64,000 nucleotides of DNA from Patescibacteria group bacterium (GTDB lineage Bacteria > Patescibacteriota > Minisyncoccia > Phycocordibacterales > CAIRYW01), in contig JAZKAJ010000006.1 of assembly GCA_040389185.1 (NCBI GenBank), positions 2,914-66,913 of the forward strand. Reading direction: 5' to 3'. The translations under genes and the position numbers were made by a program. The notes beneath the pieces are model-generated. The model was not told the origin of the DNA and did not search any database. It saw nothing but the letters and a program-made list of their open reading frames with translations. This document shows, in pieces, positions 1-64,000 of this stretch; positions within the stretch are counted from its first letter, which is position 1; each line of letters begins with the position of its first letter.

Positions 1-1739
1 AAATCGCCCTTATCCTTATCGGGAATACCATCTGCAGATATCACAGATCTTGCAATATTATCCATTTGCTCCAAAGATTCAAAGCGCCCTGTTGGACCTG
101 CATTTATTGCAGCCTCGATGAGCTCCAGGTTCTTGGTATAACCTCCTGGTTGAGAACTAAGAGATTTACTAAGTGTTATGTTCTGTTTGTATGCACTGTA
201 GTTTATCAAGAACATGACAATCAAAAATATTCCAATAAGCATTGCTAGAGTTGCTCCACTTAATTCTTCTTTTTTGGACTTTGTTTCCTCCACAAGATTT
301 CTTTCTCCAAAACTTGCAAGTGCAAGAATGAGAACAAAAAGCATGTAGCTCGTTAAGTTATCAAAGATAAATAAACTTTGGAATGCAAATGCACCAAAGA
401 GTCCGAGGAGTACCGCTTTTTCTGGGACATTGAAGTTTTTGCTTCGTACAATTGATACGAACGAAAATACATAAAGCAAAAGCCATCCCAATAGCCCAAG
501 CAATCCTCCGGCTACCAACCAATCTAAGAATGCATTATGAGCTCGATCAAACCAAGGTTCCTGACTTATCATTTCTGGAACATAATATTTGGTGAATGCA
601 AAAATAAAGTTGTCCTGTCCCCAACCAAGTACAGGATGTTCTTCCCATGCTTTGATAGCCATAGGCCAAATCATGGCACGAGCCTGCGTTGTATCATGAA
701 ATGATATGGAAGCAAATCGATTGAGCACTGGATCAGTTTGCACAAAATTTGTATTTTTTACTACAAAGAATCCAGCAACAATGATAAAAAGGGTGGCGAG
801 GATGGCTATAGCGGCTTTTTTTATAAATTTATTTTCCTTTTCAAATATGATGACAATAATAGAGGCCCCGATTGCTCCACCGATAAATCCAAGCAACCCT
901 CCTCTTGTCGAGGTGTAATAGAGTGCCACAAGTTCTGCAAGAATAAGAAAAACATACAAACCGAATGCATGTATTCGCTCATACTTTGCGAATACTTTAC
1001 TGAATCGAAGCCAGCACATTTTTACAATTGTAAGAAGCGCAATTGCGAAAATAATCCCTCCAGCCTTTGTATAATTAAAAGAATCATCAGCTGTAGCAAT
1101 TCTCATCAGATAATACAAAATATAGATTGATGAACCATAAATCACTGAATCTGCTATGCCCTTCAATTTATTTCCATTTGATATCCAAAGATAAAGAAGA
1201 AAGAATATATGAAAGACAAGATATGTGGCCAGATATGCAGAATTACCGAGTGTTCCATCAAGTCTTGTATTACTTTGGTTGATCACTGCCCCGCCAAAAA
1301 ATTGTAGGAATGCAAAAAAGGTCATAAAGATCGAGATAGCTGTCGTTGAATAGAGCATCCGATCCCAATCCCTCTTATCTCTCAAAACATTCGCAAGGAT
1401 TACAAAGTATGCGAACAAATGCGCGATCAAGACAAATCCTTCCATTCTCTCGAAGTTGCTGAAAAATGCCTTTGTCTGGTTGATCGCGAAGATATCAGCA
1501 ATAAATATAACAACTACGAAATAAATAAAAGCTTTCAAAATATTGCTCCATTTTGGACGATAGCTTTTGTCCACAAACGCGAGTCCTATGTAGAGAAAGA
1601 GGCAGAGTTCGACTGCAATCCTAAATAAAAAACTCTTGCCTGTAATAAACGGAAAATACATCCCGTCCGCAACAACCAACGAAACCGCCGGGAGCGCATA
1701 GATGAGAGCTTTGAGGATCTTTTTTACTATTGAATTCAT
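1..1739 (-). CDS. O-antigen ligase-like (Wzy_C-type) polytopic membrane protein; partial, continues past the window start
   Basis: Absent from the ORF track because it runs off the window edge. Manual reverse-strand translation from ATG at 1739 (MNSIVKKILKAL...) stays open to position 1 (>570 aa). About 10 hydrophobic helices and a YTSTRGGLLGF loop typical of O-antigen ligase/polymerase-like proteins, then a soluble tail. Confidence 0.55.
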   Translation of the reverse strand, partial: MNSIVKKILKALIYALPAVSLVVADGMYFPFITGKSFLFRIAVELCLFLYIGLAFVDKSYRPKWSNILKAFIYFVVVIFIADIFAINQTKAFFSNFERMEGFVLIAHLFAYFVILANVLRDKRDWDRMLYSTTAISIFMTFFAFLQFFGGAVINQSNTRLDGTLGNSAYLATYLVFHIFFLLYLWISNGNKLKGIADSVIYGSSIYILYYLMRIATADDSFNYTKAGGIIFAIALLTIVKMCWLRFSKVFAKYERIHAFGLYVFLILAELVALYYTSTRGGLLGFIGGAIGASIIVIIFEKENKFIKKAAIAILATLFIIVAGFFVVKNTNFVQTDPVLNRFASISFHDTTQARAMIWPMAIKAWEEHPVLGWGQDNFIFAFTKYYVPEMISQEPWFDRAHNAFLDWLVAGGLLGLLGWLLLYVFSFVSIVRSKNFNVPEKAVLLGLFGAFAFQSLFIFDNLTSYMLFVLILALASFGERNLVEETKSKKEELSGATLAMLIGIFLIVMFLINYSAYKQNITLSKSLSSQPGGYTKNLELIEAAINAGPTGRFESLEQMDNIARSVISADGIPDKDKGD

Positions 1740-1747
1740 ACTTTATA

Positions 1748-2422
1748 TTATTGTTTAATTTTTAAAATGAAAAACCTGTGATATTTATTGAGTACTGGAC
1801 TGAATTCTTCAATTATCTCAAAATGCTTGCGGAGAATGGAGCGAATGGTCTTTGCTGCATACGGGGCCCTGCCAATCTCCCAATAATGTTGTCCCGAAGT
1901 ATCAAATCCTCCAAATTTAAGAGGAATACCTACGGAGATATCAAAGAAATTTCTCTTGAATATTTTTCGTATGAAAGGAAATTTGAGAACCATTTCAAAA
2001 TATGTTGATCGATATGGTAAAGAAATGACAACAAACTTTTGAGCCACCCTTTTTAATTCTTTGAGTGCTTTCTCAAAATCCTCAAATGGGATATGTTCAA
2101 GCACTTGGCATGCCATACTCACATCAAATGATCGATCATCAATCGGCAATGCTCGCACGTCAGCCACAATATCTGGCAAAACACTTTTATCAAAATCACA
2201 AGTCGTAACTTGCAATCCATATTCTTTAAGAGAATTGGCACATACCTTGCTACCGACCCCGATCTCTAATATGCTTTTCACATTCAGTCGCTCTACCGCT
2301 CGAATCTGATAATAGTAAGAAATGAATCGTTCCAAAGTATTATATGATCCTTTTGAATAGTGTCGCTCTTCCACTTGTACATTATGTGCTTCTTGCATAT
2401 CGCATATTATTACACTAAACAA
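1748..2422 (-). CDS. class I SAM-dependent methyltransferase
   Basis: 224 aa. Gly-rich SAM motif ILEIGVGSKVCANSL, acidic CDFD, and a Methyltransf_11-like post-motif QVLEHIPFEDFEKALKELKRV. Paralogous to 4563..5177. Confidence 0.8.
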   Translation of the reverse strand: MFSVIICDMQEAHNVQVEERHYSKGSYNTLERFISYYYQIRAVERLNVKSILEIGVGSKVCANSLKEYGLQVTTCDFDKSVLPDIVADVRALPIDDRSFDVSMACQVLEHIPFEDFEKALKELKRVAQKFVVISLPYRSTYFEMVLKFPFIRKIFKRNFFDISVGIPLKFGGFDTSGQHYWEIGRAPYAAKTIRSILRKHFEIIEEFSPVLNKYHRFFILKIKQ

Positions 2423-2451
2423 AATTTATCTCAAACAAGCAATATATATAG

Positions 2452-2457
2452 TATAAT
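2452..2457 (+). promoter_or_regulatory. candidate -10 box (TATAAT) 8 nt upstream of the ATG at 2466; possible leaderless transcript
   Basis: tatatatagTATAATcaagtgtaATG in the 43-nt divergent intergenic region. No clear -35 or Shine-Dalgarno. Confidence 0.25.
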
Positions 2458-2465
2458 CAAGTGTA

Positions 2466-3647
2466 ATGAAAAAATTTAACTTAAAATCTGACTGGTTTGT
2501 TTTTGTACTACTTGCCCTCTTCTCATTTATACTTGGAATATTACTAATAAGAATATTGCCACCATTCCCTGTAATTTCTGACTTTTTAGACTACGACAAC
2601 ATAGCAAAAGCCCTGGTTGAAAAAGGAGGCTATATAACGATATCAACTGACAATTTAATTTATCCTCCACTTTATCCTATTTTCCTTTCAATAATCTACA
2701 GAATGTTTGGATATTCTTACAGTGCCGTGTATCTCGTTCAATTTATCTTTCTAGGCGTGATTGCATTTATATTTTATAAAACAGGAAAAAAATATATCGG
2801 ACTTAGTAAAACATTTTCTATTCTTGTATCACTTACTATTATCATATGGCCGTATATGATGCTTTATTCTCTCGTGGTGAGCAGTGAGATACTTTTTATT
2901 CTATTTCTCAGTATTTTCCTCTATCTGTTTTTAAAATTTGTAGATCTGCCAACTCGCCAACTAAGTGTTGGAATGGGAATCGCGATCGGACTTGCGGTAC
3001 TGACTCGGCCTGTCGCTCTCCTTTTGCCACTCTGGCTTATTATTGGAGTCACTTTACTTCATTTTATTTCCTACTGGAAATTAACTTTGCAACATTTTAA
3101 ATTATCGCTCCTTTCCCTCTTGGTTTTTATCATCACTCTTTTGCCTTGGATCGGATTTGTCTATCTAAAATTTGATCGCCTCATTCCAGTCGCTTCAAAT
3201 CTTTCTGCGGTAACAGACAAAGCAAACAATTCTTTTGAATACCTCAAAGGTACCATTGGCGAATCTTTGATGCATTCAGGTGGGACCATGAAAGAAACTC
3301 TTGAGATAAAAGCCTTAAATGTGATCCTCTTTTGGAATCCAGGAGCGAGCGGATACAATGTCGCATCTCTTGTTGAGAAACACCCAAAAGCAGAAATTTT
3401 TGTTACATTCTACAAAATTGGATTTATTATCATTGTTCTGTTGGGACTTGGAAGCATGTACTATATGAGAACCAAAAGAAGTATTGCTCTCCTATTGTCT
3501 GTCCTATTGTATTTCTGGTCTGTGCATACAGTACTCTTCCCATTCCCTCGATACACACTCCCTATCATCCCTATCCTTATTTTACTTGCGTTTTATATGC
3601 TAAATACTATAATTGAATTCTCTCGAATATGTCTCAAAAAATATTAA
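2466..3647 (+). CDS. polytopic membrane glycosyltransferase, GT39/GT83 (PMT_2/ArnT-like) family
   Basis: 393 aa and about 11 TM helices. N-terminal loop DFLDYDNIAKALVEKGGY...YPPLYPIFLSIIY resembles the ArnT/PMT loop-1 region. Overlaps the following GT2 gene, as ArnC/ArnT-type pairs do. Confidence 0.6.
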   Translation: MKKFNLKSDWFVFVLLALFSFILGILLIRILPPFPVISDFLDYDNIAKALVEKGGYITISTDNLIYPPLYPIFLSIIYRMFGYSYSAVYLVQFIFLGVIAFIFYKTGKKYIGLSKTFSILVSLTIIIWPYMMLYSLVVSSEILFILFLSIFLYLFLKFVDLPTRQLSVGMGIAIGLAVLTRPVALLLPLWLIIGVTLLHFISYWKLTLQHFKLSLLSLLVFIITLLPWIGFVYLKFDRLIPVASNLSAVTDKANNSFEYLKGTIGESLMHSGGTMKETLEIKALNVILFWNPGASGYNVASLVEKHPKAEIFVTFYKIGFIIIVLLGLGSMYYMRTKRSIALLLSVLLYFWSVHTVLFPFPRYTLPIIPILILLAFYMLNTIIEFSRICLKKY

Positions 3648-4582
3648 TTTCAATTCCTGCAAAGAACGAAGAAGCGATGCTGGGCTCTGTTATTGATTCA
3701 AGCAAAGAGGCACTTATTCAACTGACAGGGGAAATTCCGGATATTCTTGTAGTAAGTGATGGCTCGACCGATGGCACAGAAAAGGTAGCACTCTCGCACG
3801 GCGCAAAATTGATACCTTATAAGGTGAGTCAGGGACTTGGCTATGTGTTTCAAGATGCTGTTGAATATGCAATCTCGCATAACTACGATATCCTTCTTAC
3901 GATCGACGGAGACGGCCAATTCGATACAAAAGACATTCCAGCACTTCTTGCCCCTATACTCGAGAAAAGAGCTGATTTCGTCACAGGCTCTAGATTTTTG
4001 GGCGGATCAAAAGTCGAGGGTATCCCTTATGCAAAAAAAATCGGCAATACAATGATGTCATCGATTATAAGCTCGATTGTTGGAAAGAAGTTTATGGATG
4101 TTTCTTGCGGTTTTAGAGCTTACAGCAGAGAAGCTCTCCTTAGTCTTAATGTCTTTGGCAAATTTACATATACCCAAGAAGTGTTCATCAATCTTGGTGT
4201 AAAAAGAATCTCGATTGAAGAAGTGCCGATAAACGTACAGTATTTCAAAGAAAGAAAATCAAGAATAGCCGCAAACCTATTCCGATACGCGATCCAAACC
4301 TCGAAGATAATCTTAAAATCGGTTATCCATTATCAGCCAATGAGAATATTTGGAAGACTTTCGTTCGTTACCGCACTCATTGGTCTTCCTCTCATTACAG
4401 CAATAAGCATTCGCTATGCAATGACTGATCTCATTACCCCATTTAAGGGCATTGCCATCACAAGTATCATTCTTCTTGTGGTAAGCTTCGGATCGCTTGT
4501 TGCAGGAATAACGCTCGAGGTCTTGAGCAGGATTCAATTAAGCACAGAAAAAACAATATATTATGCAAGAAAAAAATCGTAA
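3629..4582 (+). CDS. GT2 polyprenyl-phosphate glycosyltransferase (dolichyl-phosphate mannose synthase/ArnC-like)
   Basis: 317 aa. GT2 catalytic domain (ILVVSDGSTDGTE, TIDGDGQFD, DxD-like), then two C-terminal TM helices typical of DPM1/ArnC-like enzymes. Confidence 0.8.
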   Translation: MSQKILISIPAKNEEAMLGSVIDSSKEALIQLTGEIPDILVVSDGSTDGTEKVALSHGAKLIPYKVSQGLGYVFQDAVEYAISHNYDILLTIDGDGQFDTKDIPALLAPILEKRADFVTGSRFLGGSKVEGIPYAKKIGNTMMSSIISSIVGKKFMDVSCGFRAYSREALLSLNVFGKFTYTQEVFINLGVKRISIEEVPINVQYFKERKSRIAANLFRYAIQTSKIILKSVIHYQPMRIFGRLSFVTALIGLPLITAISIRYAMTDLITPFKGIAITSIILLVVSFGSLVAGITLEVLSRIQLSTEKTIYYARKKS

Positions 4583-5177
4583 CATCACACAGTTTACTGA
4601 CAAGTATGAATTTACAAATCCTATCACTCGAGCTATTCTCGATAACTTTTTTAAGGCAGTTCTTTCACTTTGCCCTAAAAAAACGAACAAAGTGCTTGAG
4701 GTTGGCTGTGGTGCTGGATATTCTACAAAGATCCTTTATGAGCATATAAAGCCAGAAACATTTCATGCATCTGATATCGATCCAGAGCTTGTAAAACTTG
4801 CAAAGGAAAGAACTCCGCAGATCACTGCAGAAAAAGAATCAATCTATGAGCTCCCTCACAAAGACAACTCATTTGATCTTGTATTCACTCTAGAAGTGCT
4901 TGAGCATTTAGAAGATCCAGAGAAAGCCCTCAAAGAATTAAAGAGAGTGACAAATAAATACATCATCGTGAGTGTTCCACACGAACCAATCTGGAGAATA
5001 CTTAATATGCTCCGCGGCAAGTACCTCAAGCATTTTGGCAATACAGAGGGTCATATCAATCACTGGTCTAAAAGAAGCTTCACAAAATTGGTTGGAAAAC
5101 ATTTTAAAGTGATCAAAGTCAAAACTCCACTTCCATGGATCGTTATCCTTGCAGAAAAAAATGAAGAGACTTTTTAA
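4563..5177 (+). CDS. class I SAM-dependent methyltransferase
   Basis: 204 aa. VLEVGCGAGYSTKIL (motif I), DIDPE, and LEVLEHLEDPEKALKELKRV, nearly the same post-motif as 1748..2422. Confidence 0.85.
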   Translation: MQEKNRNITQFTDKYEFTNPITRAILDNFFKAVLSLCPKKTNKVLEVGCGAGYSTKILYEHIKPETFHASDIDPELVKLAKERTPQITAEKESIYELPHKDNSFDLVFTLEVLEHLEDPEKALKELKRVTNKYIIVSVPHEPIWRILNMLRGKYLKHFGNTEGHINHWSKRSFTKLVGKHFKVIKVKTPLPWIVILAEKNEETF

Positions 5178-5544
5178 CATTGGAGATTTATTGCGGTACG
5201 GCACAGTTGCAGGAATAAGTTACATCATATTATATGGTGGCACTTACCTTTTGGTAAATTATACCAAGCTTACTCCGAGCCTTTCGTATATGATCGTCTT
5301 GAGTATTCTTTATATTGGTGTTTATATCTCATATACAAAATTCGTATTCAAAACCAAATTCACAAAAAAGAATATTTCTCGTTTCGTAGTTGTACTTATA
5401 GTGATCTGGATCGTTAACAATAGCGCATTCTTTATATTGAATGATATTTTGAAAGTTCATTATTTGATCACAATTACGATCAATATCATATTGTTTGGGG
5501 GCCTAAAATTCCTCACACACAAACATTATGTATTTAAAGAATAA
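5149..5544 (+). CDS. GtrA-family small membrane protein
   Basis: 131 aa, 4 TM helices, N-terminal RYGTVAGISYIILYGGTYLL as in the GtrA family. Sits next to the GT2 polyprenyl-P glycosyltransferase, as in gtrA-gtrB arrangements. Confidence 0.65.
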   Translation: MQKKMKRLFNIGDLLRYGTVAGISYIILYGGTYLLVNYTKLTPSLSYMIVLSILYIGVYISYTKFVFKTKFTKKNISRFVVVLIVIWIVNNSAFFILNDILKVHYLITITINIILFGGLKFLTHKHYVFKE

Positions 5545-6400
5545 GCCCATGAAAAAAAAGGTGATGCTCACGTTTGATCTAGAGTTTTGGTACGAAGGCA
5601 AATGGCTAAAGCCTTATATCACTCCAGAGATGGAGGGAAGGGATGCACTGATTGAATCAATGCTCCCAATACTCGCCATTCTTAAAAAAAATGGACACAA
5701 AGCAACATTTTTTACCACCAATTCAGTTGTTCTAAAGTATTCAGACCTTATTAAAAGAATGAGCGATGAAGGGCATGAAATCGCGTCTCACAGTGTCAGG
5801 CACCTTCGCTTAGAAGAGGTGGGCAAAAATACCTTTGAAGCTGAATTTAAAAACCATCTTGATCTAATTGAAAGCATAACTGGCAAAAGACCAAAAGGGT
5901 TTCGAGCCCCCCATTTTTCTTTAAACAACAAAACGCTGTGGCTGCTTCCGATTCTCAAAGCTTGCAGGATCTCTTATGACTCGAGCATCTTTCCCATCAA
6001 GACTCCAGAATATGGAGTAAGTGGTGCTCCGCGAAATAGCTACCCTATTTCATTTAGTAATGTCGCAAAAGAAGACCCTTTGTCTTCTTTGATTGAAATT
6101 CCCCAAGCTACTTTACAAACAGGTTTTGGATTAGTACCAATTGCCGGGGGGATTTATTTCAGGCTTTTTCCCAGGATTGTATTTGAATATCTGTTCAAAA
6201 AAGCATTGAGACAAAACACTACCCCAATGCTCTATTTCCATCCCCATGAACTATGTAAGAACACACCCAAGATCCAGGGACCCGTCATCAAAACAATGCT
6301 AAAATATTGGGGTACAAATAAAAGCCTCAAAAAATTTGAGAAACTTTCAGAAAAGTTTGAATTCGATTCAATAGAAAATATACTGGAGATCAATAGGTAA
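5528..6400 (+). CDS. polysaccharide deacetylase (CE4-like); real start probably Met at 5549 (MKKKVMLTFD)
   Basis: LTFDLEFWYEG (motif 1-like), HEIASHSVRH (His-His metal motif) and GFRAPHFS. Confidence 0.8.
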   Translation: MYLKNKPMKKKVMLTFDLEFWYEGKWLKPYITPEMEGRDALIESMLPILAILKKNGHKATFFTTNSVVLKYSDLIKRMSDEGHEIASHSVRHLRLEEVGKNTFEAEFKNHLDLIESITGKRPKGFRAPHFSLNNKTLWLLPILKACRISYDSSIFPIKTPEYGVSGAPRNSYPISFSNVAKEDPLSSLIEIPQATLQTGFGLVPIAGGIYFRLFPRIVFEYLFKKALRQNTTPMLYFHPHELCKNTPKIQGPVIKTMLKYWGTNKSLKKFEKLSEKFEFDSIENILEINR

Positions 6401-6404
6401 GCAT

Positions 6405-7676
6405 ATGAAAAAAATAAATAGTTTATTAGATAAAATAGAGATATTTCTCAAAACCGACATACGGTATCTTTTAAGCGGTGGATTTTGGCTGACAGCAGGC
6501 CAAGTCACCGCTTCACTATCATCCTTCCTTTTATCTATCGCATTTGCAAACCTATTATCGAAGGAGACATTTGGTCAATATAAATATGTCATCTCACTTT
6601 TTGGGATCATTGGAGCTTTATCACTTTCAGGTCTTACTACATCGATCACACAATCTGTGGCCCGAGGATTTGAAGGAGTGTTGGTAAGATCATTTTGGAT
6701 GAGTATGCGATGGGGTTGGCTTCTTACCATCACCTCTTTTGGTATTGCTATTTATTACTACACCCTTGGGAATATTCCCTTAACAGTATCGATGATGCTT
6801 GTTGGGGTTTTTAGTCCACTTCTTTATAGCGCATTGTTTTATAAATCTTTCCTTAACGGAAAAAAAGAATTTAAAACTCTTACATTGTATGGAATCTACT
6901 ACAACATCATTCCAGTACTCTGTATGGTTGGCGTTGTATTCTTTACTGACAATGTCAACGCGGTTGTATTCGCCTACCTCTGCTCAAACACACTCATTTC
7001 TCTATATTTTTTGAATCACGTACTCAAGAAATACAAACCGAATAATAAAGTTGATCCCAAGAGCATGATATTTGGAGCGCATTTAAGTTTTGTAAACGTG
7101 CTTGATACTATAGCAACATATTTGGACAAGATACTTTTGTTTCATTTTCAAGGAAGTATTGATCTTGCAATCTACTCCTTTGCCGTTGCAATACCAGAGC
7201 AGATAAGAAGCCTCCTAAAGATTATTCCCTCTCTTGCAATACCAAAACTTGCAGAAAAAACGAACGATGAGATACAAAGAACCGTTTATCATAAAATTTG
7301 GAAGATCTCACTTATTACTCTTCCGATTGCGATTCTCTATTATTTTGCAGCCCCTTTTATTTATACTTATATTTTCCCTCAATATATAGAATCGATCGCA
7401 TATTCTCAAATATTCATTCTCATTATTCTTGTTGAGGGAGGGCTTCCGGGAGCGGTCTTTAAGGCACAGTTAGCTGTGCGAGAATCTTATATTATGAATA
7501 CTGTGGGCAATCTCATACGAATCGGCATGCTCGTTCCTTTTGTTATATTCTTCGGGATCTGGGGAATCGTATGGGCAAGAATCCTTTCCAGATATGCAAT
7601 ATTTTTCATTTCTCTTTTTCTCCTCAAAAAAATGAAAAAAACTCAAATATCTGATAAGATACAAAACACCCTATGA
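6405..7676 (+). CDS. Wzx-like oligosaccharide flippase (polysaccharide biosynthesis protein, MOP superfamily)
   Basis: 423 aa and about 12 TM helices. N-terminal LLSGGFWLTAGQVTASLSSFLLSIAFANLLSKETFGQY is typical of Polysacc_synt proteins. Confidence 0.7.
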   Translation: MKKINSLLDKIEIFLKTDIRYLLSGGFWLTAGQVTASLSSFLLSIAFANLLSKETFGQYKYVISLFGIIGALSLSGLTTSITQSVARGFEGVLVRSFWMSMRWGWLLTITSFGIAIYYYTLGNIPLTVSMMLVGVFSPLLYSALFYKSFLNGKKEFKTLTLYGIYYNIIPVLCMVGVVFFTDNVNAVVFAYLCSNTLISLYFLNHVLKKYKPNNKVDPKSMIFGAHLSFVNVLDTIATYLDKILLFHFQGSIDLAIYSFAVAIPEQIRSLLKIIPSLAIPKLAEKTNDEIQRTVYHKIWKISLITLPIAILYYFAAPFIYTYIFPQYIESIAYSQIFILIILVEGGLPGAVFKAQLAVRESYIMNTVGNLIRIGMLVPFVIFFGIWGIVWARILSRYAIFFISLFLLKKMKKTQISDKIQNTL

Positions 7677-8413
7677 AAGCAATAATTCTAGCCGGAGGTC
7701 AAGCAACTAGACTTCGTCCTATTACACACAACCTGCCAAAGTGCCTCCTAAAGATTGGTAAAAAGACCATTATCGATTTCCAGATCGAGACCCTACAAAA
7801 AAACAATATCAAAGATATTATTATTGTTACTGGATTCAAAGCAGAACTTTTGAAAGAACATATAATAACAAACTATAGTCAGACAGATATTACATTCACT
7901 TTTGTCTTTAATGAAAAGTATGAGACAACACATGCCGCGCACAGTCTCTGGAGCGCAAGGGATTATTTGACCGATACAACGATTTATTTAAATTCAGATC
8001 TAATCTGTGATCCAATGATTATCAAATCAGTCATTGAAAATAAGAACGATTCCGTCACTGCAATACAACAAAATGATTGGGATGAAGAAGAAGTGAATGT
8101 GATCACTGACGAAAACATGAACGTAGTTGAAATTGGAAAACTGATCCCTGAAAAACTTAGTAAAGGAGAATTTATAGGCGCAACAAAACTCAGCTCTTCT
8201 TTTTTGAATAAATTAATTGAGGTTCTAAATGATATGGTTCAAAAAAATGACACAAAGAAATTTGCAGTGGATGCAATAAACAATGTAATACATTCGAAAG
8301 GAGAAAACCTATACGCATTGGATGTATCACATTATGTTGCGATTGAAATTGACACAATTGAAGATTTTGAAAAAGGCAAAAAACTTTGGGAGCAGTACGA
8401 AATCAAGGGTTAA
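7673..8413 (+). CDS. LicC-like sugar/phospho-headgroup nucleotidyltransferase (NTP_transferase family)
   Basis: MKAIILAGGQATRLRPITHNLPKCLL...IDFQIETL closely matches the LicC (CTP:phosphocholine cytidylyltransferase) N-terminal signature. 246 aa. Confidence 0.7.
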   Translation: MKAIILAGGQATRLRPITHNLPKCLLKIGKKTIIDFQIETLQKNNIKDIIIVTGFKAELLKEHIITNYSQTDITFTFVFNEKYETTHAAHSLWSARDYLTDTTIYLNSDLICDPMIIKSVIENKNDSVTAIQQNDWDEEEVNVITDENMNVVEIGKLIPEKLSKGEFIGATKLSSSFLNKLIEVLNDMVQKNDTKKFAVDAINNVIHSKGENLYALDVSHYVAIEIDTIEDFEKGKKLWEQYEIKG

Positions 8414-8422
8414 TTATTATCC

Positions 8423-9286
8423 TTACTGTGGAGTAAGCACAAGATTAAGCCCTGCTTTCATATCAAAATTAAAATCTACCAATCGATAACTTGGAATATT
8501 GAAAAAAAACAAGAAACTCCGATAAGGAATAATAGCTTGTATTTTGTAGTTTGGAGGAAGAATTTCAAAAATACTTTTCTCATTCTCAAATGTTTTTTTT
8601 GTATCGCTTGAAAACTCCATCATGATAGTTGGACGATTTTTCATTAATGTTTCCCGAAGCCCCAAAAGAACTTCTTTTTCAAATCCCTCAACATCTATCT
8701 TTATGAGATCTATTTTATCGATCTTTTGTTCTTTAAGATAAGTATCTCCTTCCACCACCTGCAATTCCAAAGAGTCTGATGAATTTCGATTGTGAGTAAC
8801 AAAAGATCCTGTGCCCTCATTATCTGTTTCTGGCGGATAATAGGTTAAAGTTTGATCCGTACTCCCTAGTGCCAAGGGATGAACAATGATATTTGAAATA
8901 TGATTGTAAGAAATCTTGTCTACAAGTGAAGATCTTACTTTTTCGTATGGTTCAAAAGAGTGAACGGTCTTGCAATACCTCGAAAGAAAAAGTGAATGAT
9001 GGCCAATGTTAGCTCCAATATCAAGACAAATTGGATCCTTGTACTTCAGTGCTACATCTCTCAAAAGATAGAGTTCACTTTTTTCAAATCCACCATAGAA
9101 ATAGACCTGTGAATCAATATGATTGTGAAGTAATCCTTTATAGTGAAATCCAAAAAAACCTACCTCAAATGGACAAGAGGGATTGGTATTAATCAAAAAA
9201 TTTGCTACCCTATACCTAATCCCGAATCTTACCCAATCTTGCCTGCAGAATAAGCGTCCAAATGACAGAAAGAATTTCATATACAA
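8423..9286 (-). CDS. FkbM-family methyltransferase
   Basis: CLDIGANIGHHSLFLS (SAM motif) and IKIDVEGFEKEVL, both typical of Methyltransf_21/FkbM. Confidence 0.8.
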   Translation of the reverse strand: MYMKFFLSFGRLFCRQDWVRFGIRYRVANFLINTNPSCPFEVGFFGFHYKGLLHNHIDSQVYFYGGFEKSELYLLRDVALKYKDPICLDIGANIGHHSLFLSRYCKTVHSFEPYEKVRSSLVDKISYNHISNIIVHPLALGSTDQTLTYYPPETDNEGTGSFVTHNRNSSDSLELQVVEGDTYLKEQKIDKIDLIKIDVEGFEKEVLLGLRETLMKNRPTIMMEFSSDTKKTFENEKSIFEILPPNYKIQAIIPYRSFLFFFNIPSYRLVDFNFDMKAGLNLVLTPQ

Positions 9287-9318
9287 TTACGATAACATTT
9301 AATTAACATTTTTACAAA

Positions 9319-10494
9319 ATGACTCGAATATTTGGCTTTTTAACGGATTGGACTTATTCATTTCTCTCTCACCTCACCCCAAGGAATAAGAATTTGTGGG
9401 TGTTTTGGGGTTGGCACCTTGGTGAAGTAGGAGAACTTTTTGCAGATAATTCAAAGTATTTTTATCTTTATATAAACAATCATCATAAAGAAATACGGGC
9501 AGTCTGGCTGACAGGCTCAAGCGAGACAAAAAAGCGCCTGCAGGCGAAAGGCTTAGAATGCTATCTTTTTTATGAATATAAAGGTGCGCTATCTGCAATG
9601 CTCGCAGGCTTTACAATCATTGATGGACTTATGAGTCGCTCCACTTGGAGATATGCAGGACGAACAAATATAATACAACTCTGGCACGGCAAAGGAATGA
9701 AAAAAGGATTACATCTAAGTCCTTATAATAATTCCAAAAAAAATAATTATTTCATTACACCTCAGCTATTCAAAAGACCGACGAAAATAATAGCCTCATC
9801 AGCATATGCTGGGAAGCTCATGGCATTAATGTTTAATGAACCGATGACGAAGATTATCACAACTGGATTGCCAAGAAACGATGTCTTATTTAAAACTATA
9901 AAAAATAGTGAGGTAGACACGGATCTCGAATTAAAAGAAAGCATCCTCAAAGTAAAACAAGTATGCAAAGGGCTCGTCTTATATGCCCCCACCTTTCGTC
10001 CTGACGGTAAAAACCCATTGGATGCTATCGACTGGGAAGCCTTAAACAGTGATATCAAAGAGGCAAATATATACATCACTGTCTTACTCCATCCAAAATT
10101 TGCCCGCAAAACTCACTCGAAAATGGAAAGTTTTTCAAATATTATCTATGGAAAACCAGGGTTTGATATTTATCCACTTTTAATCAATTTTGATGCACTG
10201 ATAACAGATTATTCATCAATCTATATTGATTATTTACTCCTTGATCGACCTATGATATTTTTTGATTTTGATATTGAGGAATACAAACAAAAAATGGGTC
10301 TTTTTGATGAGTATGCAGAAATGACCCCAGGACCCCATCCAAAAGATCAGAAGGATCTCACTGTCGCAATAAAGGAAGTTATAAAAAATGATACCTTCAA
10401 ATCAGAGAGACAAAGAGTTATGAAACTCCTCCACGAACATACACTCGACGGAAATTCATCCGAAAGAGTATTGAGCGGGATTAAAGGCCTGTAG
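9319..10494 (+). CDS. CDP-glycerol glycerophosphotransferase family protein (TagB/TagF-like)
   Basis: 391 aa. [23 protein letters not shown] and HPKF motifs of the Glyphos_transf family. Confidence 0.8.
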
Positions 10495-11617
10495 CCGCTT
10501 TAGCAATGAGCGCTTCATAGCGCTTTGCAGTTATGCCTATATCATAGTGGCTTGCAGTCTCTATTGCGCACTGACCCATCTCAACTATTTTCAAATAGGA
10601 TCCGTCCATTTTAACGAGTACATCTCTCACACCTTCAGGAGTTCTGTTATCAATAAAATAACCGTTCTTACCTTCACTGATCATTCGGTCAGGACCAGCA
10701 GTTCTCGTTGAAAGGACTGGTAATCCACAAGCAAGAGCTTCAGCGTGCGCAATACCAAAGCCCTCTATATCTGAGGTTGAGATAAAAAAATCTGAGGCAA
10801 TATAATAGCGAAAAATATCCATTTGAGAACCCATCATAAACACCTTACCATTAAGACCGAGATCAACAATTCTTTTTGAAAGAGTTTCTCTTAATGTACC
10901 ATCGCCTAAAATAAGTAATTTATAATCAATATATTCTTTCACAAAAAGATCAAAACCTTCGATGAGTAGTTTCTGATTCTTTTGGGTAGTTAGTCTCCCC
11001 ACATTTATTATCAATCGATCACTATCTTTAAATCCAAGTTCTTTTTTTATTGCGGACTTATTATATGGTTTTATAGTTTCGTTAATTTTTTGAATATCAA
11101 TACCGTTTTGAATCACTTCAAATTTGCTTTCAGAAATGTTTTCCTGTTTTGCAGTAAATTCCTTTACAGTCTCTGAAACTGCCACAATTTTGTAAGTAAC
11201 AAAGGAAAGCCACTTATCAATAAAAATTTCAAAACGGGTCTTTTTGGTGTAGGTATTATGCTCGACAGTAATGATCTTGAATCCTAAAAATAGCTTTATG
11301 ATACGAGTTACGGTGTTAGAGAAAAACAAATGCGATACAACCACGTCTGGGTGAATCTTCCTTAGAGTTCGAAAAAGGGACAACCATCCTTTTATATCTT
11401 TGATGCCCTTCCAAGAAAGTTTTTTTATTTTGATATCTTGAGGAATCAGATCATAGAATGTCTTTTTGCCCTCAAAGGTGATTAAAGTTATCAGGCTATA
11501 GTCGAACTTTTGTCTATCAGCATGATTAAGTACATCCACAATAAGTTTTTGTGCGCCCGCAGCAGTAAAATCATTTATAACTATTACTACCTTTATTTTT
11601 CTATCTTGTTTTTCCAT
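10481..11617 (-). CDS. GT4-family glycosyltransferase
   Basis: Glycos_transf_1 C-terminal domain ([29 protein letters not shown]-x7-E region). Confidence 0.85.
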
Positions 11618-12389
11618 TTTTTAGACCTTCGTAGATACTGATCGCATTTGATAATTTTGTCTTAAATTGGATGAATGATGTTTTTGAATCAATCGAGTTT
11701 CTTTTCAACTTAAAAATGTCATCATGAGTCTTTATCAGTCCACCTTCAACCGTCACTGCCCCACTCCATTCATTGTCCCTTAGGTAATCAATTATAGCAT
11801 CAGTATATCTACCCTTAGGATATGCAAAAATATCTGCCTTAGCTAAAGTTAGGCTTTCAATGTATTTTCTTGATTCTGATATTTCAGAGGCAGCGATTTC
11901 AAACGAAACCTTATCAAGTACTACATGGTGTGCAGTATGAGGCATTAATTCTGCAACATCTTTGTCTTGAGCAAGCTCTGCAAGCTCACTGTTTTTCATA
12001 AGCGATATCTCCACCCCATCACTTGTTCTCATTGTCTTATTGATATTTTGGGTTGCAATAAAAAATGTAGCTTTTATCCCTAATTCCTTGAGGATGGGAT
12101 ATGCAATCTCAAAATTATCTTTGTAACCGTCATCAAAAGTAATACACACAGTATTCTTGAATTGCTCACTTTTTTTCATTTTATCGATCAATTCTGATAT
12201 GAAAATAATATTATATCCATTATCCTTTATATATTGCATCTGTCTCCCAAATGCTTCTTTTGTGACAGTAAAATAAGCATTGTTATCACCTATCGAGTGA
12301 TACATGAGTATCGAGCATCCACTATTCCTCTTGCCACATAGAGCAAAGAGAATAAAACAGATCAGGTCTTTGAGAGACTGCTTTAACAT
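11601..12389 (-). CDS. polysaccharide deacetylase (CE4 NodB-type)
   Basis: ITFDDGYKDN (motif 1) and HTAHH (His motif). Confidence 0.85.
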   Translation of the reverse strand: MLKQSLKDLICFILFALCGKRNSGCSILMYHSIGDNNAYFTVTKEAFGRQMQYIKDNGYNIIFISELIDKMKKSEQFKNTVCITFDDGYKDNFEIAYPILKELGIKATFFIATQNINKTMRTSDGVEISLMKNSELAELAQDKDVAELMPHTAHHVVLDKVSFEIAASEISESRKYIESLTLAKADIFAYPKGRYTDAIIDYLRDNEWSGAVTVEGGLIKTHDDIFKLKRNSIDSKTSFIQFKTKLSNAISIYEGLKNGKTR

Positions 12390-13426
12390 ACAATTTTTTG
12401 AATAAGGGATTTTAAACTATGTTGCTCAAGCACTATACTTCGAAGCATCACACCTATTTCTTTTTTGGTTTCCTTATCTAACAGATGGATCTGTTTTATT
12501 TTCTCTGCGAGATCGATTGCATCATTTTCGTTGAACATTAGAATACTGTGCCATTTTTTTGGAAAGATATTTTCATATGACCGGTTTGAAACAAGTGCGA
12601 GCCCCCCGCACGCCATCATCTCAAGAATCACTTTATCAAATGAACCAGTTGGCGTGAGATTCACCAACACTCCATGAGAATTATATATCTCTACTGTTTT
12701 GTTGTTTGGAACAGAACCAGGAAATGATACAAGATTTCGTTCTTCTATTTCCTTTGCTTTTTCTTTCAAGTTTTCAAAATAGCCTTTTTCAGAATCCACT
12801 TTAACAGGACCACCATAAAGATCTGCCTTAAAGGTATCGCTTTCTTTTGAGAGAAGGAGAAGTGATTCAACAAGTATTTCCACTTTTTTAATTGATGAGA
12901 TTCGCCCCAAATAAAGCAAAGGTGAATCAGATCTTTGATCATCATGATTGTCCCTAAAGTAATCTGTATCAATACCAGCAGGCATGATCTCAGTTTTTTT
13001 GAACTTTGCAGTAAATGAAAACTCTGAAGTACAAAATACCCTATCGGAAAGAAATACCGCGAGCTTTGTTTTCCAAGTGCCATTCGGATGATTTCTCCAC
13101 ATGAATATCTTTTTACCCCGAAGCTTCCAAATAAGGGCACCAAGTAGCACGTATTCTTGGTTCATATGTACAAATACTGTGTCATATGTGCTGTTCATAG
13201 AAATGATTCTCTTATAAAAATTTGAAATGTATGAGAACCTTGACTGTTTCGTCTCTTTTCCAAGTGAAAAAACTGGAATCGATTTTGGAAGGCTATTTAC
13301 CCCCTTTTCCAAGCAGATCACAGAAACACTCGATACTTTTTTTTCAAATTCCTCCACCCAACGGATAAAGAATCCTAAAACATCATCATCTTTATCTATC
13401 TTTTGGGTTATAACAAGTAATTTCAT
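12383..13426 (-). CDS. GT4-family glycosyltransferase
   Basis: GT-B fold, EMMACGGLALVSN glycos_transf_1 signature. Overlaps both neighbours. Confidence 0.75.
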   Translation of the reverse strand: MKLLVITQKIDKDDDVLGFFIRWVEEFEKKVSSVSVICLEKGVNSLPKSIPVFSLGKETKQSRFSYISNFYKRIISMNSTYDTVFVHMNQEYVLLGALIWKLRGKKIFMWRNHPNGTWKTKLAVFLSDRVFCTSEFSFTAKFKKTEIMPAGIDTDYFRDNHDDQRSDSPLLYLGRISSIKKVEILVESLLLLSKESDTFKADLYGGPVKVDSEKGYFENLKEKAKEIEERNLVSFPGSVPNNKTVEIYNSHGVLVNLTPTGSFDKVILEMMACGGLALVSNRSYENIFPKKWHSILMFNENDAIDLAEKIKQIHLLDKETKKEIGVMLRSIVLEQHSLKSLIQKIVC

Positions 13427-14274
13427 ATGTTTTCGCCATAGACACCGCGAAGGAGATGTAAATCTTTATGTGTTTTTTTGAGTAATTCAATATTTTTTTC
13501 TTCCATTGCCCTGAGCATTTGTATACCTTTTTCATCCTTTGTGTGTATAGAATAAAACTTTGAAAGTGCGGCGAAATCTTTAATAAAACATTCACCCCCT
13601 GCTCCTCTACCTGATTTGTGTAGTGCATTTGCATAAGTTGGTCCATTATCTGGATCTGCAGATATCGCTTTTTTGATATTTTCATAATCTACACCGAAAC
13701 TTTCTGTCAAATCATGGAAAATGTTTGCCATAAGTACTCGTGCGTATCCAATAGAGTTTCTTGCGTATTTGATAAGCTCAGCTTCTGTTGAGTCGCATAT
13801 AAGCTCAAAAGGTGCTTCAGGAAGGATTTCCATAACCCCTCTTGCAATATCTTTATGCTTTTCATCGTTTAAAGGAATACCAATAATATTTCTCGCAGGA
13901 TTTGAGGCATCATATTTTGCGGTTGCAACAGACAGAAACTCAGGGTTGACCAAAACAACAATATCTTTGAAATCTACTTGGATCTTTTTTAAGGTTCCTG
14001 GTAAAAGGGTTGATTTGATTACGGCAACCTTATCCTTACCCACCAGTTTTAATGCCTCTCTCACAATTGAATCATCAAACTCGCCGTGTTTTGTTGGTGT
14101 AGGAACAGCAACAAAAACGAGATCGCAATCCTTTATCATGTCTTTATTCATCACATACTCCTTTTCCAAGGAATATCTAACCACCGTTAAACCACGCTCC
14201 TCAAAATCATCAGAATAATTCTTACCAATCCATCCCTGTCCTATGAATCCAATTTTTTTATTTTTAAAGTCCAT
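13423..14274 (-). CDS. UDP-glucose/GDP-mannose dehydrogenase-family protein; only the N-terminal NAD-binding and central domains
   Basis: GFIGQGWIG Rossmann motif and catalytic-Cys motif GRGAGGECFIKD. Stops at 283 aa where the next gene starts, so no C-terminal UDP-binding domain is present. Confidence 0.65.
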   Translation of the reverse strand: MDFKNKKIGFIGQGWIGKNYSDDFEERGLTVVRYSLEKEYVMNKDMIKDCDLVFVAVPTPTKHGEFDDSIVREALKLVGKDKVAVIKSTLLPGTLKKIQVDFKDIVVLVNPEFLSVATAKYDASNPARNIIGIPLNDEKHKDIARGVMEILPEAPFELICDSTEAELIKYARNSIGYARVLMANIFHDLTESFGVDYENIKKAISADPDNGPTYANALHKSGRGAGGECFIKDFAALSKFYSIHTKDEKGIQMLRAMEEKNIELLKKTHKDLHLLRGVYGENI

Positions 14275-14293
14275 TTATTTATAGTCTAAATTA

Positions 14294-15643
14294 TTATTCT
14301 CCTCCGCTTCCTGGGATGAGTGTGAGCACTTCTTTGATCGGCATACAAAGCTTTTCTGCATTGCCAGCGCTCCCGTCCTCTAGGATCATCTCAGCCACCT
14401 TTGTCATCGCGGGATATGCACTTCGAAGAAGTTGATTAGCATAGATCACGACATTTACTCCCGCTTTTTCTAGTTCGTCCTCAGTGACAGAAGAATAGGT
14501 ACTTGGCACAACAGCAAGCGGAACTCTGTTCTTGAATTTTTTGTACTCTTTGCAGAATTCAAATATTTCCGTCGGCTCCTTTTCTTTGCTGTGAATAAGG
14601 ATCCCGTCAGCACCTGCCTCGATATATGCTTTTGCACGAGTAAGTGCGTCTTCCATACCCTGCTTTAAAATGAGACTTTCTATTCGAGCAAAGATCATAA
14701 AATGATTGGTTACCTGAGCCTTTTTACCCATAGAGATCTTGTAGCAAAAATCTTCAATGCTGTCCTGAATCTGATTTGCCCCTGTTCCAAAAAGTGAATT
14801 CGCTTTAAGACCTTTCTTGTCTTCAATAATAACTGCTGATGCGCCCAATCGCTCCAACGTCTTTACCATAAGTGCAAAGTGTTCTGGGAATCCTCCGTTA
14901 TCCGCATCTACAATCATTGGCTTTGTTGTTACATCAAATATCTGATCGATAGTACTTTGTCTTGAAGTAAAATCAACAGAACCATTATCAGGCTTTCCTT
15001 TTGCAACAGAATCAGTGAGCGAAGAAAGCCACATTCCATCAAATTCTGACGCTTTTTCTTCTTTTGAGATTTTGGTCTTTTCTACAATTCTCCCAGTAAG
15101 ACCATTGTGGACTTCCATAATTCTTATAAGCGGCTTTACAGATAAGTATCTTCGAAGAAGCTTCATTCGTGTCTCAGGTGTAACACCTTGTCCAACGAGC
15201 CCCTCTATAAGATTGGTAGTTGATGGAATACTTTCTATTCGCTTAGGCTCAACCAATTCACCCCCGTATTCATTTAAAATTTCTATTACTTTTTTTCTTT
15301 TTTCTGATTGAACGCTTTCCTTCCAGTCATCGCCATGAACAAAATAATCTGGTTTTAATTTTCGAAGATTTGGCTCAAAATCGTGAACTTCTTGAAGCAT
15401 TACCGAATCAACCCCGACAATACTCTCAATGATCTTCTTTCGCTGATCATAAGTAGATAACGGCACTCTTTTGTATGTAGCTATAGCTTCGTCGCTCAAA
15501 AGCCCGATAACAACTTTCCCGAGTTTTCTTGCCTCATTGATAATGTAAATATGACCATAATGAATAAGGTCCACTGCCATTGGCAAATAAACAACCTTCT
15601 CTTTTTTATCGTTATCCTGGCTAGTTTTTTTAGTCTTTTTCAT
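14294..15643 (-). CDS. bifunctional cytidylyltransferase / phosphoenolpyruvate phosphomutase (Fom1-like CyTase-Ppm fusion)
   Basis: N-terminal HxGH nucleotidyltransferase domain (VVYLPMAVDLIHYGHIYII). C-terminal ICL/PEPM fold with IVDADNGGF and the Ppm-diagnostic EDK-X5-NS motif (VIIEDKKGLKANS). GADGILIHS is also present. Confidence 0.8.
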   Translation of the reverse strand: MKKTKKTSQDNDKKEKVVYLPMAVDLIHYGHIYIINEARKLGKVVIGLLSDEAIATYKRVPLSTYDQRKKIIESIVGVDSVMLQEVHDFEPNLRKLKPDYFVHGDDWKESVQSEKRKKVIEILNEYGGELVEPKRIESIPSTTNLIEGLVGQGVTPETRMKLLRRYLSVKPLIRIMEVHNGLTGRIVEKTKISKEEKASEFDGMWLSSLTDSVAKGKPDNGSVDFTSRQSTIDQIFDVTTKPMIVDADNGGFPEHFALMVKTLERLGASAVIIEDKKGLKANSLFGTGANQIQDSIEDFCYKISMGKKAQVTNHFMIFARIESLILKQGMEDALTRAKAYIEAGADGILIHSKEKEPTEIFEFCKEYKKFKNRVPLAVVPSTYSSVTEDELEKAGVNVVIYANQLLRSAYPAMTKVAEMILEDGSAGNAEKLCMPIKEVLTLIPGSGGE

Positions 15644-15689
15644 AGAGATTACTATACATTATGGCAATACTTATAACAAGTTCAAACCC

Positions 15690-16622
15690 TTAAACTAACT
15701 CAGCAGTAAAAGTTTTTTTACTTAATAATTCATTGTAGAGCATTGACCACTCTGCACTATATTTTTTAAATTCTTCAACTTCTTTTTCATCCCAGATTTT
15801 CTCTTTGTTATGCCATGGCTTTATGCCCTTTTTCTGCATCTTCTTGATCTCTTTTTCACTCAAGATCGGTGTCAATCCAAACTCTTTTGCCACATTCTTA
15901 TAGTAGCCATAATAATCCTGTCTTGCTTCATTCAATTTAAATATAAAGATCTTCTCTTTTGGAATTTCTTTCAACTGTTCCCAAATATCTTTATTCATCT
16001 TATTTCCCCACCACGCGATCTTTCCGACTCGAGTGAGACCATCCCATTCTCTATAGAATTCTCCGTTAGGCACCAGTCGTCCAAAGAGATAAAGCCAATA
16101 CCATTTCTGTGGAAAGTTAGGTTGAAACCCGAGTGCCATATCGACATTATCTCGCACATATTTGTGCTCAAAAAATCCCTTATTGTAAATCGATTGGACT
16201 GTAAACTTTGGATCATTGATCGCAAAGATGATTCGTTCAGGTCGAAGCAAAGTATTGAGTTCTACAATCCCATGTGAAAAGAAAGGGCTGATAACAAGCG
16301 CAATATCTCCTTTTTTCCAATCTTCAACAATGCCGTGCTTTATAAGCTTTATGATCCCTGCAGTATCAATCGGTAGTTTGTTGTATTTTATGTATCGATA
16401 GAAACATTCCGGCTCAAAATATCTTTCAGTGATTCCTGTTGCATTTGTATGCAAATTAAAAATATCTCCAAGCAAACGTGTGCCAGAGCGAGCCGCTAAA
16501 GTACAAAGAATTAACTTTTTCCCAGCCTGAAGTCCTTTTTCGTATTCCAAATCAACTGATTCAAGTATTTTGGAATCGAGACCTCCCCTATCCCATGAGA
16601 TCAAAAGCTTTCCTATTTTCAT
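15690..16622 (-). CDS. sulfotransferase-fold family protein
   Basis: 5'-PSB-like CTLAARSGTRLL and 3'-PB-like FAINDPKFTVQSIY motifs. 310 aa. Confidence 0.5.
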   Translation of the reverse strand: MKIGKLLISWDRGGLDSKILESVDLEYEKGLQAGKKLILCTLAARSGTRLLGDIFNLHTNATGITERYFEPECFYRYIKYNKLPIDTAGIIKLIKHGIVEDWKKGDIALVISPFFSHGIVELNTLLRPERIIFAINDPKFTVQSIYNKGFFEHKYVRDNVDMALGFQPNFPQKWYWLYLFGRLVPNGEFYREWDGLTRVGKIAWWGNKMNKDIWEQLKEIPKEKIFIFKLNEARQDYYGYYKNVAKEFGLTPILSEKEIKKMQKKGIKPWHNKEKIWDEKEVEEFKKYSAEWSMLYNELLSKKTFTAELV

Positions 16623-16629
16623 AATAAAA

Positions 16630-17760
16630 TTAGATGATGGTGTTTAGTATTAATCTTGCGTCTATGAGGGTCATATTTCTCGGATTATTCTTCATTCGTT
16701 CTATCGATGCTTCCTTGAGAATCAGATCGATATCCACCGGCTTCAATTTATCAAAATTCACCTTAAGTCCTATTGCATTAAAAAGTTCATCTAGTGTTTC
16801 TGATGCTTCTTTTGGGGTCTTAGTGCCTAGTATCTCGACGATCTCATCGATCGTCCCCTTTACATAACTTACTCCCCGAGGATCGTTATTATTTTCTTCA
16901 TTAACCTCGCTATTATATATCAAAATCTGAGGCAGAGTAAGAGATACTGCCTGGCCGTGCGGAATGTTGAAATGGGATGTAAACGGATAAGAAAGGGCGT
17001 GGCAAGCGGTAGTTTTTGAGATATTAATAGCCTTTCCTGCCAAGTGCGAACCTTTTGCTATAATTTCTCGAAGTTTTTGATCTGGTTTTAATACCACATC
17101 TTTCAAATTTGGATATAAAAGAGATAGAGCTTCTCTTGCATACTCTTTTGATTCTTCAGTTGAAGCAACAGACCACAATGATTCAATCGCCTGACAAAGT
17201 GCATCAGCACCTGCCTGTGCCGTAATCTCTGCATTTAAATTTGATGTGAGTAGTGGATCAACGATTGAAATAGTAGGTAAGATCTTTTGATCGGCAAGCG
17301 AATATTTTGTTGTATCAATATAAACCACTGCAAAATGTGTTGCCTCGCTTCCAGATCCAGATGTAGTAGGAATCGCAACAAGCGGCAAGCCATTTGTTGT
17401 TAATTTTTTTTCTCCTTTAATACAATCTTCCAAATCACCCATCTGAAACGAAAGTATATTTACAAGTTTTGCCATATCGATCACACTGCCACCTCCAACT
17501 GCAACAACTATATCAGGAACAAATTTTTTAAACTCTTCTATCCCCTTTTTTACATCTATAATATTTGGATTTGATTTGAAATCAGAGAATTGAAAAACAT
17601 TCTTACCTTGAAAGATAGACTCTAATTCTTTTTCTGCCCCCGATTCTTTGAACGAATTTTTGCCCGTTACAAGAAAGATCCTTTCGCTTTTTAAATTGCT
17701 TAGGACCTCTTCAAGTTTTTTAATGCTACCATTCCCAAAATATTCTACTTGTTTTTCCAT
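16630..17760 (-). CDS. iron-containing (group III) alcohol dehydrogenase; candidate phosphonoacetaldehyde reductase (FomC/PhpC-like)
   Basis: VAVGGGSVIDMAK and a metal-binding His-rich C-terminal half. Sits between Ppd and the Ppm fusion. Confidence 0.75.
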   Translation of the reverse strand: MEKQVEYFGNGSIKKLEEVLSNLKSERIFLVTGKNSFKESGAEKELESIFQGKNVFQFSDFKSNPNIIDVKKGIEEFKKFVPDIVVAVGGGSVIDMAKLVNILSFQMGDLEDCIKGEKKLTTNGLPLVAIPTTSGSGSEATHFAVVYIDTTKYSLADQKILPTISIVDPLLTSNLNAEITAQAGADALCQAIESLWSVASTEESKEYAREALSLLYPNLKDVVLKPDQKLREIIAKGSHLAGKAINISKTTACHALSYPFTSHFNIPHGQAVSLTLPQILIYNSEVNEENNNDPRGVSYVKGTIDEIVEILGTKTPKEASETLDELFNAIGLKVNFDKLKPVDIDLILKEASIERMKNNPRNMTLIDARLILNTII

Positions 17761-17762
17761 TT

Positions 17763-18893
17763 CTAATTATTCAAAAAATTCATAAAATCGTTCTTATTCT
17801 CTAAAGGAGTTCTTGTTGGTCTCCCAAGATCTTTTCTTGCACCAGGTGTTACAAGGATTTCCATAAGAATTGGTCCTTCAAGTTTTTCAATCTCTTTAAA
17901 ATTAACCTTGATGTCATCCTCTGTTTTTGAGCAAAAAACATGTTTGTAATTTGAAGCTTTTGCGATAGATCCAAAATCCATCACTGTTGCGGCTGTCGGT
18001 TGACCACCTACAGAATCGTGCACCTTATTATTAAAGACAATATGTATAAAATTCTTTGGTGCAACCTTGCCCGCAGTACCATATGCACCAAGATGCATTA
18101 TAGATGCGCCATCACCATCAAAACAATATACTTTTTTCGTAGGCTTCGCGATTGCAATACCAAGTGCGATCGAAGATGCGTGACCCATACCTCCAACAGT
18201 GAGAAAATCTCGGTCGTGTGTGTCATTATTTTTTACTCGAAGTTCAAACAGCTCTCTTGAGAGCTTACCTGTAGTACCGACAACGACAGCATCTCTTGAG
18301 ATCAATTCAATAACACTCTTCAATGCATCTTCGCGACTGATTGTGATATCACTTGAAATATTTTTCTTTGATCCTTCGTAGTTTGAAAATGTACCGCTCT
18401 TTACTACAAGTGCATACGGCGCTGAATTCTCTATCATTATTTTATATGCTTCTTGTACAGCAACCTTGGCCTCCTCATCATTATCAGGAAGAATTTTGTA
18501 CGGAACTCCCATTACCTCAAGCATTGAGAGCGTGATCTTTCCTTGTTTTTTATGCTGTGGTTCATCTGGAACCCCTTCTTCACCTCTCCATCCCACAAGC
18601 AAAAGAATGGGTACAGAATATATTTCTGGATCAGCAAGAGAGACCAGTGGGTTTAAGGTATTACCGAGACCAGAATTTTGAAGATAGACAAGGCCGATCT
18701 TTTTTGAGGCAAGATAATATCCCATTGCCAGAGCAACCGCATTCCCTTCGTTAGCAGCAATGATATGTTTATCTTCTGAAACATTATCATTCACAAACCC
18801 GCAGAAATCCTTCAAAAGCGAATCTGGCACACCAGCAAAAAATTCAATATTATTCTCTGCAAGCGCTTCAAAAAATGATTTGGGTGATACCAT
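17763..18893 (-). CDS. ppd: phosphonopyruvate decarboxylase (TPP-dependent)
   Basis: 376 aa, about the size of Ppd. N-terminal FAGVPDSLLKDF and the TPP-binding region GDGASIMHLGAYGT...NN. Next to PEP mutase. Confidence 0.8.
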   Translation of the reverse strand: MVSPKSFFEALAENNIEFFAGVPDSLLKDFCGFVNDNVSEDKHIIAANEGNAVALAMGYYLASKKIGLVYLQNSGLGNTLNPLVSLADPEIYSVPILLLVGWRGEEGVPDEPQHKKQGKITLSMLEVMGVPYKILPDNDEEAKVAVQEAYKIMIENSAPYALVVKSGTFSNYEGSKKNISSDITISREDALKSVIELISRDAVVVGTTGKLSRELFELRVKNNDTHDRDFLTVGGMGHASSIALGIAIAKPTKKVYCFDGDGASIMHLGAYGTAGKVAPKNFIHIVFNNKVHDSVGGQPTAATVMDFGSIAKASNYKHVFCSKTEDDIKVNFKEIEKLEGPILMEILVTPGARKDLGRPTRTPLENKNDFMNFLNN

Positions 18894-18934
18894 AAAGAGT
18901 GGATTATAGCTTTATATCAAGTGATTATATCATA

Positions 18935-20047
18935 TTACTCCCTATTTTTATTTGCCCTTCGAGTCATAATTCCCTGCCAAGATTTGAGATAGTCTTTCAA
19001 AGTTTCATCAAGTGATAGCAATTTGTTACAGATCTTATTATTATTTTCTTTCACTATTTTTCGAAAATTCTTGTTCTTGATCATTTCTATCATTGCATTT
19101 ACTAAAGCATCTTTATTGTTTACGGGGATCACGAGTCCATTTTCTTTATCACCGATCACTTCGTGAGCACATCCAACATCAGTCATAATAACTGGCAAGC
19201 CAAAGCACGCAGCCACGATCGGTGCTAGTCCGTACCCTTCTGCATTCGAGGTCAAAAGAAAACAATCAGATCGAGCGAAAAAGAGTGTTACATCACTCAC
19301 AAATCCTTCAAATAAAACCGAATCTTCAAGTCCTAATCGCTCAACCAACGAAACAAGATTATTTTTTTCAATTCCCTCACCCAGAATCATTAATTTTGTA
19401 TTAGGATATGATTGAAGAACTTCTTTCATTGCTTCAATTTGAAGAGGTATATTCTTGATCGGTACAAGCCTGCTTGCTGTCACAAAAGTTAAATCCTCAT
19501 CTTGTTCTAACCGAGCTGCAGCTGCAACGGCTTTTGCCTTTGTTTCAGCACAATCAACAAAAATTGGAACAACTGTAATAACCTCTTCTTTAATATTAAA
19601 ATTCTTTATGAGGTCTTTTTTTAGCCTATTACTTACCGCTCGAATACCGTCCGCTCTTTTGAGTACAAATCGCGCAATTGCTTTTCGTACTGGATTTAAT
19701 TTTTCAAAGCCGTGTACCTGAATCTCAAGACCCAAAGAATTTCGTCTGGAGAGATAAAGTGCAAGAAGTCCTAAAAAGTAAGGGTCTCTCGTTGTAATGA
19801 GATCGTATCCATTTTTTTTTATTATTTTTTTTGCAAGACCAAGTATACGAAAAAGGTCAGAGATCTTATTAGTTTTTTTTATGCTGTAGACCATGACTTT
19901 GTCTGTAATAGGTGTCTCAGATGCACAAGGTGCTGGGACAATAATATCGTGTCGGCCCGTTAATTCTCCATAGAGCTTGAATCGCTCGCTAAGTGGCGAA
20001 TTTTTATCGAGAACCGTTGCATCAAGACCTATTGTGAGTATTTTCAT
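18935..20047 (-). CDS. GT4-family glycosyltransferase
   Basis: Glycos_transf_1 signature SNAEGYGLAPIVAACFGLPVIMTDVGCAHEVI. Confidence 0.85.
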   Translation of the reverse strand: MKILTIGLDATVLDKNSPLSERFKLYGELTGRHDIIVPAPCASETPITDKVMVYSIKKTNKISDLFRILGLAKKIIKKNGYDLITTRDPYFLGLLALYLSRRNSLGLEIQVHGFEKLNPVRKAIARFVLKRADGIRAVSNRLKKDLIKNFNIKEEVITVVPIFVDCAETKAKAVAAAARLEQDEDLTFVTASRLVPIKNIPLQIEAMKEVLQSYPNTKLMILGEGIEKNNLVSLVERLGLEDSVLFEGFVSDVTLFFARSDCFLLTSNAEGYGLAPIVAACFGLPVIMTDVGCAHEVIGDKENGLVIPVNNKDALVNAMIEMIKNKNFRKIVKENNNKICNKLLSLDETLKDYLKSWQGIMTRRANKNRE

Positions 20048-21135
20048 AGCACTTTCTTTAACTCAATAATAGTATTTTCAAAGGAAAACTTCTTTGATCG
20101 AAGTATCGCATTTGCCGATAGTCGTTCCATCATCGCCCTATCGCTTCGAAGCTTATTTATGAGAGGTATCATGCCATAAGGTTCGGTACTCTTAAACAAA
20201 AGTCCCGATACACCGTCTTCAACTATTTCCTTCAGACTTCCAGAATCTGCCGATACGATCACACATCCCAAAGCCATAGCTTCCACCACCTGAAAAGAGA
20301 AGCTCTCAAATCCAGAATTTAAGACAAAAATATCTGATTCAGACATGAGGGATAGAAGCTTTTCGCGTGGAAGTCGCCCTGTGATATTTACAGCATGCTC
20401 AAGTCCGAGTTTCCCTGAGAGATCTTCTAATTCATTTTTGCATGGGCCGTCACCGACGATAATAAGCTTCGCGTTTAAAATATTCTTTCTGACCTCGGCA
20501 AATGCATTTATAAGTTCGCCAAATCCTTTCCATGGAACAAGCCTTCCTGCACTGATTAAAACAAAATCATTGTTTGAGTTATTTTTTTTTCTTTCTATAT
20601 TTATTTTCTCGATCCCGTTGTAGATCACGTGTAGTCTTTCTTCTTTAACTCCCCATTTAGACACTACGGTCTTAAAGTAATGACTCGGCACTATCACAAT
20701 ATCCGAATACTTTGCAACAAAAAATTGTACTCTTCTTATGAATCCGAGCATTCCACCAGATTTAGTATCTTGAAAATGATCAATATCTTCTTTGACACCA
20801 AATCGCTGAACTCCTTGCTCCCAGGCATAATCCCCAGGCACGCGAAGTATCATTTTCTTTCGAAGAATCTTTGAGACCATGAGTGCAGGCAAACCAACGC
20901 TTACTGTATCCTGAATAAACAAAACATCAACACCAAATCCTAATAAAAAAAGTTTAGTAAAATAAATAGAGTGTCTCAATACTTTTGGATACTTTCTGAC
21001 AACATCAAAAGAGAGCACTTTTACATCGAAGCCTTCTTGCGGGAGCAGATCATTTAGAAGTTTGGCATAGGTAGCAGGCCCTCCAATTGAAGGCGGGTAA
21101 ATTCCTGTAGCGATGAGAATTCTTTTAGTAGTCAT
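20044..21135 (-). CDS. GT4-family glycosyltransferase
   Basis: N-terminal IATGIYPPSIGGPATYAKLL and C-terminal glycos_transf_1 VEAMALGCVIVSADSGSLKEIV. Confidence 0.85.
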   Translation of the reverse strand: MTTKRILIATGIYPPSIGGPATYAKLLNDLLPQEGFDVKVLSFDVVRKYPKVLRHSIYFTKLFLLGFGVDVLFIQDTVSVGLPALMVSKILRKKMILRVPGDYAWEQGVQRFGVKEDIDHFQDTKSGGMLGFIRRVQFFVAKYSDIVIVPSHYFKTVVSKWGVKEERLHVIYNGIEKINIERKKNNSNNDFVLISAGRLVPWKGFGELINAFAEVRKNILNAKLIIVGDGPCKNELEDLSGKLGLEHAVNITGRLPREKLLSLMSESDIFVLNSGFESFSFQVVEAMALGCVIVSADSGSLKEIVEDGVSGLLFKSTEPYGMIPLINKLRSDRAMMERLSANAILRSKKFSFENTIIELKKVL

Positions 21136-21137
21136 AA

Positions 21138-21170
21138 AGTCAAAAGTCTTAAAGTCTTAAAGTCGAAAGT
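21138..21170. repeat. left inverted repeat flanking the four-helix-bundle gene
   Basis: agtcaaaagtcttaaagtc[ttaaagtc]gaaagt is the reverse complement of 21536..21560, with an 8-nt internal duplication. Confidence 0.7.
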
Positions 21171-21517
21171 TATCTGATTTTTTTAATAAATCCTTGAATC
21201 ATCCTAGAAATTTCAATTGATGATTCATACATTCGAGTAAACTCAGATTGATTGATATATTTAAATTCTAAAGCCAAATAAAGCATTGATCTAACTTCTC
21301 CACACGAACCCTTTGAAATATAAAGAAATCTTGCAAATTCTTTATCGCCCATTCTTTCGTAGCCTTCGGCAATATTATTCATAATAGAGACAGAGGCAGA
21401 CTGAATCTGATCTCGAAAACGAAAGTCATTCAATTTACCAAATAATTTATAGACCAAAATTGTTAATTCTTTTGCTTTTTGCCAAATTAAAATATCTTCA
21501 AACTTTTCTATTTTCAT
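21170..21517 (-). CDS. four-helix-bundle protein (23S rRNA intervening-sequence protein family)
   Basis: 115 aa. MNNIAEGYERMGDKEFARFLYISKGSCGEVRSMLYLA is the hallmark of the IVS-protein family. Confidence 0.85.
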   Translation of the reverse strand: MKIEKFEDILIWQKAKELTILVYKLFGKLNDFRFRDQIQSASVSIMNNIAEGYERMGDKEFARFLYISKGSCGEVRSMLYLALEFKYINQSEFTRMYESSIEISRMIQGFIKKIR

Positions 21518-21535
21518 ATTTGCATTTTACTTGTG

Positions 21536-21560
21536 ACTTTCGACTTTAAGACTTTTGACT
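21536..21560. repeat. right inverted repeat flanking the four-helix-bundle gene; overlaps the murC stop codon
   Basis: actttcgactttaagacttttgact. Its reverse complement matches the left repeat. Confidence 0.7.
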
Positions 21561-22880
21561 AATAAGTATCTCTGCCAATTCCCCGATCGTTCCCGCTCCC
21601 ATTGTTATCACGACATCATTTTCATTTGTAGTCTCATTTAGTTTTTGGGCAATATCTTTAAATTCTGCAATATAAAAAGCGTTTGGGTTATTTTTCTTGA
21701 TCGTATCGATCATAAGTCCACTTGAAATAGATCCATCAAACTTTTCTCTGGCGGCGTAGATATCTGTGAGATACACAGTATCAAATTTTGACAATACGGC
21801 CGCAAAATCATCAAAATGTTCTTTTGTTCTCGAGTAAAGATGGGGTTCGAAAACAACAGTTAGTTTCTTACCAGGAAATGCCTCTCGAGCACCATTCAGA
21901 GTTGCCATTATTTCATGCGGATGATGTGCATAATCGTCATAAACGAGTGCTTTGGTCCCCATGTTTCCTTTGTACTCAAAACGTCTCCAAGTGCCTCCAA
22001 AGGTCTTTAAAGCCTCTTTCGCATCGTCTAATTTGATACCTAGATACGATGAGACCGCGAGCGCTACAGAAGCATTTTGTTTGTTATGGAGCCCAGGCAC
22101 CTTTAGACCCAAACTTACATCTAGAAACGCGCGCGAATCTATCACTTTTCTATGACATCCCTCAACTGCTCTCTGTGAATTCTCATCGAGCATATCAGCG
22201 ATCACAATTCCATTCTCCGGCAGTTTAGCGATAAATTCCTTAAATGAAGAAATAATATTTTCAATATTTCCATAAAAATCGAGATGGTCTGCGTCAATAT
22301 TTGTAATACAAATGACAGTTGGATTAATATTCAAAAAAGATTTTTTATACTCGCAAGATTCTGCAACCAAATAATCACTTGTTCCTGGAATGTAATTTGT
22401 TTTTTCTACCACTCCATCATGTTCGTATTTCATAAGAGAACCGACAATTACAAATGGAGAGAGTCCGAGCTTAATCATCATGTGAGCAATCATCGCGGTT
22501 GTTGTAGTCTTACCATGTGTTCCACAGATTGCGATTGTTTTCTTACTTTTTGAAACCTCTCCTAACATTGCCGCATAACTTAAAACTGGGAGTCCGAGTT
22601 CTCGAGCTTTTACAAGTTCAATATTATTTTCTGGTGTGGCGAGCGTATAGACTACCGCATCAATATCGGTCGTTATATGTGATTCATGATAGCCTTCAAA
22701 TGTTGGCACACCTGCTTTAACAAGCCCTTCACGATTAGAAAATCCTGTGTCACTTCCCGACACATCTTTACCGTCATGCTTAAAAAGCAGCGCAAGCGCC
22801 GACATCCCAATGCCACCAATGCCAAGAAAGTAGACCTTTTTTATATTACCTATATCCATTTGAGTAATATAATACCACAA
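21546..22880 (-). CDS. murC: UDP-N-acetylmuramate--L-alanine ligase; start possibly Met at 22859 (MDIGNIKKVYF)
   Basis: GIGGIGMSALA, ATP-binding GTHGKTTTTAMIAH, and Mur ligase middle and C-terminal domains (DDYAHHPHEI). Confidence 0.9.
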   Translation of the reverse strand: MWYYITQMDIGNIKKVYFLGIGGIGMSALALLFKHDGKDVSGSDTGFSNREGLVKAGVPTFEGYHESHITTDIDAVVYTLATPENNIELVKARELGLPVLSYAAMLGEVSKSKKTIAICGTHGKTTTTAMIAHMMIKLGLSPFVIVGSLMKYEHDGVVEKTNYIPGTSDYLVAESCEYKKSFLNINPTVICITNIDADHLDFYGNIENIISSFKEFIAKLPENGIVIADMLDENSQRAVEGCHRKVIDSRAFLDVSLGLKVPGLHNKQNASVALAVSSYLGIKLDDAKEALKTFGGTWRRFEYKGNMGTKALVYDDYAHHPHEIMATLNGAREAFPGKKLTVVFEPHLYSRTKEHFDDFAAVLSKFDTVYLTDIYAAREKFDGSISSGLMIDTIKKNNPNAFYIAEFKDIAQKLNETTNENDVVITMGAGTIGELAEILISQKS

Positions 22881-22888
22881 AACTGGAG

Positions 22889-23431
22889 TTAAATAGACCT
22901 GATTTTCTTCACAAATTCTCCAAAACCTTTGATTTGTTTTTCAAGTCTCACCTTTTCTTTTTCTCCTGTGAAATTATCTTTTTCATCAAAAAGATTCACG
23001 ATACTCCCGAGCATTACCTTTTGATTGAAAATATACCCTTCCTTGTAGGTGATAATGTCCTCAAGATGCCCTGACGCACGAATCCCTGACCACATTCCAG
23101 CCGAGACAGATGTAATAGCAAAGCATCTATTCTGAAAGGCTTCAGGAAATGGCAAAAGATCAATAAAAAACTTCAATACTCCTGGTACTCCACCGTTGTA
23201 TTCAGGAGTCACAAAGTGAACTCCATCAGCTTTAAGAATTCTGTCTGCAAAACTTTGTATTGGGAGCGGTCGAGCGTTTATCGAGTCTCCAGAAAACGCC
23301 TCAAGAGGTATATCTTTGAGATCAATGAGTCCCACTTCAATTCCTGCCATCTTATACATTTCAAATATCATCATCCCCACTTTCCTTGAATACGCCCCCG
23401 GTCGTGATGTTCCAATTATTATTTCGATCAT
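22889..23431 (-). CDS. NAD(P)H-dependent FMN reductase-like flavodoxin-fold oxidoreductase
   Basis: IIIGTSRPGAYSRKV...FVTPEYNGGVPGVLKFFID, typical of FMN_red/NADPH-dependent FMN reductases. Confidence 0.7.
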   Translation of the reverse strand: MIEIIIGTSRPGAYSRKVGMMIFEMYKMAGIEVGLIDLKDIPLEAFSGDSINARPLPIQSFADRILKADGVHFVTPEYNGGVPGVLKFFIDLLPFPEAFQNRCFAITSVSAGMWSGIRASGHLEDIITYKEGYIFNQKVMLGSIVNLFDEKDNFTGEKEKVRLEKQIKGFGEFVKKIRSI

Positions 23432-23484
23432 TTTTGATTAGATTTATGATTAAAGATTTATGATTTATGAATAAAACAAAAATC

Positions 23485-23991
23485 CTATTTGATAAATTGA
23501 TAATGTAATCTTACAATTCCTTCAGTTAATTTTTTGACTTCAATTAAATCTAATCTTGAATGGATATCAATATCTCCAAACAATTTTATACCTTTTCCAA
23601 ATACCTGAGGCTCAATATCAATATACACTTCATCTATCAAATTCTGTTCCAAAAATGCAGTATTCAAAGTAGAGCCTCCACCAATAACCATTTCACTCAT
23701 TCCTTTATTGCCACAAATCTCTACAGCTTCTTTTGGTGATGAAACAAAAACAGTATTTTGAGTATTGTCTAATGGAGTTTTTGTAACAACAATAGTAAAT
23801 GGATTCTCGAGTTTCTCAAATTCATTCACCTCTTTCATCATTTCATAAGTAGTTCGTCCCAGTACAATATTTTTTCTTTCTTTTATGAAATCATAATATC
23901 CCTTCCATACAGTATCTGACCAAGGAGCTTCGTTATTTTCCTTAGCAATGTAGCCATTGAGTGTCATCGCCATAAATAATATTACTTTCAT
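23485..23991 (-). CDS. dihydrofolate-reductase-family (RibD C-terminal domain-like) protein
   Basis: MAMTLNGYIA...VLGRTTYE...MVIGGGSTLNTAFLEQNLIDEVYIDIEP pattern of DHFR-like/RibD_C proteins. Confidence 0.75.
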   Translation of the reverse strand: MKVILFMAMTLNGYIAKENNEAPWSDTVWKGYYDFIKERKNIVLGRTTYEMMKEVNEFEKLENPFTIVVTKTPLDNTQNTVFVSSPKEAVEICGNKGMSEMVIGGGSTLNTAFLEQNLIDEVYIDIEPQVFGKGIKLFGDIDIHSRLDLIEVKKLTEGIVRLHYQFIK

Positions 23992-23992
23992 A

Positions 23993-25348
23993 TTATTTTA
24001 TTTCGTTAATTATTTTCATAAATTCATCATTTCTCACGTATTCATTTTTAAATAATCCAAAGGAAGCAAATGCGGGGCTGAAGAGGATTACATCGCCTGG
24101 TCGCGCTTCCTGCATAGCTTTTGTGATTGCTTCAAACAGGTTCTGCACAGGTACGACTGGAGCTGTTAACTGTAAGCTGTTAGCAGTTAGCTTTTCTGAT
24201 CCGGAGCCTGGGAGAAGGATGACAGTTTTGCAAGTTTTGTTTATTTTTTCCACAAGCTCATCTAATTCTAGTCCTTTGTCGCTTCCGCCCGCAATAAGAA
24301 TTATATTTCGGATTTCGGATTTCGGATTTAGTGCTTCCAAAGCGACTTCGGTCGCCTTTGGTGTTGTGGCATTATTATCATTATAAATTTTGACGCCATT
24401 TATTTCTTTTACAAACTGAAGTCTCCCTTCTACCCCATCAAACGTCTCTACCCCTTTTTTTATATCTTCAACACCAATTCCAAGTGCCCGGCAAGCTTCG
24501 ATAGCACAAGCAATATTTGAAATATTATGTTCTCCAATTATTTTTGGTTTCCAATCAGTTGGTACTTCCGACTTTCGTGCAATCACCATTTCCCCTTCGC
24601 CATGAGGTTTTGAAGCAATAACATTTGATATTGTTTCCCCGGCCACTAGAGTATCACCATGCTTTTGGTATAAATAAATATTTGCTTTGTCTGCAAAATA
24701 TCTTTCATGTCCTGACATCTCAGCGGTCGATTTGTAGTAGTTGGTATGGTCGTGCATAAATGCAGTAAAGACCGCAATATTTGGAGAGATCTTTGCATCT
24801 CCAAATCCCTGAAGCTGCCAGCTATCGAGCTCAAGTACGACGATTTCATCACCTATTATATCTTTAATGAATGGAAGGGTTGCCATATCACGAACATTTC
24901 CTCCAAGAATTGTTTTTTTACCGACACCTTTTAAAATATGATTGATGAGATGAGTTACAGTTGATTTGCCACGAGTTCCTGTCACTCCTACAATTACAAC
25001 TTCTTTTGGAAGAAGCTTACAAAAGAGTGATGAATCCATTTCGATCTGAATATTATTCTTTCTTGCTTCTTCTATATATATTGAATCGAGTGGCACTCCT
25101 GCACCTTTTAAAATAAAATCCCTATTATTGAAATCTTCAATAATATGCCCTCCAAGATGAAGCACAATGTTAGAATATCCTCTGAGCTTTTCTACAGAAG
25201 TCGTAAGCTCTTCTTCAGTCTTAAGATCCGTCACAATAAGTTCTGCTCCACATTCAGCTAAGAAAATAGCGTCTCCAAGTCCACGACCTAAGAGCCCTAG
25301 TCCTAATTGAGTTATTTTTTTACCTTTGAAATAGTCTTTATAATTCAT
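23993..25348 (-). CDS. murD: UDP-N-acetylmuramoylalanine--D-glutamate ligase
   Basis: LGLGLLGRG N-terminal Rossmann region, P-loop GVTGTRGKSTVTHL and Mur ligase C-terminal domain. Confidence 0.9.
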   Translation of the reverse strand: MNYKDYFKGKKITQLGLGLLGRGLGDAIFLAECGAELIVTDLKTEEELTTSVEKLRGYSNIVLHLGGHIIEDFNNRDFILKGAGVPLDSIYIEEARKNNIQIEMDSSLFCKLLPKEVVIVGVTGTRGKSTVTHLINHILKGVGKKTILGGNVRDMATLPFIKDIIGDEIVVLELDSWQLQGFGDAKISPNIAVFTAFMHDHTNYYKSTAEMSGHERYFADKANIYLYQKHGDTLVAGETISNVIASKPHGEGEMVIARKSEVPTDWKPKIIGEHNISNIACAIEACRALGIGVEDIKKGVETFDGVEGRLQFVKEINGVKIYNDNNATTPKATEVALEALNPKSEIRNIILIAGGSDKGLELDELVEKINKTCKTVILLPGSGSEKLTANSLQLTAPVVPVQNLFEAITKAMQEARPGDVILFSPAFASFGLFKNEYVRNDEFMKIINEIK

Positions 25349-25351
25349 GAT

Positions 25352-26587
25352 TTAAATATTATTAAAAATTTTCTTCATTTCTTCTGCAATCATAGGCCAA
25401 TCATATTTCTCTTTGACCATTTCAAATGACTGTCGTTTTATTTTTGACACAAGCTCTGGATTCCGAACAAGCTCAAGTACAGCAGAGGCAACACTTTGTG
25501 GATCACGGACATTTGCAAATATTCCCGTCTCACGATCACGAAGGAAATCAAGAATCCCTCCGACAGGAGTTGTGACACATGGAAGTCCACAAGCCATTGC
25601 TTCGACAAAAGAATTACCAAACCCTTCTGAGATAGGTACACGAATGAATATGTCAGAAGCTTTGAGATACTTTGGCATATCATTATGTGTTAGCCAGCCT
25701 AAGAATTGAATTCTATTCTCTACCCTAAGCATTACAGAGAGCTTTCGGATCGAATCTTCAAGATATCCTCTTCCTCCGATAATGAGTTTAATATTCTCTG
25801 GCAAAAGAGGCATCGCTTTGACGATATCTTCAACGGCGTTCTTTGTGACGAGGCGTGATGTAGTGATGAGAAATATATCTCCCCGCCTGCCGTCGCCTGC
25901 TGGCTCGGTCGATGGCGGGCAGGCTTCTTTTTTATTTAGTTTATTTTTTACTTCATTAATCTCACTTTCAGAATATTCTCGTGTGAAATGTTTGATATCA
26001 ACTGCATTTGGCACGACAACCACAGGACACCTTGCACCCATATCAACTCCAAAGTCCGCAAGATATTTTGAAATAGCTTGGATTGTATCCGCATGAGTAA
26101 ATATCATCTTAAACAAAGGCCAAAGCGGTCTAGCGCGTCGTTTAATAAATGGAATTGGATCACCTTCTTGAAGTGTGAGGAGGAATTTTATTTTAGGATT
26201 TAAGAGTTTAAAAAAGAGTGCAGCAAAAGAATTGTATGTCGCCATCATACTCCATACTACATCATATTTATGTTTTCTTTGGAGTTTCATCGCTTGCCAG
26301 AACCCTGTCACAAGCATCGCATATTTATTGAGATGGAGCGATTTTGGAAGTGAATCTGGAGACACATTGTCATCACTCGTCCACCCTACTCGATATACAG
26401 TCACATTACCTATTCTCTCTACCTTTGGGAGATGTGAATCGAGGTGAAGAGTTACCATATCAAACTCAAAATCCCGCCCTAGACGATCGGTTATTTCTTT
26501 GATTGCCACCTCTGCTCCACCTATAAAATTTGGGTAATAAACAAGAGAAAATATAAGTATTCGCTTCTTATTATGCTGAGTGTCCAT
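25352..26587 (-). CDS. GT4-family glycosyltransferase with a GC-rich internal insertion
   Basis: Glycos_transf_1 signature ISEGFGNSFVEAMACGLPCVTTPVGG. The GC-rich imperfect palindrome at 25886..25932 encodes PPSTEPAGDGRRGD. Confidence 0.8.
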   Translation of the reverse strand: MDTQHNKKRILIFSLVYYPNFIGGAEVAIKEITDRLGRDFEFDMVTLHLDSHLPKVERIGNVTVYRVGWTSDDNVSPDSLPKSLHLNKYAMLVTGFWQAMKLQRKHKYDVVWSMMATYNSFAALFFKLLNPKIKFLLTLQEGDPIPFIKRRARPLWPLFKMIFTHADTIQAISKYLADFGVDMGARCPVVVVPNAVDIKHFTREYSESEINEVKNKLNKKEACPPSTEPAGDGRRGDIFLITTSRLVTKNAVEDIVKAMPLLPENIKLIIGGRGYLEDSIRKLSVMLRVENRIQFLGWLTHNDMPKYLKASDIFIRVPISEGFGNSFVEAMACGLPCVTTPVGGILDFLRDRETGIFANVRDPQSVASAVLELVRNPELVSKIKRQSFEMVKEKYDWPMIAEEMKKIFNNI

Positions 26588-26622
26588 TCGAAGATTATCT
26601 CATAAAATGGCCTAATTTGAAA

Positions 26623-26754
26623 TTAGAGTATTTCGGAGATTTCGTATTCATCTGCATCATTTTGGGCCTCAATTTTAGAGCCTTTATTTATATTTAAAAA
26701 AGCCACGGCTCCCACTCCTCCTACGATAATTATAAGAATGAGAAGGAAAATCAT
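26623..26754 (-). CDS. hypothetical small membrane protein (43 aa); below the ORF-track cutoff
   Basis: Manual translation gives MIFLLILIIIVGGVGAVAFLNINKGSKIEAQNDADEYEISEIL, with one TM helix. It fills an otherwise empty 184-nt gap. No other support. Confidence 0.3.
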   Translation of the reverse strand: MIFLLILIIIVGGVGAVAFLNINKGSKIEAQNDADEYEISEIL

Positions 26755-26771
26755 AGCTAAACTAGAAGTTA

Positions 26772-28541
26772 TTATTGAATTTCAAGAATTCTCTTCAAAA
26801 TATCTTCTGGCACTTCCTTTTTTTCTTCCTGCTTTATTTCGGGTTTGATAGGTTCTTTTCTTTCTGGAGCTTTTTCTTGTACTGGAGAATGTCGCACTTC
26901 AACTGATCTAGGTTCACTTTTTGGGGCACTTTCAATATCATCTGATGATACAACAGATGCAAGAGCACTTCTGAGTTCTGCTAAATGTTCTTCAGAAGGT
27001 AATTTCTTTTCTTTAGGTTTTTGATTGGTTTGCCTGAGATAGCTAAGCGACACTGCTTTTCGAAGATCTCGCTCCCTATCATATGCCGGATCTCTTTTTT
27101 GTTCAGTGGGTTGTGAAGATGGTTGTACTGGTTTTGGTGCCGGAGCTTTGCCTAATACTGCTGCAAGCGCTTGATCTATTGGACTTGGTCGAGAACCAAA
27201 TTTTTTGTTACGATCGTCTCTTCGATTTTCTGAGGCAGAGATCTGAGCTTCTTCGTGCCAAGCTTTGATCTCATTTTCAACATCAGCACGAGGACGAGCA
27301 AATGTTTTTCGTGATTCAGCAATTATTTCTTCACGCATATTGTGCTCTGGCTTTGCGAGCGGAGGAAGTGTTGTAGCAGAGAAAGGTCGTGATGATACAC
27401 CATCGATCATAAGCTTTAGATAAATCTGTGCAAATCCAAGAGATACTAAGTCTTGCGCTGTAAAATAAGGTCCATACTCTTTTTCTAGAAATTCAGCATC
27501 AAAAGCACCGACTCGAAACGTAATCATTGTTCCGACGTTACCAAATACCGCAGCACGTACCTCTTCAGTCATCTGTTCGATATATTGATGTGCTACAGTC
27601 AGGTTCAATTTATATTTTCGAGCTTCAGAAAGAATATCTGCAAAAGATTCATTGGCAAAGTTCTGGAACTCATCTACATAAAGATAAAAGTTTGGAAGTG
27701 CATCAAGTTCAGCCTCTCTTTTGTCTGCGCGACTCATTGCTGCAAGATAAATCTTGGTGATGAGCATTGCTCCTAAAAGGTTTGCATTCGCTTCTCCCAC
27801 AAGACCTTTGGAAAGGTTCATGATAAGGATTTTCTTCCCGTCCATCATTTCTCGGATATCAAAAGTAGACTTTGGCTGGCCTATAATATTTCGAATCAAT
27901 GGATTAGAAATGAACTGACCAATCTTATTTTGAATTGATGCACCCGCTTCCTGCATATACTTTGGACCATACTTCGCAAACTCGTCCACCCAAAAAGACC
28001 TAACCGACGGATCAGTAATGTGTTCAATCACTTTTTTACGATAGTCTTCATCAGCTAAAATTCTATTTACACCAATCAGTGTTGAATCTGGATACTCGAG
28101 AAGTGCCAAGAGAATATTATTCAAAATATATTCCATTCTAGCGCTCCATGCATCCACCCAGATCTTTTTGAAAGCAGACATGAGTCCGTTTGCAACGAGA
28201 TGTCTCTTGTCAGGCCCTACATCTTCAAGCACATTGAAAGAGATCGGGTTATCGAGATCAAATGGCGCAAAATAAAGAACATCCTTCATTCGCGATTCAG
28301 GAACATATTCCAAAAGAAGATCGGCGGTCTTGCCGTGAGGATCGAGAAATGCCAGACCTCTTCCATCTTGGATATCTTGAACTGCGAGATTTTCGAGTAG
28401 AGTTGATTTACCCATACCAGTCTTACCAATGACGTAGGTATGGCGAGAACGATCTTTAATTTTGATACCAAAACGAAGTTTGCGATTGCGCGCATCTGTT
28501 TCGGCAAAATATACAACTTTGTTAGGATCTTCAGGATTCAT
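26772..28541 (-). CDS. P-loop ATPase of the TraD/VirD4/TrwB (type IV secretion coupling protein-like) / FtsK-HerA superfamily; soluble, with a low-complexity K/E/P-rich C-terminal tail
   Basis: Walker A YVIGKTGMGKSTLLENL, Walker B LYVDEFQNF, and the GxxxFxxxD/AHQ region of T4SS-type ATPases. No N-terminal TM helices. Confidence 0.55.
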   Translation of the reverse strand: MNPEDPNKVVYFAETDARNRKLRFGIKIKDRSRHTYVIGKTGMGKSTLLENLAVQDIQDGRGLAFLDPHGKTADLLLEYVPESRMKDVLYFAPFDLDNPISFNVLEDVGPDKRHLVANGLMSAFKKIWVDAWSARMEYILNNILLALLEYPDSTLIGVNRILADEDYRKKVIEHITDPSVRSFWVDEFAKYGPKYMQEAGASIQNKIGQFISNPLIRNIIGQPKSTFDIREMMDGKKILIMNLSKGLVGEANANLLGAMLITKIYLAAMSRADKREAELDALPNFYLYVDEFQNFANESFADILSEARKYKLNLTVAHQYIEQMTEEVRAAVFGNVGTMITFRVGAFDAEFLEKEYGPYFTAQDLVSLGFAQIYLKLMIDGVSSRPFSATTLPPLAKPEHNMREEIIAESRKTFARPRADVENEIKAWHEEAQISASENRRDDRNKKFGSRPSPIDQALAAVLGKAPAPKPVQPSSQPTEQKRDPAYDRERDLRKAVSLSYLRQTNQKPKEKKLPSEEHLAELRSALASVVSSDDIESAPKSEPRSVEVRHSPVQEKAPERKEPIKPEIKQEEKKEVPEDILKRILEIQ

Positions 28542-28580
28542 ATCATAGATATTATACCCTAAAATTTTGCTAAGATGAAA

Positions 28581-29762
28581 CTATTTATTCTTATTGGAAG
28601 ATAATTTCTTTTTTAGATACCTTGCTATCAAGAAAACAATAAGGAGATAGAGAATAATGTAAATCCAGTTAATGAGACCAAGTGACTGGCGAGTGTACTG
28701 TTCACCTGTAGGAATGATATCTAATCTTTTGTTTGATTTGAATATTCCAAAACGAGTAAGATGATCAACTGTAATAAACACTTTACCATCTTTAAATACA
28801 GCATCAGGAATGAGTGCCCAATGAATATTTCGCTCATTAGATTCATCAAGATAATATGCTCCCAAAAACTTTTCATCTTTTAGTTCTTGTGGAATATCGA
28901 TCGTAATTGTGATTGGCTTATTTAGATGATGAACTTCATTTCCATTTTGATCTTTTGCAACTATGTTAAAGATCGAACCACCTACAAGAAATGTACCGAT
29001 GCTTAATGTTGGAGTGGTTCGGTCTGATAGAGATTCTGGAGTTATAGTGATTGTGATATCACCATCGAAAGTCCCAGTAGGAATATCAACCGAAATCTTT
29101 TTACCATCTGGTGAGGTTGCAACAATTTGTTTACTCTCTCCTTGCTTGATTATTTCTGTAGTTGAATTTTTTTTCGAGTCTGTACCTGCATTGTTTATTT
29201 GAGGGGTATTAGATTTAGTATCATTTTGATTTGATTCATTACCTGAAGTATTCACATTATTGCTCAACGAACCTGACAGATTGTTTGTTAATGGTGGCGT
29301 TTGCCTATTTGAAAGAGGTCTCCAATCTGTTATCACATTACAATGATCACAATCAAAAGATACTCTTCCTACCGCACTTCCCTCTGTCCCTCCGGTACCC
29401 GTAAATTTTCCTGAACTATTTATAGTTACTCCGTCCATTGAAAGCCATCCGAGTCCCGCGACCCAGGCAGAACCTGACAAATGACCTTCCTTTGTGTTTA
29501 GAACACCTTGGTCCGAATTGGTTGGTGAAAAATTGATCCATCCAAGCACAGCACTCCAGGCATAGCCTGTAATTGCGGTATCGGAAATATGAAGTCCTGA
29601 ATATTCAGAATTTGTTTCTGGGGCAAAGTTGATCCAACCCATATTTTCGCCCCATGCATACTTTGAACCGCTTTGGATTGTCCCATTCGTTTCCGATGCA
29701 AAGACCGTCGTTATAGTGAAAGCAAGATATACAAAGAAGAGAAATGTAAATAATCTTCTCAT
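28581..29762 (-). CDS. secreted/surface protein with three Trp-rich GW(I)NF repeats and a C-terminal TM anchor
   Basis: Signal peptide MRRLFTFLFFVYLAFTITTVFA. Repeats YAWGENMGWINF / YAWSAVLGWINF / SAWVAGLGWLSM. An N/S/T-rich linker, then C-terminal INWIYIILYLLIVFLIARYLKKK. Confidence 0.55.
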   Translation of the reverse strand: MRRLFTFLFFVYLAFTITTVFASETNGTIQSGSKYAWGENMGWINFAPETNSEYSGLHISDTAITGYAWSAVLGWINFSPTNSDQGVLNTKEGHLSGSAWVAGLGWLSMDGVTINSSGKFTGTGGTEGSAVGRVSFDCDHCNVITDWRPLSNRQTPPLTNNLSGSLSNNVNTSGNESNQNDTKSNTPQINNAGTDSKKNSTTEIIKQGESKQIVATSPDGKKISVDIPTGTFDGDITITITPESLSDRTTPTLSIGTFLVGGSIFNIVAKDQNGNEVHHLNKPITITIDIPQELKDEKFLGAYYLDESNERNIHWALIPDAVFKDGKVFITVDHLTRFGIFKSNKRLDIIPTGEQYTRQSLGLINWIYIILYLLIVFLIARYLKKKLSSNKNK

Positions 29763-29768
29763 TGTAAT

Positions 29769-30332
29769 TTATTTTGCCTTACTTGTCGTCGCAGTTGCTT
29801 TGGGAGTAGGCTTAGTCTGAACTTTAGTATCTGCTGATGCACCAAGCGCACTTCCAGGAGCGGAAGAAAGGGGTCCAATATTTATGATTTTATTGATTGA
29901 TGGTCGATAAAGTACCGCTCGCATAGCAGCGGGAAAGATAACAACATCATCACCATTTTGTGCATCATTAAAAAATGATTGATCTTTGAGCTTTGTAATA
30001 TCAGAAACAGTAGCGAGCACCGCATTTGGATCATTTGGTACTACAGCTAGCTCTGAAATTTGTTTGATGACCTCTGCAGTCTTTTCTTTGGCAACAGCAT
30101 TTGGATCTTTGGTTAGTTTTTTATATTGCAAAAAATAATAAACCAAGCCGAGAGCTAAGGCAATAAAGAGAAGTATAAGTAAGTTTTTCTTTGTAACGAG
30201 TTTTTTTATTTTTTGCATTTTGCTGGTTTTGTTATTTGTTAAAACAATTTCTTCGTTATCAATGTTCATCCCCCCTGTTGGCACACCCCTACTTCGAGTA
30301 CGAACTAATTTAGGTTTTTCTTTATTTTCCAT
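29769..30332 (-). CDS. hypothetical single-pass (N-in) membrane protein
   Basis: About 55-aa basic cytoplasmic N-terminus, TM helix LLILLFIALALGLVYYF, then about 110 aa outside the cell ending in a T/A/K-rich tail. Confidence 0.45.
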   Translation of the reverse strand: MENKEKPKLVRTRSRGVPTGGMNIDNEEIVLTNNKTSKMQKIKKLVTKKNLLILLFIALALGLVYYFLQYKKLTKDPNAVAKEKTAEVIKQISELAVVPNDPNAVLATVSDITKLKDQSFFNDAQNGDDVVIFPAAMRAVLYRPSINKIINIGPLSSAPGSALGASADTKVQTKPTPKATATTSKAK

Positions 30333-30389
30333 TTAAATATTATATCTAAAGTAAAGCTATTTTCATAGTGTAAAAGTATCGCAAAAGAT

Positions 30390-32504
30390 TTATTTGCCCA
30401 TCAAATATAATTGTTTGATCTGGTCTGAAGTAAGTGCGGTTGTATAGGCACGAACATCATCAATCTCGCCGTCAAAAAAATCTCCGAAACCGCCCCACAC
30501 ATTACATCCAATACTAAATGTGTCAGGATTATCAGTGACATAATTACCGACACTTGCATTTGTTTGAGAAACATTCTGTCCATTAATATATAAAATCTGT
30601 TTTGAACCGTCCCCGACAAAAGCAACATGACTCCATTTATTAAGTGGTGCAGCATCAGCATCAAATAAAATGTTCCCACTCGATTGTGTCCAACCTGCAA
30701 TATTATTACTGCCGTCAAATCCAAATTCAATAGTATCATTCTGTCCAAAAAAACTAGTATGATCATAATTACGTGGGTAAATCCAGCCAGCAATAGTAAA
30801 TGCAGTTGGATTATTAAAGATCACGGCGCTTGTTGTAATACACTGATTACCTGTATTAAAATCAAACGCCTGTCCGATAACTCCAGGTGCGACAGAATTT
30901 TTTTGATCTGCACCAGAAAGGGTCCCGTCATTATTTTCCCCGCTTCTGTCATAAATATCAGCCTCACTACCATTTATCCAATGTGTATCCTTACCATCAA
31001 ACGACCAGAGTCCCTGAAGTCCGTCTGTTATCCGAGAATTTCGTGAATCATTTATTGTTGTATTTCCTCCTGAATGATACAGATTGTTAATCTCATTTGC
31101 TGATAATACACGATCATAGACCCTCACTTCATCAAGATCGCCGTTCCAATAATATGCACTATCAAATCCAAAACCAATACGAGCACTCCCGTTTGCATTG
31201 AGACTTAGAGTTGAACCCGTTCCTCCACCACTTAATACTCCATTAACATATAATTTTATTTCGCCACTTGTTTTTTCACGCGTCACACATCCAGATACCC
31301 ACGAACCAGTATTAACAGTTGCAGTGCTACTAAATGTATAATCTCCTATATTTGAATTACCATCGCCAAACACAAGCTTGCCATTTGAGTCTACCCCAAA
31401 CCCAAAATCATTTGTGACACCGCCCACTTCTGTATCGAGGATTGCCATGCTCTGCCAATGATTAGTACCCGATCCAACAGAAGTAGTTTTGAACCATGAA
31501 CAAATAGTAAAGTCATCAGTCGCAGGTCGTGAAATATCTATATATTGATTGGCGCCATTAAATTCAAATGCTTTACCTATCTTTCCATCCACCGAACCAG
31601 GAGAATTGGATGATGTGCCATTATTTCCTCCGCCACTCACATCATCTACAGTGCTGCCTGAAATTGTGTCTGGTTCAAAAGACCACCAGCCCGTAAGACC
31701 GTCTTTGGTAGGTGAAGTCAGAATTGTTGCAACACTATCAGTATTGCTCGAACGGAGTGCCCTCACTTGACCTGCTGAAAGCGCGCGATTATATACTCGC
31801 ACATCATCAATTGAACCTGAAAAAAATCCAGTATCAGCAGTACAACTCGCTCCTCGCGCAAGTTGTACATAAATAGAATTACCCGCTGCCGCAAAAGTAG
31901 GCTGTGCTGTTGTCGCTTTTAAAACTCCATCAACATACAGCTTAAGTCCCTCTGTGGAATTCCAAGTGGTGACCACATGATGCCAAATATTAGTTGTGGG
32001 TGTATCCTGCTCAGTCGCATATTTTGCAGATCCATCAAAAGAAATTGCAGAAAATTTTCCATCTGTGACAGCAAGAAATGGGATACACCAACCCAAGCCG
32101 TTTTCACTATTTGAGATATGAACAATATTTCCATTTGTTTCTCCGGGGTCTATCTTTGCCCAAGCAGAAATGGTATACGGAGCATCGGCAATACCTAAAC
32201 TTTCGATACTAGAATTGCTTTCGGCATATTGGTCATTTCCATCAAAGGAAAGTGCTTCACCAAACCTTCCTGGTTCAATCCATGAAGGAGGGGTTGCGCC
32301 GTAAAGAGTTCCCGAAACACTATTTCCAGAATTGTCAGCAAGTGTTGTGCCCGTTCCCTCATCAAGTTTCCAATTAAGCATTAATCCTCTATTTGCAGTT
32401 CCCAAAATTTTAACCGCACCATATGCCGAAAGACCGATAAGTAAAAGTGCGACAATAATCGGAATTGGAGTGATTTTTTTTCTCATTGATATTTTATTCT
32501 GCAC
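30390..32504 (-). CDS. secreted protein with three tandem concanavalin-A-like lectin/glucanase (LamG_3) domains
   Basis: Signal/anchor helix PIPIIVALLLIGLSAYGAV. Three repeats, each ending in the LamG_3 signature (FSGSIDDVRVYNRALSAGQV; WNGDLDEVRVYDRVLSANEI; FDGEIDDVRAYTTALTSDQI). Confidence 0.8.
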   Translation of the reverse strand: MQNKISMRKKITPIPIIVALLLIGLSAYGAVKILGTANRGLMLNWKLDEGTGTTLADNSGNSVSGTLYGATPPSWIEPGRFGEALSFDGNDQYAESNSSIESLGIADAPYTISAWAKIDPGETNGNIVHISNSENGLGWCIPFLAVTDGKFSAISFDGSAKYATEQDTPTTNIWHHVVTTWNSTEGLKLYVDGVLKATTAQPTFAAAGNSIYVQLARGASCTADTGFFSGSIDDVRVYNRALSAGQVRALRSSNTDSVATILTSPTKDGLTGWWSFEPDTISGSTVDDVSGGGNNGTSSNSPGSVDGKIGKAFEFNGANQYIDISRPATDDFTICSWFKTTSVGSGTNHWQSMAILDTEVGGVTNDFGFGVDSNGKLVFGDGNSNIGDYTFSSTATVNTGSWVSGCVTREKTSGEIKLYVNGVLSGGGTGSTLSLNANGSARIGFGFDSAYYWNGDLDEVRVYDRVLSANEINNLYHSGGNTTINDSRNSRITDGLQGLWSFDGKDTHWINGSEADIYDRSGENNDGTLSGADQKNSVAPGVIGQAFDFNTGNQCITTSAVIFNNPTAFTIAGWIYPRNYDHTSFFGQNDTIEFGFDGSNNIAGWTQSSGNILFDADAAPLNKWSHVAFVGDGSKQILYINGQNVSQTNASVGNYVTDNPDTFSIGCNVWGGFGDFFDGEIDDVRAYTTALTSDQIKQLYLMGK

Positions 32505-35500
32505 TAGGCTCTGGCACTTGAGATGATGGATCAGGTGTTAATTGTTCAGGATTAGGTGCCGGATCTTCGATTGGAGTTGGATCAGGTGTTGGCGCGTTTT
32601 CAGTTGGCTCTACGACCTCAGATGTTGTAGACCCTTCGTCTAAAGAGTTTACATCTTGATTTGAAGATCCACTATCTGATTCAGATGATGAATTTTCATC
32701 TGGTATAGAAATCATGTCTGGAGTAGTCGATGCATCATTCTTTGGTACAGGTGTTACACCTGCAGAATGAACCATTTGAATGAATTCTGCTTCAGTCACA
32801 CAAGTATCTCCAACACAAAGCTTATGGGTTGTAAATTGATCCGTAAATCCTGAAAGTTTGTCAGCAATTTCTTTGACCGCTTTTACAAGAATTGCAGTTA
32901 TCTTCTCATATCGCACTCCATGAACTGTCGTTCCATCTGCTTCAAGAGTTACAAGTCTTGGATCAACCGCATTTACTTCTTCCGCAATAAATCCAAGCTG
33001 TTCACCGCTGTAATTTGGGTTTGATTGAAGTGCACCATTGAATTCTGGCTTATAGAAGAATGAAACGGGATTCAATTTCATAAGTTCAGTCAAACCAGAA
33101 TCATCGGTCAATGAATTTATATTATCCTTAAATCGAAGAGATGAAGAACTACAATCACTGTTTGATCCAACAACTAATTCTCCGCTTGAATTGATACAGA
33201 GATATGAAAGCTGACCTTCATCTGATACTGGCAAGTTTTCCATTCGAACACCTGTATTTTCAATCCCTCCTTCTCCATCATCTTCGCCATGGACTGTGAG
33301 AATTGAAAGTCCTGCGATTGATGCCGTGTATGATTCGACTGTTCCTTGTGATGCATCACCAGAAATTGGAAGGTCAACCCACGATACTGCGCCCGCATCT
33401 TCAGCAAATGTGAGAGCCCCCATAGAAAGATTATCTATACTTGTTACTCCTGTTGTACTGTTATAAAGGAATGATCCGTTACCTATTGAGACATCACCAG
33501 TATTGTAGGCAATCCCTCCATCAAAATCCGTCCATTGACTACCTGTGAAGAGCTGTCCGTGCTGATAAAGATTGCCGCCGAAGTTAATATCTCCGTTTAC
33601 ACCACCTGTAAAATCAGTCAGTGTAATATTTGCTGAATGATGAGTAGGGTGTATTTGAGGATTATTCTCATCATCAGGAAGAATATTCCATACATTACCC
33701 GAAGCGCCAGCACTGAGCTGTTCAATAATAATATTATTACCAACTCTAGTCGCGCTAAAATATCCACCATTATTAATAACATTTACAGTTGTATTAATAG
33801 TTTCAGAAAGTGTGTCCCCGATTGGTATTGGATATGCTCCTGAATTGGTGTCATTATCATCAAATTCATAAGCATGCATGCTATTTTGACTATCAAAAAG
33901 AAGGAACGCATCTCCATCTATTACTTCACCAATTGTAAGTGTTGCTGTTGCTTTAATTGCTCCAACATCAAGATTAAAAGCCGGATCGTTTGTGCCGATG
34001 CCAACATTGCCACCATTAAATAGTGCGGAATAATTTTTTGGAGCATTGAGCACTACTATACCGTTATCACCATCAGCCACAAACAAAACATCCTTGTATG
34101 CTGCGACCGCATATGAATCTCCATCAGTTGTTCCGTAACCAATAGTTATAGGATTATGAGGGTATGAAATATTTATCGCATAGACACTGTCTTCCGCACC
34201 ATCAGCAACATAAGCAATATTTCCAGAAATAGTGATTCTTGTATTGTAGCGCCAGTCACCAATAGAAGTGCTACCAACTTTAACCAAATTTTCTGGATCG
34301 GACGCATCAAATACAACAAACCCTTCTCCATCATCAGTATCACGGGTGGCATAGACATAATTTCCTTTTGTTGCAATACCGCCATCAAAATAATCTGCTT
34401 CGGAAGGGTATAATGACATTTGTTCAAAATCAGTTGGATCAGTAATATCTACTACCTCGATTTCAGTGTCTTCCTCTAGATATGCGTAGTGTCCATTATC
34501 TGAAATTGCGATTCGGTAAGCACTATCATCTGCTTGATAAGGTTCAGAGAAAAACACTGGATCACCCGAATGTCCATGACTGATAGCAGATACATTGAGA
34601 GCATAGAAATAACCGTTATTATCTGTCACGTACACTATTCCATTTTTAACTTGAATATCTTCAATTTGTGCAGGACCTTCGTCAGATACACCAAGTAGTA
34701 TTGGAGTCTGTGAGGTGTCATTCACATCAAGAACATAAACAGAATTCCCAGCCGCAACATAAGCAATATCACCCACAACACGAACGGCAGTTGGTGTTAC
34801 GTTATCTCCTTGGAAATCATAGTAGGTGAGAAGTGTCTCATCTACGGGATCGGTAATATCAAAAATATCGAGATGGTAACCATCGACAGAATAGAGTTTG
34901 TTGCCAGATACCACAAGATCCATAACCCCAGTTTGTACATCGTGATATCGAGTGATCTGTGAAAATCCAACACCTGCACTTCCACCAACAACATCGAGTC
35001 CAGCATGCGGTGTATTGGTACCTATACCTACATTGCCGTTAGTATAATCAATTCCATCTTCATTTGTATTCCACTTCGAATCACCACCGGCAATATCAAT
35101 CCATTCACCTTCATTATCAGTAGTATAGTACTGCATCGTCTTCGTATCTGTATTGAAAATAATTTGATTGTTGGTCGGAGATTCTATATTATCACGCTCC
35201 ATCGTAGTAAATGATTGCATATCACCTCCCGTACAGTTACCGAGATTTTGCATACAAACAGTATCAATGCCGCCCATTAGTGATTCAAGTGATGGCAATT
35301 GGTAGCCATAGTGCGCATCATCATCGCCAGATAGGAAAAAAGATGCGGATTCAGTATGTCCAGGATCACTCGTTGTGAATTTGATTCCTGTTGCATCTGT
35401 AATTTCACCCACATCAGCACCAATAGAAACAGAGACTGGTGCATTCGAAGCCATTATCGTAAGTCCAGGCGCAGTTCCCGTCTCTTCAGATCTCATGAGT

Positions 35501-38500
35501 GAGACATTACTGATAGATCCAGAAAAGGCACCTCCTATTGGCATGAACTCAACAGTAAACGAATCGGCAGACCCATTAAGAGTTGAAGAGAAGCTAACAT
35601 CCCCATTACCTGCTGAATAAGTATTACAGGTGTCTTCTGAAACACTTCCAATGCATGCTTCTATCTCACCCTCACCTTCACCTATGGTAAAGCTGAGTCT
35701 ATACTCTCCCGCATCGAGACCATCACCTTGAGAAAGATTTGAGCTCTCTCCCACTTCTGTATGAAAGGTCGCAACCGCACCACTTCCAGATGTTGCAGTA
35801 AGACTGTACCCTGCTCCGTCAGTGTATCCATCACCCGCTGTAAGAATGGTGTTGCCATTGAATCCTCGTATCGCACCTGAAGGAACATCCTGAGACAAAT
35901 AGCCACCACTTCCTGTACCCCCTGAAACAACTTCATTCATATCACTACCGAAACTTGCTGTATTTGAAATAATCGATATCCCAACAATTGCACCATCTCC
36001 ATCTACAGAATCAACACTCAAAGTTGCGTCTCCATTAAATCCGGATACAGTAATCGTATCCCCTTCGGTATATCCGGAACCGGCAGTCGAAACACTGAAG
36101 CTATCCGGCACCCCACTAACAGAAAGAATCTCCATTGTTGCATCTCCATTTCCACCGTCAACATGCACAATTTCATCTGGAACATATCCTGAACCACCAT
36201 CTGTCAATTCGATAAAACTAGTAATTGGGCCTGATGAATCAGTCGCCTCATCAGCCACAACATCATTGTCATCATAGGACCAGCCATCACCCAACATCCA
36301 ACCAACAGCGTTTCCATCAAATGATCCATTTGTGAGTTCTTCCACATTGACACTTTCTGAATTAGAAGTCTGCCGGATCGTCAAATTTGCATTACTCAAC
36401 TCGGTCGTGTTGATACCCACCTGACCTAAATGACCAAGTGTCATTGAAGTATGATCATCATCAGCACCAAAAACGAGATCACCGTCACTGTTTAAAAATA
36501 CCCCCATTTCTTTATCAGTTCCGGCCAAGTCATTTTGAAATGTAAGCCCCCACGGATTACTGTCAGTCGTATGAATATTCAAAAGTGATGGATACCCTCC
36601 CGCAAATTCTCCTGAACCATCACCAAAAATTTCAAGTGTAGATCCGGGAGTAGTGGTGCCAATTCCAACATTACCAGATAAAAAATTAATTCCACTTTCA
36701 TTACCGTTCCATGCTGAATCACCCGACCCGCTACCGAAATCGGTCCACTCATCACCATCACCACTATTTCTGAATTGCATTGTGCCATTGTTATTGCGAA
36801 TACCAAAACCACTCTCGCCGACAGCCGTGCCAAAATTGAAATAGCGTCTATGAAATTCATCATCAGTGCCACCAATGAGTACATCTCCTCCCGATGTTTT
36901 GAGGGCGAGCTCAGGATTTTGATCTGTACTCAAGGTAAGTGTATGAATCCCCCCATCACCTGCCGCAAGTATGATTGTACTTCCCGAAAGTGCTACTGCA
37001 TCTGAATCACTTTCACTGTTGTAATTGGCAAGTTGCGTTATATTTGCCGGATCGCTCACATCAAAAATGTAGAGACTATCTGGAGCTCCATCAGCAACAT
37101 ACGCATAATTATTTTTAATCACAACAGATCCGTTATAGCGATAAGATCCAATATTCGCATATCCTGCAAGAGTAATGTTTCCATGATTAATACTATATAC
37201 AACAAAACTTTGCGTTGCATCATTCACATCATTTGTCGTATAGAGATAGCTACCAGAAATTGCAGGGCGCCCTGTCAGATTACCGTCGAGCGCAAAATCT
37301 GTAATGAAAGTTACGCTGTGGTTGGAGCCGATAGCGTATGAAAAAATATCTGACCCTGATGTTACATATGCATAACCGTCATCAGAGAGTGCAATACCTT
37401 GCGCAGATGCTTCGCTTTGACTCAGATCAACGACTGTAACCGGGGCATCAATTGTAGAAATATCGATATCAACAAATCCTTCATTGGTTGCCGCATATAG
37501 ATCATTTCCCTTTACAGCAATATCATTCACATTAAAATTACCGTGCCATACAGCAAGAGAAATAGGGTCCGATGCGTCCTCGAGGCTAAATATTTCGATA
37601 TCAGTTCCCTCAGCAGCAAACAGGTAATCCCCATTACTCGATATTGAAAGACGGCTCGCTCCATCACTCGTAGGAGCGACGGAGCTTACAGCGGTCAAAT
37701 TGCTCGGGTCACCAATACTTGTGATATCTATAGAATTTCCACCATTGCCGATTGAATACGCATAATTACCAAGCATGACAACATCCTTTGTATCACCAAG
37801 ATCAGACTTAGTACCTAAAAGCTCAAGCGCGAGCGCTCCTCCAGTACTCGCATTGACGGAAAGTTTTGCATCATTTGAAGTGCTACCTATACCCACAAGA
37901 CCTTGTGGTAAAAAGTTTATTCCCGATCCGACATCTGTCCATTGTGATGAAGTAATACCCTCGGTACAATTGCCGAGATATTTCATACAAAATGTATCGT
38001 TGCCGTCATCCACTGTTAAAAGAGAGGGTAAGACATACTCATATCGAGAATTATTATCATCTGGAAGATAGAGTGATGCTGCGTGAGAATTTCCACTACT
38101 ATCGATTGTTTTTATTAAAAAACCATGCTGACCTTCTTCACTGTTACCTTCTTCATTATCTATCCCCAAAGAAAGAGATGTACGATCGTTTGGAGCAAGG
38201 AATGTTAACCCTTGGACTTCTCGACTCATAACCGAAACATTATCAATTGTTCCATCAAAATCATTTGATGGACTAAAACTTATTTTTTGATTATCGTTTT
38301 TATGCCATTGACCACTGAAAGATACATCACCTTCCCCAGCATCAATTGTTTCGCAATGCCCGCCACCGAGACACACAAAAACACTCCCGTTTGAACCAGT
38401 GATAGTAAATGAAACATCATATGTAGCCCCCTCATTCAAATCACCTGTCTGATAAAGTGTTTTATTAACATCCTCATCATAATCAGCAGGAGCAAAGACT

Positions 38501-39777
38501 GCTGCGCTTTCATCATCATTCCACCCCAAGCCCAAATGCCATTCTGATATACCATAATTAAATCCTCCATCTGCGATTTGGTCCTCAGCGCCCGGATCCC
38601 GCTGTTGGATCGTCAACGTTCCTCTATCACCCACACGTTCACCACTTCGAGCATAATTAGTTGCATCACCTACGGTAGCCATTCCTGTAATATCAAGAGT
38701 ATCATTTACCGCAAGACCTCCAGTGTCACTACGGAGCGCACCATTCCTGCCCACTATAAAATCCGCCTTGTTGCTTGGTAACGAGTCTTCATCATACACT
38801 CGCAAAAGATCAACATCTCCCGCACTCCAAATCGCTGTCATATCACCATCCGCATAAAATCCGCTCCCTTCATTATTTTTTGTACCCTCTATCCAAATAC
38901 CACTACTACCTGTATCTTCTGGATCTGGATCAGGATTCGGATTCCAATGTTGCGCCTGACCATAGAGACCTGTTGGACCGTAGTGAATACCTCCAGTGTT
39001 TATTGCAGGATTACCAAAAAACATTGATCCATTCGTTAGCGTGTCTCCAGCAATCGAGAGAGAATAGTTTTTATCAGGCGCAACACCAATACCAACAGTC
39101 CCATATGTCTCATCGACTGCAAGTGGAATACCATTTGGCATTGTTTGTGAATCAACAGTGAGCCAATCAACATTATTATTATCTGAAAAAGAAGTTTCAG
39201 TAGTATCTATATATGCAGTAAATGAGGTACCTCGACTATATTCATCCTCTGTACCATCTGCACCAATGCCAGAATGAAAAACTCTGTAACCATCCGCACC
39301 ATCTACAGGATCCCAAGAAATAGCAAAATTATAATTTCCCTCAACTTGATCCAAGTTTACTTTTAAAAATTTTTCTGTGTATGTACTTGAGTACAACCGC
39401 AGACCATCTCCAATGTTTTTATAGGAGTAAACACGATAGGCATTAGTAAATGGATAGTGGATGTCAAAAGATTCTCGTCCATAACCCCCGTCCTCACTTG
39501 GAGACATCTCAACACTGACAGATGTAGGGGCCGCAATCTCATGAGCGAGCGTACCAATGTAAGTGACTCCATTTAGAGAAAAAAGGTTGCCAGGCTCAGC
39601 AATTGAGACCGTACAATTCTCATTTGTCGGGGCACATTCAGGGTTCAGTGTCTCGCCTTGAGAATATGGTTCACCACTCCATGTTGCAAAAGCATTTTGT
39701 GAAAGAGAAAAAGCACAGACAATAAAAAAAACAAGCAAAACACCCTGTGCTCCATTGCTTTTAAATATCTGTTTCAT
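32494..39777 (-). CDS. giant (2427 aa) secreted surface fibre protein: two LVIVD beta-propeller modules, LamG-like modules, tail-fibre-like W..D..GNVGIGT motifs, and a C-terminal intramolecular-chaperone (peptidase S74-like) self-cleavage domain
   Basis: Signal peptide MKQIFKSNGAQGVLLVFFIVCAFSLSQNAFA. LVIVD-type repeats (YVADGAPDSLYIFDVSDPANITQLANY; HLDIFDITDPVDETLLTYY; IAYVADGAEDSVYAINISYP). Internal duplicated modules ending FDGTIDNVSVM / FSGSISNVSLM. IMC motif SSLRFKDNINSL...LMKLNPVSFFYKPEF...GFIAEEVNAVDPRLV at about 32850..33150. Acidic/Pro-rich C-terminal tail. Confidence 0.8.
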   Translation of the reverse strand: MKQIFKSNGAQGVLLVFFIVCAFSLSQNAFATWSGEPYSQGETLNPECAPTNENCTVSIAEPGNLFSLNGVTYIGTLAHEIAAPTSVSVEMSPSEDGGYGRESFDIHYPFTNAYRVYSYKNIGDGLRLYSSTYTEKFLKVNLDQVEGNYNFAISWDPVDGADGYRVFHSGIGADGTEDEYSRGTSFTAYIDTTETSFSDNNNVDWLTVDSQTMPNGIPLAVDETYGTVGIGVAPDKNYSLSIAGDTLTNGSMFFGNPAINTGGIHYGPTGLYGQAQHWNPNPDPDPEDTGSSGIWIEGTKNNEGSGFYADGDMTAIWSAGDVDLLRVYDEDSLPSNKADFIVGRNGALRSDTGGLAVNDTLDITGMATVGDATNYARSGERVGDRGTLTIQQRDPGAEDQIADGGFNYGISEWHLGLGWNDDESAAVFAPADYDEDVNKTLYQTGDLNEGATYDVSFTITGSNGSVFVCLGGGHCETIDAGEGDVSFSGQWHKNDNQKISFSPSNDFDGTIDNVSVMSREVQGLTFLAPNDRTSLSLGIDNEEGNSEEGQHGFLIKTIDSSGNSHAASLYLPDDNNSRYEYVLPSLLTVDDGNDTFCMKYLGNCTEGITSSQWTDVGSGINFLPQGLVGIGSTSNDAKLSVNASTGGALALELLGTKSDLGDTKDVVMLGNYAYSIGNGGNSIDITSIGDPSNLTAVSSVAPTSDGASRLSISSNGDYLFAAEGTDIEIFSLEDASDPISLAVWHGNFNVNDIAVKGNDLYAATNEGFVDIDISTIDAPVTVVDLSQSEASAQGIALSDDGYAYVTSGSDIFSYAIGSNHSVTFITDFALDGNLTGRPAISGSYLYTTNDVNDATQSFVVYSINHGNITLAGYANIGSYRYNGSVVIKNNYAYVADGAPDSLYIFDVSDPANITQLANYNSESDSDAVALSGSTIILAAGDGGIHTLTLSTDQNPELALKTSGGDVLIGGTDDEFHRRYFNFGTAVGESGFGIRNNNGTMQFRNSGDGDEWTDFGSGSGDSAWNGNESGINFLSGNVGIGTTTPGSTLEIFGDGSGEFAGGYPSLLNIHTTDSNPWGLTFQNDLAGTDKEMGVFLNSDGDLVFGADDDHTSMTLGHLGQVGINTTELSNANLTIRQTSNSESVNVEELTNGSFDGNAVGWMLGDGWSYDDNDVVADEATDSSGPITSFIELTDGGSGYVPDEIVHVDGGNGDATMEILSVSGVPDSFSVSTAGSGYTEGDTITVSGFNGDATLSVDSVDGDGAIVGISIISNTASFGSDMNEVVSGGTGSGGYLSQDVPSGAIRGFNGNTILTAGDGYTDGAGYSLTATSGSGAVATFHTEVGESSNLSQGDGLDAGEYRLSFTIGEGEGEIEACIGSVSEDTCNTYSAGNGDVSFSSTLNGSADSFTVEFMPIGGAFSGSISNVSLMRSEETGTAPGLTIMASNAPVSVSIGADVGEITDATGIKFTTSDPGHTESASFFLSGDDDAHYGYQLPSLESLMGGIDTVCMQNLGNCTGGDMQSFTTMERDNIESPTNNQIIFNTDTKTMQYYTTDNEGEWIDIAGGDSKWNTNEDGIDYTNGNVGIGTNTPHAGLDVVGGSAGVGFSQITRYHDVQTGVMDLVVSGNKLYSVDGYHLDIFDITDPVDETLLTYYDFQGDNVTPTAVRVVGDIAYVAAGNSVYVLDVNDTSQTPILLGVSDEGPAQIEDIQVKNGIVYVTDNNGYFYALNVSAISHGHSGDPVFFSEPYQADDSAYRIAISDNGHYAYLEEDTEIEVVDITDPTDFEQMSLYPSEADYFDGGIATKGNYVYATRDTDDGEGFVVFDASDPENLVKVGSTSIGDWRYNTRITISGNIAYVADGAEDSVYAINISYPHNPITIGYGTTDGDSYAVAAYKDVLFVADGDNGIVVLNAPKNYSALFNGGNVGIGTNDPAFNLDVGAIKATATLTIGEVIDGDAFLLFDSQNSMHAYEFDDNDTNSGAYPIPIGDTLSETINTTVNVINNGGYFSATRVGNNIIIEQLSAGASGNVWNILPDDENNPQIHPTHHSANITLTDFTGGVNGDINFGGNLYQHGQLFTGSQWTDFDGGIAYNTGDVSIGNGSFLYNSTTGVTSIDNLSMGALTFAEDAGAVSWVDLPISGDASQGTVESYTASIAGLSILTVHGEDDGEGGIENTGVRMENLPVSDEGQLSYLCINSSGELVVGSNSDCSSSSLRFKDNINSLTDDSGLTELMKLNPVSFFYKPEFNGALQSNPNYSGEQLGFIAEEVNAVDPRLVTLEADGTTVHGVRYEKITAILVKAVKEIADKLSGFTDQFTTHKLCVGDTCVTEAEFIQMVHSAGVTPVPKNDASTTPDMISIPDENSSSESDSGSSNQDVNSLDEGSTTSEVVEPTENAPTPDPTPIEDPAPNPEQLTPDPSSQVPEPSAE

Positions 39778-39855
39778 TGATACTCATAATAATACCAAAA
39801 AATGAAGACTATATTAAGAAAATATTAAGAAAATATGGGGATAACCCAACTAAAA

Positions 39856-40722
39856 TTAGACAAAAATTTCGCCATCAAAATTTTCTGACTTTAATATCGT
39901 TTGATTCTCTCGAATGAGAACAAAATCAAAATTGTATGCGTCAGAAAGAATGTTCGAATCAACAAAAAAGAGACAGGTCGCAACACAATCGGCGACAAGC
40001 GCCGTATCTGCAACAACCCATACCGCCACAACATCGGTTACTGATTTTAACGTCTTTGGATTCATAATGTGATTAAATTCCGCCCATTTTCTTCTCGTTC
40101 CCGCCGAACCACATATACTTTTATTTTTGAGATTATATACACCCACCACTTCATCGAGACTAAATGGATTTTCAAGTCCAACTTTGATACTTTCATTGTT
40201 CTTGTGCAATATATCTCCACCAGCATCAATACAATATTTTGTAATATTATTCTGTTCTAGCAGGTCTCCAACAATGTCTATCAAATAACCTTTACCCCCT
40301 GCACCAAAATCAAGAATTGCAGGTATTTTTATTTTAAGTTTAGGGAAATTAAATTCCATTACATCTTCCCAATTTCGTGGGCTCATTAATTCATTTTTTT
40401 GTTTAAGAGAATACTCTGCATCATATCCAGCATCAGAAAGTATATCCCCTACAAGTGGAGTAAAAAGTCCTTCAGTCTTTTGATAGAGATCAAAATATAT
40501 ATTTAAGAGCATCTTACTATCCTCTGGCAAAGTGTAGATACCTGGTTTCTGCGACATTTCTGTTATCAATGAATCAGATCGAAATCGAGAATATGTCTTG
40601 TCGAATGTTTCGATTCGAATATTTATTTTTTCAAAAATTTCTTCCTCATCTTTTTTGTCGAGATAATCAAAAATATCTATCTGCCAAGATGTGCCAATTG
40701 CATCAAAATTAAACTGAGGCAT
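39856..40722 (-). CDS. apbE: FAD:protein FMN transferase (ApbE family)
   Basis: LDFGAGGKGYLID, CGSAGTRRKW and HIMNP motifs of ApbE. Confidence 0.8.
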   Translation of the reverse strand: MPQFNFDAIGTSWQIDIFDYLDKKDEEEIFEKINIRIETFDKTYSRFRSDSLITEMSQKPGIYTLPEDSKMLLNIYFDLYQKTEGLFTPLVGDILSDAGYDAEYSLKQKNELMSPRNWEDVMEFNFPKLKIKIPAILDFGAGGKGYLIDIVGDLLEQNNITKYCIDAGGDILHKNNESIKVGLENPFSLDEVVGVYNLKNKSICGSAGTRRKWAEFNHIMNPKTLKSVTDVVAVWVVADTALVADCVATCLFFVDSNILSDAYNFDFVLIRENQTILKSENFDGEIFV

Positions 40723-40730
40723 AGAAAAGA

Positions 40731-41324
40731 TTATGCCTTTGCCTTTGCCTTTGCCTTTGCCTTGATTTGTGCAACAGCATCATTAAATCCTATCGGCGTA
40801 AGGGACGCACCTGATACTTTTGTAAGTCTTATATTTGCTATATTTTGTCCAACGACAAATTGCTGGTATCCAGAGATAAATCTGTCTTGATACCTTGATG
40901 ATGTGTTATCACCCGCACCGTTTGTCACAGTAGCACTAGTCACAATATCATTTGAAATTGTGAGAGTTACACCAACAGTATCGGGTCCGCCCGGAGATCT
41001 GTAACTTCCCGTCGCTGAGTAAGTACCATTTTTATATACACTTACTGTAGTAGGTTTTTTGGTTGTGTCAGCTGGTGGAGTTGTGACTGCAGGGGTAGTC
41101 TGTTTTACAGGAACATTATCTTCTTGCCCGTCATCGCCAAAATCTCGCGTCTCCTCGACTGGTACACCCGTGACACTTTCTTGAGGTGCAATATCTGTGT
41201 ATGTTTGTTGAGATGGATTATTATTATCTTTAATACTAAAGATAAGTGCATATGCAATCCCGCCAAGAACAATTATCCCAATAACAATTCCAACTATTTT
41301 ATTTGTTTGATTTTGTGAATTCAT
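40731..41324 (-). CDS. membrane-anchored FMN-binding-domain protein, a likely substrate for ApbE flavinylation; C-terminal (AK)n tail
   Basis: N-terminal TM helix, T/P-rich linker, FMN_bind-like domain with flavinylation-type motif LTKVSGASL ([S/T]GA[S/T]). C-terminus AKAKAKAKA. Confidence 0.7.
   Translation of the reverse strand: MNSQNQTNKIVGIVIGIIVLGGIAYALIFSIKDNNNPSQQTYTDIAPQESVTGVPVEETRDFGDDGQEDNVPVKQTTPAVTTPPADTTKKPTTVSVYKNGTYSATGSYRSPGGPDTVGVTLTISNDIVTSATVTNGAGDNTSSRYQDRFISGYQQFVVGQNIANIRLTKVSGASLTPIGFNDAVAQIKAKAKAKAKA
40735..40764. repeat. hexanucleotide tandem repeat (GCCTTT) x4 plus one imperfect copy, encoding the (AK)n tail
   Basis: atgcctttgcctttgcctttgcctttgccttg. In-frame, so slippage would change tail length only. 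Confidence 0.8.
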
Positions 41325-41333
41325 TTTATTAAA

Positions 41334-41750
41334 TTATTTTTTACCATTAACACTTTCCTGAAAAGACAGCACATCACTTCCATTCATAAACACCACAAAT
41401 GTTGCAACCGCGAGTCCAAAATCTCGGACACCGATCTCTCCATATCCCACAACAAACATAATATCAAAAAGATGAAGAGATAGAAGCAATGCAGAGACAC
41501 GAGTCAATATTCCAAAGAGAAGCATTATTCCAAAAACAAGTTCAAATGATGCATTGAAATAAACAAGCGTTACGGCGCTTAATCCTGACATTGATACGGC
41601 AGAATCTGGCACATATGCAGTCCAATCCGCAGTATGCAGAAATTGTTCAGTACTGAACCAAAGGATAACAAGAGACATACCAATACGAAGCACACTTCCT
41701 GAATAAGTTTCTAATTTTTGAAATAAGGCATTCATATGTTTATTATACAT
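41334..41750 (-). CDS. DoxX-family membrane protein
   Basis: 138 aa, 4 TM helices, DoxX-like pattern (LRIGMSLVILWFS...LLFGILTRVSALLL). Confidence 0.65.
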   Translation of the reverse strand: MYNKHMNALFQKLETYSGSVLRIGMSLVILWFSTEQFLHTADWTAYVPDSAVSMSGLSAVTLVYFNASFELVFGIMLLFGILTRVSALLLSLHLFDIMFVVGYGEIGVRDFGLAVATFVVFMNGSDVLSFQESVNGKK

Positions 41751-41794
41751 TAATACGAAATCTTTCCAAAAAAAGTTGCAAGTGTATTATTTTC

Positions 41795-42913
41795 CTAGAG
41801 CAGTGCGAGTACCCTTCGAGTGATCGATCCGACATATCCTACAATAGGTGCAATGGTATGCGCAATTTGAAATTTAATTACCGCCGCACGCGTCGCAGAG
41901 CCAAAATATCTTGTTTCATTGCCGATAGATCCCGCTCCACTTTGTGATACCACGAATCCGTGGTTATTTAGCCATACCTGAAGAGCATATACATCGTCAC
42001 CAGTAATTCCCAAATAAAGGTCTCTTGAGAGCAATAATCCACTGCTACCATTTGCAGGAATTATATTTAGATCATCAATCGCATCGACAATAGGTTGAGG
42101 TAATTCAATACTTTCATTTTTTGCATCAATAAATACACTTCGAAAGTTTTTTACCAAGAATTTAGATAACTTATCTTCATCTGTGGTTTGTTTTAATATT
42201 TGAGTTAGATCATCAATTTTGTCTTCTAGAGATAATTCTTTTGTAAGTCGAGGAAATGGATCGACAGGAGTACCTGAGTTATCGTGTATCTCGAAATGTA
42301 AATGCGCTGGTCCACCCGCCGCATTACCAGTATCACCTACATACCCTATTAAGTCACCGGCTTCCAAGACAAGTCCAGATACTACCCCTTCACCAATATG
42401 ATCTAGGTGCATATATACAAAAGTTTCTCCTCCAGGGTTTGCAGTGTATACATAGTTACCCTCTGTCTCGCCCACTCCCGTACGAATCACTACCGCTTCT
42501 GTCGGTGAAACAATTGGCGTACCTAAAACAGCCATAATATCCTCACCCTCATGTGTTCGCCCATCAGACCGAGGATCACCAAAATTCGGTGATATGTCAC
42601 TTATTCCTACGCCAAAAAGCACTGGCATAGAGACTGTTTTATCGGAAGTATCTGGAAGGGCACTTATTTTCTTTTGAAGTTCGCTTGATTGTCCACGATA
42701 TTGTCTTATTTGAATTTGTCTGGTAGTTGAAGATTCGGCAGAACCATCAGTATTATATAGAGTCCTAAAATAACTATACCGAGTCGATGTTGATGTGGCA
42801 GCGAACGCAAGAGTTGGCAATATAAAAATTGCCATCAGAATAACGAGTTTAAATGTAGAATATTTCATTGTTTGTTTAGTTAAAAAATTAGACAGCAGAG
42901 GTGATAGAACCAA
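41795..42913 (-). CDS. M23-family metallopeptidase with a C-terminal peptidoglycan-binding domain; start probably Met at 42868 (MKYSTF)
   Basis: HEGEDI (HxxxD) and HLHFEIH (HxH) M23 motifs. C-terminal PG_binding_1 (DDVYALQVWLNNHGF...RYFGSATRAAVIKFQ). Confidence 0.85.
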   Translation of the reverse strand: MVLSPLLSNFLTKQTMKYSTFKLVILMAIFILPTLAFAATSTSTRYSYFRTLYNTDGSAESSTTRQIQIRQYRGQSSELQKKISALPDTSDKTVSMPVLFGVGISDISPNFGDPRSDGRTHEGEDIMAVLGTPIVSPTEAVVIRTGVGETEGNYVYTANPGGETFVYMHLDHIGEGVVSGLVLEAGDLIGYVGDTGNAAGGPAHLHFEIHDNSGTPVDPFPRLTKELSLEDKIDDLTQILKQTTDEDKLSKFLVKNFRSVFIDAKNESIELPQPIVDAIDDLNIIPANGSSGLLLSRDLYLGITGDDVYALQVWLNNHGFVVSQSGAGSIGNETRYFGSATRAAVIKFQIAHTIAPIVGYVGSITRRVLALL

Positions 42914-42955
42914 TCCATCTATATTATAGAAGACGGGTTGGTATCGATATGATTA

Positions 42956-43001
42956 CTAAATAAGCCGGCACCAAAGGGCCGGCTTATTTAGTAATTTTTT
43001 T
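42956..43001 (+). terminator. intrinsic-terminator-like hairpin (13-bp perfect stem) plus T-run; oriented for the + strand, just downstream of the minus-strand gene 43000..44178
   Basis: ctaaataagccggc-accaaagg-gccggcttatttag, then gtaattttttt. Confidence 0.45.
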
Positions 43002-44178
43002 ACAGCGCATCTGATGCATCCTCCGCCTTGCGTTCCGCTTTTCTTGCCAAGCTCTCAGCATCGGCATAATCTTCATCATCATATTTTATTCTCGCATTAT
43101 TAAAGAATTCCGTTGCATCATTAAAAAGACCCTTTGCATCACTTGTATCTCGATTCTTTTTGTCAGCGAGAGATATATCAGATCTTGCAGCACTCATCGC
43201 GCTCTTTGCTTTATTTATGGCATTTAGAGCATCTGTCTCATCACCATTATTATTAATAGCATCTTCGGCATCACTACCTTTGTCTTCTGCTTCTTGAGCG
43301 AGATTATTGGCATCATCATAATTAAGTGCATCTAATTCATCTTTTGCATTCTGTAATATAGTTCGAGCGCTCTTAAGGAGACTTTTTGCTTCTGATACAT
43401 CCTTCCCACCATCATCTGCATTATTTATTTTGTCTTCAATATCATCAAGCCCATGATCAACTTCATTAATTCTATTGTCGACACTATCACCTTTGGTTTT
43501 ACCGCCAGCAGCTTTGAATGCATTCACAGCATCACTAAAACTATTATCCGCATATGATTTTGCTTTTGAATAATCACCACTTATATATGATTTCATTGCC
43601 TTAAGTATTTCTTCTCTTGCGGAGACCAAGTCCTTATTGGACTGATCTACGTTTACGCCACCATGTCCAGAATCTACAACTTCATCTTCCGAATCTTGAA
43701 GCTGTTTGATAGCCCGAGTAAGTGCACTTTTTGCATCAGAAGAAGAACCACTTGATGTTGTAGTTGTAACGACAGGCGTAGCTAAAGTTTGTGACGAAGA
43801 TGAAGGTCCTGCCACTATAATATTATATTTTTGTCGTGAGAGTGGGCCGAAGTATCCAGTCGATGCAAGTCCATTATCTTTTTGCCATTTTTTGATCGTT
43901 GCAACTGTTAATGACTTCAGTGTGTCTGTTTCCTTACCAGGAGAGCCTGCACCAGTACTTGATATTATATATCCAGAGCCATTTAAGAATTTTTGAAGAC
44001 ATCTGACATCTTCTCCCTCAGCGTTAAGTGAGAGGTCTCTTGTGAATCCACAAGAAGCAGCATAAGTAGTATTCGCAGCAAGAATGGCAAGTGCAGATAT
44101 TCCGAGAATAAATAAATGTTTTGAGTATTTCATAAAAGTTCTATTTGTTATAGATACAATTATATTACAAAATGACAA
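43000..44178 (-). CDS. secreted protein: N-terminal peptidoglycan-binding domain plus a long D/E/K-rich helical region; start probably Met at 44133 (MKYSKHLF)
   Basis: Signal peptide, PG_binding_1 (EDVRCLQKFLNGSGY...GYFGPLSRQKY), then about 250 aa of low-complexity charged helical sequence. Confidence 0.6.
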   Translation of the reverse strand: MSFCNIIVSITNRTFMKYSKHLFILGISALAILAANTTYAASCGFTRDLSLNAEGEDVRCLQKFLNGSGYIISSTGAGSPGKETDTLKSLTVATIKKWQKDNGLASTGYFGPLSRQKYNIIVAGPSSSSQTLATPVVTTTTSSGSSSDAKSALTRAIKQLQDSEDEVVDSGHGGVNVDQSNKDLVSAREEILKAMKSYISGDYSKAKSYADNSFSDAVNAFKAAGGKTKGDSVDNRINEVDHGLDDIEDKINNADDGGKDVSEAKSLLKSARTILQNAKDELDALNYDDANNLAQEAEDKGSDAEDAINNNGDETDALNAINKAKSAMSAARSDISLADKKNRDTSDAKGLFNDATEFFNNARIKYDDEDYADAESLARKAERKAEDASDAL

Positions 44179-44272
44179 AATGAACAGAACAAATTCAGAT
44201 TACTTTCAGTAGTTTGGTACACAAAGCCATAAAATTCTGTAAGTATTTAATTTCTGTCTCGTCATATCGTAT

Positions 44273-44791
44273 ATGAACTATTTTAAAGTCAGATTTAGGA
44301 AAGAGAACCAGGATCTTATCAATTTTGGAACTTCGACCATCTCTTATCTTTTAATCCTAACAATACTCACCTTACATCTGAAAAATGAACGCGGGCTCCC
44401 CAAAGGAATCAATGTCTTTGATTTTGTCTTAATACTTCTTGCGACGCTTCGACTAACAGAATTATTTGTCTATGACAAATCAATGCAATTCTTTCGAGAT
44501 CTCTTCGTCAATATAAAAAAAATAGAGGTTAAAAAGAATGAAGTAATAATAGAAAAGTCGCCCACCAATTACGGACTCCGACGAACTATCCACGATCTTC
44601 TTGAATGCCCTTGGTGCACGAGCGTGTGGACCGGTACCTTTATTACTTTTTTATATTTTCTCTTTCCAAGTTTTTGGATATTTATTCTTATTCTTGCAAT
44701 ATCTGGTGGAGCAACAATGATACAGCTCGCAACAAATGCGATCGGATGGACCTCAGAAAAGACCGAACAAGAAGTCGAGAGTACGAAGTAG
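44273..44791 (+). CDS. DUF1360-family membrane protein
   Basis: CPWCTSVW motif and 3 to 4 TM helices. Confidence 0.55.
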   Translation: MNYFKVRFRKENQDLINFGTSTISYLLILTILTLHLKNERGLPKGINVFDFVLILLATLRLTELFVYDKSMQFFRDLFVNIKKIEVKKNEVIIEKSPTNYGLRRTIHDLLECPWCTSVWTGTFITFLYFLFPSFWIFILILAISGGATMIQLATNAIGWTSEKTEQEVESTK

Positions 44792-44797
44792 GAAATT

Positions 44798-45202
44798 CTA
44801 AAATGACAATATAAATGCAGCGAGCAATATTCCCACAAGCTGATTTGAAACAACTATAAGTACCTGCCACAACTGCTGACTTCGTGCAGTAGGACCCCAA
44901 ATAATTCCAGAGATCTGCGTTGGAATAATAAATCCAATAAGTAAAAAGAGGGCTGTTACTATTGGGCTAAATGGGAGCGCGATAAGCATTACACTAAGCG
45001 CAAAAGTAAAAACCAGCGTGAGAAATATTTGTAAAGCATAAAACAGAGCCATCTGTTTCTCTGCTTTTTTAATTTCTTTTTCAGTGCATTTATCTGCCCC
45101 CATTATCTTCATCCACCATTTCCCAAACATGAGTGGAGAATACCACAAGGCACCGAGTACAAACTGAGCAAGAGTTGCGATGATTATATATGTGTAATTC
45201 AT
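44798..45202 (-). CDS. DUF1761-family membrane protein
   Basis: 134 aa, 4 TM helices, GALWYSPLMFGKWWMKIMG N-terminus. Paralogous to 52815..53264. Confidence 0.55.
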   Translation of the reverse strand: MNYTYIIIATLAQFVLGALWYSPLMFGKWWMKIMGADKCTEKEIKKAEKQMALFYALQIFLTLVFTFALSVMLIALPFSPIVTALFLLIGFIIPTQISGIIWGPTARSQQLWQVLIVVSNQLVGILLAAFILSF

Positions 45203-45246
45203 AACTATTATTTATTAACTTTTATACTAGTATATTAACAAATTTT

Positions 45247-46275
45247 TTAAGATTTGTTTTTTGGAAAAATAACAGCAAAAACGGTACCGACACCTTTCTC
45301 ACTTTTAACAGTAAGGGTGGCATGATGCATCTCTACAATCTCTTTAACGATTGTCAGTCCAAGTCCTAGTCCATTTTGTATTTTTCCCCCTGATTCACTA
45401 GCACCTCTATAAAATGGTTCAAAAATGTATGGCAAATCCTCTTCCAAAATACCTGAACCATTATCACGAACTACAAGCGATATCTTTGGACCCTCATCTG
45501 CGAGGCTTACCTCGACAAACCCAGTGGTTGAGTGTGCAACAGCATTTTTTAAAAGATTCGTGATTAGCATAACAACCCCTGCTTTGCTACCTGTTATAAA
45601 AACCGACTCCGGAGCTTTAATAACTATAGAAACATCTTGACCCATCGTATCTTTTACTTTTTCTATAGCCTTTTCTACTTTTACACGAAGATTAATCTCT
45701 TCTTTCATAAAAGTTCTTTTCTTATTTTTTAATCCAGAAAAAACCATCAAAAAATCGGTGAGGTTTGAGAGCTCCTCTATTTCCTCTCTATTACTTTTCA
45801 ATATTGAAATTGCTTTCTCTCTTGTGAGAAATTCCTCATGCCGTAGTGCCACTTCGATACTATTTTTCATTACAGCAATTGGGGTTTTAAGCTCATGTGA
45901 TACTGTTGCAGAAAATCTTTTTTGAAGCTCTGCAGATTTTTTGACTGGACGAAGTGCATATCGAGCCAAAAAATAAGCAGCAACTACAAGTAAAATAAGT
46001 TTTACACCACGCCAAAACCAAAGCTCTTGCTCAGCCTTAATAAAGGCTAACTCCACCATTGGCCCAGTATCAAGACGGGCAATCTCATAAACAGCGTCAC
46101 GAAGAAATCTGTCAGCAATATCACTTATAATAATTGATACAACAGTACCTACAATAAAATAAAGTATAGCAATCTTAATCTGCGCAACCAGAAATGGGTC
46201 GGAAGTAAGCTTATCTTTCCACCGCGTAACCAACCCCTCGAACTGTGCGTATAATTTTTGAATCATAGTTATCAT
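45247..46275 (-). CDS. sensor histidine kinase (HisKA + HATPase_c); real start probably downstream of the 65-nt overlap with the response regulator
   Basis: H-box FSATVSHELKTPIAV, N-box NLLKNAVAHS, G-boxes DNGSGI / GLGLGLTIV. Two N-terminal TM helices. Confidence 0.9.
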   Translation of the reverse strand: MITMIQKLYAQFEGLVTRWKDKLTSDPFLVAQIKIAILYFIVGTVVSIIISDIADRFLRDAVYEIARLDTGPMVELAFIKAEQELWFWRGVKLILLVVAAYFLARYALRPVKKSAELQKRFSATVSHELKTPIAVMKNSIEVALRHEEFLTREKAISILKSNREEIEELSNLTDFLMVFSGLKNKKRTFMKEEINLRVKVEKAIEKVKDTMGQDVSIVIKAPESVFITGSKAGVVMLITNLLKNAVAHSTTGFVEVSLADEGPKISLVVRDNGSGILEEDLPYIFEPFYRGASESGGKIQNGLGLGLTIVKEIVEMHHATLTVKSEKGVGTVFAVIFPKNKS

Positions 46276-46879
46276 CTATTTTCTGTCTCAAGTGTCGAAT
46301 ATGTACATCAACAACATTTCCAAAATCATCATCTTTTCTTTCCCACAGTTTCTCATATATTTCTTCTCTTGTCTTTACCTTACCATCACTTTCAATAAGG
46401 TATTCAAGAAGTTCAAATTCTTTAAATGTGAGATAGATTTCTTTTCCCGCTCTAAACACCCTTCTTTCCCCAATATCAATTGTAAGATCAGAAATCTTGA
46501 GCTGTGGAGGATTGCCTTGAGATCTTCTTGTGAGAGCCCGAAGTCTTGCCAGCACCTCATTAAATGAAAAAGGTTTTGATACAAAATCATCTGCACCACT
46601 ATCAAGTGCATTTATTTTATCCTCTAGAGAATCTCGTGCAGTCAAAACCAAGATAGGAACCCCCACACCTTCTTTTCGCAAAGTTTTACATATCTCAAAC
46701 CCATCTTTGCTTGGGAGCATAAGATCGAGAATCACAAGGTCGGGAATATGTTCTAAAACATTTTTTTCACCCAAAATTCCATCATAAAATACTGAGACTT
46801 CATATCCCTCTCCTTCGAGACCTTCTGTAAGTGATGCGGCAAGTTTTTTTTCGTCCTCGATAAGTGTGATTTTCATCAC
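46211..46879 (-). CDS. OmpR-family response regulator
   Basis: Receiver domain (ILDLMLP, LVLTARD, K in DDFVSKPF) plus winged-helix trans_reg_C (LTFKEFELLEYL...RTVRGVGY). Confidence 0.9.
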   Translation of the reverse strand: MMKITLIEDEKKLAASLTEGLEGEGYEVSVFYDGILGEKNVLEHIPDLVILDLMLPSKDGFEICKTLRKEGVGVPILVLTARDSLEDKINALDSGADDFVSKPFSFNEVLARLRALTRRSQGNPPQLKISDLTIDIGERRVFRAGKEIYLTFKEFELLEYLIESDGKVKTREEIYEKLWERKDDDFGNVVDVHIRHLRQKIDDNYDSKIIRTVRGVGYAVER

Positions 46880-46880
46880 T

Positions 46881-46898
46881 CTATTATAGCAATAATAG
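46881..46898. promoter_or_regulatory. perfect palindrome ctattat-agca-ataatag just upstream of the response-regulator start codon; candidate operator
   Basis: 7-bp arms, 4-bp spacer, 2 nt before the ATG at 46879. Confidence 0.25.
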
Positions 46899-46912
46899 AG
46901 AGCGCAAACAAC

Positions 46913-46942
46913 AAAAAACCCCTGTATTTACAGGGGTTTTTT
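46913..46942. terminator. bidirectional rho-independent terminator
   Basis: aaaaaa-cccctg-tattta-cagggg-tttttt. Closes the minus-strand gene 46953..47318. Confidence 0.7.
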
Positions 46943-46952
46943 GGGATTTAAG

Positions 46953-47318
46953 TTAATTTAAACTTAATCTAGTGTATGACTTGTATGAGATTGCGAGAAT
47001 AATCATGAACGCGGCTGGGAGTATAAGCATTGGTCCAAATCCTGCTACTGCCCAGATACTCACGAATGCTGAAATAAAATCGATTCCAAATCCAGCATAC
47101 GCCCACTCTTTCATATTTCTTGGAAATTGAGGAAACATAAGCACGATTGATCCGAGAATTTTAAACGTAGCAAGAAGCGAAACGAAATAAAGTGGATAGC
47201 CAAGACCAACAATGCCGTCAATTGACATTTGACTCCAGCCAGTGAGTGCTACAAGCACTCCTTCCATAAGGAATATGATTGTTGTAGTAATCCAGTACGC
47301 GATTTTTTGAGCTTTCAT
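46953..47318 (-). CDS. DoxX-like small membrane protein
   Basis: 121 aa, 4 TM helices. Confidence 0.5.
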   Translation of the reverse strand: MKAQKIAYWITTTIIFLMEGVLVALTGWSQMSIDGIVGLGYPLYFVSLLATFKILGSIVLMFPQFPRNMKEWAYAGFGIDFISAFVSIWAVAGFGPMLILPAAFMIILAISYKSYTRLSLN

Positions 47319-47379
47319 AAAATTATAACTTAACCTAATATACCCATAATATTAGCAGAAATACAGAAATGTGAAACTA

Positions 47380-47742
47380 TCACTTCTTTTCAAAAGCAAG
47401 ACTCTCTTTGACTCGAAATTTAACAATCTTTGTAATGAGTCCGTATGGAATCTTCTCATCGATTGGAAACTGAACAGTTCCTTTAGAAAAAATATACTTT
47501 GATACCTCCTTCTTAAAAGCTGTAACACCCGAAGATGTTGGATAAAATCCAATATGATGTTTATACCCAGCAAAATGCACCAAATGATGGCCATCTAAAT
47601 CAAATGTTGGAATGCCGTAGCTTATAGTTTCTGTCGCCTTCGGAGCGGCTTTTTCAATAGTTACTCTCACCTTCTTCAGGATGATCTGAATATCTTTTGA
47701 AAAAGTTTTTATATATGAGTCAATATCTTTATGGGATTTCAT
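47380..47742 (-). CDS. DUF1801 (YdhG-like) domain protein
   Basis: 120 aa. IDSYIKTF...ISYGIPTFDLDGHHLVHFAGYKHHIGFYP is typical of DUF1801. Confidence 0.65.
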   Translation of the reverse strand: MKSHKDIDSYIKTFSKDIQIILKKVRVTIEKAAPKATETISYGIPTFDLDGHHLVHFAGYKHHIGFYPTSSGVTAFKKEVSKYIFSKGTVQFPIDEKIPYGLITKIVKFRVKESLAFEKK

Positions 47743-47868
47743 ATTAATATTTTAGCAGATAGAGTTAACTATTCAAATCATCTGTGATAAATTGTAAAAT
47801 TTTCAGTTTGGATGTAGGATGACAATTAGAAAACTGTCCTAATACAAACCCTAAACAACCTCAAAACT

Positions 47869-48759
47869 ATGAACGAAGAACTCGTAAATGGAGATGGGGC
47901 TGTCGGAGCTCCAATCTCAAGTAGTGCTGGCATCAGTCATGAAGCAGCAAAATGGCTTATGGTGAGACTGCAAAAGCGCGATAATGAGGCCTTAACAACC
48001 TTGTTGAATCAGTACAATAAACTGATTGTGAGTGTGGCCGCTGCAAAAGTTGGCTCAGCACATGCAGAGGATGTGGCCATGATCACCTGGATGGAAGTGC
48101 TAAATCACGCTCACTCATATGACCCATCAAAAGGAACGCCTATAAGCTGGATTATTTCCATCTGTAGTAGGAGGTCAATAGACTGGATAAGGCGTACCGT
48201 GGCAAGAGAAAGAGCGCATCAAGGATTAGAAAACGAGCAGTCAACAAGTGAAGATGCGCATGATGGATGCGATGTCTTGGATCGCAATGAAGTAGGGAGC
48301 GTACTCAGTGAGCAACTTAAAAAGTTACCCGCTGAACAACAAGAAGTTTTGATTCTTCTAAGTCGAGGCTTCAGTCAAAGAGAGATTGCGGAGATAACCC
48401 ACACTCCTTTGGGTACCGTCAAAACAAGAATGGAACTTGGCTTGAAAAAGTTGAGGCAAAATTCACGGATTTCATGTTTACATGTTAAAAAATCCGCGAA
48501 AAGTTCTAAGCGGAAAGCTGACTCAACTCCCTCTCGTCAGGAAACTCTTCCTCCTGAACCGGCACTCGAAGTTCTTTCACTGAATGAAAAAGTGATTGAT
48601 GACACAAGCTCTCTTCCCGTGACTGAGTCTCCTGCCCCAAAAGCAGCCCAGCACACTGAAAGCAACCTGCCATTGAGAGCCAATTTCATGCCCAAAAGAA
48701 GACGTCGAGTGAGCAATGTTTGGTGGAAGGAACTTGCTACCAGACTCAGATCAACATGA
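47869..48759 (+). CDS. ECF-type sigma-70 family sigma factor with an about 100-aa C-terminal extension; encoded in a GC-rich (~45%) islet
   Basis: Region 2 (ITWMEVLNHAHSYDP...ISWIISICSRRSIDWIRR) and region 4 HTH (LSRGFSQREIAEITHTPLGTVKTRMELGLKKLRQ). Composition clearly differs from the flanking ~35% GC DNA. Confidence 0.8.
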   Translation: MNEELVNGDGAVGAPISSSAGISHEAAKWLMVRLQKRDNEALTTLLNQYNKLIVSVAAAKVGSAHAEDVAMITWMEVLNHAHSYDPSKGTPISWIISICSRRSIDWIRRTVARERAHQGLENEQSTSEDAHDGCDVLDRNEVGSVLSEQLKKLPAEQQEVLILLSRGFSQREIAEITHTPLGTVKTRMELGLKKLRQNSRISCLHVKKSAKSSKRKADSTPSRQETLPPEPALEVLSLNEKVIDDTSSLPVTESPAPKAAQHTESNLPLRANFMPKRRRRVSNVWWKELATRLRST

Positions 48760-48765
48760 GATAAC

Positions 48766-48801
48766 AGGTCATCGCCCTCGGCGCTGACCTGCTTTTATTT
48801 T
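48766..48801. terminator. rho-independent terminator shared by convergent genes
   Basis: aggtcatcgcc-ctc-ggcgctgacct (one mismatch) followed by gcttttatttt. Confidence 0.6.
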
Positions 48802-49428
48802 AATTCAAAACTTTCTTCTTCCCTCCAATAGCGATCCAAAAAATACCTTTTCTTCCCGCGTCATCAGGCAGAATATCTGAATAAGTAATTATAAATCCTA
48901 AATCTTTCAAAAGTTTTTCGATTTCTGTTTTTGAAAAATATGTGTAAAAACGATCGTTCTCTCCCGAGAGAATATCTTTGACGAAACCTTCTCCTTTACC
49001 TTTTCTCACCTGAATGTGAACTAATCCACCAGGCTTCAATATCTTATAAAATTTTTAATCGCTTTTGGTACATCAGTTCTTTTGAGATGAAGTAAGACCG
49101 CTTGAGCCCAAATGCCATCAAAATGATTATTTGGGAATTTTGATTTTAAAATATCTTCACATTTAAATACCGTCTTCGAAACTTCTTTTTTTGCCTCATT
49201 TATTAAAACACTTGAAACATCAATACCTATTACGCGCAAGCCATTCTTCACAAAAAATTTTGAGTCCCTTCCACCTCCGCACCCAACATCAAGAATAAGT
49301 GACTGTTTTAAAAAAGAATTGGTAAATGGTAGCCGAGCAGGCACAACCAACTTTTTACTGGCATCTAAATATTTTTTTCCCAGTCTGTTGTACACTTCTA
49401 CAGTCTGCTGGTAAATACTTTTACTCAT
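48800..49428 (-). pseudogene. class I SAM-dependent methyltransferase split by a -1 frameshift at about 49037 (homopolymer T4 where T5 would restore the frame)
   Basis: Track ORFs 49036..49428 (ILDVGCGGGRDSKF...KNFIRY*) and 48800..49039 (MKPGGLVHIQV...) are the N- and C-halves of one Methyltransf_11/25 enzyme. KNFyrILKPGGL would be contiguous with one extra T. Confidence 0.6.
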
Positions 49429-49438
49429 ATTTTTCAGC

Positions 49439-49606
49439 TTATTGCCCTGTATGCTTTCTAAATTTAACTCCCATATAATATGGCCAAACTATAATTGCTA
49501 AAACACCTTTCCAAAAAGAAAGATTTAAATATCCTATAGTAAAAAGCCATCCAATACACCACAAAGTCCCGAACAGATCCTGATTGTTTATTATTTCATT
49601 ATGCAT
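49439..49606 (-). CDS. hypothetical small membrane protein (55 aa, 2 TM helices)
   Basis: Manual translation gives MHNEIINNQDLFGTLWCIGWLFTIGYLNLSFWKGVLAIIVWPYYMGVKFRKHTGQ. It fills the 180-nt gap. No other support. Confidence 0.3.
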   Translation of the reverse strand: MHNEIINNQDLFGTLWCIGWLFTIGYLNLSFWKGVLAIIVWPYYMGVKFRKHTGQ

Positions 49607-49609
49607 AAG

Positions 49610-50872
49610 TTAAGTATACCACTTTAACAACTTCAGAAAAATGCCCTGCAACACTATTATCGAGATACTTGTTTTTTTTGCAAAAAGACACATTCTATAG
49701 ATTGTGGTTTTAATGATGCTCTCAATGATCGATACAAACAGTCTTGGATCATAGAAAGGTATATATTTCCATCTTCTCTCAATATTACATATCCATTTCA
49801 AAATTTCTAACATATCCAACCGCAGGATTGAGTACAAAATACTTCTTGGAAAGTAGCACATGAATTGAGCATCTTTACACTTCGGCAATTTCGGGCGGAT
49901 AAGCTGTGTCTTTTGTAACAAATAGTTTGTTATTGCCAAAGAAAAATCTACTCCAATATGTTTTGCGGGTTTAAACCAGACCTGAGGCCTCAGATCAGAC
50001 TCGATAAGATAATGCGCTCGTGACTTTTCATCTCTCATAAATGTGATAGAACTAAATCCGTTTAGACCAAAGCTCTCACCCATTTTTTTCAAAATTTCCT
50101 CAACTTCAGGACACTCAACATACTTTCTTTCACAAGATGCGCTGAACTCTCCGTTCGTAGTCTTTTTTACGATCGAATATGCGTAAGCCAAAAGCGCGCC
50201 GTTTTTAAACAATGCTTCGACTGAAACATTTTCCCCAAAAATATATCTTTGAAATAGAAGGTCCTTGTTTTGTTTTGCCGATAACTTCGAAAGACAATCC
50301 TCGACTTCTTGTTTGTCATGGCACAAGAATACACCTTTACCTCCACTACTTTGGTCAACTTTGAGAAGCATGGGGAAAGGAACCTGCTCGTATATTTTGT
50401 TCAAATCTTCAAAAGAATTATGAAGGTAAGATTGTGGAGTCAAAATATTATACTTTTGACAAAGGGAATTGAGTCCCGCTTTTGATCCAAGTAATATTCT
50501 ATTCTCAAGATTAATTATCGGTTTAATAAAGAGTTCCGCATCCTCCGTTGAACATTCGTTTATTATTCGAAGCGTTGTATCATCTGAAGCAACAAACCAA
50601 TCATATTTGTTTTCTTCTAGACTACTTTTTAGTAATTGAAGATACTCAATATTAGATAATCCCTCAGTACTGATATGGTCATCCCAAAAACTATTTTTAA
50701 GAAGCCATGATCCATTTGAACAAAAAACATCAACTATGCATCCGGCTGTTTTGAATAAATATGGAATCTCGGCTGCGATCTCAGAATTTTTGCGATCCGC
50801 GATCAAAATTCGAGCTTGATGCAGATGTTCATTCTGCGATTGATCATTATTGACTAATAATTTAAACTTCAC
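49610..50872 (-). CDS. ATP-grasp domain protein
   Basis: FPMLLKVDQSSGGKGVFLCHDKQEVEDCL resembles the ATP-grasp P-loop region (as in RimK/LysX-like proteins). 420 aa. Confidence 0.6.
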   Translation of the reverse strand: MKFKLLVNNDQSQNEHLHQARILIADRKNSEIAAEIPYLFKTAGCIVDVFCSNGSWLLKNSFWDDHISTEGLSNIEYLQLLKSSLEENKYDWFVASDDTTLRIINECSTEDAELFIKPIINLENRILLGSKAGLNSLCQKYNILTPQSYLHNSFEDLNKIYEQVPFPMLLKVDQSSGGKGVFLCHDKQEVEDCLSKLSAKQNKDLLFQRYIFGENVSVEALFKNGALLAYAYSIVKKTTNGEFSASCERKYVECPEVEEILKKMGESFGLNGFSSITFMRDEKSRAHYLIESDLRPQVWFKPAKHIGVDFSLAITNYLLQKTQLIRPKLPKCKDAQFMCYFPRSILYSILRLDMLEILKWICNIERRWKYIPFYDPRLFVSIIESIIKTTIYRMCLFAKKTSISIIVLQGIFLKLLKWYT

Positions 50873-50910
50873 AAATTGATGAAAATAAAATAAAAAATTG
50901 CATTCAAAAA

Positions 50911-51468
50911 CTAAAGCTTCTGAAACGCCATCTTGAACATTCCTGGTGATTCTATGAGTTCAGATTTATTTAGTATCTCTCTAAGGAACCCGTGGATAAT
51001 TTCTTTTGTCTTGGCAACCTCTTCTTTATTCTTCACACTAATTTCTGCCTCAAGAAAATATCTGATACTTGGCGAGTGGTCAAACTTTATACTATCAATT
51101 GTGATACTGATATTTTGTCCATCAAAACTAGCCGCAAACCATTCCCGGTCTTTTTTAATTTTTAATGAATCTGGATATTCCACAAGCTTGGATTCGTATT
51201 CTTCTTTTGTTACTTCGTGTTCATTTTCTCTTCGGACGGGCTTGCCGCCTTCGAACAATTCCCACATCTTCTCAGTATAAAAATATTTGTCTCCTTCTTT
51301 TCGATACCGCTTGATATCATAGCCTCCGTATTCTGACTCTGTAGCTTCTGGCCAAAAGTCATTTTGAGGAGTCACACCCTTAGACAAAAACCCTCGCTCT
51401 TTAAAAAGACTGATCAGCTTTTCTTTTTCATCTTCAGTAAGTTCAATTTTAAGTTCTACTTCGTACAT
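50911..51468 (-). CDS. CYTH-domain protein (triphosphate-tunnel metalloenzyme / class IV adenylate cyclase-like)
   Basis: N-terminal YEVELKIEL (ExExK) signature and alternating charged beta-strands. 185 aa. Confidence 0.55.
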   Translation of the reverse strand: MYEVELKIELTEDEKEKLISLFKERGFLSKGVTPQNDFWPEATESEYGGYDIKRYRKEGDKYFYTEKMWELFEGGKPVRRENEHEVTKEEYESKLVEYPDSLKIKKDREWFAASFDGQNISITIDSIKFDHSPSIRYFLEAEISVKNKEEVAKTKEIIHGFLREILNKSELIESPGMFKMAFQKL

Positions 51469-51471
51469 ACA

Positions 51472-52014
51472 TTATTTTGTTCTATTCACTATTAACGCTT
51501 TTGCAAGTATCACAATATTCAACTCTCCATATTCCTTTTCTACAGTTTCAATAAGTTTATTGGTGAAATCAATCCACTCTGGATAACGAAATTCCCGCAG
51601 TGCACCATCATATAGAGTTGCAGTTTTATCATATAATTTTAGCAACTGTGCTTTGGCTGGTTTTTGCAAAGTCTCCTTTACTTCAATTTCAAAATTTTCA
51701 AATGTCATATCTTTTATCATTGCCACCACTTCTTCTGACAAATCTGAAGGGAGAGCTGCTGTAGTATCTTCAAGAACATCATGGAACAGGAGCGCTTCAG
51801 CACCAGGAATCCTAATCGATTCAGGCAGTTTTGTATCCAACAGAATCATCATAGAACACCACAATGGATGGGTGAAATATGGATTAGTTTCTTGACTCGG
51901 AAACTTTCGGTGAGTCTTTGCAGTAGGCAAAGCCATTTCTTGATGCGCTTCTGCCTGGAGCTTTATATATTCAATAAATTTCTCGTAGTCCATATTATTT
52001 ATCCATTCTATCAC
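51472..52014 (-). CDS. HD-domain phosphohydrolase resembling the RelA/SpoT (p)ppGpp-hydrolase domain (small alarmone hydrolase-like); start may be Met at 51993
   Basis: HPLWCSMMIL ... ALLFHDVLEDT matches the Rel/Spo HD motif (H...HD..ED). Confidence 0.55.
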   Translation of the reverse strand: MIEWINNMDYEKFIEYIKLQAEAHQEMALPTAKTHRKFPSQETNPYFTHPLWCSMMILLDTKLPESIRIPGAEALLFHDVLEDTTAALPSDLSEEVVAMIKDMTFENFEIEVKETLQKPAKAQLLKLYDKTATLYDGALREFRYPEWIDFTNKLIETVEKEYGELNIVILAKALIVNRTK

Positions 52015-52843
52015 GAACCTCTAATTTTCTTTTAAAATGCTTCAAATATGCCACAATAATGAAACAAATGATCACCAAGAGAAACCACGAGGTGATCTTA
52101 TTAAAACTCACCACATGCCATTCGTGAAGCTGACCTGGATACTTCCATGCACCCAAATATGTCGCAATATTTTCTGCAACCCAAACAAAAAATCCAATGA
52201 GAATGAAGCTCAAAACAAGTGGTATTTTGTACTCTTTGATGCGGATAGTGAAATGTACCATTGTTTTGAAATACACAATAAATATGAAAACAAACAGAAT
52301 CCATCGCATATCGGGTATGAAGTGATTCGTAAAGAAATTAAGATAGATAAGTGAACACAAAAGAATACTTAGTCTGTATGATGGATGATCAGTTAATCTA
52401 AGTTTAAACATCTTCCATGCATAGGCAATATAGCTACCAACTGCCGCATACATAAATCCACTATAAAGTGGTACATTAAATACCTTGAAATACCCAGCTT
52501 CAGGATACGACCATGAGCCAACACTAGGACTTGTTTTGAATATCTCAAGACAAAGCCCGATGATGTGAAAAAGAAAAATGGTCTTCATCTCATCTTTTGT
52601 CTCGAGTTTAAATATGAGAAGCAAAAGTTGGATGATGATTGCGCCTATAAACAAAAAATCATATCTATATAATCCCGGGATAGATATGTAGTTTGAAATA
52701 AATAAGACAAATATGAACGAGAGTGCAAAAAGAAGCGACCGAAGCTCTTTTACGAGAAAGTAAAAAAGTTCAGCCACAAAGAATTTCATATTTTCTTTTA
52801 TTTTTTTCATCAAGCTAGACAAAGAAGCTTGCAACAAAAGCAA
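51995..52843 (-). CDS. DUF817-family polytopic membrane protein; start probably Met at 52810
   Basis: About 8 TM helices. Overlaps the neighbours at both ends if the longest ORF is used. Confidence 0.5.
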   Translation of the reverse strand: MLLLQASLSSLMKKIKENMKFFVAELFYFLVKELRSLLFALSFIFVLFISNYISIPGLYRYDFLFIGAIIIQLLLLIFKLETKDEMKTIFLFHIIGLCLEIFKTSPSVGSWSYPEAGYFKVFNVPLYSGFMYAAVGSYIAYAWKMFKLRLTDHPSYRLSILLCSLIYLNFFTNHFIPDMRWILFVFIFIVYFKTMVHFTIRIKEYKIPLVLSFILIGFFVWVAENIATYLGAWKYPGQLHEWHVVSFNKITSWFLLVIICFIIVAYLKHFKRKLEVRDRMDK

Positions 52844-53264
52844 TAAGTACGAGTGTCACAAGATTTGCACCTATCTCAGAAAAGAATCTAGGATACCTTA
52901 TACTTTTGTCAGTATTGCTCCAGATGATGCCTGAACCGATTGTAGGCACAATAAAGCAAAGCCAGTTCATCGCAATGAATCCAAGCGCCATTCCAAATGA
53001 AAGCCCATTTCTCATACCTGTTGTCACAATAAAAACGACAGCAAATGAAGTCAAAAACGAGAGTCCGATCTGCGCCGCATACATCTTCCCCATCATTGGC
53101 TTTGCCTCTTCCATTTTTTTCTTCATTTCTGCTGGAGTGAGGTTGTCACAGCCGAGAGTTTTCATATGAATACGTCCCATAGGTGTAGAGTTCGAATACC
53201 AAAAACTACCAACAATTGCAGCAATAGCTGCTCCTAGAAGTGAAAGTAAAGTAACAGTGATCAT
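52815..53264 (-). CDS. DUF1761-family membrane protein (paralog of 44798..45202)
   Basis: GSFWYSNSTPMGRIHMKTLG N-terminus and 4 TM helices. Confidence 0.55.
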   Translation of the reverse strand: MITVTLLSLLGAAIAAIVGSFWYSNSTPMGRIHMKTLGCDNLTPAEMKKKMEEAKPMMGKMYAAQIGLSFLTSFAVVFIVTTGMRNGLSFGMALGFIAMNWLCFIVPTIGSGIIWSNTDKSIRYPRFFSEIGANLVTLVLIAFVASFFV

Positions 53265-53316
53265 AAAATTTAAAATTAATGTTAACTAATAATTACAAAT
53301 AAATCTTCTACTCATA

Positions 53317-54510
53317 TCATGCTTCAGATAAGAAGGTTGCAGTCACTGTGGTTATTGTGCTCATAGTAACCATACATGTTCCAGTCCCTGAACAGCCACC
53401 TCCAGTCCAACCAAGGAAAGTGGCACCTATACCTGGAGACGCAGTAAGTGTAACAATACTACCTGACGCAAACGAATGGGAACAAGTCGAGCCACAGGCA
53501 ATACCTGCCGGGGTACTTGTGATCATCCCATCTCCCACAAGGATAACATTTAAAGCATAAGTATTAAGAGTGAACGTCGCGGTGACCGTTGTGTCATTAT
53601 CAAGTGTTACAACACAAGGACCAGTACCTGAACATGCACCAGACCAACCAGAGAATGTTGAGCCAGCATCAGCAGATGCGGTAAGTGTCACAGTGGTGCC
53701 TGATGAATATGAAGAAGAACAAGTCGAGCCGCAAGCAATACCCGCGGGAGTACTCATGACCACCCCATTTCCAGACCCAGATTTAGCAACGGTGAATGAA
53801 TATGTAGGTATTGGAAGTGTTGTCACATCGAGTATTGATGAATATTCGGAAACATTACCTGCAACATCTTTTGCCTTAATCTGGTAACGATAGAGTGTAT
53901 CAGCACTCAGGTCTGCATCATCAAATGAGGAGGTAGTTGGATTACCAATCTCAATAAAATCAGTACACCCATCACCTTCACATCGCTCAAGAATGTATTT
54001 TAAAAATCCTGAACCTCCTACATCAGTAGAATCCGACCAATCCAAAGACAGAGTTGTCTCTGTAATATTTGATGATTCGAGATCAGTCGGTATCGTAGGT
54101 GCTGTTCTATCTGCATGACTGCGAATGATTGTGCCCGACCTCACCTTTGGCAATATTAGACCAATCGTAGTCGTACTCATATTAGAGATCTGTAGAGGAG
54201 TGGATAGATGAGCTCGAGTAAGCGGACCAACAATTCCTATAGGAACAATTCCGTTCGCCCTTTGAAAATCAATAACAGCCGTTTTTGTTAGTGGTCCAAA
54301 ATATCCTGTCGCTGTTGGATACGAGAAAAAACCTAAACTCTTTAAGATATTTTGCAGAGTCAAAACCTCACTTCCACTTAATCCAAGATAAAGACTGTGA
54401 GTAATAGATAGTGATGGAACAGAAGATAATACTTCCGCATTTAGCGTTGTAGAAATACTAAAAATACAAAAGAATGCTAAGACAACCTTCGAAATACTTA
54501 TTTTCTTCAT
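53317..54510 (-). CDS. secreted cell-wall-associated protein: PG_binding_1 + fibronectin-III-like + two divergent InlB-B-repeat-like Cys-containing modules
   Basis: Signal peptide, LYLGLSGSEVLTLQNILKSLGF...GYFGPLTKTAVIDFQ (PG-binding), an FN3-like segment, then two repeats TPAGIACGSTCS.S..SG..VTLTAS...G.TF.GW.G.CSGTG.C.VT. Confidence 0.7.
   Translation of the reverse strand: MKKISISKVVLAFFCIFSISTTLNAEVLSSVPSLSITHSLYLGLSGSEVLTLQNILKSLGFFSYPTATGYFGPLTKTAVIDFQRANGIVPIGIVGPLTRAHLSTPLQISNMSTTTIGLILPKVRSGTIIRSHADRTAPTIPTDLESSNITETTLSLDWSDSTDVGGSGFLKYILERCEGDGCTDFIEIGNPTTSSFDDADLSADTLYRYQIKAKDVAGNVSEYSSILDVTTLPIPTYSFTVAKSGSGNGVVMSTPAGIACGSTCSSSYSSGTTVTLTASADAGSTFSGWSGACSGTGPCVVTLDNDTTVTATFTLNTYALNVILVGDGMITSTPAGIACGSTCSHSFASGSIVTLTASPGIGATFLGWTGGGCSGTGTCMVTMSTITTVTATFLSEA
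53380..53780. repeat. two near-identical DNA repeats of about 150 bp (period about 240 bp) encoding the InlB-B-like modules; locally GC-rich
   Basis: gaacaagtcgagccacaggcaatacctgccggggtacttgtgat versus gaacaagtcgagccgcaagcaatacccgcgggagtactcatgac, plus flanking similarity. Confidence 0.6.
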
Positions 54511-54595
54511 GAGAATATAATATCATAAAGGAGAAATTAAATATTTATAGACCACTTTTGTGTGGAAAACTAAACAAATAGTACTGCCCAATCTT

Positions 54596-55093
54596 CTATA
54601 TTATTTTTTCATTTATTTTTTCTGTCCCAAGTTTTACAAGCTTTTCATCCGCCATAACCTCTTCTTTAAGATTTGCTTCGAGAAGTTCGGACACTTCAGA
54701 AAATCCTAATTCTTCAGCCCAAATCAAAGCGGACATATACCCCGCCATTTCATAATGCTCTGCATATGATGCGGCAGCAATCAGATTTGCGTCGAGTGCT
54801 TCTTTTGGTTTTACATTTTTTATCACCCATCCTCCGTCTTCGATAATTCCTCGAATACCTGCAGATTTCATACTTCGTTCAGGTTTAGCACCAAGAAGTG
54901 TAAATATCTGCTCCAATCTTTTAGCATGACCCTTGGTTTCTTCAAGATGTGTTGTAAATCCGTTCTTAAGATCCTTGTCAGTTGCTGCTTTTGCTAGTTT
55001 TGGCAACGCTTTTATAAGCTCTTGCTCTATATCAAGAAGCACGGAAAGTTTAGTAATAAGAAGCGCTTGTAGATCTTTTGGTTTTGTTGTCAT
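54596..55093 (-). CDS. ferritin-like domain protein (DUF892/YciE family)
   Basis: LLDIEQELIKALPKLAKAA ... AASYAEHYEMAGYMSALIWAEELG four-helix ferritin-like pattern. Confidence 0.75.
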   Translation of the reverse strand: MTTKPKDLQALLITKLSVLLDIEQELIKALPKLAKAATDKDLKNGFTTHLEETKGHAKRLEQIFTLLGAKPERSMKSAGIRGIIEDGGWVIKNVKPKEALDANLIAAASYAEHYEMAGYMSALIWAEELGFSEVSELLEANLKEEVMADEKLVKLGTEKINEKII

Positions 55094-55171
55094 AAAAATT
55101 AAGTTAGTTGGTAATATCGTTCCAGAATTGGTGACGCTTCTTACTTAATGTTATGACAAATGTGCTTTCTA

Positions 55172-55465
55172 TTATTTACTTACCTCAGGATATTTTTTCT
55201 TTCGAAGTGGTGTATATTTCCACCACATTCGGGCCTCTGTACCATTCATAAAATCAACCGCAGCTATATAAGTATCCAAAACGCATGGATCTTGGCGCGT
55301 CTTTGTAATTTTGCAAATTTCTAAATAGAGCTTATAGGGATCTTTTTCTATTAAATCTTTTGGATCATTAAGCCCTAGCAATTTAAAATCTCGTGTCATC
55401 GCAGGTCCGATGTTTGGGATGTCTGTAAACTTTTTTACAAAGATATTCTTAGTTGCTTTCATTAT
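55172..55465 (-). CDS. helix-hairpin-helix DNA-binding protein (TfoX-C / Cdd1-like); start taken as Met MKATKNIF
   Basis: FTDIPNIGPAMTRDFKLLGLNDPKDL HhH motif. The longer track ORF (to 55552) would overlap the ABC transporter gene by about 100 nt. Confidence 0.45.
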   Translation of the reverse strand: MMKATKNIFVKKFTDIPNIGPAMTRDFKLLGLNDPKDLIEKDPYKLYLEICKITKTRQDPCVLDTYIAAVDFMNGTEARMWWKYTPLRKKKYPEVSK

Positions 55466-57332
55466 GAGCAAACTGACTATTGTAGAGAGATGCGTAGAAA
55501 CCATTTTGTGAAAGTAGATACTCGTGATTTCCCTGTTCAACAATATTTCCATCTCGCATTACAAGGATGAGATCTGCATTTTTGATGGTCGAAAGTCTGT
55601 GTGCAATTACAAAACTTGTTCTTCCGTGCATAAGTTTCTCCATCGCACTTTGAATTAATGTTTCTGTTCGAGTATCAACAGAGCTCGTCGCTTCGTCCAA
55701 AATGAGCATCGGAGTGTCTGCAAGCATCGCTCGTGCAATTGTCAAAAGCTGCTTTTCACCTTGAGAAATATTATCAGCCTCTTCGTTCAATTTCATATTA
55801 TATCCACCTGGAAGAGCTCGAATGAAGTGATCTGCGTGTGCCGCTTCTGCCGCGTGCACAACTTCATCATGAGTTGCATTCGTCTTTCCATATGCAATGT
55901 TTTCTTCGATTGTACCTGTAAAAAGCCAAGAGTCTTGAAGCACCATTCCAAAAAGTTTTCGGAGGTCCGATCGTTTCATATTTCTAATATCAATACCATC
56001 GATCTTAATAGCTCCACTATTTACATCATAAAATCGCATAAGAAGATTCACCATTGTAGTCTTGCCTGCTCCTGTTGGGCCTACAAGAGCCACTTTTTGT
56101 CCAGGCTTTATATTTGCAGTAAATCCGTGAATAATAGTCTTCTCCGGTGAATATCCAAAGACAATATTATCGAACTCCACACCACCTTTAACATCTGAAA
56201 GTACAATAGGATTTTCAATTTCTTTTACTTCATTTGATTCTCTAAGAAATTCAAATACTCGCTCTGCAGCCGCCGCAGTCGACTGCAAAACGTTTGCAAT
56301 GTTTGCTGTCTGAGTGATAGGTTGAGTGAACTGGTTCATATATTGAATGAATGCTTGAATGTCTCCAATTCTTATTTTGCCCTGGATCGCAAGCCACCCA
56401 CCAAGTACCGCTACACCAACATATCCGAGATTTCCCACAAATGTCATAATAGGCATCAAAAGTCCTGAGAAAAATTGAGACTTCCATGCACTATCATAAA
56501 GCTCATCATTGATACCTTTAAAAATATTTACAGATCTTTCTTCTCCATTAAACGCTTTCATCACAGTGTGTCCCGAAAACATTTCTTCAACATGTCCGTT
56601 TATTTTTCCAAGCGTTACCTGTTGAGTGACAAAATATTTTTGTGACCTGCCTACCACAAGACCGATAAGTCCAAAACTTATAGGCAAAACAATTATTGCA
56701 ACAAGTGTCATCTGCCAACTGATCGTGAGCATCATGACAAGGATTCCAATAAGTGATGTCACCGCAGTCACGATTTGAGTGAGGCCCTGGTTTAATGTTT
56801 GACTCACTGTATCAACATCATTTGTGACACGACTCAATACTTCTCCATGAGTTCGATTATCAAAATAACTAAGAGGAAGCTTATTTATTTTTTCTGAGAT
56901 ATCTCGCCTTAGATTGAATGTTACTTTCTGAGAAACGCCAGCCATTATCCATCCTTGAATATAACTAAAGAGCGCACTCACGACATAAAGTCCAACAAGG
57001 AGTTCAATAATTTTCAAAATTGCAACATAATCAATCCCTGCTCCACCAGATTGTTTATTTATAAATCCTGCGACAATATCATTTGTCACTTCACCAAGCA
57101 TCTTCGGACTTACGATTGCAAATACAGTACTCAAGACCGCAAACACAAGCACAACAATGATCGAGAGACGAAAAGGTCTCAAGTATTCGAGAAGTGTCCG
57201 CATCGTCGCCTTAAAATTCTTTGGCTTTTGCACAGGCATTCCCATTCCAGCCATTGGTCCTCCACGACCAAAACCATGCTGTGGGGGCGGTGGCGTTTTA
57301 GTCTCTTCTGTTTTTTTATTATCTTTATCCAT
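55449..57332 (-). CDS. ABC transporter permease/ATP-binding protein (exporter type), heterodimer partner 2
   Basis: 6-TM ABC_membrane domain. Walker A GPTGAGKTT, signature ISQGEKQLLTIARAM, Walker B ILDEATSSVD. Confidence 0.9.
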   Translation of the reverse strand: MDKDNKKTEETKTPPPPQHGFGRGGPMAGMGMPVQKPKNFKATMRTLLEYLRPFRLSIIVVLVFAVLSTVFAIVSPKMLGEVTNDIVAGFINKQSGGAGIDYVAILKIIELLVGLYVVSALFSYIQGWIMAGVSQKVTFNLRRDISEKINKLPLSYFDNRTHGEVLSRVTNDVDTVSQTLNQGLTQIVTAVTSLIGILVMMLTISWQMTLVAIIVLPISFGLIGLVVGRSQKYFVTQQVTLGKINGHVEEMFSGHTVMKAFNGEERSVNIFKGINDELYDSAWKSQFFSGLLMPIMTFVGNLGYVGVAVLGGWLAIQGKIRIGDIQAFIQYMNQFTQPITQTANIANVLQSTAAAAERVFEFLRESNEVKEIENPIVLSDVKGGVEFDNIVFGYSPEKTIIHGFTANIKPGQKVALVGPTGAGKTTMVNLLMRFYDVNSGAIKIDGIDIRNMKRSDLRKLFGMVLQDSWLFTGTIEENIAYGKTNATHDEVVHAAEAAHADHFIRALPGGYNMKLNEEADNISQGEKQLLTIARAMLADTPMLILDEATSSVDTRTETLIQSAMEKLMHGRTSFVIAHRLSTIKNADLILVMRDGNIVEQGNHEYLLSQNGFYASLYNSQFAHNESN

Positions 57333-57344
57333 AATGTTTGTTTG

Positions 57345-59081
57345 TTATTTGATATCCTCTAGCTCCTTCTCCGAAAGCTGTGACGATGCAATTTCTTGAT
57401 AGACAGGAGAGCTCTTCATAAGTTCTGCATGAGTCCCTTCTCCAACAATCTTTCCAGATTCAAGCACTATGATTTTCTCTGCGTGCATAATAGTACTGAT
57501 TCGTTGTGCAACAACAATCATCGTCTTACCTTTTGTCTCGGACTCGAGTGCCTTTCGGAGTGCCGCATCAGTTTTGAAATCGAGCGCAGAAAAACTATCG
57601 TCAAAAATATAAATCTCTGGTTTTTTTGCAAGTGCTCGAGCGATTGATAGTCGCTGCTTTTGTCCACCAGAGAAGTTGGCTCCAGCTTGAGCAATATGAC
57701 TTTCAAATTTGCCTTCCAAACCTTGGATAAAATCAGTTGCCTGAGCAACAGTAGCCGAGTGTTCTATGTCCTCAGTTTTTAGATCATGACTTCCATAAGC
57801 AATATTTTCTTTTATTGTCCCCGAAAAGAGCATTGCTTTTTGAGAAACGTATCCGATCCGACTTCGCAAATCATTCTGAGTCATCTTTCGTACATCAACC
57901 CCATCAACAAGAATTTCTCCTTTTGTGACATCATAGAATCGTGGAATGAGATTAATGACTGTTGATTTACCGCTACCCGTACTTCCCACAATCGCGGTCG
58001 TTTCTGACGGATTGGCTGAGAAAGAAATATCTGCGAGCACTGGTGCTTCAGCACCAACGTATGAAAACGAGACATTTTTGAATTCAACTTTACCTCCAAG
58101 ATGTGGAGCTTTGATAGGATTTTGTGGATCTTGGATAACTGGTTTTGATGCAAGCACTTCTGCGATTCGCTCTGCTGACACAGCAGCACGAGGCACCATA
58201 ATAAAAATAATTGAGAGCATAAGGAATGCAAATATTGCCTGCATCGCATACTGCATAAACGCGAGCATATCTCCGATAGCGAGATTTCCGAGATCAATTT
58301 GATGTGCACCATACCAGACGATTGCGATCGATGTGATACTCATAATAAGCATCATCGCAGGCTGCAAGATTGTCATGAGTCGGTTTACAAAGAGGTTTAC
58401 ATCAGTGAGTATTTTGTTGGATTCTCTGAATTTATTCTCCTCATATTTTTCTTTGTCATAAGCACGAATCACTCGAAGCCCTGTGAGTATTTCTCGAGTC
58501 ACAAGGTTTAATCTATCTACCAATTTTTGAAGTTGTTTAAAACGAGGGAGTGCAATACTAAATATCATTGCAATAACAGCAATGAGTGTAACAACCGCCA
58601 CAGTCATGATCCACGTCATTCCAGGCGCGAGAGCATATGCTTTGATGATAGCCATAACTCCCATAAACGGAGCCATGAGAGCAAGGCGAAGGAGCATAAT
58701 GAGAACCATCTGGATCTGCTGAATATCGTTCGTACTTCGAGTGATGAGTGATGCTGTCGAAAACGTATTGAATTCAACAAGTGAAAATCCTTCGATCTTG
58801 GTAAATACCGCATCACGAATATCTTTTGCAAATCCTGTACCAATTCGTGCCGAGAAATATCCAGCACCGACCGTGAGAATTCCACCACCTAAAGCAATAA
58901 GAAGCATAATGAGACCATAGCTATAGATCACACTCTGATTCCCACCCACTATTCCATCGTTAATAATATGGGCCGTGTAGTCAGGTAAAGAAAGGTTCGA
59001 AAACACCTGTCCAATTGTAAGAATGATCAAGAAAACAATAGGCCAGCTATAAGGTTTTAAGTATTTAAATAAATTAATCAT
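57345..59081 (-). CDS. ABC transporter permease/ATP-binding protein (exporter type), heterodimer partner 1
   Basis: 6-TM domain. Walker A GSTGSGKST, signature FSGGQKQRLSIARAL, Walker B IFDDSFSALD. Confidence 0.9.
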   Translation of the reverse strand: MINLFKYLKPYSWPIVFLIILTIGQVFSNLSLPDYTAHIINDGIVGGNQSVIYSYGLIMLLIALGGGILTVGAGYFSARIGTGFAKDIRDAVFTKIEGFSLVEFNTFSTASLITRSTNDIQQIQMVLIMLLRLALMAPFMGVMAIIKAYALAPGMTWIMTVAVVTLIAVIAMIFSIALPRFKQLQKLVDRLNLVTREILTGLRVIRAYDKEKYEENKFRESNKILTDVNLFVNRLMTILQPAMMLIMSITSIAIVWYGAHQIDLGNLAIGDMLAFMQYAMQAIFAFLMLSIIFIMVPRAAVSAERIAEVLASKPVIQDPQNPIKAPHLGGKVEFKNVSFSYVGAEAPVLADISFSANPSETTAIVGSTGSGKSTVINLIPRFYDVTKGEILVDGVDVRKMTQNDLRSRIGYVSQKAMLFSGTIKENIAYGSHDLKTEDIEHSATVAQATDFIQGLEGKFESHIAQAGANFSGGQKQRLSIARALAKKPEIYIFDDSFSALDFKTDAALRKALESETKGKTMIVVAQRISTIMHAEKIIVLESGKIVGEGTHAELMKSSPVYQEIASSQLSEKELEDIK

Positions 59082-59200
59082 GTGAATTTTCTATGTAGAG
59101 AGAGTACATTTTACTCCAAAAAGGCTAATGCCGCTATGTTAAGGAAGACGGATTTTTTGAGGGGTTATGACAATGAGACCTTAAAGAGATAAGGATCTGC

Positions 59201-60010
59201 TTATCCAAAAATATTTTTATCTTCTTCTATAAGCCAAGCACCAAAAGACCTAAGCAAGTGCTGCATTTGCACTTTATTAGATGTTGGATTCTTAGTATAT
59301 TCAAACAACTCATCCAACTCTTCTTTTTTTTCAGGATAATATTGAGAGACCATCTGCACCAATTTTGGAATTTCCATTGTGTAGGAGTTTTCTTTCCACA
59401 TACATAACATACCTGAACTACGGATAATTCGTTTTGAGATCCATTTACTAATTTCCATTATTTCTTTAGCATCATTGGTTCCTGCCAGATCCTCTTTTGC
59501 AGTTTCAACATCTTTCTTGACATCAACTCGAATTCGACCCATTGTTTCTTTATCTAATTTATAGTCAGGCAATTCTGGATTAAAATCCTTTCCATACACC
59601 CACGCTGAAAAATCTTTCATTTGAAATTTTTTCCCTTCGCTTATATGATCGACTGAGATAAGATGAATCTCCACCCCTCGCTGAAACGGAAATAGAGTAT
59701 CAATTCTTTTTTCCTCATCTAAAACCCAAACATCATCCAGCCGCCCACATTCTTCCTCGGTCAAATCCACGATTACATATGAGTCAACATCTGATTTGTT
59801 TTCTATCGCTTCACCATGAGAAACACTGCCACCAATATATATAGAAATGAGCTTTGAACCTAAATGTTCATTGCAAGTTTTTATTATCTCATCAACAGCC
59901 TCTTTCCATTTTCCAGTTATCTTTTCTGGAGAAGCTTCTTTAATAAGGATTCTATTCTCATCAATATGTATGGTAGGCATAGAATTAATTATACCACTTG
60001 AATCTATCAC
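59201..60010 (-). CDS. Pol-beta-superfamily nucleotidyltransferase, ANT(3'')/aadA-like aminoglycoside adenylyltransferase family
   Basis: ISIYIGGSVSHGEAIENKSDVDSYVIV matches the GS-x(n)-DxD motif. 269 aa, the same size class as AadA. Confidence 0.5.
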   Translation of the reverse strand: MIDSSGIINSMPTIHIDENRILIKEASPEKITGKWKEAVDEIIKTCNEHLGSKLISIYIGGSVSHGEAIENKSDVDSYVIVDLTEEECGRLDDVWVLDEEKRIDTLFPFQRGVEIHLISVDHISEGKKFQMKDFSAWVYGKDFNPELPDYKLDKETMGRIRVDVKKDVETAKEDLAGTNDAKEIMEISKWISKRIIRSSGMLCMWKENSYTMEIPKLVQMVSQYYPEKKEELDELFEYTKNPTSNKVQMQHLLRSFGAWLIEEDKNIFG

Positions 60011-60036
60011 CTTGACACCTTACACCATTTTACGAT

Positions 60037-60399
60037 ATGATACCTTTATACAACAAGGTACCTAAATATTTAAACAATATGGACCACAACAATGAAAAAT
60101 TTGGCGCAATACGTAAAGGACTCCTCGAGTTTATTCTTTTGAAGATGATTAATTCGAGAGCACTTTATGTTGCCGATATTTTAAAAGAGATCAATCAAAC
60201 AGACTTTGCTACCCAAGAAGGTACTCTCTATCCCCTCTTGAGCCGCATGCGTCGTGATGGATTTTTGGACTATGAGTGGAAGGAATCAGAAGTAGGACCA
60301 CCTCGCAAATACTACAGCCTCACCAGGAAAGGCAAAGCAGAATTAAAAGAAACAGAAGATTATTGGCAAAAAATTAATACTATAATCAAAAACATATGA
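60037..60399 (+). CDS. PadR-family transcriptional regulator; start may be the internal Met at 60079
   Basis: LYPLLSRMRRDGFLDYEW...PRKYYSLTRKG winged-helix signature. Confidence 0.85.
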   Translation: MIPLYNKVPKYLNNMDHNNEKFGAIRKGLLEFILLKMINSRALYVADILKEINQTDFATQEGTLYPLLSRMRRDGFLDYEWKESEVGPPRKYYSLTRKGKAELKETEDYWQKINTIIKNI

Positions 60400-61256
60400 A
60401 CAAAGTAATCACAATCAATCTCGCAGGCAGATCATACTCAGTCGAAGAAACGGGATACAATGCACTAAAAATTTATCTCGATAATGCGGCCATAAAACTT
60501 GAAACTGATCCAGACAAAGAAGAGATCCTCAAGGACTTCAATCTCGCCATCGCAGAAAAATGTGACACTTACCTGAGTTCAACAAAAAATGTTGTCCTAT
60601 CATCAGAGATTGAAACAATTATTAAAGAAATGGGGGCAGTCGACACTACGACAAATACCACTCCTTCTGATAAAAAATTAGAGGATGAGAATGGACCAAA
60701 ACGCCACAAAAAATTCTATCGCCTTCCAGACGAAGGTATTATTTTCGGAGTATGTAGCGGACTTGCTGCATACCTTGAAATGGATGTGACGCTTGTCCGA
60801 ATTATATTTATCGCTCTTACAGTGCTTACTCACGGCGCTTGGGTCGCTGTTTATTTTGTAATATGGATGCTTGTGCCAAAAGCTGACACTCCTGAAGAAA
60901 AAGCTGAAGCGTGGGGTGCGATTCGTACTACCGCACAGGATTTGTTGCATCGAGCACGAACAGGATTCGAACATTTCAAAAATACCGACGAAGCAAAGAA
61001 ATGGAAAAGACAACTAAGAAATGAGCGGAAGCAATGGCAGAAGCGAGAACGATGGCACGCAACTCAAAACAAGTCCCCATTGTATGAATTAGTACAAAGT
61101 ATTATTGGTATGGCTTGGCTCATACTCATCATATATATTATGTGGTTTGGATATGAACATGTTGGAGCGGTTCGAGATCTCTTTGATGCGATCGGTAATC
61201 TACTGGACAGAGCCGTCACACAACTCACAGAGTGGTTGAATGAGCAGGTGGGATAG
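60396..61256 (+). CDS. PspC-domain membrane protein
   Basis: KKFYRLPDEGIIFGVCSGLAAYLEMDVTLVRIIFIAL (PspC domain) plus TM helices. Overlaps PadR by 4 nt, suggesting an operon. Confidence 0.8.
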   Translation: MNKVITINLAGRSYSVEETGYNALKIYLDNAAIKLETDPDKEEILKDFNLAIAEKCDTYLSSTKNVVLSSEIETIIKEMGAVDTTTNTTPSDKKLEDENGPKRHKKFYRLPDEGIIFGVCSGLAAYLEMDVTLVRIIFIALTVLTHGAWVAVYFVIWMLVPKADTPEEKAEAWGAIRTTAQDLLHRARTGFEHFKNTDEAKKWKRQLRNERKQWQKRERWHATQNKSPLYELVQSIIGMAWLILIIYIMWFGYEHVGAVRDLFDAIGNLLDRAVTQLTEWLNEQVG

Positions 61257-61272
61257 AGATCATATTTTTATT

Positions 61273-61316
61273 TAAAAAACGATCCGTGTTTTTTTACACG
61301 GATCGTTATTTTTTAA
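61273..61316. terminator. strong bidirectional rho-independent terminator
   Basis: aaaaaa-cgatccgtg-ttttttta-cacggatcg-ttattttttaa, with a 10-bp perfect stem. Confidence 0.8.
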
Positions 61317-61333
61317 TTTAGAATTGTTTGAAC

Positions 61334-61771
61334 TTATCCCAATTTCTCTGCCAACTCCAAAATAATTCCTTCTGGTCCGCGGATATAGCAGAGTTTGTAT
61401 ACATTTTCATAATTGTATATCTCACCCATAAGTTCAAAACCTTTCTGCCTTAGTTTGGCTGTGATTCCCTCCACATCCTGAACATCAAAACAAATATGCC
61501 TAATACCAAGTGTATTTGAAAAAGAAGGCTGTATACCTTTGTCATCTACAGGATTATAGAACTTTACGAGCTCGATGTTTGCTTCACCATCAGGGGTTTG
61601 CATCATAACAATCTTATCCTTAACGTTTTCAAGTGCAATGATCTTTCCTACCCATTCACCTTCCACCTCCTGTTCGCCCACCACCTTGAGACCAAGCTCG
61701 AGGAAAAAGCCTTTTGCAGCTTCCAAGTCTTCGACTATGATTCCTACATGGTCTATTTTGTTTATTTTCAT
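61334..61771 (-). CDS. VOC-family (glyoxalase/bleomycin-resistance fold) protein
   Basis: IDHVGIIVEDLEAAKGFF ... HICFDVQDVEGITAKLRQKGFEL. Confidence 0.85.
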   Translation of the reverse strand: MKINKIDHVGIIVEDLEAAKGFFLELGLKVVGEQEVEGEWVGKIIALENVKDKIVMMQTPDGEANIELVKFYNPVDDKGIQPSFSNTLGIRHICFDVQDVEGITAKLRQKGFELMGEIYNYENVYKLCYIRGPEGIILELAEKLG

Positions 61772-61779
61772 ATTTTTTA

Positions 61780-62127
61780 TTATTTCCTCAAAATATCTTC
61801 CATCTTTTTCCCTTTCGCAAGTTCATCAATAAGCTTATCGAGATATCGCATTTCTTTCATGACCCGATCTTTTATTTCTTCTATTCGGACTCCACAAATC
61901 ATACCTGTGATCAAAGTTCTTTTGGGATTGAGCTTTGCTTTGCCAAAGAAATTTTCAAAATCCGTTTCTTTTTCCAAATGCTTTTCAAATTGCTTTTGTG
62001 TATATCCTGTTAACCATCGAATGATCTCATCCACTTCGTCCTTTGTGCGACCTTTTCTCTCCGCTTTTGCGATGTAATACGGATATACTTTTGCAAAACT
62101 TGTCTTATATAAATTTTCTAGTTTCAT
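61780..62127 (-). CDS. DUF2200-like hypothetical protein
   Basis: 115 aa. [32 protein letters not shown] pattern. Confidence 0.5.
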
Positions 62128-62163
62128 AATACTTTAGAGAGTTTGTTAAGTAATGAGTCCTCA

Positions 62164-62469
62164 TTATACAGCTGGCTCATAATTCAAAACTTCACGACCT
62201 GGAAAATCCTTGTTGAGAATTTCTAACACTTCGGGAAATGACACTTCACCATAGACACTACTCTTATCCCACACATAAATATTTTTATCCTCGATTTTAA
62301 TTTTTGCACCTCCTTTTATGCTTATAATCTCAACACCTTCATTCTTCATTTTCTCCACAATATCTTTGTGGAATTTAACACTTGGGTCACCCCACAATAA
62401 AGTCCCTTTTTCTGTTTCCACCATGACAAACTTCATAACTCTATTTAACTCGAGATTATTTTTCATCAC
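62164..62469 (-). CDS. hypothetical protein
   Basis: Clean ORF of 101 aa in a tightly packed minus-strand array. No recognisable motif. Confidence 0.4.
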   Translation of the reverse strand: MMKNNLELNRVMKFVMVETEKGTLLWGDPSVKFHKDIVEKMKNEGVEIISIKGGAKIKIEDKNIYVWDKSSVYGEVSFPEVLEILNKDFPGREVLNYEPAV

Positions 62470-62473
62470 TAGA

Positions 62474-63088
62474 TTATTTATTAATGTCCCCCGTTTTCAA
62501 TTCCCCTACTGGTTCGTAAGTTGCAATGATAACACCTGTCGTTGAAATTTTTGATTCAGCAAGTTTAAATGTTTTTGGTTTTGTACCGTTTTGAAATAGA
62601 CGTTTGCCACACCCAATAGTCACAGGATAAGTTAATATGTGCATAATATCTATAAGATCCTCTGCAAGCAAGGTCTGAATCAGGTTCCCACTTCCCCATA
62701 CCCAAAGATCAGGACCATCCATTTCTTTTAGTTTTTTTATTTCCTCAACCACATCACCTGATACAAGAGTAGAGTTTTGCCATGAAAGTTCTTTGGGCGT
62801 GTGCGAGACGACATATTTTCGAGTACTATTGAAAGGTACAGAGACTTCATTATCGATAGTTGCGGTTGGCCAATATGAAGCAAAGATATCATAAGTAATT
62901 CTACCCAAAAGAAGTTCGAATGGCTGGTTCATAAATCCACCTATAACATTATCTGATATAGAATCATCAAATTTTCCATACTGCCATCCGCCATATTTAA
63001 ACCCCTCTGCAGTATCTTCTTGTGATCCACCTGGAGCCTGCATAACTCCGTCTAATGTAACAAACGTTGTTGTGATTATTTTTCTCAT
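62474..63088 (-). CDS. dihydrofolate-reductase-family protein (RibD_C/YwjB-like)
   Basis: ITTTFVTLDGVMQAPGG...LLLGRITYD...VWGSGNLIQTLL pattern. Second DHFR-family paralog in the window. Confidence 0.8.
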   Translation of the reverse strand: MRKIITTTFVTLDGVMQAPGGSQEDTAEGFKYGGWQYGKFDDSISDNVIGGFMNQPFELLLGRITYDIFASYWPTATIDNEVSVPFNSTRKYVVSHTPKELSWQNSTLVSGDVVEEIKKLKEMDGPDLWVWGSGNLIQTLLAEDLIDIMHILTYPVTIGCGKRLFQNGTKPKTFKLAESKISTTGVIIATYEPVGELKTGDINK

Positions 63089-63307
63089 AGTTAAATTATA
63101 ACGCTAACCAATAATTTATAAAGACGTAATATTCAATGGTTTATTTCCAACAAGCGAGGTGAAAAGCGAATACATGGAGCTTTGCAAGACCTTGAATATT
63201 TTGTATTCAAAATGTGAAAGGTGTACAGTTCCTGTAAGGAAAGTGTGAATGAGTATCCTCATACACAACGTCCGAGGCGAAGTTGGAACAAAGGATTTCT
63301 AGATCCT

Positions 63308-63748
63308 TTATCTTGCAAAGGCTTTAAATATAAAGTACCCGATCACAACACCAAGTCCGTTTAATATTACATCATCAATATCAAATATACCTGTTTTCAG
63401 TACCACCTGCACCCCTTCAATAGCAACTGGAACAAGAACTGCAAGAACTAGACATTTTTTAAATGTCATATTTCGATAAACGCTTGCCGCAAGAAATCCA
63501 AATGGTATGAGCAACGCGATATTCCCAATAATATTTGCGCTCGCAATAAGCCATCCACTACGACCCAAAAGGTATGGCCAAATAGTTTTAAACGGTACGA
63601 AGTTTGACTGACCATTTGCATCTGATCCTCCAAACTTAAGCATGAGGTGTCCAATCCGAATAACCGGAATCTCTCTAAACACCATTACTTTTATGAGTAT
63701 TGCGCTGTAAGCAATGAGAACTAGAGTTGATACTGGATGTTTTTTCAA
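63308..63748 (-). CDS. VanZ-family membrane protein
   Basis: NIIGNIALLIPFGFL ... DIDDVILNGLGVVIGY VanZ signature. 4 TM helices. Confidence 0.8.
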   Translation of the reverse strand: MKKHPVSTLVLIAYSAILIKVMVFREIPVIRIGHLMLKFGGSDANGQSNFVPFKTIWPYLLGRSGWLIASANIIGNIALLIPFGFLAASVYRNMTFKKCLVLAVLVPVAIEGVQVVLKTGIFDIDDVILNGLGVVIGYFIFKAFAR

Positions 63749-63757
63749 AAGAATTTC

Positions 63758-64000
63758 TTAAGCTTTGATTGTCTGTTTTACTTTGAAGTTACCGCGGAAA
63801 AATGGTCCTCCATCTACCCCTTCACCAAGTTCCCCTGTCATAATGTCATATCCTCCATCTTCATGAGTAAAGACCCCAATCTCATCCCCTGCTCCCGCAA
63901 ACCAACACTGTGCAGCTGATACTTCTCCCGCGAGAAGTCCCTTACTATCTATACCGCCTGTGCCGCCTACTACACTACAACTTCCCTGGAATTTTCCTAT
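63758..64000 (-). CDS. hypothetical protein, C-terminal 80 aa only; continues past the window end
   Basis: Manual translation gives ...GKFQGSCSVVGGTGGIDSKGLLAGEVSAAQCWFAGAGDEIGVFTHEDGGYDIMTGELGEGVDGGPFFRGNFKVKQTIKA*. Stop at 63758. Not in the track because it is truncated. Confidence 0.4.
   Translation of the reverse strand: MGKFQGSCSVVGGTGGIDSKGLLAGEVSAAQCWFAGAGDEIGVFTHEDGGYDIMTGELGEGVDGGPFFRGNFKVKQTIKA

Follow-up and report, generated by a model that had tools for sequence, protein, structure and literature searches.

A COG1213 nucleotidyltransferase strictly linked to a TagF-family phosphotransferase, and independent of a neighboring phosphonate operon, in Patescibacteria

The window analyzed in this study, a stretch of 64,000 nucleotides from a Patescibacteria group bacterium (ultrasmall and uncultured), carries the following genes relevant to the activation and transfer of phosphorylated head groups.

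6405..7676, plus strand: Wzx-type (MOP) flippase (PF01943, E=1.5e-20)
7673..8413, plus strand: COG1213 (LicC/PntC/IPCT-type) nucleotidyltransferase, 246 aa (Pfam, profile, AF2/Foldseek, NJ tree)
8423..9286, minus strand: FkbM-family methyltransferase, between the two partner genes (TIGR01444, E=1.5e-33)
9319..10494, plus strand: TagF-family (PF04464) phosphotransferase, 391 aa (Pfam, motifs, solved homologues)
10481..11617, minus strand: GT4 glycosyltransferase, convergent with the TagF-like gene (PF00534, E=3.9e-34)
14294..15643, minus strand: PEP mutase with an N-terminal HxGH cytidylyltransferase domain (aa ~17-150), a Fom1-like fusion (PF01467, PF13714, TIGR02320)
15690..16622, minus strand: sulfotransferase-fold protein without annotation, 310 aa (AF2 and Foldseek)
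16630-17760, minus strand: Fe-dependent alcohol dehydrogenase (PF00465, E=4.9e-44; TIGR03405, 185 bits, below cut-off)
17763-18893, minus strand: phosphonopyruvate decarboxylase, Ppd (TIGR03297, 473 bits)

Both 7673..8413 and 9319..10494 are genuine genes, and both proteins match NCBI records from a Patescibacteria MAG with 100% identity. The product of 7673..8413, which begins with MKAIILAGGQATRLRPITHNLPKCLL, matches NTP_transferase PF00483 (E=4.2e-21) and PF12804 (E=2.7e-11) in Pfam. In a sequence search of the PDB, the top match is LicC of Streptococcus pneumoniae (1jyk, E=4.5e-16), with PntC (6pd1) at 4.3e-12; the profile of the family matches LicC (1.8e-28) and PntC (7.8e-28) over their full length, but sugar-1-phosphate nucleotidyltransferases only over the N-terminal half (about 1e-17). 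Furthermore, Foldseek aligned the AF2 model (pLDDT 95) with PntC (TM 0.84, rmsd 2.2 Å) and LicC (TM 0.83), both at E=6e-19. The LicC-like character proposed in an earlier note on this DNA was thus confirmed as membership of COG1213, and neither the profile nor Foldseek grouped the protein with glucose-1-phosphate thymidylyl/uridylyltransferases. In a neighbor-joining tree, which carries no bootstrap support, it belongs to neither of the clades between which that note had proposed to decide, LicC and PntC, but to a separate one (25 and 26% identity, respectively). Conserved residues are G9, R13, K23, D109, E225, and D227, the orthologues keep the NTP-binding and metal residues, and the signature of the clade comprises N107, W136, E138, E139, K156, E166, and D200.

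The product of 9319..10494 matches Glyphos_transf PF04464 (E=2e-56, 192 bits) and contains the full glycerophosphotransferase motif set that had been read in it, namely, LWHGKG (121-126), YAPTFR (222-227), and ITDYSS (295-300), whose positions, with the exception of W122, reach at least 90% conservation across 20 orthologues. Its best solved homologues are TarL (8va1, 9.4e-23) and TagF (3l7m, 1.5e-14), while its NCBIfam scores lie under the TarF/TarL/TarB equivalog cut-offs. Residues H123 and H258, conserved in the orthologues, correspond to the pair of histidines on which TagF-like enzymes depend (PMC11924219); judged by its sequence, the protein is a complete phosphotransferase of the TagF family that has kept both of them.

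In all 20 Patescibacteria loci, the TagF-like gene lies downstream of the nucleotidyltransferase gene in the same orientation, and in 16 of the 19 loci other than this window, the two are separated by no more than 6 bp or overlap. Here the gap is 905 bp, since an FkbM gene in opposite orientation splits the pair, an insertion unique to this window among the loci compared (L005, L007, and L090 have FkbM genes at other positions), and co-transcription has therefore been lost. In several relatives, the two partners are fused into one protein of about 635 aa. These fusions amount to at least seven protein clusters, occur in at least two lineages of the tree, and have more representatives in a library of 1.84 billion proteins; the full-length ones (P0222, P0223, P0227, P0231, P0247, P0248, and P0270) cover residues 1-245 and 15-388 of the two window proteins.

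Upstream, the flippase and nucleotidyltransferase genes share 4 bp at their stop and start, respectively, which places both in one operon; a Wzx gene is upstream of the nucleotidyltransferase in 14/20 loci and directly so in about half. Downstream, the GT4 gene overlaps the TagF-like gene by 14 bp, and a GT4 of the same family is the next gene, convergent, in 19/20 loci, with an FkbM gene intervening in L005. Among proteins of known structure, the window GT4 comes closest to the GT domain (888-1103) of Cps3D, a TagF-like polymerase (E=1.6e-21). In the sister clade of the nucleotidyltransferase (35-40% identity), the adjoining gene encodes a CDP-alcohol phosphatidyltransferase in 54 of 62 loci, and for relatives elsewhere in the family it encodes LicD, which suggests that the partner consumes the product of the nucleotidyltransferase.

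The pair lies opposite the phosphonate operon, as the earlier note had stated, with Ppd, Fe-dependent alcohol dehydrogenase, and PEP mutase (PepM) all on the minus strand. The PepM protein (PF01467, E=1.3e-13; PF13714, E=1.4e-55; TIGR02320, 389 bits) contains the EDKKGLKANS motif, and Fom1 provides a precedent for its fused cytidylyltransferase (PMC6697681). This N-terminal PF01467 domain belongs to the TagD superfamily, but its 49.8 bits, compared to a cut-off of 165, exclude it as a TagD equivalog. The earlier note had found no LicA, LicD, or glycerol-3-phosphate cytidylyltransferase in the window, which holds for LicA and LicD but overlooked this domain. In particular, Pfam searches of most window ORFs of at least 150 aa detected no LicA, LicD, CDP-alcohol transferase, or GpsA, and tblastn over the whole window detected no LicD, CDP-alcohol transferase, GpsA, or TagD-type cytidylyltransferase beyond the PepM-fused domain; LicB was likewise not found in the window. 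The operon has no AEP transaminase, and PepM, Ppd, and the alcohol dehydrogenase are together predicted to give 2-hydroxyethylphosphonate (HEP), following known pathway logic (PMC8942020).

According to domain assignment, the phosphonate operon brings its own activating enzyme, the Fom1-type cytidylyltransferase domain of the PepM fusion. The 310-aa protein has no match in Pfam or NCBIfam; its AF2 model (pLDDT 89) resembles TPST2/TPST1 and other sulfotransferases (Foldseek, E~2e-5). A homologue follows the cytidylyltransferase, directly or after intervening precursor genes, in 12 loci, i.e., this window and 11 others (L001, L018, L020, L088, L089, L092, L093, L097, L100, L104, and L105), and the two, with or without PepM, are also found together in loci that lack both the nucleotidyltransferase and the TagF-like gene. 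This protein is the likely transferase of the operon, a candidate for moving the head group after its cytidylyl activation.

The locus surveys for pepM, tagD, and gpsA covered about 10 kb on each side. Within 10 kb, pepM is present in only three of the 20 loci (this window, L018, and L020) and is missing from the other 17, as well as from the two fusion loci examined (L090 and L091). No conserved residue separates pepM-positive from pepM-negative copies in the alignment of 20 orthologues, and the three pepM-positive nucleotidyltransferases are polyphyletic in the neighbor-joining tree, falling in different subclades. Moreover, loci with only 43-44% identity between their nucleotidyltransferases show 79% conservation of PepM, and a PF01467 cytidylyltransferase occurs in only 4/20 loci, one of which (L001) has a stand-alone copy. 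The pair is thus independent of the phosphonate operon. The second route for activating and transferring a phospho head group that had been suggested for this locus is supported, as a route separate from the operon, but its proposed substrate, the CMP-phosphonate of HEP or AEP, finds no support in these observations, and the operon has its own activating domain.

To consider the head group, we compared the pocket with those of LicC and PntC, using published residue equivalences (PMC6697681). Across the TagF-linked clade, N107 replaces D105 of LicC and E104 of PntC, and in the MAFFT alignment position 199 is A, V, or I (V199 in the window copy) instead of D192 of LicC and E196 of PntC. The aminotransferase-linked sister clade retains D and E at both amine-contact positions. 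In the C-terminal half, the alignment with LicC depends on the method: the HMM pairs W136 with E140 and D192 with D200, while MAFFT pairs W136 with W136 and D192 with V199, which leaves some room for a choline-type pocket. The alignments indicate that at least one, and probably both, of the amine-contacting acids are missing from the whole clade. To our knowledge, characterized PF04464 enzymes all use CDP-glycerol or CDP-ribitol. Examples with these donors have been described (PMC11924219, PMC8262930). The head group, here called X, is probably a neutral polyol phosphate of the glycerol-phosphate type and not choline, AEP, or HEP. X-phosphate can be approached only indirectly, since no enzyme making it (kinase or dehydrogenase) consistently accompanies the pair within about 10 kb on each side. 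Furthermore, the glycerol-phosphate module of L089 carries its own GpsA, which suggests that free glycerol-3-phosphate may be in short supply in these organisms and makes the case for glycerol phosphate weaker.

On balance, we favor the hypothesis that the two genes form one phosphonate-independent functional module, with the GT4 as its conserved third member. The nucleotidyltransferase would condense a small phospho-alcohol with what is presumably CTP (CTP + X-phosphate -> CDP-X + PPi), and the TagF-family enzyme would use H123/H258 to move X-phosphate onto a hydroxyl group of its putative acceptor, a glycan that is either lipid-linked or still growing (CDP-X + glycan-OH -> glycan-O-P-X + CMP). 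The GT4 would probably glycosylate the product, and the flippase, translationally coupled to the nucleotidyltransferase, would export the glycan. Together, the nucleotidyltransferase, the TagF-family enzyme, and the GT4 would assemble a decoration or repeat of glycosyl-X-phosphate that resembles teichoic acid, as the two domains of Cps3D-type polymerases do.

A coupled module may instead handle an amino-alcohol or acidic head group, such as phosphoethanolamine, phosphocholine (possibly supplied by the many SAM methyltransferases of the locus), serinol phosphate, or phosphoglycerate, in which case the TagF family would gain a new class of donor. We consider this unlikely: we know of no characterized PF04464 enzyme with such a donor, and LicA, LicB, and LicD were not found in the window, yet the closest characterized relatives act on phosphocholine and AEP, and the PGAP annotation places the protein in a phosphocholine cytidylyltransferase family. 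Class-I methyltransferases occur in 19/20 loci, with a methyltransferase-kinase fusion upstream in L003 and L007, and the pair has no glycerol-3-phosphate supply gene, whereas 2- and 3-phosphoglycerate are glycolytic intermediates. COG1213 enzymes also accept phosphoglutamine, inositol-1-phosphate, and phosphoglycerate (PMC12275187). Against these points stand the clade-wide loss of at least one, and probably both, of the amine-contact acids that the aminotransferase-linked sister clade has kept and, for phosphoglycerate, an acid-rich pocket (E138, E139, E166, and D200) that disfavors a carboxylate. The model of the earlier note, in which the nucleotidyltransferase cytidylylates HEP or AEP and/or the TagF-like enzyme transfers a phosphonyl group from CMP-phosphonate to a glycan, draws on the structural proximity of PntC, on the close analogy of CMP-HEP to a CDP-alcohol, on the fit that a hydroxyl-bearing substrate such as HEP would have in a pocket deprived of amine-binding acids, on a distance of less than 6 kb from the operon, and on precedents for clusters with two nucleotidyltransferases (PMC6697681); the distribution and polyphyly of the pepM-positive copies, and an activating domain that travels with the sulfotransferase-fold protein where the pair is absent, make it improbable.

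It is very improbable that the two genes are uncoupled, with the TagF-like enzyme using CDP-glycerol from the PepM-fused domain or a distant tagD and the nucleotidyltransferase feeding another transferase. Each characterized TagF system indeed receives its donor from an enzyme of the TagD or TarI type (PMC11924219, PMC12275187), and a PF01467 domain lies 4 kb away and stands alone in L001; but the two partners share one polypeptide in relatives, they are adjacent in every locus while the cytidylyltransferase is in few, and the latter partners the 310-aa protein instead. As for an ordinary sugar-1-phosphate nucleotidyltransferase (RmlA, GalU, or GlmU-like) supplying the many glycosyltransferases of the locus, the top NCBIfam matches are full-length hits to Arch_glmU (91 bits) and AglF (74 bits), far under the curated cut-offs (292-400 bits). 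LicC/PntC are ahead by about 10 orders of magnitude in the sequence profile and by 3-4 in Foldseek, where sugar-1-phosphate enzymes align over the full length but with lower scores, and the partner genes across the family encode CDP-alcohol-type transferases, making this explanation scarcely credible.

The favored CDP-X module resembles the wall teichoic acid systems of Bacillus and Staphylococcus (TagD/TagF and TarI-TarJ/TarL), where a cytidylyltransferase also yields a CDP-alcohol, and capsule polymerases such as the TagF-like Cps3D and Campylobacter jejuni HS1.09 with its GCT HS1.11. As in TagF/Cps3D-type systems, a GT-B enzyme of PF04464 that relies on two essential histidines would transfer an alcohol phosphate and release CMP, and a GT4-type glycosyltransferase stands alongside. 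However, different from TagD (PF01467) and TarI (IspD), the activating enzyme has a COG1213, LicC/PntC-type fold, and in some relatives is fused to the TagF-like domain, while the TagF-like protein is short and single-domain and scores far below the TarF/TarL/TarB equivalog cut-offs. Possibly the nearest functional precedent is pneumococcal Gtp2/WchX (serogroup 15 and 23F capsules), the CDP-2-glycerol pathway, in which Gtp2 is a non-TagD nucleotidyltransferase. Gtp2 makes CDP-2-glycerol and WchX is the dedicated glycerol phosphotransferase (PMC1391919); this system needs Gtp1 and Gtp3 for glycerol-2-phosphate, which have no equivalents beside the pair.

With LicC, the CTP:phosphocholine cytidylyltransferase that ties as its best structural neighbor, the protein shares fold, N-terminal signature, and metal ligands, but D105 is replaced by Asn and D192 probably by Val, and the partner is of TagF rather than LicD type. 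With PntC of Treponema denticola (Tde1415; 6pd1/6pd2), it shares the GE(F/L)xG and Lys motifs of the C-terminal half and a place in a phosphonate-making locus; different from PntC, it has N107/V199 at the AEP-contacting positions, lies more than five genes from Ppm and is not fused to it, and has orthologues mostly in loci free of pepM within 10 kb. Finally, in IPCT-DIPPS (Archaeoglobus, 4mnd) and CpgD/CpgA (Caulobacter), a COG1213 cytidylyltransferase supplies a CDP-activated non-sugar head group to a neighboring or fused transferase (PMC12275187). In those systems, and likewise in the sister clade, the head group goes to a membrane CDP-alcohol phosphatidyltransferase (PF01066) rather than to a TagF-type GT-B enzyme, and IPCT-DIPPS is a natural fusion, as are the nucleotidyltransferase-TagF proteins described here.

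The nucleotidyltransferase and TagF-like genes of the window, together referred to here as the pair, are a conserved and self-contained Patescibacteria module and not an extension of the neighboring phosphonate pathway. They lie in the first 21,000 positions of the window (GC content even, 35 to 40%), which according to gene annotation form a single large surface-glycan locus containing the pair and the phosphonate operon, a Wzy_C-type ligase/polymerase, GT-C (PMT_2), GT2, and GtrA genes, two polysaccharide deacetylases, a Wzx flippase, six GT4 genes, and several methyltransferases. The upstream GT2-GtrA-GT-C set presumably recalls the extracytoplasmic glycosylation systems of teichoic acids. 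The genes considered are as follows.

6405-7676 (+), Wzx flippase
7673-8413 (+), nucleotidyltransferase, 246 aa
8423-9286 (-), FkbM methyltransferase
9319-10494 (+), TagF-like enzyme
10481-11617 (-), GT4, convergent with the TagF-like gene
13423-14274 (-), 283-aa UDP-glucose-dehydrogenase-like protein
14294-15643 (-), cytidylyltransferase-PepM
15690-16622 (-), 310-aa protein
16630-17760 (-), Fe-ADH
17763-18893 (-), Ppd

Outside this locus, the minus-strand stretch 30390-39777 carries a 2427-aa open reading frame (32494-39777) and, after it, the gene of a 704-aa protein in which Laminin_G_3 (concanavalin-like) repeats occur three times; both are presumably giant surface proteins. Furthermore, a protein of ~205 aa that matches the P-loop family AAA_17 weakly forms a pair with a class-I methyltransferase of ~250 aa in 9 to 10 of 20 glycan loci (L006 12996-13607, L009 7246-8010, and eight to nine more loci); it is absent from the window.

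The nucleotidyltransferase belongs to the NTP_transferase family (PF00483, E=4.2e-21), and its closest solved relatives in sequence are LicC (1jyk, 4.5e-16) and PntC (6pd1, 4.3e-12). A profile of 26 orthologues matched LicC (1.8e-28) and PntC (7.8e-28) over the full length, and sugar-1-phosphate enzymes in the PDB over the N-terminal half only (residues ~1 to 115, ~1e-17). The AlphaFold2 model (pLDDT 95) was superposed by Foldseek equally well on PntC (TM 0.84, rmsd 2.2 Å) and LicC (TM 0.83), followed by IPCT (9e-16) and RmlA-type enzymes (~1e-15); in the profile and Foldseek searches, LicC, PntC, IPCT (4mnd/2xme), and 4jd0 all outranked the sugar enzymes. The LicC-like character claimed in the earlier note is thus confirmed, in both the fold and the N-terminal NTP-binding signature, and the clustering with glucose-1-phosphate-type enzymes named there as contrary evidence was not seen. 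Assignment as a sugar-1-phosphate enzyme (RmlA/GalU/GlmU) was likewise rejected, the best score being 91 bits versus a cut-off of 292. The residues binding NTP and metal (G9, R13, K23, D109, E225, and D227) are conserved. As for the choice between LicC and PntC that the note had raised, the protein sides with neither; it shares 25% identity with LicC and 26% with PntC and falls in a clade of its own on the neighbor-joining tree. On sequence grounds it is a member of the COG1213 group, whose substrates include phosphocholine, AEP, inositol-1-P, phosphoglutamine, and phosphoglycerate (PMC6697681, PMC12275187). NCBIfam holds no equivalog for it, nor for the TagF-like enzyme, the Fe-ADH, or the 310-aa protein.

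The TagF-like enzyme matched PF04464 with 192 bits (cut-off 22.1), residues 38 to 388 covering profile positions 23 to 365 of 367; it is a full-length family member and carries the motif set quoted in the note. H123, within LWHGKG, aligns with the WHG histidine of TagF, and H258 with the MHPF histidine of TarL; each is conserved in at least 90% of 20 orthologues. The histidines known to be essential are H444/H584 in TagF and H450/H576 in HS1.09 (PMC11924219). The enzyme is not a TarF, TarL, or TarB equivalog (100, 99, and 59 bits versus cut-offs of 550, 1000, and 500), and the nucleotidyltransferase to which it is linked or fused belongs to COG1213 and not to the TagD or TarI type.

Relatives of the nucleotidyltransferase were compared in 80 genome loci, plus metagenome contigs (loci are numbered with an L, and W is that of the window). 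In 20 of 20 Patescibacteria loci, the TagF-like gene comes after the nucleotidyltransferase on the same strand and is convergent with a GT4 gene of one family. Of 19 loci, 16 have the two genes overlapping or separated by no more than 6 bp; the exceptions in spacing are L015, with a LigT-like gene inserted, and the window, where the opposite-strand FkbM methyltransferase gene occupies a 905-bp gap. The true start of the latter is likelier to be the ATG at 9280 than the TTG at 9286, and a scan around the insertion returned six promoter-like sites (3.8±2.2 expected) and no terminator. FkbM genes occur at differing positions in L005, L007, and L090, and beside the nucleotidyltransferase in the phosphoramidate-like locus L116. 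Moreover, among the homologues recovered with the TagF-like protein, at least seven clusters consist of ~635-aa fusion proteins that join a whole nucleotidyltransferase and a whole TagF-like domain; the N-terminal half of one of them, P0270, is 60% identical to the window nucleotidyltransferase. The fusions occupy two or more positions on the neighbor-joining tree, and a search of 1.84 billion representative proteins added more full-length fusions as well as larger multidomain ones. Fusion and invariant adjacency together provide strong evidence that the product of the nucleotidyltransferase is the donor of the TagF-like enzyme.

The wider family behaves in a similar manner. In 54 of 62 loci of the sister clade of the nucleotidyltransferase (L021 to L084; 35 to 40% identity; MAGs of Ignavibacteriota, Bacteroidota, Calditrichia, Nitrososphaeria, and others), the gene immediately upstream encodes a CDP-alcohol phosphatidyltransferase. 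A class-I/II aminotransferase precedes it in at least 16 loci, an arrangement that looks like an uncharacterized pathway leading from a CDP-amino-alcohol to a lipid or head group. One other relative is followed by a LicD gene. Taken with the 20 of 20 TagF-like neighbors, these contexts indicate that the neighbor regularly consumes the CDP-activated head group.

The phosphonate genes opposite the pair are genuine, as the note had stated: PepM carries the EDKxxxxxNS motif, Ppd scores 473 bits, and the Fe-ADH is present. No AEP transaminase accompanies them, and the Fe-ADH without this enzyme points to 2-hydroxyethylphosphonate (HEP) according to an existing classification (PMC8942020). PepM has an N-terminal PF01467 (HxGH) cytidylyltransferase domain, the Fom1 architecture, which cytidylylates HEP (PMC6697681). 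The CMP-phosphonate expected from this operon had been considered in the note a plausible substrate for both enzymes of the pair, and a bolder form of this idea, which we hold to be very improbable, is that the TagF-like enzyme also accepts CMP-HEP. The comparison of loci speaks for independence of the pair from the operon: pepM occurs within 10 kb in only 3 of 20 loci (W, L018, and L020) and in neither of the two fusion loci examined. The window nucleotidyltransferase is closest to copies from pepM-negative loci (62%, 60%, and 58% identity) and only 43 to 44% identical to the two other pepM-positive copies, although the PepM proteins of these loci share 79% identity; on the neighbor-joining tree, the copies from pepM-positive loci are polyphyletic. 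No pepM-specific conserved column was found in either protein of the pair, the residues specific to pepM-positive loci amounting to none in the TagF-like enzyme and to one, at a variable position (M149), in the nucleotidyltransferase. Finally, PepM is the seventh gene away from the nucleotidyltransferase, the norm for the PntC family being fusion to Ppm or a distance of within about 5 genes. Given this rarity, polyphyly, and lack of specific columns, the phosphonate genes behave like an accessory cassette that entered an otherwise conserved architecture at the distal end of the glycosyltransferase operon on the minus strand. Thus the interpretation in the note is partly supported: the second head-group route stands, as a conserved pair, and its reading as an extension of the phosphonate pathway does not; we regard the coupling of the pair and its independence from the phosphonate as highly probable.

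The nature of the head group activated by the nucleotidyltransferase (here, X) can be approached through the pocket residues. The substrate amine is contacted by two acids, D105/D192 in LicC and E104/E196 in PntC (PMC6697681). At these columns the sister clade retains D and E; in our alignment, position 107 is N (or H) and position 199 is A, V, or I in all of the TagF-linked clade, the window copy having N107 and V199. LicC D105 maps to N107 in both the HMM and the MAFFT alignments, whereas D192 maps to V199 (MAFFT) or D200 (HMM) and, of the aromatic box of the choline pocket, W136 maps to W136 (MAFFT) or E140 (HMM) and Y190 to F197 or A198. A substrate call from the LicC/PntC pocket residues was therefore set aside, N107 alone being robust and the two methods conflicting at W136 and D192. 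The loss of at least one, and probably both, of the amine-contacting acids favors a neutral head group. To our knowledge, all characterized PF04464 enzymes use CDP-glycerol or CDP-ribitol, and a neutral head group combined with these donors makes a polyol phosphate the best guess for X, to which we give slightly less than an even chance, the C-terminal LicC alignment being dependent on the method.

No gene that would make a precursor of the head group accompanies the pair consistently. LicA, LicB, and LicD were absent from the window open reading frames scanned (by Pfam, with tblastn for LicD only) and, as far as annotated, do not recur in the flanks of 19 orthologous loci; no second tagD, gpsA, licD, or CDP-alcohol transferase gene occurs elsewhere in the window. 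The absence of LicA, LicD, and a TagD equivalog reported in the note therefore holds, with the qualification that a domain of the TagD superfamily, PF01467, is fused to PepM (49.8 bits versus the TagD equivalog cut-off of 165). The UDP-glucose-dehydrogenase-like protein (13423-14274) adjoins the cytidylyltransferase-PepM gene, a position kept in L001 (72%) and L012 (46%), and has the NAD-binding and central domains without the C-terminal nucleotide-sugar domain; considered as a GpsA substitute, it is by sequence only a truncated UGDH. In three loci, a 458- to 465-aa fusion of class-I methyltransferase and protein-kinase-like domains lies just upstream of the nucleotidyltransferase (L003 7584-8981, L007 7677-9053) and might make or modify the head-group precursor. 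A LigT-like 2H phosphoesterase (~250 aa) is found between the partner genes in L015 and beside them in L001 (9189-9926); one speculation is that it acts on a cyclic phosphate arising as a by-product from a CDP donor with a vicinal diol.

For the transfer of HEP from CMP-HEP, the 310-aa protein is a better candidate than the TagF-like enzyme. The steps after Ppm have been called enigmatic by Rice et al. 2019 (PMC6697681). Pfam and NCBIfam returned no match for the 310-aa protein; its AlphaFold2 model (pLDDT 89) presents a sulfotransferase fold, matching TPST2/TPST1 and other sulfotransferases in Foldseek (E ~2e-5). Homologues were found in L001, L018, L020, L088, L089, and L092 to L125, several of which have neither a nucleotidyltransferase of the TagF-linked clade nor a TagF-like gene. 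They follow a cassette of genes for making the donor, in most loci with nothing in between, and cassettes of several types occur.

Donor-making cassettes preceding homologues of the 310-aa protein
Cytidylyltransferase-PepM, Ppd, Fe-ADH: W, L018, L020, L088, L092, L093, L096, L101
GpsA and TagD-like cytidylyltransferase: L089
Cytidylyltransferase alone or with asparagine synthase: L001, L097, L100, L104, L105
Cj1418-, Cj1417-, and Cj1416-like phosphoramidate set: L111, L116
APS kinase and ATP sulfurylase: L108

In L001, the stand-alone 158-aa cytidylyltransferase (16815-17291) is 61% identical to the window domain, retains the inter-domain linker, and occurs without PepM, Ppd, and Fe-ADH, so that it looks like a decayed phosphonate cassette. 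Throughout the family alignment, the 5'-phosphosulfate-loop-like motif GRSG is retained. In the 3'-phosphate-binding-like motif (R-x-P...S), the sulfurylase- or phosphoramidate-linked members (L108, L111, and L116) keep the arginine; their expected donors, PAPS and CDP-phosphoramidate 3'-phosphate, carry a 3'-phosphate (PMC11800397). L112, L122, L124, and L125, whose donors are unassigned, keep it too. All cytidylyltransferase-linked members have N, A, or T in its place (N136 in the window). Cassette context and motif pattern together thus lead us to prefer the 310-aa protein for HEP transfer, as a candidate phosphonyl or glycerophosphoryl transferase. The literature on the C. jejuni "CGPTase" and MeOPN transferase was uninformative on the transferase fold.

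In the likely mechanism of the pair, the nucleotidyltransferase would convert CTP and X-P to CDP-X, the TagF-like enzyme would place X-phosphate onto a sugar hydroxyl with release of CMP, and the conserved GT4 may glycosylate the product to give a glycosyl-X-phosphate unit or repeat. Among solved structures, this GT4 is matched best by the GT domain of Cps3D, a TagF-like polymerase (E=1.6e-21). The Wzx gene and the start of the nucleotidyltransferase share 4 bp, and this overlap links the module to a pathway of the Wzx/Wzy type. In a second system, CMP-HEP would come from the Fom1-like cytidylyltransferase-PepM fusion, and the 310-aa protein would move 2-hydroxyethylphosphonate onto a glycan. 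That two such noncanonical head-group systems, LicC/PntC-fold to TagF-type and CMP-HEP to 310-aa protein to glycan, operate in parallel is a tentative proposal, which we hold to be rather doubtful as a whole.

A Patescibacteria lineage that couples, and sometimes fuses, a LicC/PntC-fold cytidylyltransferase with a TagF-type enzyme offers a possible new teichoic-acid-like coupling. It implies either a nonhomologous route to CDP-glycerol-like donors or TagF enzymes that accept an undescribed donor class, and either outcome bears on the cell surface of organisms not yet growable alone. Moreover, once the pair is set apart from the phosphonate operon, the candidate for attaching cytidylyl-activated phosphonates to glycans becomes the sulfotransferase-fold protein, which consistently follows the cytidylyltransferase. 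In the literature, we found no characterized pairing or fusion of a LicC/PntC-fold cytidylyltransferase with a TagF-type transferase, and nothing directly relevant on Patescibacteria teichoic acids, CMP-AEP transferases, or TagF-like enzymes with LicC. Caulobacter CpgD/CpgA was considered as a precedent for COG1213 with TagF and discarded, CpgA being a PgsA-type CDP-alcohol transferase. In every characterized TagF-type system that we know of, the CDP-polyol is supplied by a TagD- or TarI-type enzyme; what is new here is that an enzyme of the LicC/PntC fold would supply the TagF-type transferase, at times as part of the same polypeptide.

Follow-up and report, generated by a model that had tools for sequence, protein, structure and literature searches.

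Phosphonate-decorated glycans are widespread, and enzymes of the TagF family (PF04464) use CDP-glycerol or CDP-ribitol and release CMP. A cytidine-activated small phosphorus head group is placed on a capsule sugar by the MeOPN system of Campylobacter jejuni (Cj1415-Cj1418 with the transferases Cj1421/Cj1422), for which 3'-phospho-5'-cytidine diphosphoramidate has been named as a pathway intermediate (PMC6429109). Nucleotidyl activation of phosphonates is represented by the PntC cytidylyltransferases and by Fom1 of the fosfomycin pathway, in which a cytidylyltransferase (CyTase) is joined to PEP mutase (Ppm); cytidylylation in fosfomycin synthesis is transient, and is followed by the action of a radical-SAM methyltransferase and a hydrolase. 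The steps that follow CMP-phosphonate formation have been called unknown, with LicD-like candidates alone being pointed to (PMC6697681). The literature searched here assigns no enzyme to moving an activated phosphonate onto a sugar, and contains no description of a sulfotransferase-like phosphonate, CDP-glycerol or phosphoramidate transferase.

The locus considered here lies in a 64-kb window (the whole stretch of DNA that was analysed) and contains a gene for a 310-amino-acid protein which, judging from its sequence, structural model and gene context, we propose to be a transferase moving hydroxyethylphosphonate (HEP) from CMP-HEP to a glycan, at a rough probability of 0.6. The genes of the locus are as follows:

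6405 to 7676, plus strand: Wzx-type polysaccharide flippase (PF01943/PF13440)
7673 to 8413, plus strand: NTP_transferase (PF00483), which probably makes the donor for the TagF-like protein
8423 to 9286, minus strand: FkbM-family methyltransferase (PF05050)
9319 to 10494, plus strand: TagF-like CDP-glycerol glycerophosphotransferase family protein (PF04464, 192 bits)
10481 to 14274, minus strand, downstream: UDP-glucose/GDP-mannose-dehydrogenase-like protein (short, 283 aa), glycosyltransferase, polysaccharide deacetylase and GT4 glycosyltransferase
14294 to 15643, minus strand: CyTase (PF01467, HYGH) fused to PEP mutase (PF13714, EDKKGLKANS; TIGR02320, 389 bits)
15690 to 16622, minus strand: sulfotransferase-fold protein of 310 aa, N-type clade, candidate CMP-HEP:glycan phosphonyl transferase (ORF, AF2 model, Foldseek)
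16630 to 17760, minus strand: Fe-dependent alcohol dehydrogenase (Fe-ADH; PF00465/PF25137), predicted phosphonoacetaldehyde reductase forming HEP
17763 to 18893, minus strand: phosphonopyruvate decarboxylase (Ppd; TIGR03297, 472.8 bits against a cutoff of 312.5)
18935 to 21135, minus strand: two GT4 glycosyltransferases, upstream and co-directional

The Wzx-type flippase marks the region as a surface-glycan locus. The 310-aa ORF, which starts with ATG, is real and its coordinates are as first described; the initial annotation placed it between the Fe-ADH and the CyTase-Ppm fusion with overlapping or near-overlapping spacing, and the gaps are indeed 7 nt from the upstream Fe-ADH gene and 46 nt to the downstream CyTase-Ppm gene, with no terminator-like site found on the minus strand from 19283 to 12668. 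All tested markers of a HEP pathway with nucleotidyl activation (Fom1/PntC type) are present, namely an EDKxxxxxNS Ppm, Ppd, Fe-ADH and an HxGH CyTase. The neighbouring fusion has the Fom1 architecture (PF01467 plus Ppm), and is predicted to produce phosphonopyruvate and, by analogy with Fom1 (a precedent cited in PMC6697681), CMP-HEP, while the Ppd and Fe-ADH genes likewise predict HEP and CMP-HEP. The Fe-ADH scores 185 bits against TIGR03405, under that model's cutoff, and we infer its conversion of phosphonoacetaldehyde to HEP from PhpC as a precedent (PMC8942020), together with the location of the gene following Ppd. In contrast to the fosfomycin pathway, genes for the radical-SAM methyltransferase and the hydrolase are both absent here, and the locus is a glycan locus in which CMP-HEP would be expected to serve as a transfer donor. 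The locus also differs from the MeOPN system: a glutamine kinase, a gamma-glutamyl amidohydrolase and an APS-kinase-like gene were looked for and are absent from the 64-kb window, and the proposed donor would carry no 3'-phosphate.

The 310-aa protein and its relatives escape sequence-based annotation, with all 64 close homologs labelled 'hypothetical'. The single sequence gave no Pfam or NCBIfam match at E<=10 and no PDB sequence match, and a profile of the close family yielded nothing useful against the same libraries, its weak SspH2 and GNAT matches being dismissed as chance. The AF2 model (pLDDT 90.2, pTM 0.88), which includes a strand at residues 130-135 and a helix at 138-147, was compared with the PDB by Foldseek, and the best 31 matches are all sulfotransferases (TM 0.45-0.52), the leading ones being TPST1/2, heparan-sulfate sulfotransferases and Stf1/Stf9, and the best of all TPST2 (3ap3; E 2e-6, TM about 0.5). 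A 94-sequence profile of the wider family reached TPST1/2 as the sole proteins in the PDB (E 5e-4 to 3e-3), and distant family members gave weak, sub-threshold or borderline matches to Pfam Sulfotransfer_3 and Sulfotransfer_1. Modelling and profile searches thus support the sulfotransferase fold suggested in the initial annotation, in a form invisible to sequence libraries. The closest structural relatives, TPST1/TPST2 and the Sulfotransfer_3 (PF13469) group, share only 12-16% sequence identity with the protein, and no Pfam sulfotransferase model matches it. Hydropathy analysis found no hydrophobic segment (maximum KD19 = 1.38), for which reason a membrane or secreted location was rejected, and a soluble, cytoplasmic group-transfer enzyme is proposed. 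A kinase role was also rejected, in view of the RSGT loop in place of a Walker A GK[ST] motif and of a fold search that ranks adenylate kinases below sulfotransferases.

The active-site features of the protein, mapped by profile alignment, are as follows:

16479 to 16490, minus strand: R45-S46-G47-T48, phosphate-binding loop, equivalent of the sulfotransferase 5'-PSB loop
16449 to 16451, minus strand: H58, invariant in the clade
16425 to 16427, minus strand: E66, predicted catalytic base, invariant in the clade
16179 to 16220, minus strand: I135-K148 strand-turn-helix, equivalent of the 3'-PB motif, with S144 and K148 kept and N136 in place of Arg

Family members without the 3'-PB Arg, at >=36% identity, are referred to here as the N-type clade. 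The motif ARSGTRLL (residues 44-51), initially described as 5'-PSB-like, is borne out by the alignment of R45-S46-G47-T48 to TPST 'RSGTT', the family profile placing the R45 loop on 'PRSGTT' of TPST1/2 and hence on the PSB Arg; within the N-type clade R45 never varies, its conservation across the wider family is 90% or more, and G47 is invariant in both. E66 lies 21 residues past R45, a spacing shared with TPST1/TPST2 and the Sulfotransfer_3 group, and falls in the same profile column as 'GEE' of TPST1/2. Cytosolic sulfotransferases use a His as catalytic base, whereas TPST, including TPST2, and the heparan-sulfate enzymes use a Glu. In place of the Lys in the 5'-PSB and the catalytic His that the initial annotation regarded as canonical, the protein has the TPST-type pair of Arg and Glu, so that the intact catalytic residues cannot discriminate sulfuryl from phosphonyl transfer. 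The 3'-PB motif proposed at the same time (INDPKFTVQSIY, residues 135-146) is correct as to its place but not as to its defining residue. In the profile, the segment 'vRdpekvVnSlynK' is matched with 'VRDGRASVHSMISR' of TPST, and S144, which lies eight residues past position 136 and never varies within the clade, falls on the 3'-PB Ser of TPST, making a strand-helix with a conserved Ser common to both; however, position 136, the column of which aligns to the 3'-PB Arg of TPST1/2, is Asn in the 310-aa protein. This position holds N, S, A or T (Pro in one case) in 43/43 N-type members, and R in 101/101 other family members. The N-type tips group as one clade in a neighbour-joining (NJ) tree (43/44 tips), and W102, N147 and N272 are specific to this clade.

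The fold, PSB loop, Glu base and 3'-PB Ser are all sulfotransferase-like, and would also suit an ordinary, strongly diverged PAPS-dependent sulfotransferase acting on the same surface glycan or on a free hydroxyl of HEP or glycerol, with linkage to CyTase genes reflecting mere co-membership of one decoration pathway. The weak reach of distant family members to the two Pfam sulfotransferase models points the same way, as does the retention of S144 and K148; the conservation of these two residues of the 3'-PB helix counts against the CMP-HEP reading, since some 3'-phosphate binding could remain. Set against this are the loss of the 3'-PB Arg in all N-type members and its presence in all outgroup members, together with a gene context of nucleotide-activated phosphonate synthesis and not, as would suit TPST1/TPST2 and the Sulfotransfer_3 group, of PAPS synthesis. 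A tblastn search of the 64-kb window with Sat, two APS kinases, CysC, CysN and CysD gave a best E of 5e-4 for a match to the P-loop only, upholding the initial statement that PAPS-synthesis genes are absent from it, and none were found in about 25 N-type loci (with flanks up to 10 kb; loci compared are labelled L001 etc.) except L007, where CysN/C and CysD lie 6.6 kb and 8.6 kb upstream on the same contig. L007 also carries a canonical Sulfotransfer_3, which could explain its PAPS genes, and in L005 a weak Sulfotransfer_3 gene adjoins; sulfation is thus found in related loci, and this too counts against the CMP-HEP reading. On balance a PAPS-dependent sulfotransferase appears unlikely, and the alternative given in the initial annotation, a glycan both sulfated and phosphonylated, has less support.

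The association of N-type genes with cytidylyltransferases also bears on this choice. A PF01467 CyTase lies within 0-3.2 kb in 17-18 of about 30 distinct N-type loci, and may be Ppm-fused (in HEP or aminoethylphosphonate (AEP) clusters), stand-alone, or fused to a sulfotransferase-like domain. The linkage together with Ppm/Ppd/Fe-ADH occurs in two different gene orders, and the linkage of N-type genes to CyTase extends beyond the candidate phyla radiation (CPR) to Pseudohongiella (L015). In L011 (68% identical), the ORF is accompanied by an overlapping stand-alone CyTase and followed by the same downstream gene set as at 10481 to 14274, without Ppm/Ppd/Fe-ADH, and in L007, L026, L033, L037 and L038 it is paired with a stand-alone TagD-like CyTase. 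L031 contains the ORF in an AEP cluster (Ppm fused to a MobA-like NTP transferase, Ppd and class-V aminotransferase), and in L030 and L032 a PF00483/PF12804 nucleotidyltransferase is found <=1 kb away. Counting against the CMP-HEP reading, no PF01467 gene was detected by tblastn in the 10-kb flanks of L017 and L018, where the Pfam scan covered two to four immediate neighbours each and other nucleotidyltransferase families are possible. Two diverged proteins, L029 and P0182, join a CyTase to a sulfotransferase-like domain, and are 56% identical over both domains and the linker. Such a gene fusion is evidence of a common pathway and not of consecutive steps, since the Ppm-CyTase fusion itself links non-consecutive steps. 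Three of these arrangements argue against PAPS-dependent sulfation: the linkage holds in the AEP cluster of L031, the head group of which has no hydroxyl; it holds in L011, where the phosphonate genes are gone and the CyTase is kept; and the domain is fused to CyTase in two lineages.

The sole other head-group transferase within the window is the TagF-like protein, encoded inside the same glycan locus 5 kb from the 310-aa ORF. Its family is known for CDP-linked donors and release of CMP, and it could itself transfer HEP from CMP-HEP, in which case the 310-aa protein would serve the pathway in some other way, such as through hydrolysis or handling of the CMP-phosphonate or modification of the acceptor. 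A TagF gene also lies beside the cluster in L001-4, L008, L009, L011 and L013, but in L005, L012, L014, L015, L016 and L024 the HEP genes have none within 10 kb. The sulfotransferase-fold gene, by contrast, always adjoins the HEP genes; in L005 these genes have no known head-group transferase, TagF and LicD included, next to them. The TagF gene moreover has an NTP_transferase gene as its own companion, contiguous and overlapping on one strand in L001 and L011, and is kept in L011 despite the missing Ppm/Ppd/Fe-ADH. Transfer of HEP by the TagF-like protein is accordingly judged improbable, more so than PAPS-dependent sulfation. The transferase activity proposed for the 310-aa protein would resemble that of TagF/TarL (PF04464), LicD and CDP-alcohol phosphatidyltransferases in reaction type, with an alcohol attacking the distal phosphorus and CMP being released, but the folds are unrelated and the sequences without match, none of PF04464, the LicD family model and the CDP-alcohol phosphatidyltransferase model matching the protein in the Pfam search.

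The relatives that retain the Arg occur in a different setting, with no PF01467 gene nearby. Some, about 33% identical, end Cj1415-1418-like cassettes in SAR11-type contigs, and such phosphoramidate cassettes with an APS-kinase-like protein are found in L044, L048 and L052, and partly in L045, L046 and L051. In L041, ATP sulfurylase and APS kinase are found alongside, a point in favour of the PAPS-dependent reading. Both cassette types contain an APS-kinase-like gene, and both yield 3'-phosphorylated donors; the divergent genes of this kind were missed by phmmer with the L007 CysC domain, and were found by motif scan and blastp. Searching with a profile of the Arg-retaining group gave at least 120 matches, those listed all being close marine relatives. 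Like the window, the phosphoramidate-like cassettes in L048 and L052 encode an FkbM methyltransferase. The occurrence of this sister group in Cj1415-1418-like cassettes, with S144 and K148 kept in the 310-aa protein, would accord with a donor like that of the O-methyl phosphoramidate pathway, a cytidine nucleotide phosphorylated at its 3' position by a kinase whose gene lies elsewhere, with non-canonical residues binding the 3'-phosphate. However, neither the window nor any of the N-type phosphonate loci yielded an APS-kinase-like gene, and it is specifically in the N-type clade that the canonical Arg is lost, making such a donor highly improbable.

The recruitment of a sulfotransferase-type fold for a CMP-phosphonate donor, raised in the initial annotation, is thus the reading we prefer, and four independent computed lines of sequence, model and gene context support it: a sulfotransferase-like fold and catalytic loop in which the Arg for the PAPS 3'-phosphate is lost exactly in the N-type clade; the way in which this clade follows cytidylyltransferase genes with or without Ppm; the two diverged CyTase-domain fusions; and the company that Arg-retaining relatives keep with cassettes for 3'-phosphorylated donors. 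In the proposed mechanism, HEP would be made by Ppm, Ppd and Fe-ADH and converted into CMP-HEP by the CyTase domain of the Ppm fusion. The R45-S-G-T loop of the 310-aa protein would hold the 5'-phosphate of CMP, and E66 would take the proton from a sugar hydroxyl on the lipid-linked glycan that the adjacent GT4 enzymes are assembling. The activated sugar oxygen would then make an in-line attack on the phosphonate phosphorus, with departure of CMP mirroring that of PAP in sulfuryl transfer. The 3'-phosphate-binding Arg would have been lost (N136) because CMP has no 3'-phosphate, and W102, N147 and N272 would have been gained in the N-type clade alongside this loss.

More broadly, we see about an even chance that the N-type clade is an unrecognised class of sulfotransferase-fold enzymes, which would transfer head groups from CMP-phosphonate (HEP, AEP) and probably CDP-alcohol donors onto surface glycans. 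If so, the clade would provide phosphonate tailoring with the transferase step that it has lacked, and the sulfotransferase fold would offer a clean case of a switch of donor. Together with its Arg-retaining relatives, it would make one fold a general platform for sulfuryl, phosphoramidyl and phosphonyl transfer from 5'-nucleotide anhydrides, in which a single Arg, kept or lost, would indicate whether the donor bears a 3'-phosphate. A simple sequence signature marks the candidate family, consisting of an RSGT loop, a Glu base, N147/N272 and the lack of a 3'-PB Arg. The family makes phosphonate-to-sugar transfer directly testable, and the same reading would supply an annotation rule for 'hypothetical' genes, which number in the hundreds across CPR, Omnitrophota and marine bacteria.

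At 15690-16622, the position given in the initial annotation, the minus strand does carry an ORF; it opens with ATG and encodes 310 residues, and the two peptides singled out in that annotation lie at residues 44-51 (ARSGTRLL) and 135-146 (INDPKFTVQSIY). The identical NCBI entry is 'hypothetical protein V4469_01260', and the host is a Patescibacteria (CPR, candidate phyla radiation) MAG. The ORF is flanked by gaps of 7 nt and 46 nt within a same-strand gene run, and no terminator-like hairpin was found on the minus strand between 19283 and 12668:

18935-21135, minus: two GT4 glycosyltransferases
17763-18893, minus: phosphonopyruvate decarboxylase (Ppd; TIGR03297, 473 bits)
16630-17760, minus: Fe-dependent alcohol dehydrogenase (Fe-ADH)
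15690-16622, minus: sulfotransferase (ST)-fold ORF, 310 aa
14294-15643, minus: cytidylyltransferase (CyTase)-PEP mutase (Ppm) fusion (PF01467 + PF13714; TIGR02320, 389 bits; HYGH and EDKKGLKANS motifs)
past the fusion, minus: UDP-sugar-dehydrogenase-like short protein, glycosyltransferase, deacetylase and GT4

The short gene (13423-14274, minus) encodes a 283-aa UDP-glucose/GDP-mannose-dehydrogenase-like protein with a partial N-terminal domain and the central domain only; a conserved 279-aa counterpart occupies the equivalent place in L011, a fetched locus bearing a homolog of the ORF, so the gene is probably not a pseudogene. Elsewhere in the window, a '23S rRNA intervening sequence protein' family gene (21170-21517, minus; PF05635, E 1e-33) lies between the glycan locus and Mur ligase genes, and the stretch 26772-39777 (minus), possibly a module for secretion or for the cell surface, encodes a 589-aa homolog of TraG/VirD4-like coupling proteins, a protein of 704 aa in which Laminin_G_3 is repeated three times, a 2427-aa ORF and two unannotated ORFs.

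The window protein has no sequence match in Pfam, NCBIfam or the PDB, even at E<=10, and its 64 homologs from a search of 5.8 billion proteins (40-100% identity) are all unnamed and mostly from CPR. An AlphaFold2 model computed from an alignment of its homologs is confident (pLDDT 90.2, pTM 0.88), and the first 31 Foldseek places against the PDB are sulfotransferases (best E 2e-6, TM 0.45-0.52, identity 12-16%), among them TPST2, TPST1, heparan-sulfate N- and 3-O-sulfotransferases, Stf1, Stf9, the CurM ST and schistosome sulfotransferases, with adenylate kinases ranking below. Searching 1.8 billion cluster representatives with a profile extended the family to 294 clusters, and its remote members match Pfam Sulfotransfer_3 and Sulfotransfer_1 weakly. 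The fold first proposed from sequence thus stands, on the structure match and on transitive links through distant members.

Run against the PDB, a profile built from 94 diverse members (A2) picks up the tyrosylprotein sulfotransferases TPST1/2 (E 5e-4 to 3e-3); its alignment places 'GtGRsGt' on TPST 'GVPRSGTT', a conserved 'hE' on 'GEE', and 'vRdpekvVnSlynK' on 'VRDGRASVHSMISR'. In TPST2 the first of these segments provides the Arg of the 5'-phosphosulfate loop, the second the catalytic Glu, and the third an Arg and a Ser that grip the PAPS 3'-phosphate. Their equivalents in the window protein are R45-S-G-T, E66 (21 residues past R45) and N136...S144...K148; H58 is invariant. Since the R45 loop and E66 are kept, the in-line-transfer machinery for a 5'-nucleotide anhydride donor is, as judged from the alignment, intact, and by the same alignment the Arg reading the 3'-phosphate is absent. 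Position 136 is Arg in 101 of 144 non-identical family members (R-type) and Asn, Ser, Ala or Thr (one Pro) in 43. These 43 (N-type) are nearest to the window protein, include all fetched-locus homologs of at least 36% identity, and fall inside one clade of 44 tips in a neighbour-joining tree. Conserved residues are W102, N147, F228, A233 and N272 in the N-type, G42, R136 and W206 in the R-type, and R45, G47, S144, K148, G149, R182 and P185 in both.

Pathway genes in 71 fetched loci were located by tblastn, blastp and Pfam. A PF01467 CyTase lies 0-3.2 kb from the N-type gene in 17-18 of about 30 distinct loci; no PF01467 gene is near the R-type gene in any fetched R-type locus. With the 2-hydroxyethylphosphonate (HEP) genes, two gene orders occur (Ppd-FeADH-ORF-CyTasePpm and CyTasePpm-Ppd-FeADH-ORF), not just in CPR but in a Pseudohongiella chromosome as well. 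In L011, whose homolog is 68% identical and whose downstream genes are those of the window, the ORF overlaps a stand-alone 158-aa CyTase, without Ppm, Ppd or Fe-ADH. Stand-alone TagD-like CyTases are likewise paired with the N-type gene in L007, L026, L033, L037 and L038. In L031 the N-type gene belongs to an aminoethylphosphonate cluster that also holds Ppd, a class-V aminotransferase and two NTP transferases, one of them MobA-like and fused to Ppm, and L030 and L032 have a PF00483/PF12804 nucleotidyltransferase less than 1 kb away. L029:1720-3096 and the homolog P0182 are single polypeptides with an N-terminal TagD-like CyTase and a C-terminal N-type ST-like domain; their 56% identity through both domains and the linker argues against an assembly error. 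In L017 and L018, tblastn found no PF01467 CyTase within 10-kb flanks, Pfam covering a few immediate neighbours.

Several N-type loci have further features. In L032:8388-12505 the neighbours of the homolog are a PLP-dependent (PALP) enzyme, an Ldh_2-family dehydrogenase and a MobA-like NTP transferase, and the activated head group may be a different one, possibly a lactate- or sulfolactate-type acid. L010:3994-5313 encodes a CyTase whose fusion partner, a degenerate PEP-mutase-like domain, is 25% identical to the window Ppm and falls below the Pfam cutoff; the contig has no Ppd or Fe-ADH, and this may be a phosphonate module in decay. Among the loci with a stand-alone CyTase, an asparagine-synthetase-like amidotransferase (GATase_7 + Asn_synthase) adjoins the CyTase and N-type gene in L007:7038-8972 and L037:8049-9893, as does a gene equal in size to that of L037 in L038:2079-3923 (domain calls are from L007 and L037 only), hinting at an amidated head group or acceptor.

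The nearest R-type group is about 33% identical to the window protein and has one member named Candidatus Pelagibacter ubique. Its gene ends a cassette of APS-kinase-like, 776-aa PPDK_N/PEP-utilizers, Peptidase_C26 amidohydrolase, FkbM methyltransferase and NTP_transferase genes on marine SAR11-type contigs (L052:3299-10795, L048:3289-10831, L044:4249-10778; partial in L045, L046 and L051). [quoted passage not shown] The marine cassettes suggest phosphoramidate glycan decoration outside Campylobacter, with a candidate transferase for it. In L041:7300-10837 an orthologue 62% identical to the SAR11 gene follows APS kinase, ATP sulfurylase and a pyruvate-kinase-barrel protein; this barrel domain also occurs fused to an ST-like domain in the homolog P0175, and a similar C-terminal extension seems to be present in P0201. 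Both R-type contexts supply 3'-phosphorylated donors, and the Arg is kept; N-type contexts have no kinase and supply simple CMP- or CDP-linked donors, and there the Arg has been lost. A 3'-phosphorylated donor for the window protein itself is very improbable.

The absence of PAPS-synthesis genes from the window, reported initially, is confirmed for Sat, APS kinase, CysD and CysN. In favour of a diverged true sulfotransferase, S144 and K148 are retained, sulfation genes are present in some related loci, and the PAPS-gene absence concerns 64 kb of the genome, but the loss of the Arg in the N-type and the CyTase pairing and fusions make this reading unlikely. In the HEP cluster of L005, a second, unrelated ST-like gene (10955-11785, minus; 276 aa, weak Sulfotransfer_3 match) is convergent to the N-type gene, and some of these glycans may carry sulfate too. 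Those two genes are the only candidate transferases with the L005 HEP genes. No LicD or CDP-alcohol transferase was found among the Pfam-scanned genes in and around the window glycan locus, where the sole head-group transferase of known type is a TagF-like protein (9319-10494, PF04464). That this enzyme transfers HEP is improbable: an NTP_transferase of its own accompanies it (contiguous in L001 and L011), it is still there in L011, where the phosphonate genes are not, and six other HEP loci lack it. Between the NTP_transferase and TagF-like genes of the window lies an FkbM-family methyltransferase (8423-9286, minus); because the phosphoramidate-like cassettes also carry one, O-methylation of the transferred phosphonate, giving a MeOPN-like methyl ester, is conceivable by analogy.

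The most economical reading, and the first put forward in the initial annotation, is that the window protein is an ST-fold enzyme that has exchanged PAPS for another donor, a cytidine 5'-phospho-anhydride (in this case CMP-HEP), and that would move the phosphonyl group to a glycan hydroxyl with release of CMP; we give it a probability of about 60%. According to a 2019 survey of nucleotidyl activation, the steps past CMP-phosphonate formation are unknown (PMC6697681), and we found no paper on an ST-fold enzyme with CMP-phosphonates, CDP-alcohols or cytidine diphosphoramidates as substrates. The fold and the type of chemistry are already known; the donor class would be new and, if true, would matter greatly to the biochemistry of phosphonates and glycans.

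Follow-up and report, generated by a model that had tools for sequence, protein, structure and literature searches.

Short intervening sequences (IVSs) that lack an open reading frame interrupt 23S rRNA at helices 25 and 45 in Salmonella, Campylobacter, Yersinia and other bacteria, where they form stem-loops of about 100 nt that are removed by RNase III without religation. IVSs that contain an open reading frame have been described from Leptospira, Coxiella burnetii and Brucella (Ralph & McClelland 1993, as cited in PMC4990558). In Coxiella, the 23S IVS carries an S23p reading frame and ends in a terminal stem of tandem heptamers, the copy number of which varies between strains, and RNase III cuts at the first heptamer; the reading frame is reported to be decaying and is probably untranslated (PMC4990558). 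A conserved motif of the S23p family (PF05635), GxxRxxxSxxxNxxE or the NIAEG region (PMC3936711), is present in the 115-aa protein described here. The homolog from X. campestris forms a pentameric toroid, and S23p proteins are homologous to Avd, the accessory variability determinant of diversity-generating retroelements (DGRs), which acts as part of a complex that also contains a reverse transcriptase and nucleic acid. We found no prior description in the literature of such cassettes outside rRNA.

The locus described here lies in a 64-kb stretch of Patescibacteria DNA (64,000 nucleotides, hereafter the window), at the junction of murC and a glycosyltransferase gene in a cell-envelope operon. 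We consider it probable that this is a mobile IVS-type cassette inserted at the murC stop and the start of the next gene, with arms that pair in RNA as a putative RNase III substrate and a protein that putatively recognises the repeats. Its features are, in window coordinates:

21546..22880, minus strand: murC (UDP-N-acetylmuramate-L-alanine ligase), the upstream host gene, assigned by three Mur-ligase Pfam domains and by orthologs
21138..21560, minus strand: the whole inserted cassette, 423 nt from outer end to outer end of both inverted-repeat arms, delimited by the outermost complementary bases
21536..21560, minus strand: the 5' arm (upstream in the transcript), AGTC-AAAAGTC-TTAAAGTC-GAAAGT, made of 7-8-nt units with the core AAAGTC, which supplies SQKS* to murC
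21518..21535, minus strand: the 18-nt spacer from the 5' arm to the four-helix-bundle start codon, read directly as CACAAGTAAAATGCAAAT
21170..21517, minus strand: the four-helix-bundle gene, 115 aa, pI 9.2, identified by profile matches to PF05635/TIGR02436 (23S rRNA intervening-sequence protein, 'S23p')
21138..21170, minus strand: the 3' arm (downstream in the transcript), ACTTTC-GACTTTAA-GACTTTAA-GACTTTT-GACT, from repeat search and TRF
21130..21141, minus strand: a degenerate outer unit, AGTCATAAAGTC on the plus strand, which overlaps the GT4 start codon (direct-repeat family D1, inverted pair I3)
20044..21135, minus strand: the GT4-family glycosyltransferase, the downstream host gene (Pfam Glycos_transf_1, E 7e-40)

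On the minus strand murC, the 115-aa gene and the GT4 gene follow one another and are all co-oriented. The left repeat (21138-21170) reads AGTCAAAAGTCTTAAAGTCTTAAAGTCGAAAGT; its reverse complement, shortened by one TTAAAGTC unit, equals the right repeat (21536-21560) exactly, a relationship that had been proposed from the letters of the DNA and that the inverted-repeat search confirmed with arm segments of 20 nt and 19 nt, each 100% complementary. Read along the transcript, the 3' arm thus mirrors the 5' arm as its reverse complement, with one 8-nt unit more. The same sequence-only reading had described 25-bp inverted repeats; the inversion stands, but the repeats are not simple 25-bp elements, being tandem arrays of 7-8-nt units for which TRF gives a period of 8 and 4.5 copies. 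The first bases of the spacer are a degenerate extra unit (inverted pair I6, 21529-21540 with 21136-21147), no obvious Shine-Dalgarno sequence is present in the spacer (21518..21535), and the 3' arm starts within the stop codon of the four-helix-bundle gene. Two details at the borders had to be corrected. The 3' end of murC extends 15 nt into the 5' arm, which encodes the last four murC codons and the stop (SQKS*) and not LISQKS* as first stated, and the GT4 ATG lies 2 nt past the 3' arm, not 3 nt. Since murC gains a new tail of four codons and a stop from the 5' array, and the 3' array ends just before the next start, neither host gene is broken.

The cassette resembles the ORF-containing 23S IVSs in several respects. 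A PF05635/S23p gene sits in the loop, in sense to the host transcript; the size is 423 nt compared to 428-444 nt in Coxiella; terminal inverted repeats form a predicted stem of about 25-28 bp; and the arms are built from short tandem units of variable copy number, GACAGAT heptamers in Coxiella and 7-8-nt AAAGTC units in the window and in its relative L002. It differs in lying between two protein-coding genes and overlapping the end of one of them rather than interrupting an rRNA. RNase III excision, which has been shown for the rRNA elements, is for the window cassette proposed by analogy. A further difference concerns the reading frame itself, which in Coxiella is decaying and in the window has a dN/dS of 0.047 against the L002 copy. 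By this measure, the four-helix-bundle gene is functional and under strong purifying selection. It has diverged less at synonymous sites than the adjacent murC (pS 0.47 and 0.71, respectively, the estimate covering only 66 synonymous sites), a difference for which constraint on the RNA could be an alternative cause.

The arms enclose 365 nt and are AT-rich, in a window of 38% GC. The predicted fold of the transcript strand pairs both arms (MFE -105.4 kcal/mol, z = -3.6), in agreement with the stem that had been suggested from the sequence, and the duplex of the arms, which at 25 and 33 nt are perfectly complementary save for one extra unit, has an energy of -53 kcal/mol. Neither promoter-like nor terminator-like sites were found above chance within the cassette. 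Between 20800 and 21900 there were 0 terminator-like sites and no T-run, and Rfam gave no match in the window at gathering thresholds or in 20900-21800 at E up to 1. That an ordinary small gene happens to lie beside a chance inverted repeat, or beside the terminator of murC, is hardly credible. Short repeats are common in a window of such base composition, and the cassette is present there in a single copy: a search with the 25-mer arm at up to 3 mismatches gave no further match in the 64 kb, the AAAGTCNNAAAGTC pattern is confined to the two cassette arms, and there is no second copy of gene or arm. The same search, however, gave 0 matches in 100 shuffles, a murC terminator would be at odds with the missing T-run and with arms so far apart, and most relatives, across phyla, show the same architecture. 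The shuffles, the family-wide arrays and the empty junctions described below refute this reading in both its forms, and the repeat is not the ordinary murC terminator that had initially been held up as the counter-explanation.

Comparison of the murC junction among relatives shows that the segment 21138-21560 is an insertion. Empty orthologous junctions, which the sequence-only reading had named as a check, do exist. In L083/L084 and L087, with murC 88-89% identical, the next gene begins 4-10 nt past the murC stop, and the junction is likewise empty in L088. It is occupied in L002, L085/L086 and L089, while in L090 it holds a different PF05635 cassette with TAATTTC-type arms, and solo arms of the TAATTTC type are found at the murC junction of L087 and L091 as scars. 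Empty, occupied, other-cassette and solo-arm states are interleaved on the murC tree, on which occupancy needs at least three gain or loss events. Orthologs of murC without a cassette end in ...LIK* or ...LVK*; when the cassette is removed in silico from the window, murC ends in ...LIL*, the TGA of which overlaps with the next gene's ATG, and an overlapping stop/ATG is restored in L002 as well. Compared to the window, L002 has a longer 5' arm and a shorter 3' arm, so the unit numbers vary. The GT4 gene resembles the same-position gene of relatives only over its first ~60 nt. No target-site duplication is present at the defined junctions, the flanks being CTTATT|...|TTATGA in the window and TTGATC|...|TTATGA in L002. 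An automated in-silico excision at 28 loci, in which boundary calling was noisy, restored a nearby stop to the upstream ORF in 5/28 cases as against 9/56 control frames and thus gave no excess; the claim of clean excision is for this reason limited to the murC junctions. The four-helix-bundle gene is the only cargo, and no transposase adjoins the cassette in the window. As a side observation, two contigs (L085 and L086) stop in or just past an arm, and cassettes may explain such assembly breaks.

The encoded protein matches PF05635 with E 1.4e-33 (115.7 bits, cut-off 33.8) over residues 7-109 of 115, and TIGR02436 with E 6e-33 (113.3 bits, cut-off 24), which agrees with the initial description of a single enclosed gene of the 23S-rRNA-IVS family. 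Invariant columns of alignment A1 include D36, Q37, A41, S44, N47, N48, A50, E51 and G52, and the A1 profile finds the structures 2GSC (E 1.2e-13) and 2RLD (E 2.7e-9), both deposited with 5 chains. One search scored more than 5000 homologs; none was found in the phage collection. PF05635 is the sole Pfam match, PADLOC returned 0 families at E up to 0.01, and neither a known recombinase fold or motif nor one of a nuclease is present in the 115-aa protein. With DGR Avd it shares a homologous four-helix-bundle fold and putatively a basic pentamer, and this homology, together with two surveys that list the family as CRISPR-associated (PMC3936711, PMC10910872), might suggest an orphan Avd gene or a CRISPR-associated or defence gene to which the repeats are unrelated. 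Such an origin is very improbable. Unlike a DGR, the cassette has no reverse transcriptase or template/variable repeats nearby, with no direct repeats of at least 40 nt (template/variable pairs) within 6 kb (15000-28000 searched), and flanking inverted arrays are no DGR feature. The five flanking genes scanned with Pfam include a Mur ligase, two glycosyltransferases and an FMN reductase, the next genes out encode a DHFR-family protein, a thiamine-pyrophosphate enzyme and an alcohol dehydrogenase, and neither a reverse transcriptase nor a cas gene is among any of them. A defence function would further be at odds with the absent PADLOC match, and unrelated repeats with their association with the gene at 55 of 70 loci. 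The orphan-Avd and defence-gene readings were rejected on the lack of a reverse transcriptase, template/variable repeats, cas genes or a PADLOC match nearby.

These 70 related loci, from Patescibacteria, Bacteroidota, Leptospirales and others, show that the arrays accompany the gene family-wide. At the 55 loci arrays are found on both sides of the gene, with AAAGT upstream and ACTTT downstream and most commonly 4 units per arm. The enrichment of AAAGT upstream and ACTTT downstream is ~30-fold and strand-specific, with a spacing of 7, 8 or 9 nt, and 52/70 loci pass the array test as opposed to 0.4% of background windows. The two arms of one locus share more 7-mers with each other than arms do across loci (9.5 vs 4.8), and own-locus arms pair better than those of other loci in duplex energy (p = 2.5e-5). 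Neighbouring genes span 107 and 70 different Pfam families and are housekeeping genes that are functionally unrelated across loci. Both neighbours are co-oriented with the cassette gene at 54/64 loci (background 69%, p = 0.007), a moderate excess. An rRNA context was found at 0 of the 17 loosely flanked loci that were scanned; the others have protein-coding ORFs close on each side. AAAGT arms accompany 60/83 close homologs and 0/13 distant ones, the latter carrying inverted arrays of their own, and the units of divergent subfamilies include GGGAAAA, TCAAGGTT, GTTGAAATCA and GGAGACA. In the loci compared, the repeat units are subfamily-specific. This tracking of unit and subfamily would also be expected from co-inheritance of gene and arms and is therefore no proof of binding.

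Several cassette copies can sit within a few kb of each other, and the same units abound in mini-hairpins without an ORF and in solo arrays. Mini-hairpins of AAAGTC units immediately follow stop codons and are flanked by protein genes or by tRNA genes, and Rfam returned only tRNAs and chance miRNA matches at seven such loci. They look like non-rRNA counterparts of the ORF-less 23S IVSs, from which they differ in this location and in having a recognisable tandem unit. The further copies for which the sequence-only reading had proposed a search are absent from the 64-kb window and present outside it: more than 120 metagenome contigs carry the exact arm 19-mer, most of these sites being without a close homolog of the gene, and most relatives of the gene have the same architecture around them. 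As a sign of recent spread, the shared 19-mer was considered and rejected, since arrays of few unit types can arrive at the same 19-mer independently. Taken with the empty junctions, the non-terminator repeat and the Coxiella-like anatomy, these other copies support the original suggestion of an IVS-like cassette, a mobile or processing element, in a protein-coding operon. The cassette is apparently one copy of a very widespread and so far undescribed element family.

In the favoured reading, the cassette, without a recognisable promoter or terminator, would be read in sense within the host transcript, in which base pairing between the arrays would give a stem of about 25-30 bp with the gene looped out. 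RNase III would cut this stem, as it does in the 23S rRNA IVSs carrying the same gene, and the cut would free the cassette RNA and part the flanking messages, so that the insertion would be nearly harmless. The core of the repeats is maintained from phylum to phylum and differs between protein subfamilies, which makes the basic, presumably pentameric protein of the cassette the likeliest, albeit putative, recognition factor, acting either on RNA or on DNA. It would act in trans, also on the ORF-less hairpin derivatives. Between lineages, homologous recombination in the flanking sequences has probably also contributed to spread at the murC junction.

The level at which the arms act is the only point separating this reading from an otherwise overlapping one, in which the cassette is a DNA transposon-like element. 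Here the arrays would be terminal binding sites like the ends of transposons or MITEs, the protein would bind DNA and either recruit or itself perform recombination, and the stem in RNA would be a by-product. This reading would fit the presence/absence polymorphism, the solo arms and the occurrence of two different cassettes at a single junction, just as it would fit the subfamily-specific inverted units at both ends and the many ORF-less hairpins, which recall MITEs and their autonomous parents. The G-U bias expected for sense RNA is also absent: G-U-compatible arm mismatches, a sign of RNA-level as opposed to DNA-level selection, were not significantly in excess (52 vs 43, p = 0.41), and sense and antisense duplex energies hardly differ (p = 0.07). 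On the other hand, well-defined junctions have no target-site duplication, the 115-aa protein lacks a known recombinase or nuclease fold or motif, sense orientation exceeds the background without being needed by a self-sufficient DNA transposon, and the family members in rRNA are known RNA-processing substrates. A transposon-like element is thus possible, if rather unlikely. Like MITEs and REP/BIME elements, the cassette family consists of small, multi-copy intergenic inverted-repeat elements that show insertion polymorphism and outnumber any protein-coding parent. It differs from them in that its arms are arrays of 7-10-nt tandem units and not unique terminal inverted repeats, in the lack of a target-site duplication, and in a protein that is a four-helix bundle and neither a transposase nor a REP-associated tyrosine transposase.

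Alternatively, the arms could serve the host as a site for processing or stability by which murC and GT4 come to be expressed independently, tuned by a protein that binds the repeats; loss of the gene and lateral transfer of a useful function would account for the patchiness. Such a regulatory module would be consistent with strong purifying selection on the protein, with placement at a gene junction that leaves the genes undisrupted, and with hairpins immediately 3' of stop codons. A selfish element is nevertheless the better fit, as neighbours are functionally unrelated among loci, close relatives do without the cassette at the same junction, different subfamilies substitute for one another at one site, several copies can occur within a few kb, and decaying copies are reported in Coxiella; a host-serving role is accordingly improbable.

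Beyond the single locus, we tentatively propose that PF05635 proteins are trans-acting, sequence-specific repeat binders of an unrecognised class of mobile elements. Such elements would end in inverted arrays of subfamily-specific 7-10-nt repeats, insert at junctions of transcribed units (mRNA operons, tRNA operons and rRNA) and be removed from the transcript by RNase III at almost no cost to the host. The classical rRNA IVSs would be a special case, and the ORF-less hairpins would be non-autonomous derivatives. TRAP, which reads 11 GAG/UAG repeats, and HutP are ring-shaped RNA-binding proteins that read spaced short repeats. PF05635 proteins share with them only the design of an oligomeric ring (a pentamer in 2GSC and 2RLD), matched by typically 3-6 copies of a 5-6-nt core with a spacing of 1-4 nt; there is no homology, binding by the cassette protein is putative, and the cassette repeats occur in two complementary arrays that can pair with each other. 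Perhaps the kinship with Avd could be a pointer to a nucleic-acid-handling step shared with retroelements.

For the family, these observations offer a unifying anatomy to a large set of orphan proteins (>5000 homologs) that carry no annotation beyond 'four helix bundle protein' or 'S23 ribosomal protein'. PF05635 genes within cas operons have been read as CRISPR-associated (PMC3936711, PMC10910872), and caution about guilt by association is warranted, as these genes may merely be cassettes lodged between co-transcribed genes. The abundant intergenic hairpins and tandem arrays of Patescibacteria and other phyla can likewise be annotated as relatives or remnants of the cassette. The 30-year-old question of the ORF-containing rRNA IVSs would also be seen differently, with rRNA as one landing site of a general cassette and not the home of an rRNA peculiarity. 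Cultured carriers include Riemerella anatipestifer with the gene WP_004920519.1, Nostoc sp. ATCC 53789 with pNsp_c GJB62_RS33825, and isolates of Labilibacter, Brumimicrobium and Odoribacter. The role of PF05635 has been unexplained since 1993, and each subfamily now has its own candidate recognition sequence, which makes the question testable.

The window derives from a metagenome assembly of Patescibacteria type, with which the names of its homologs agree. All genes around the cassette lie on the minus strand, and the transcript order is murC, a 115-aa ORF and a GT4-family glycosyltransferase gene:

21546-22880, minus strand: murC, three Mur-ligase domains (Pfam)
21536-21560, minus strand: 5' arm, transcript strand AGTC-AAAAGTC-TTAAAGTC-GAAAGT
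21170-21517, minus strand: four-helix-bundle ORF, 115 aa, PF05635, 23S rRNA intervening-sequence (IVS) protein (Pfam E 1.4e-33)
21138-21170, minus strand: 3' arm, transcript strand ACTTTC-GACTTTAA-GACTTTAA-GACTTTT-GACT
20044-21135, minus strand: GT4-family glycosyltransferase, Glycos_transf_1 (Pfam)

The small ORF also matches TIGR02436 ('four helix bundle protein', NCBIfam) and encodes a basic protein (pI 9.2). Coordinates and Pfam assignment agree with the sequence-only reading that inverted repeats enclose this one IVS-family gene: the arms are exact reverse complements save for one additional TTAAAGTC unit in 21138-21170, and each consists of 7-8-nt units (core AAAGTC) repeated in tandem (period 8 and 4.5 copies by Tandem Repeats Finder). 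That reading had also placed the last five codons of murC (LISQKS*) inside one repeat and the GT4 start 3 nt from the other. The overlap with murC is real but comprises four codons and the stop (SQKS*), while the 3' arm, which starts within the stop codon of the small ORF, does adjoin GT4 but ends 2 nt short of its ATG. Both host reading frames are kept intact by the cassette. Its suggested extrusion on a long stem is matched by the predicted fold of the transcript strand, in which the arms pair and the ORF is looped out (-105.4 kcal/mol, z = -3.6). No promoter-like or terminator-like site was found within the cassette, and the window holds no tRNA, no Rfam match and no further copy of the PF05635 gene. 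A second match to the arm 25-mer with up to three mismatches was found neither elsewhere in the window nor in 100 shuffles.

The proposed comparison of the murC-glycosyltransferase junction in relatives, using junctions fetched for murC orthologs of stepwise decreasing identity (91% to 58%), revealed both empty and occupied states. In L083/L084 (murC 88%) the junction is empty (ATT AAG TAA GCAG GTG), the next gene starting 4 nt past the murC stop, and the gene is also absent from L087 (89%) and L088 (84%). The same cassette with the same SQKS* tail is present in L002 (85%), L085/L086 (92%) and L089 (76%). Three kinds of murC C-terminus occur among the orthologs (...LIK*/...LVK*, ...LISQKS* and ...NS*), and in a neighbour-joining murC tree every occupied lineage has an empty sister, requiring three or more gains or losses. 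In-silico excision between the inverted-repeat bounds (423 nt in the window, 430 nt in L002) leaves a murC ending in ...LIL* with its TGA overlapping the next ATG, a normal coupled junction. The cassette is an insertion at the stop/start junction.

At the same junction, the PF05635 gene of L090 (murC 78%; 1600-2050) is a different one: it encodes 124 aa without BLASTP similarity to the window protein and lies between arms of TAATTTCYAA units, and excision by hand yields ...LVRI* with an ATGA overlap. L091 (2800-2845) and L087 (3800-3825) retain only an upstream TAATTTCYAA-type array, followed at once by the ATG of the next gene; these are solo-arm scars of the second cassette type, and one murC junction is used by two types. 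The contig of L085 ends 28 nt past murC and that of L086 inside the 5' arm, which suggests that repeat arrays fragment metagenome assemblies. The assembly of L085 (GCA_040384165.1) also holds a contig with the exact four-helix-bundle protein of the window; that sample therefore contains two related strains.

The four-helix-bundle gene is functional, with a dN/dS of 0.047 between the window and L002. In the same comparison it has diverged less than murC at synonymous sites (pS 0.47 over 66 sites versus 0.71 over 279), and identity, ~0.77 in murC, rises to 0.85-1.0 over the cassette and stays there for ~60 nt into the downstream gene before falling to ~0.45. On these two grounds the cassette looks younger than the host split, and its spread at the murC site was probably aided by recombination through the flanks. 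Within GT4, the first ~60 nt show 0.8-1.0 identity to L002 and the remainder ~0.45 (protein 32%), a recombination breakpoint (~21060-21080) just inside the gene and adjoining the cassette; the window glycosyltransferase differs from the ~335-aa gene at this position in relatives.

In a scan with one genome per species, homologs at 54-77% identity turned up in 80 loci; Patescibacteria, Bacteroidota, Leptospirales, Ignavibacteriota and Omnitrophota are among the groups represented. AAAGT is ~30-fold enriched in the 60 nt upstream of the family genes and ACTTT similarly over 60 nt downstream; neither motif shows enrichment on the opposite side. At least three AAAGT in 100 nt upstream were found in 52/70 loci versus 0.4% of 4101 background windows; the cores follow one another at 7, 8 or 9 nt. 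By a chaining rule, arrays stand on both sides in 55/70 loci, most commonly with four units per arm, and start at the stop codon of the upstream gene or within ~16 nt of it. Arms of the same locus share 9.5 7-mers versus 4.8 between loci (direct-orientation control 3.4), rare unit variants (AAGTACGC, AGTCGTT, AGTTCTA) recur in both arms of one locus, and duplex energy is -33 kcal/mol for own arms, -26 across loci and -17.5 when shuffled (p = 2.5e-5). The arms are complementary, and the two arms of a locus evolve in concert. In three loci (L162 387-764, L047 and L070) the polarity is reversed, with GACTTT-type or AACTTGA-type arrays upstream and the complement downstream, possibly from nested or adjacent hairpins.

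The neighbours belong to 107 Pfam families upstream and 70 downstream, among them ribosomal protein S7 then EF-G, DnaB, RF-1, ABC transporters and aminotransferases; the cassette has no functional link to them. The gene and its two neighbours share one orientation in 54/64 loci, against a 69% background in the same loci (p = 0.007), a real but moderate bias. Family counts over L002-L082 place S7 upstream in two loci and EF-G downstream in two; if these coincide, the cassette lies between rpsG and fusA in the str operon, a junction that most bacteria keep contiguous. None of 17 loosely flanked loci scanned lies in rRNA. Stable-RNA operons are also targets: a gene-carrying cassette (L028 3883-4469) lies between two co-oriented tRNA genes and an AAAGTC-unit mini-hairpin (L118 868-1103) between two others. 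L082 (1996-2743) carries two PF05635 genes back to back, and L054, L050, L018, L052 and L053 likewise hold two per 8-kb locus, which points to several cassettes per genome; the two members of a pair frequently come from distinct subfamilies and have distinct repeat units.

Searching the whole of the fetched DNA iteratively with HMMs yielded 102 family members, of which 96 had both flanks. At least two AAAGT in both arms were present for 60/83 genes with at least 50% identity to the window protein and for 0/13 more distant genes, which lie between inverted arrays of units of their own:

L102: (GTTGAAATCA)x8
L054, second gene: CGTGAAA
L151: GGAGACA, recalling the Coxiella heptamer GACAGAT
L107: CAATTATCA
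L050, second gene: TCAAAAT
L090: TAATTTC

Cultured organisms follow the pattern too: a plasmid gene of Nostoc sp. ATCC 53789 is bracketed by inverted (GGGAAAA)n arrays and a Riemerella anatipestifer gene by inverted (TCAAGGTT)n arrays, both genes being annotated solely as 'four helix bundle protein'. Repeat units are subfamily-specific. With pairing as the only constraint, compensatory changes should let the arms drift. Yet members of a subfamily share one core across phyla, and other subfamilies have a different one, which argues that some factor reads the repeat sequence, the encoded protein being the only constant partner. As co-inheritance of gene and arms would predict the same pattern, such a factor is something we infer.

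The suggested search for other copies found none further in the 64-kb window, while the arm 19-mer AGTCAAAAGTCTTAAAGTC occurs on >120 metagenome contigs, a spread that reflects abundance rather than recent transfer because arrays made of a few unit types can arrive at the same 19-mer independently. Eighty of these contigs were fetched and classified. A homolog within 120 nt (tblastn) was found at only 2/80 sites; 26 form mini-hairpins in which a short loop separates a forward from a reverse array, 4 are cassette-sized, 34 solo arrays and 16 unassigned. Most are intergenic (69/80), and gene-less examples stand directly past a stop codon, ahead of the next co-directional gene. Derivatives without the gene are abundant, a pattern resembling that of autonomous elements with more numerous non-autonomous derivatives.

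Several further arrays were observed. In the window, about five tandem 7-nt units (23430-23470, minus strand; TCATAAA-TCATAAA-TCTTTAA-TCATAAA-TCTAA) form a solo array that fills the gap between a DHFR-family gene (23485-23991) and an FMN-reductase gene (22889-23431), ending at the ATG of the latter; it looks like the solo arm of another cassette type, and no partner arm or gene is present. A murD-like ORF (23993-25348) contains ATTTCGG x3.6 (perfect, 24305-24329) and AGCTGTT x4.6 (24161-24192), a 7-nt period that is unusual inside an ORF. In metagenome contig Ga0180008_1000027 (L141), AAAGTC arrays or hairpins lie at both ends of clpP, ~1.1 kb apart; an ordinary host gene can therefore become bracketed by these repeats. 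In L109 (~1525-1700) and L170 (~3627-3800), a nine-unit AAAGTC array is followed directly by AATTCTTAATT-type units that resemble the second cassette type, with no gene between.

The 23S IVS of Coxiella burnetii (428 nt, helix 45) carries an S23p ORF, a 28-bp terminal stem and, upstream of the ORF, tandem heptamers of strain-dependent number, RNase III cutting at the first repeat; S23p has no assigned function, and proposals of a mobile-element origin date back to 1993 (PMC4990558). The Xanthomonas campestris homolog (2GSC) is a pentameric toroid. The family is homologous to Avd, the DGR accessory protein (PMC10053308), and a survey of rRNA insertions in Patescibacteria found it, termed uncharacterised, in 16S and 23S insertions (10.1101/2024.02.27.582315). 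The cassette has every structural feature of ORF-containing rRNA IVSs except the defining rRNA location, and is thus not classed as one; it is a variant living in an mRNA operon. Cassettes and gene-less arrays also parallel the long ORF-bearing and short ORF-less forms of rRNA IVSs. Two surveys list the family as CRISPR-associated, with genes inside cas operons, e.g. between cmr3 and cmr2 (PMC3936711, PMC10910872); a cassette inserting between any co-transcribed genes explains this placement without a CRISPR role. In the full-text literature, of incomplete coverage, we found no published account of such cassettes outside rRNA, nor of family-wide repeat arrays or subfamily-specific units.

The cassette would be co-transcribed with murC and GT4, the arms would pair in the RNA and be cleaved by RNase III, and the basic, presumably pentameric protein would bind the repeats. 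The main rival is that the arms act at the DNA level as transposon-like ends; it is retained because the G-U bias of the arms was not significant and could not separate RNA-level from DNA-level function. The sequence-only observation is confirmed, and its interpretation as an IVS-like cassette in a protein-coding operon, a mobile or processing element, is supported. The wider family pattern is more interesting than the single locus, and cultured carriers allow direct tests of it.
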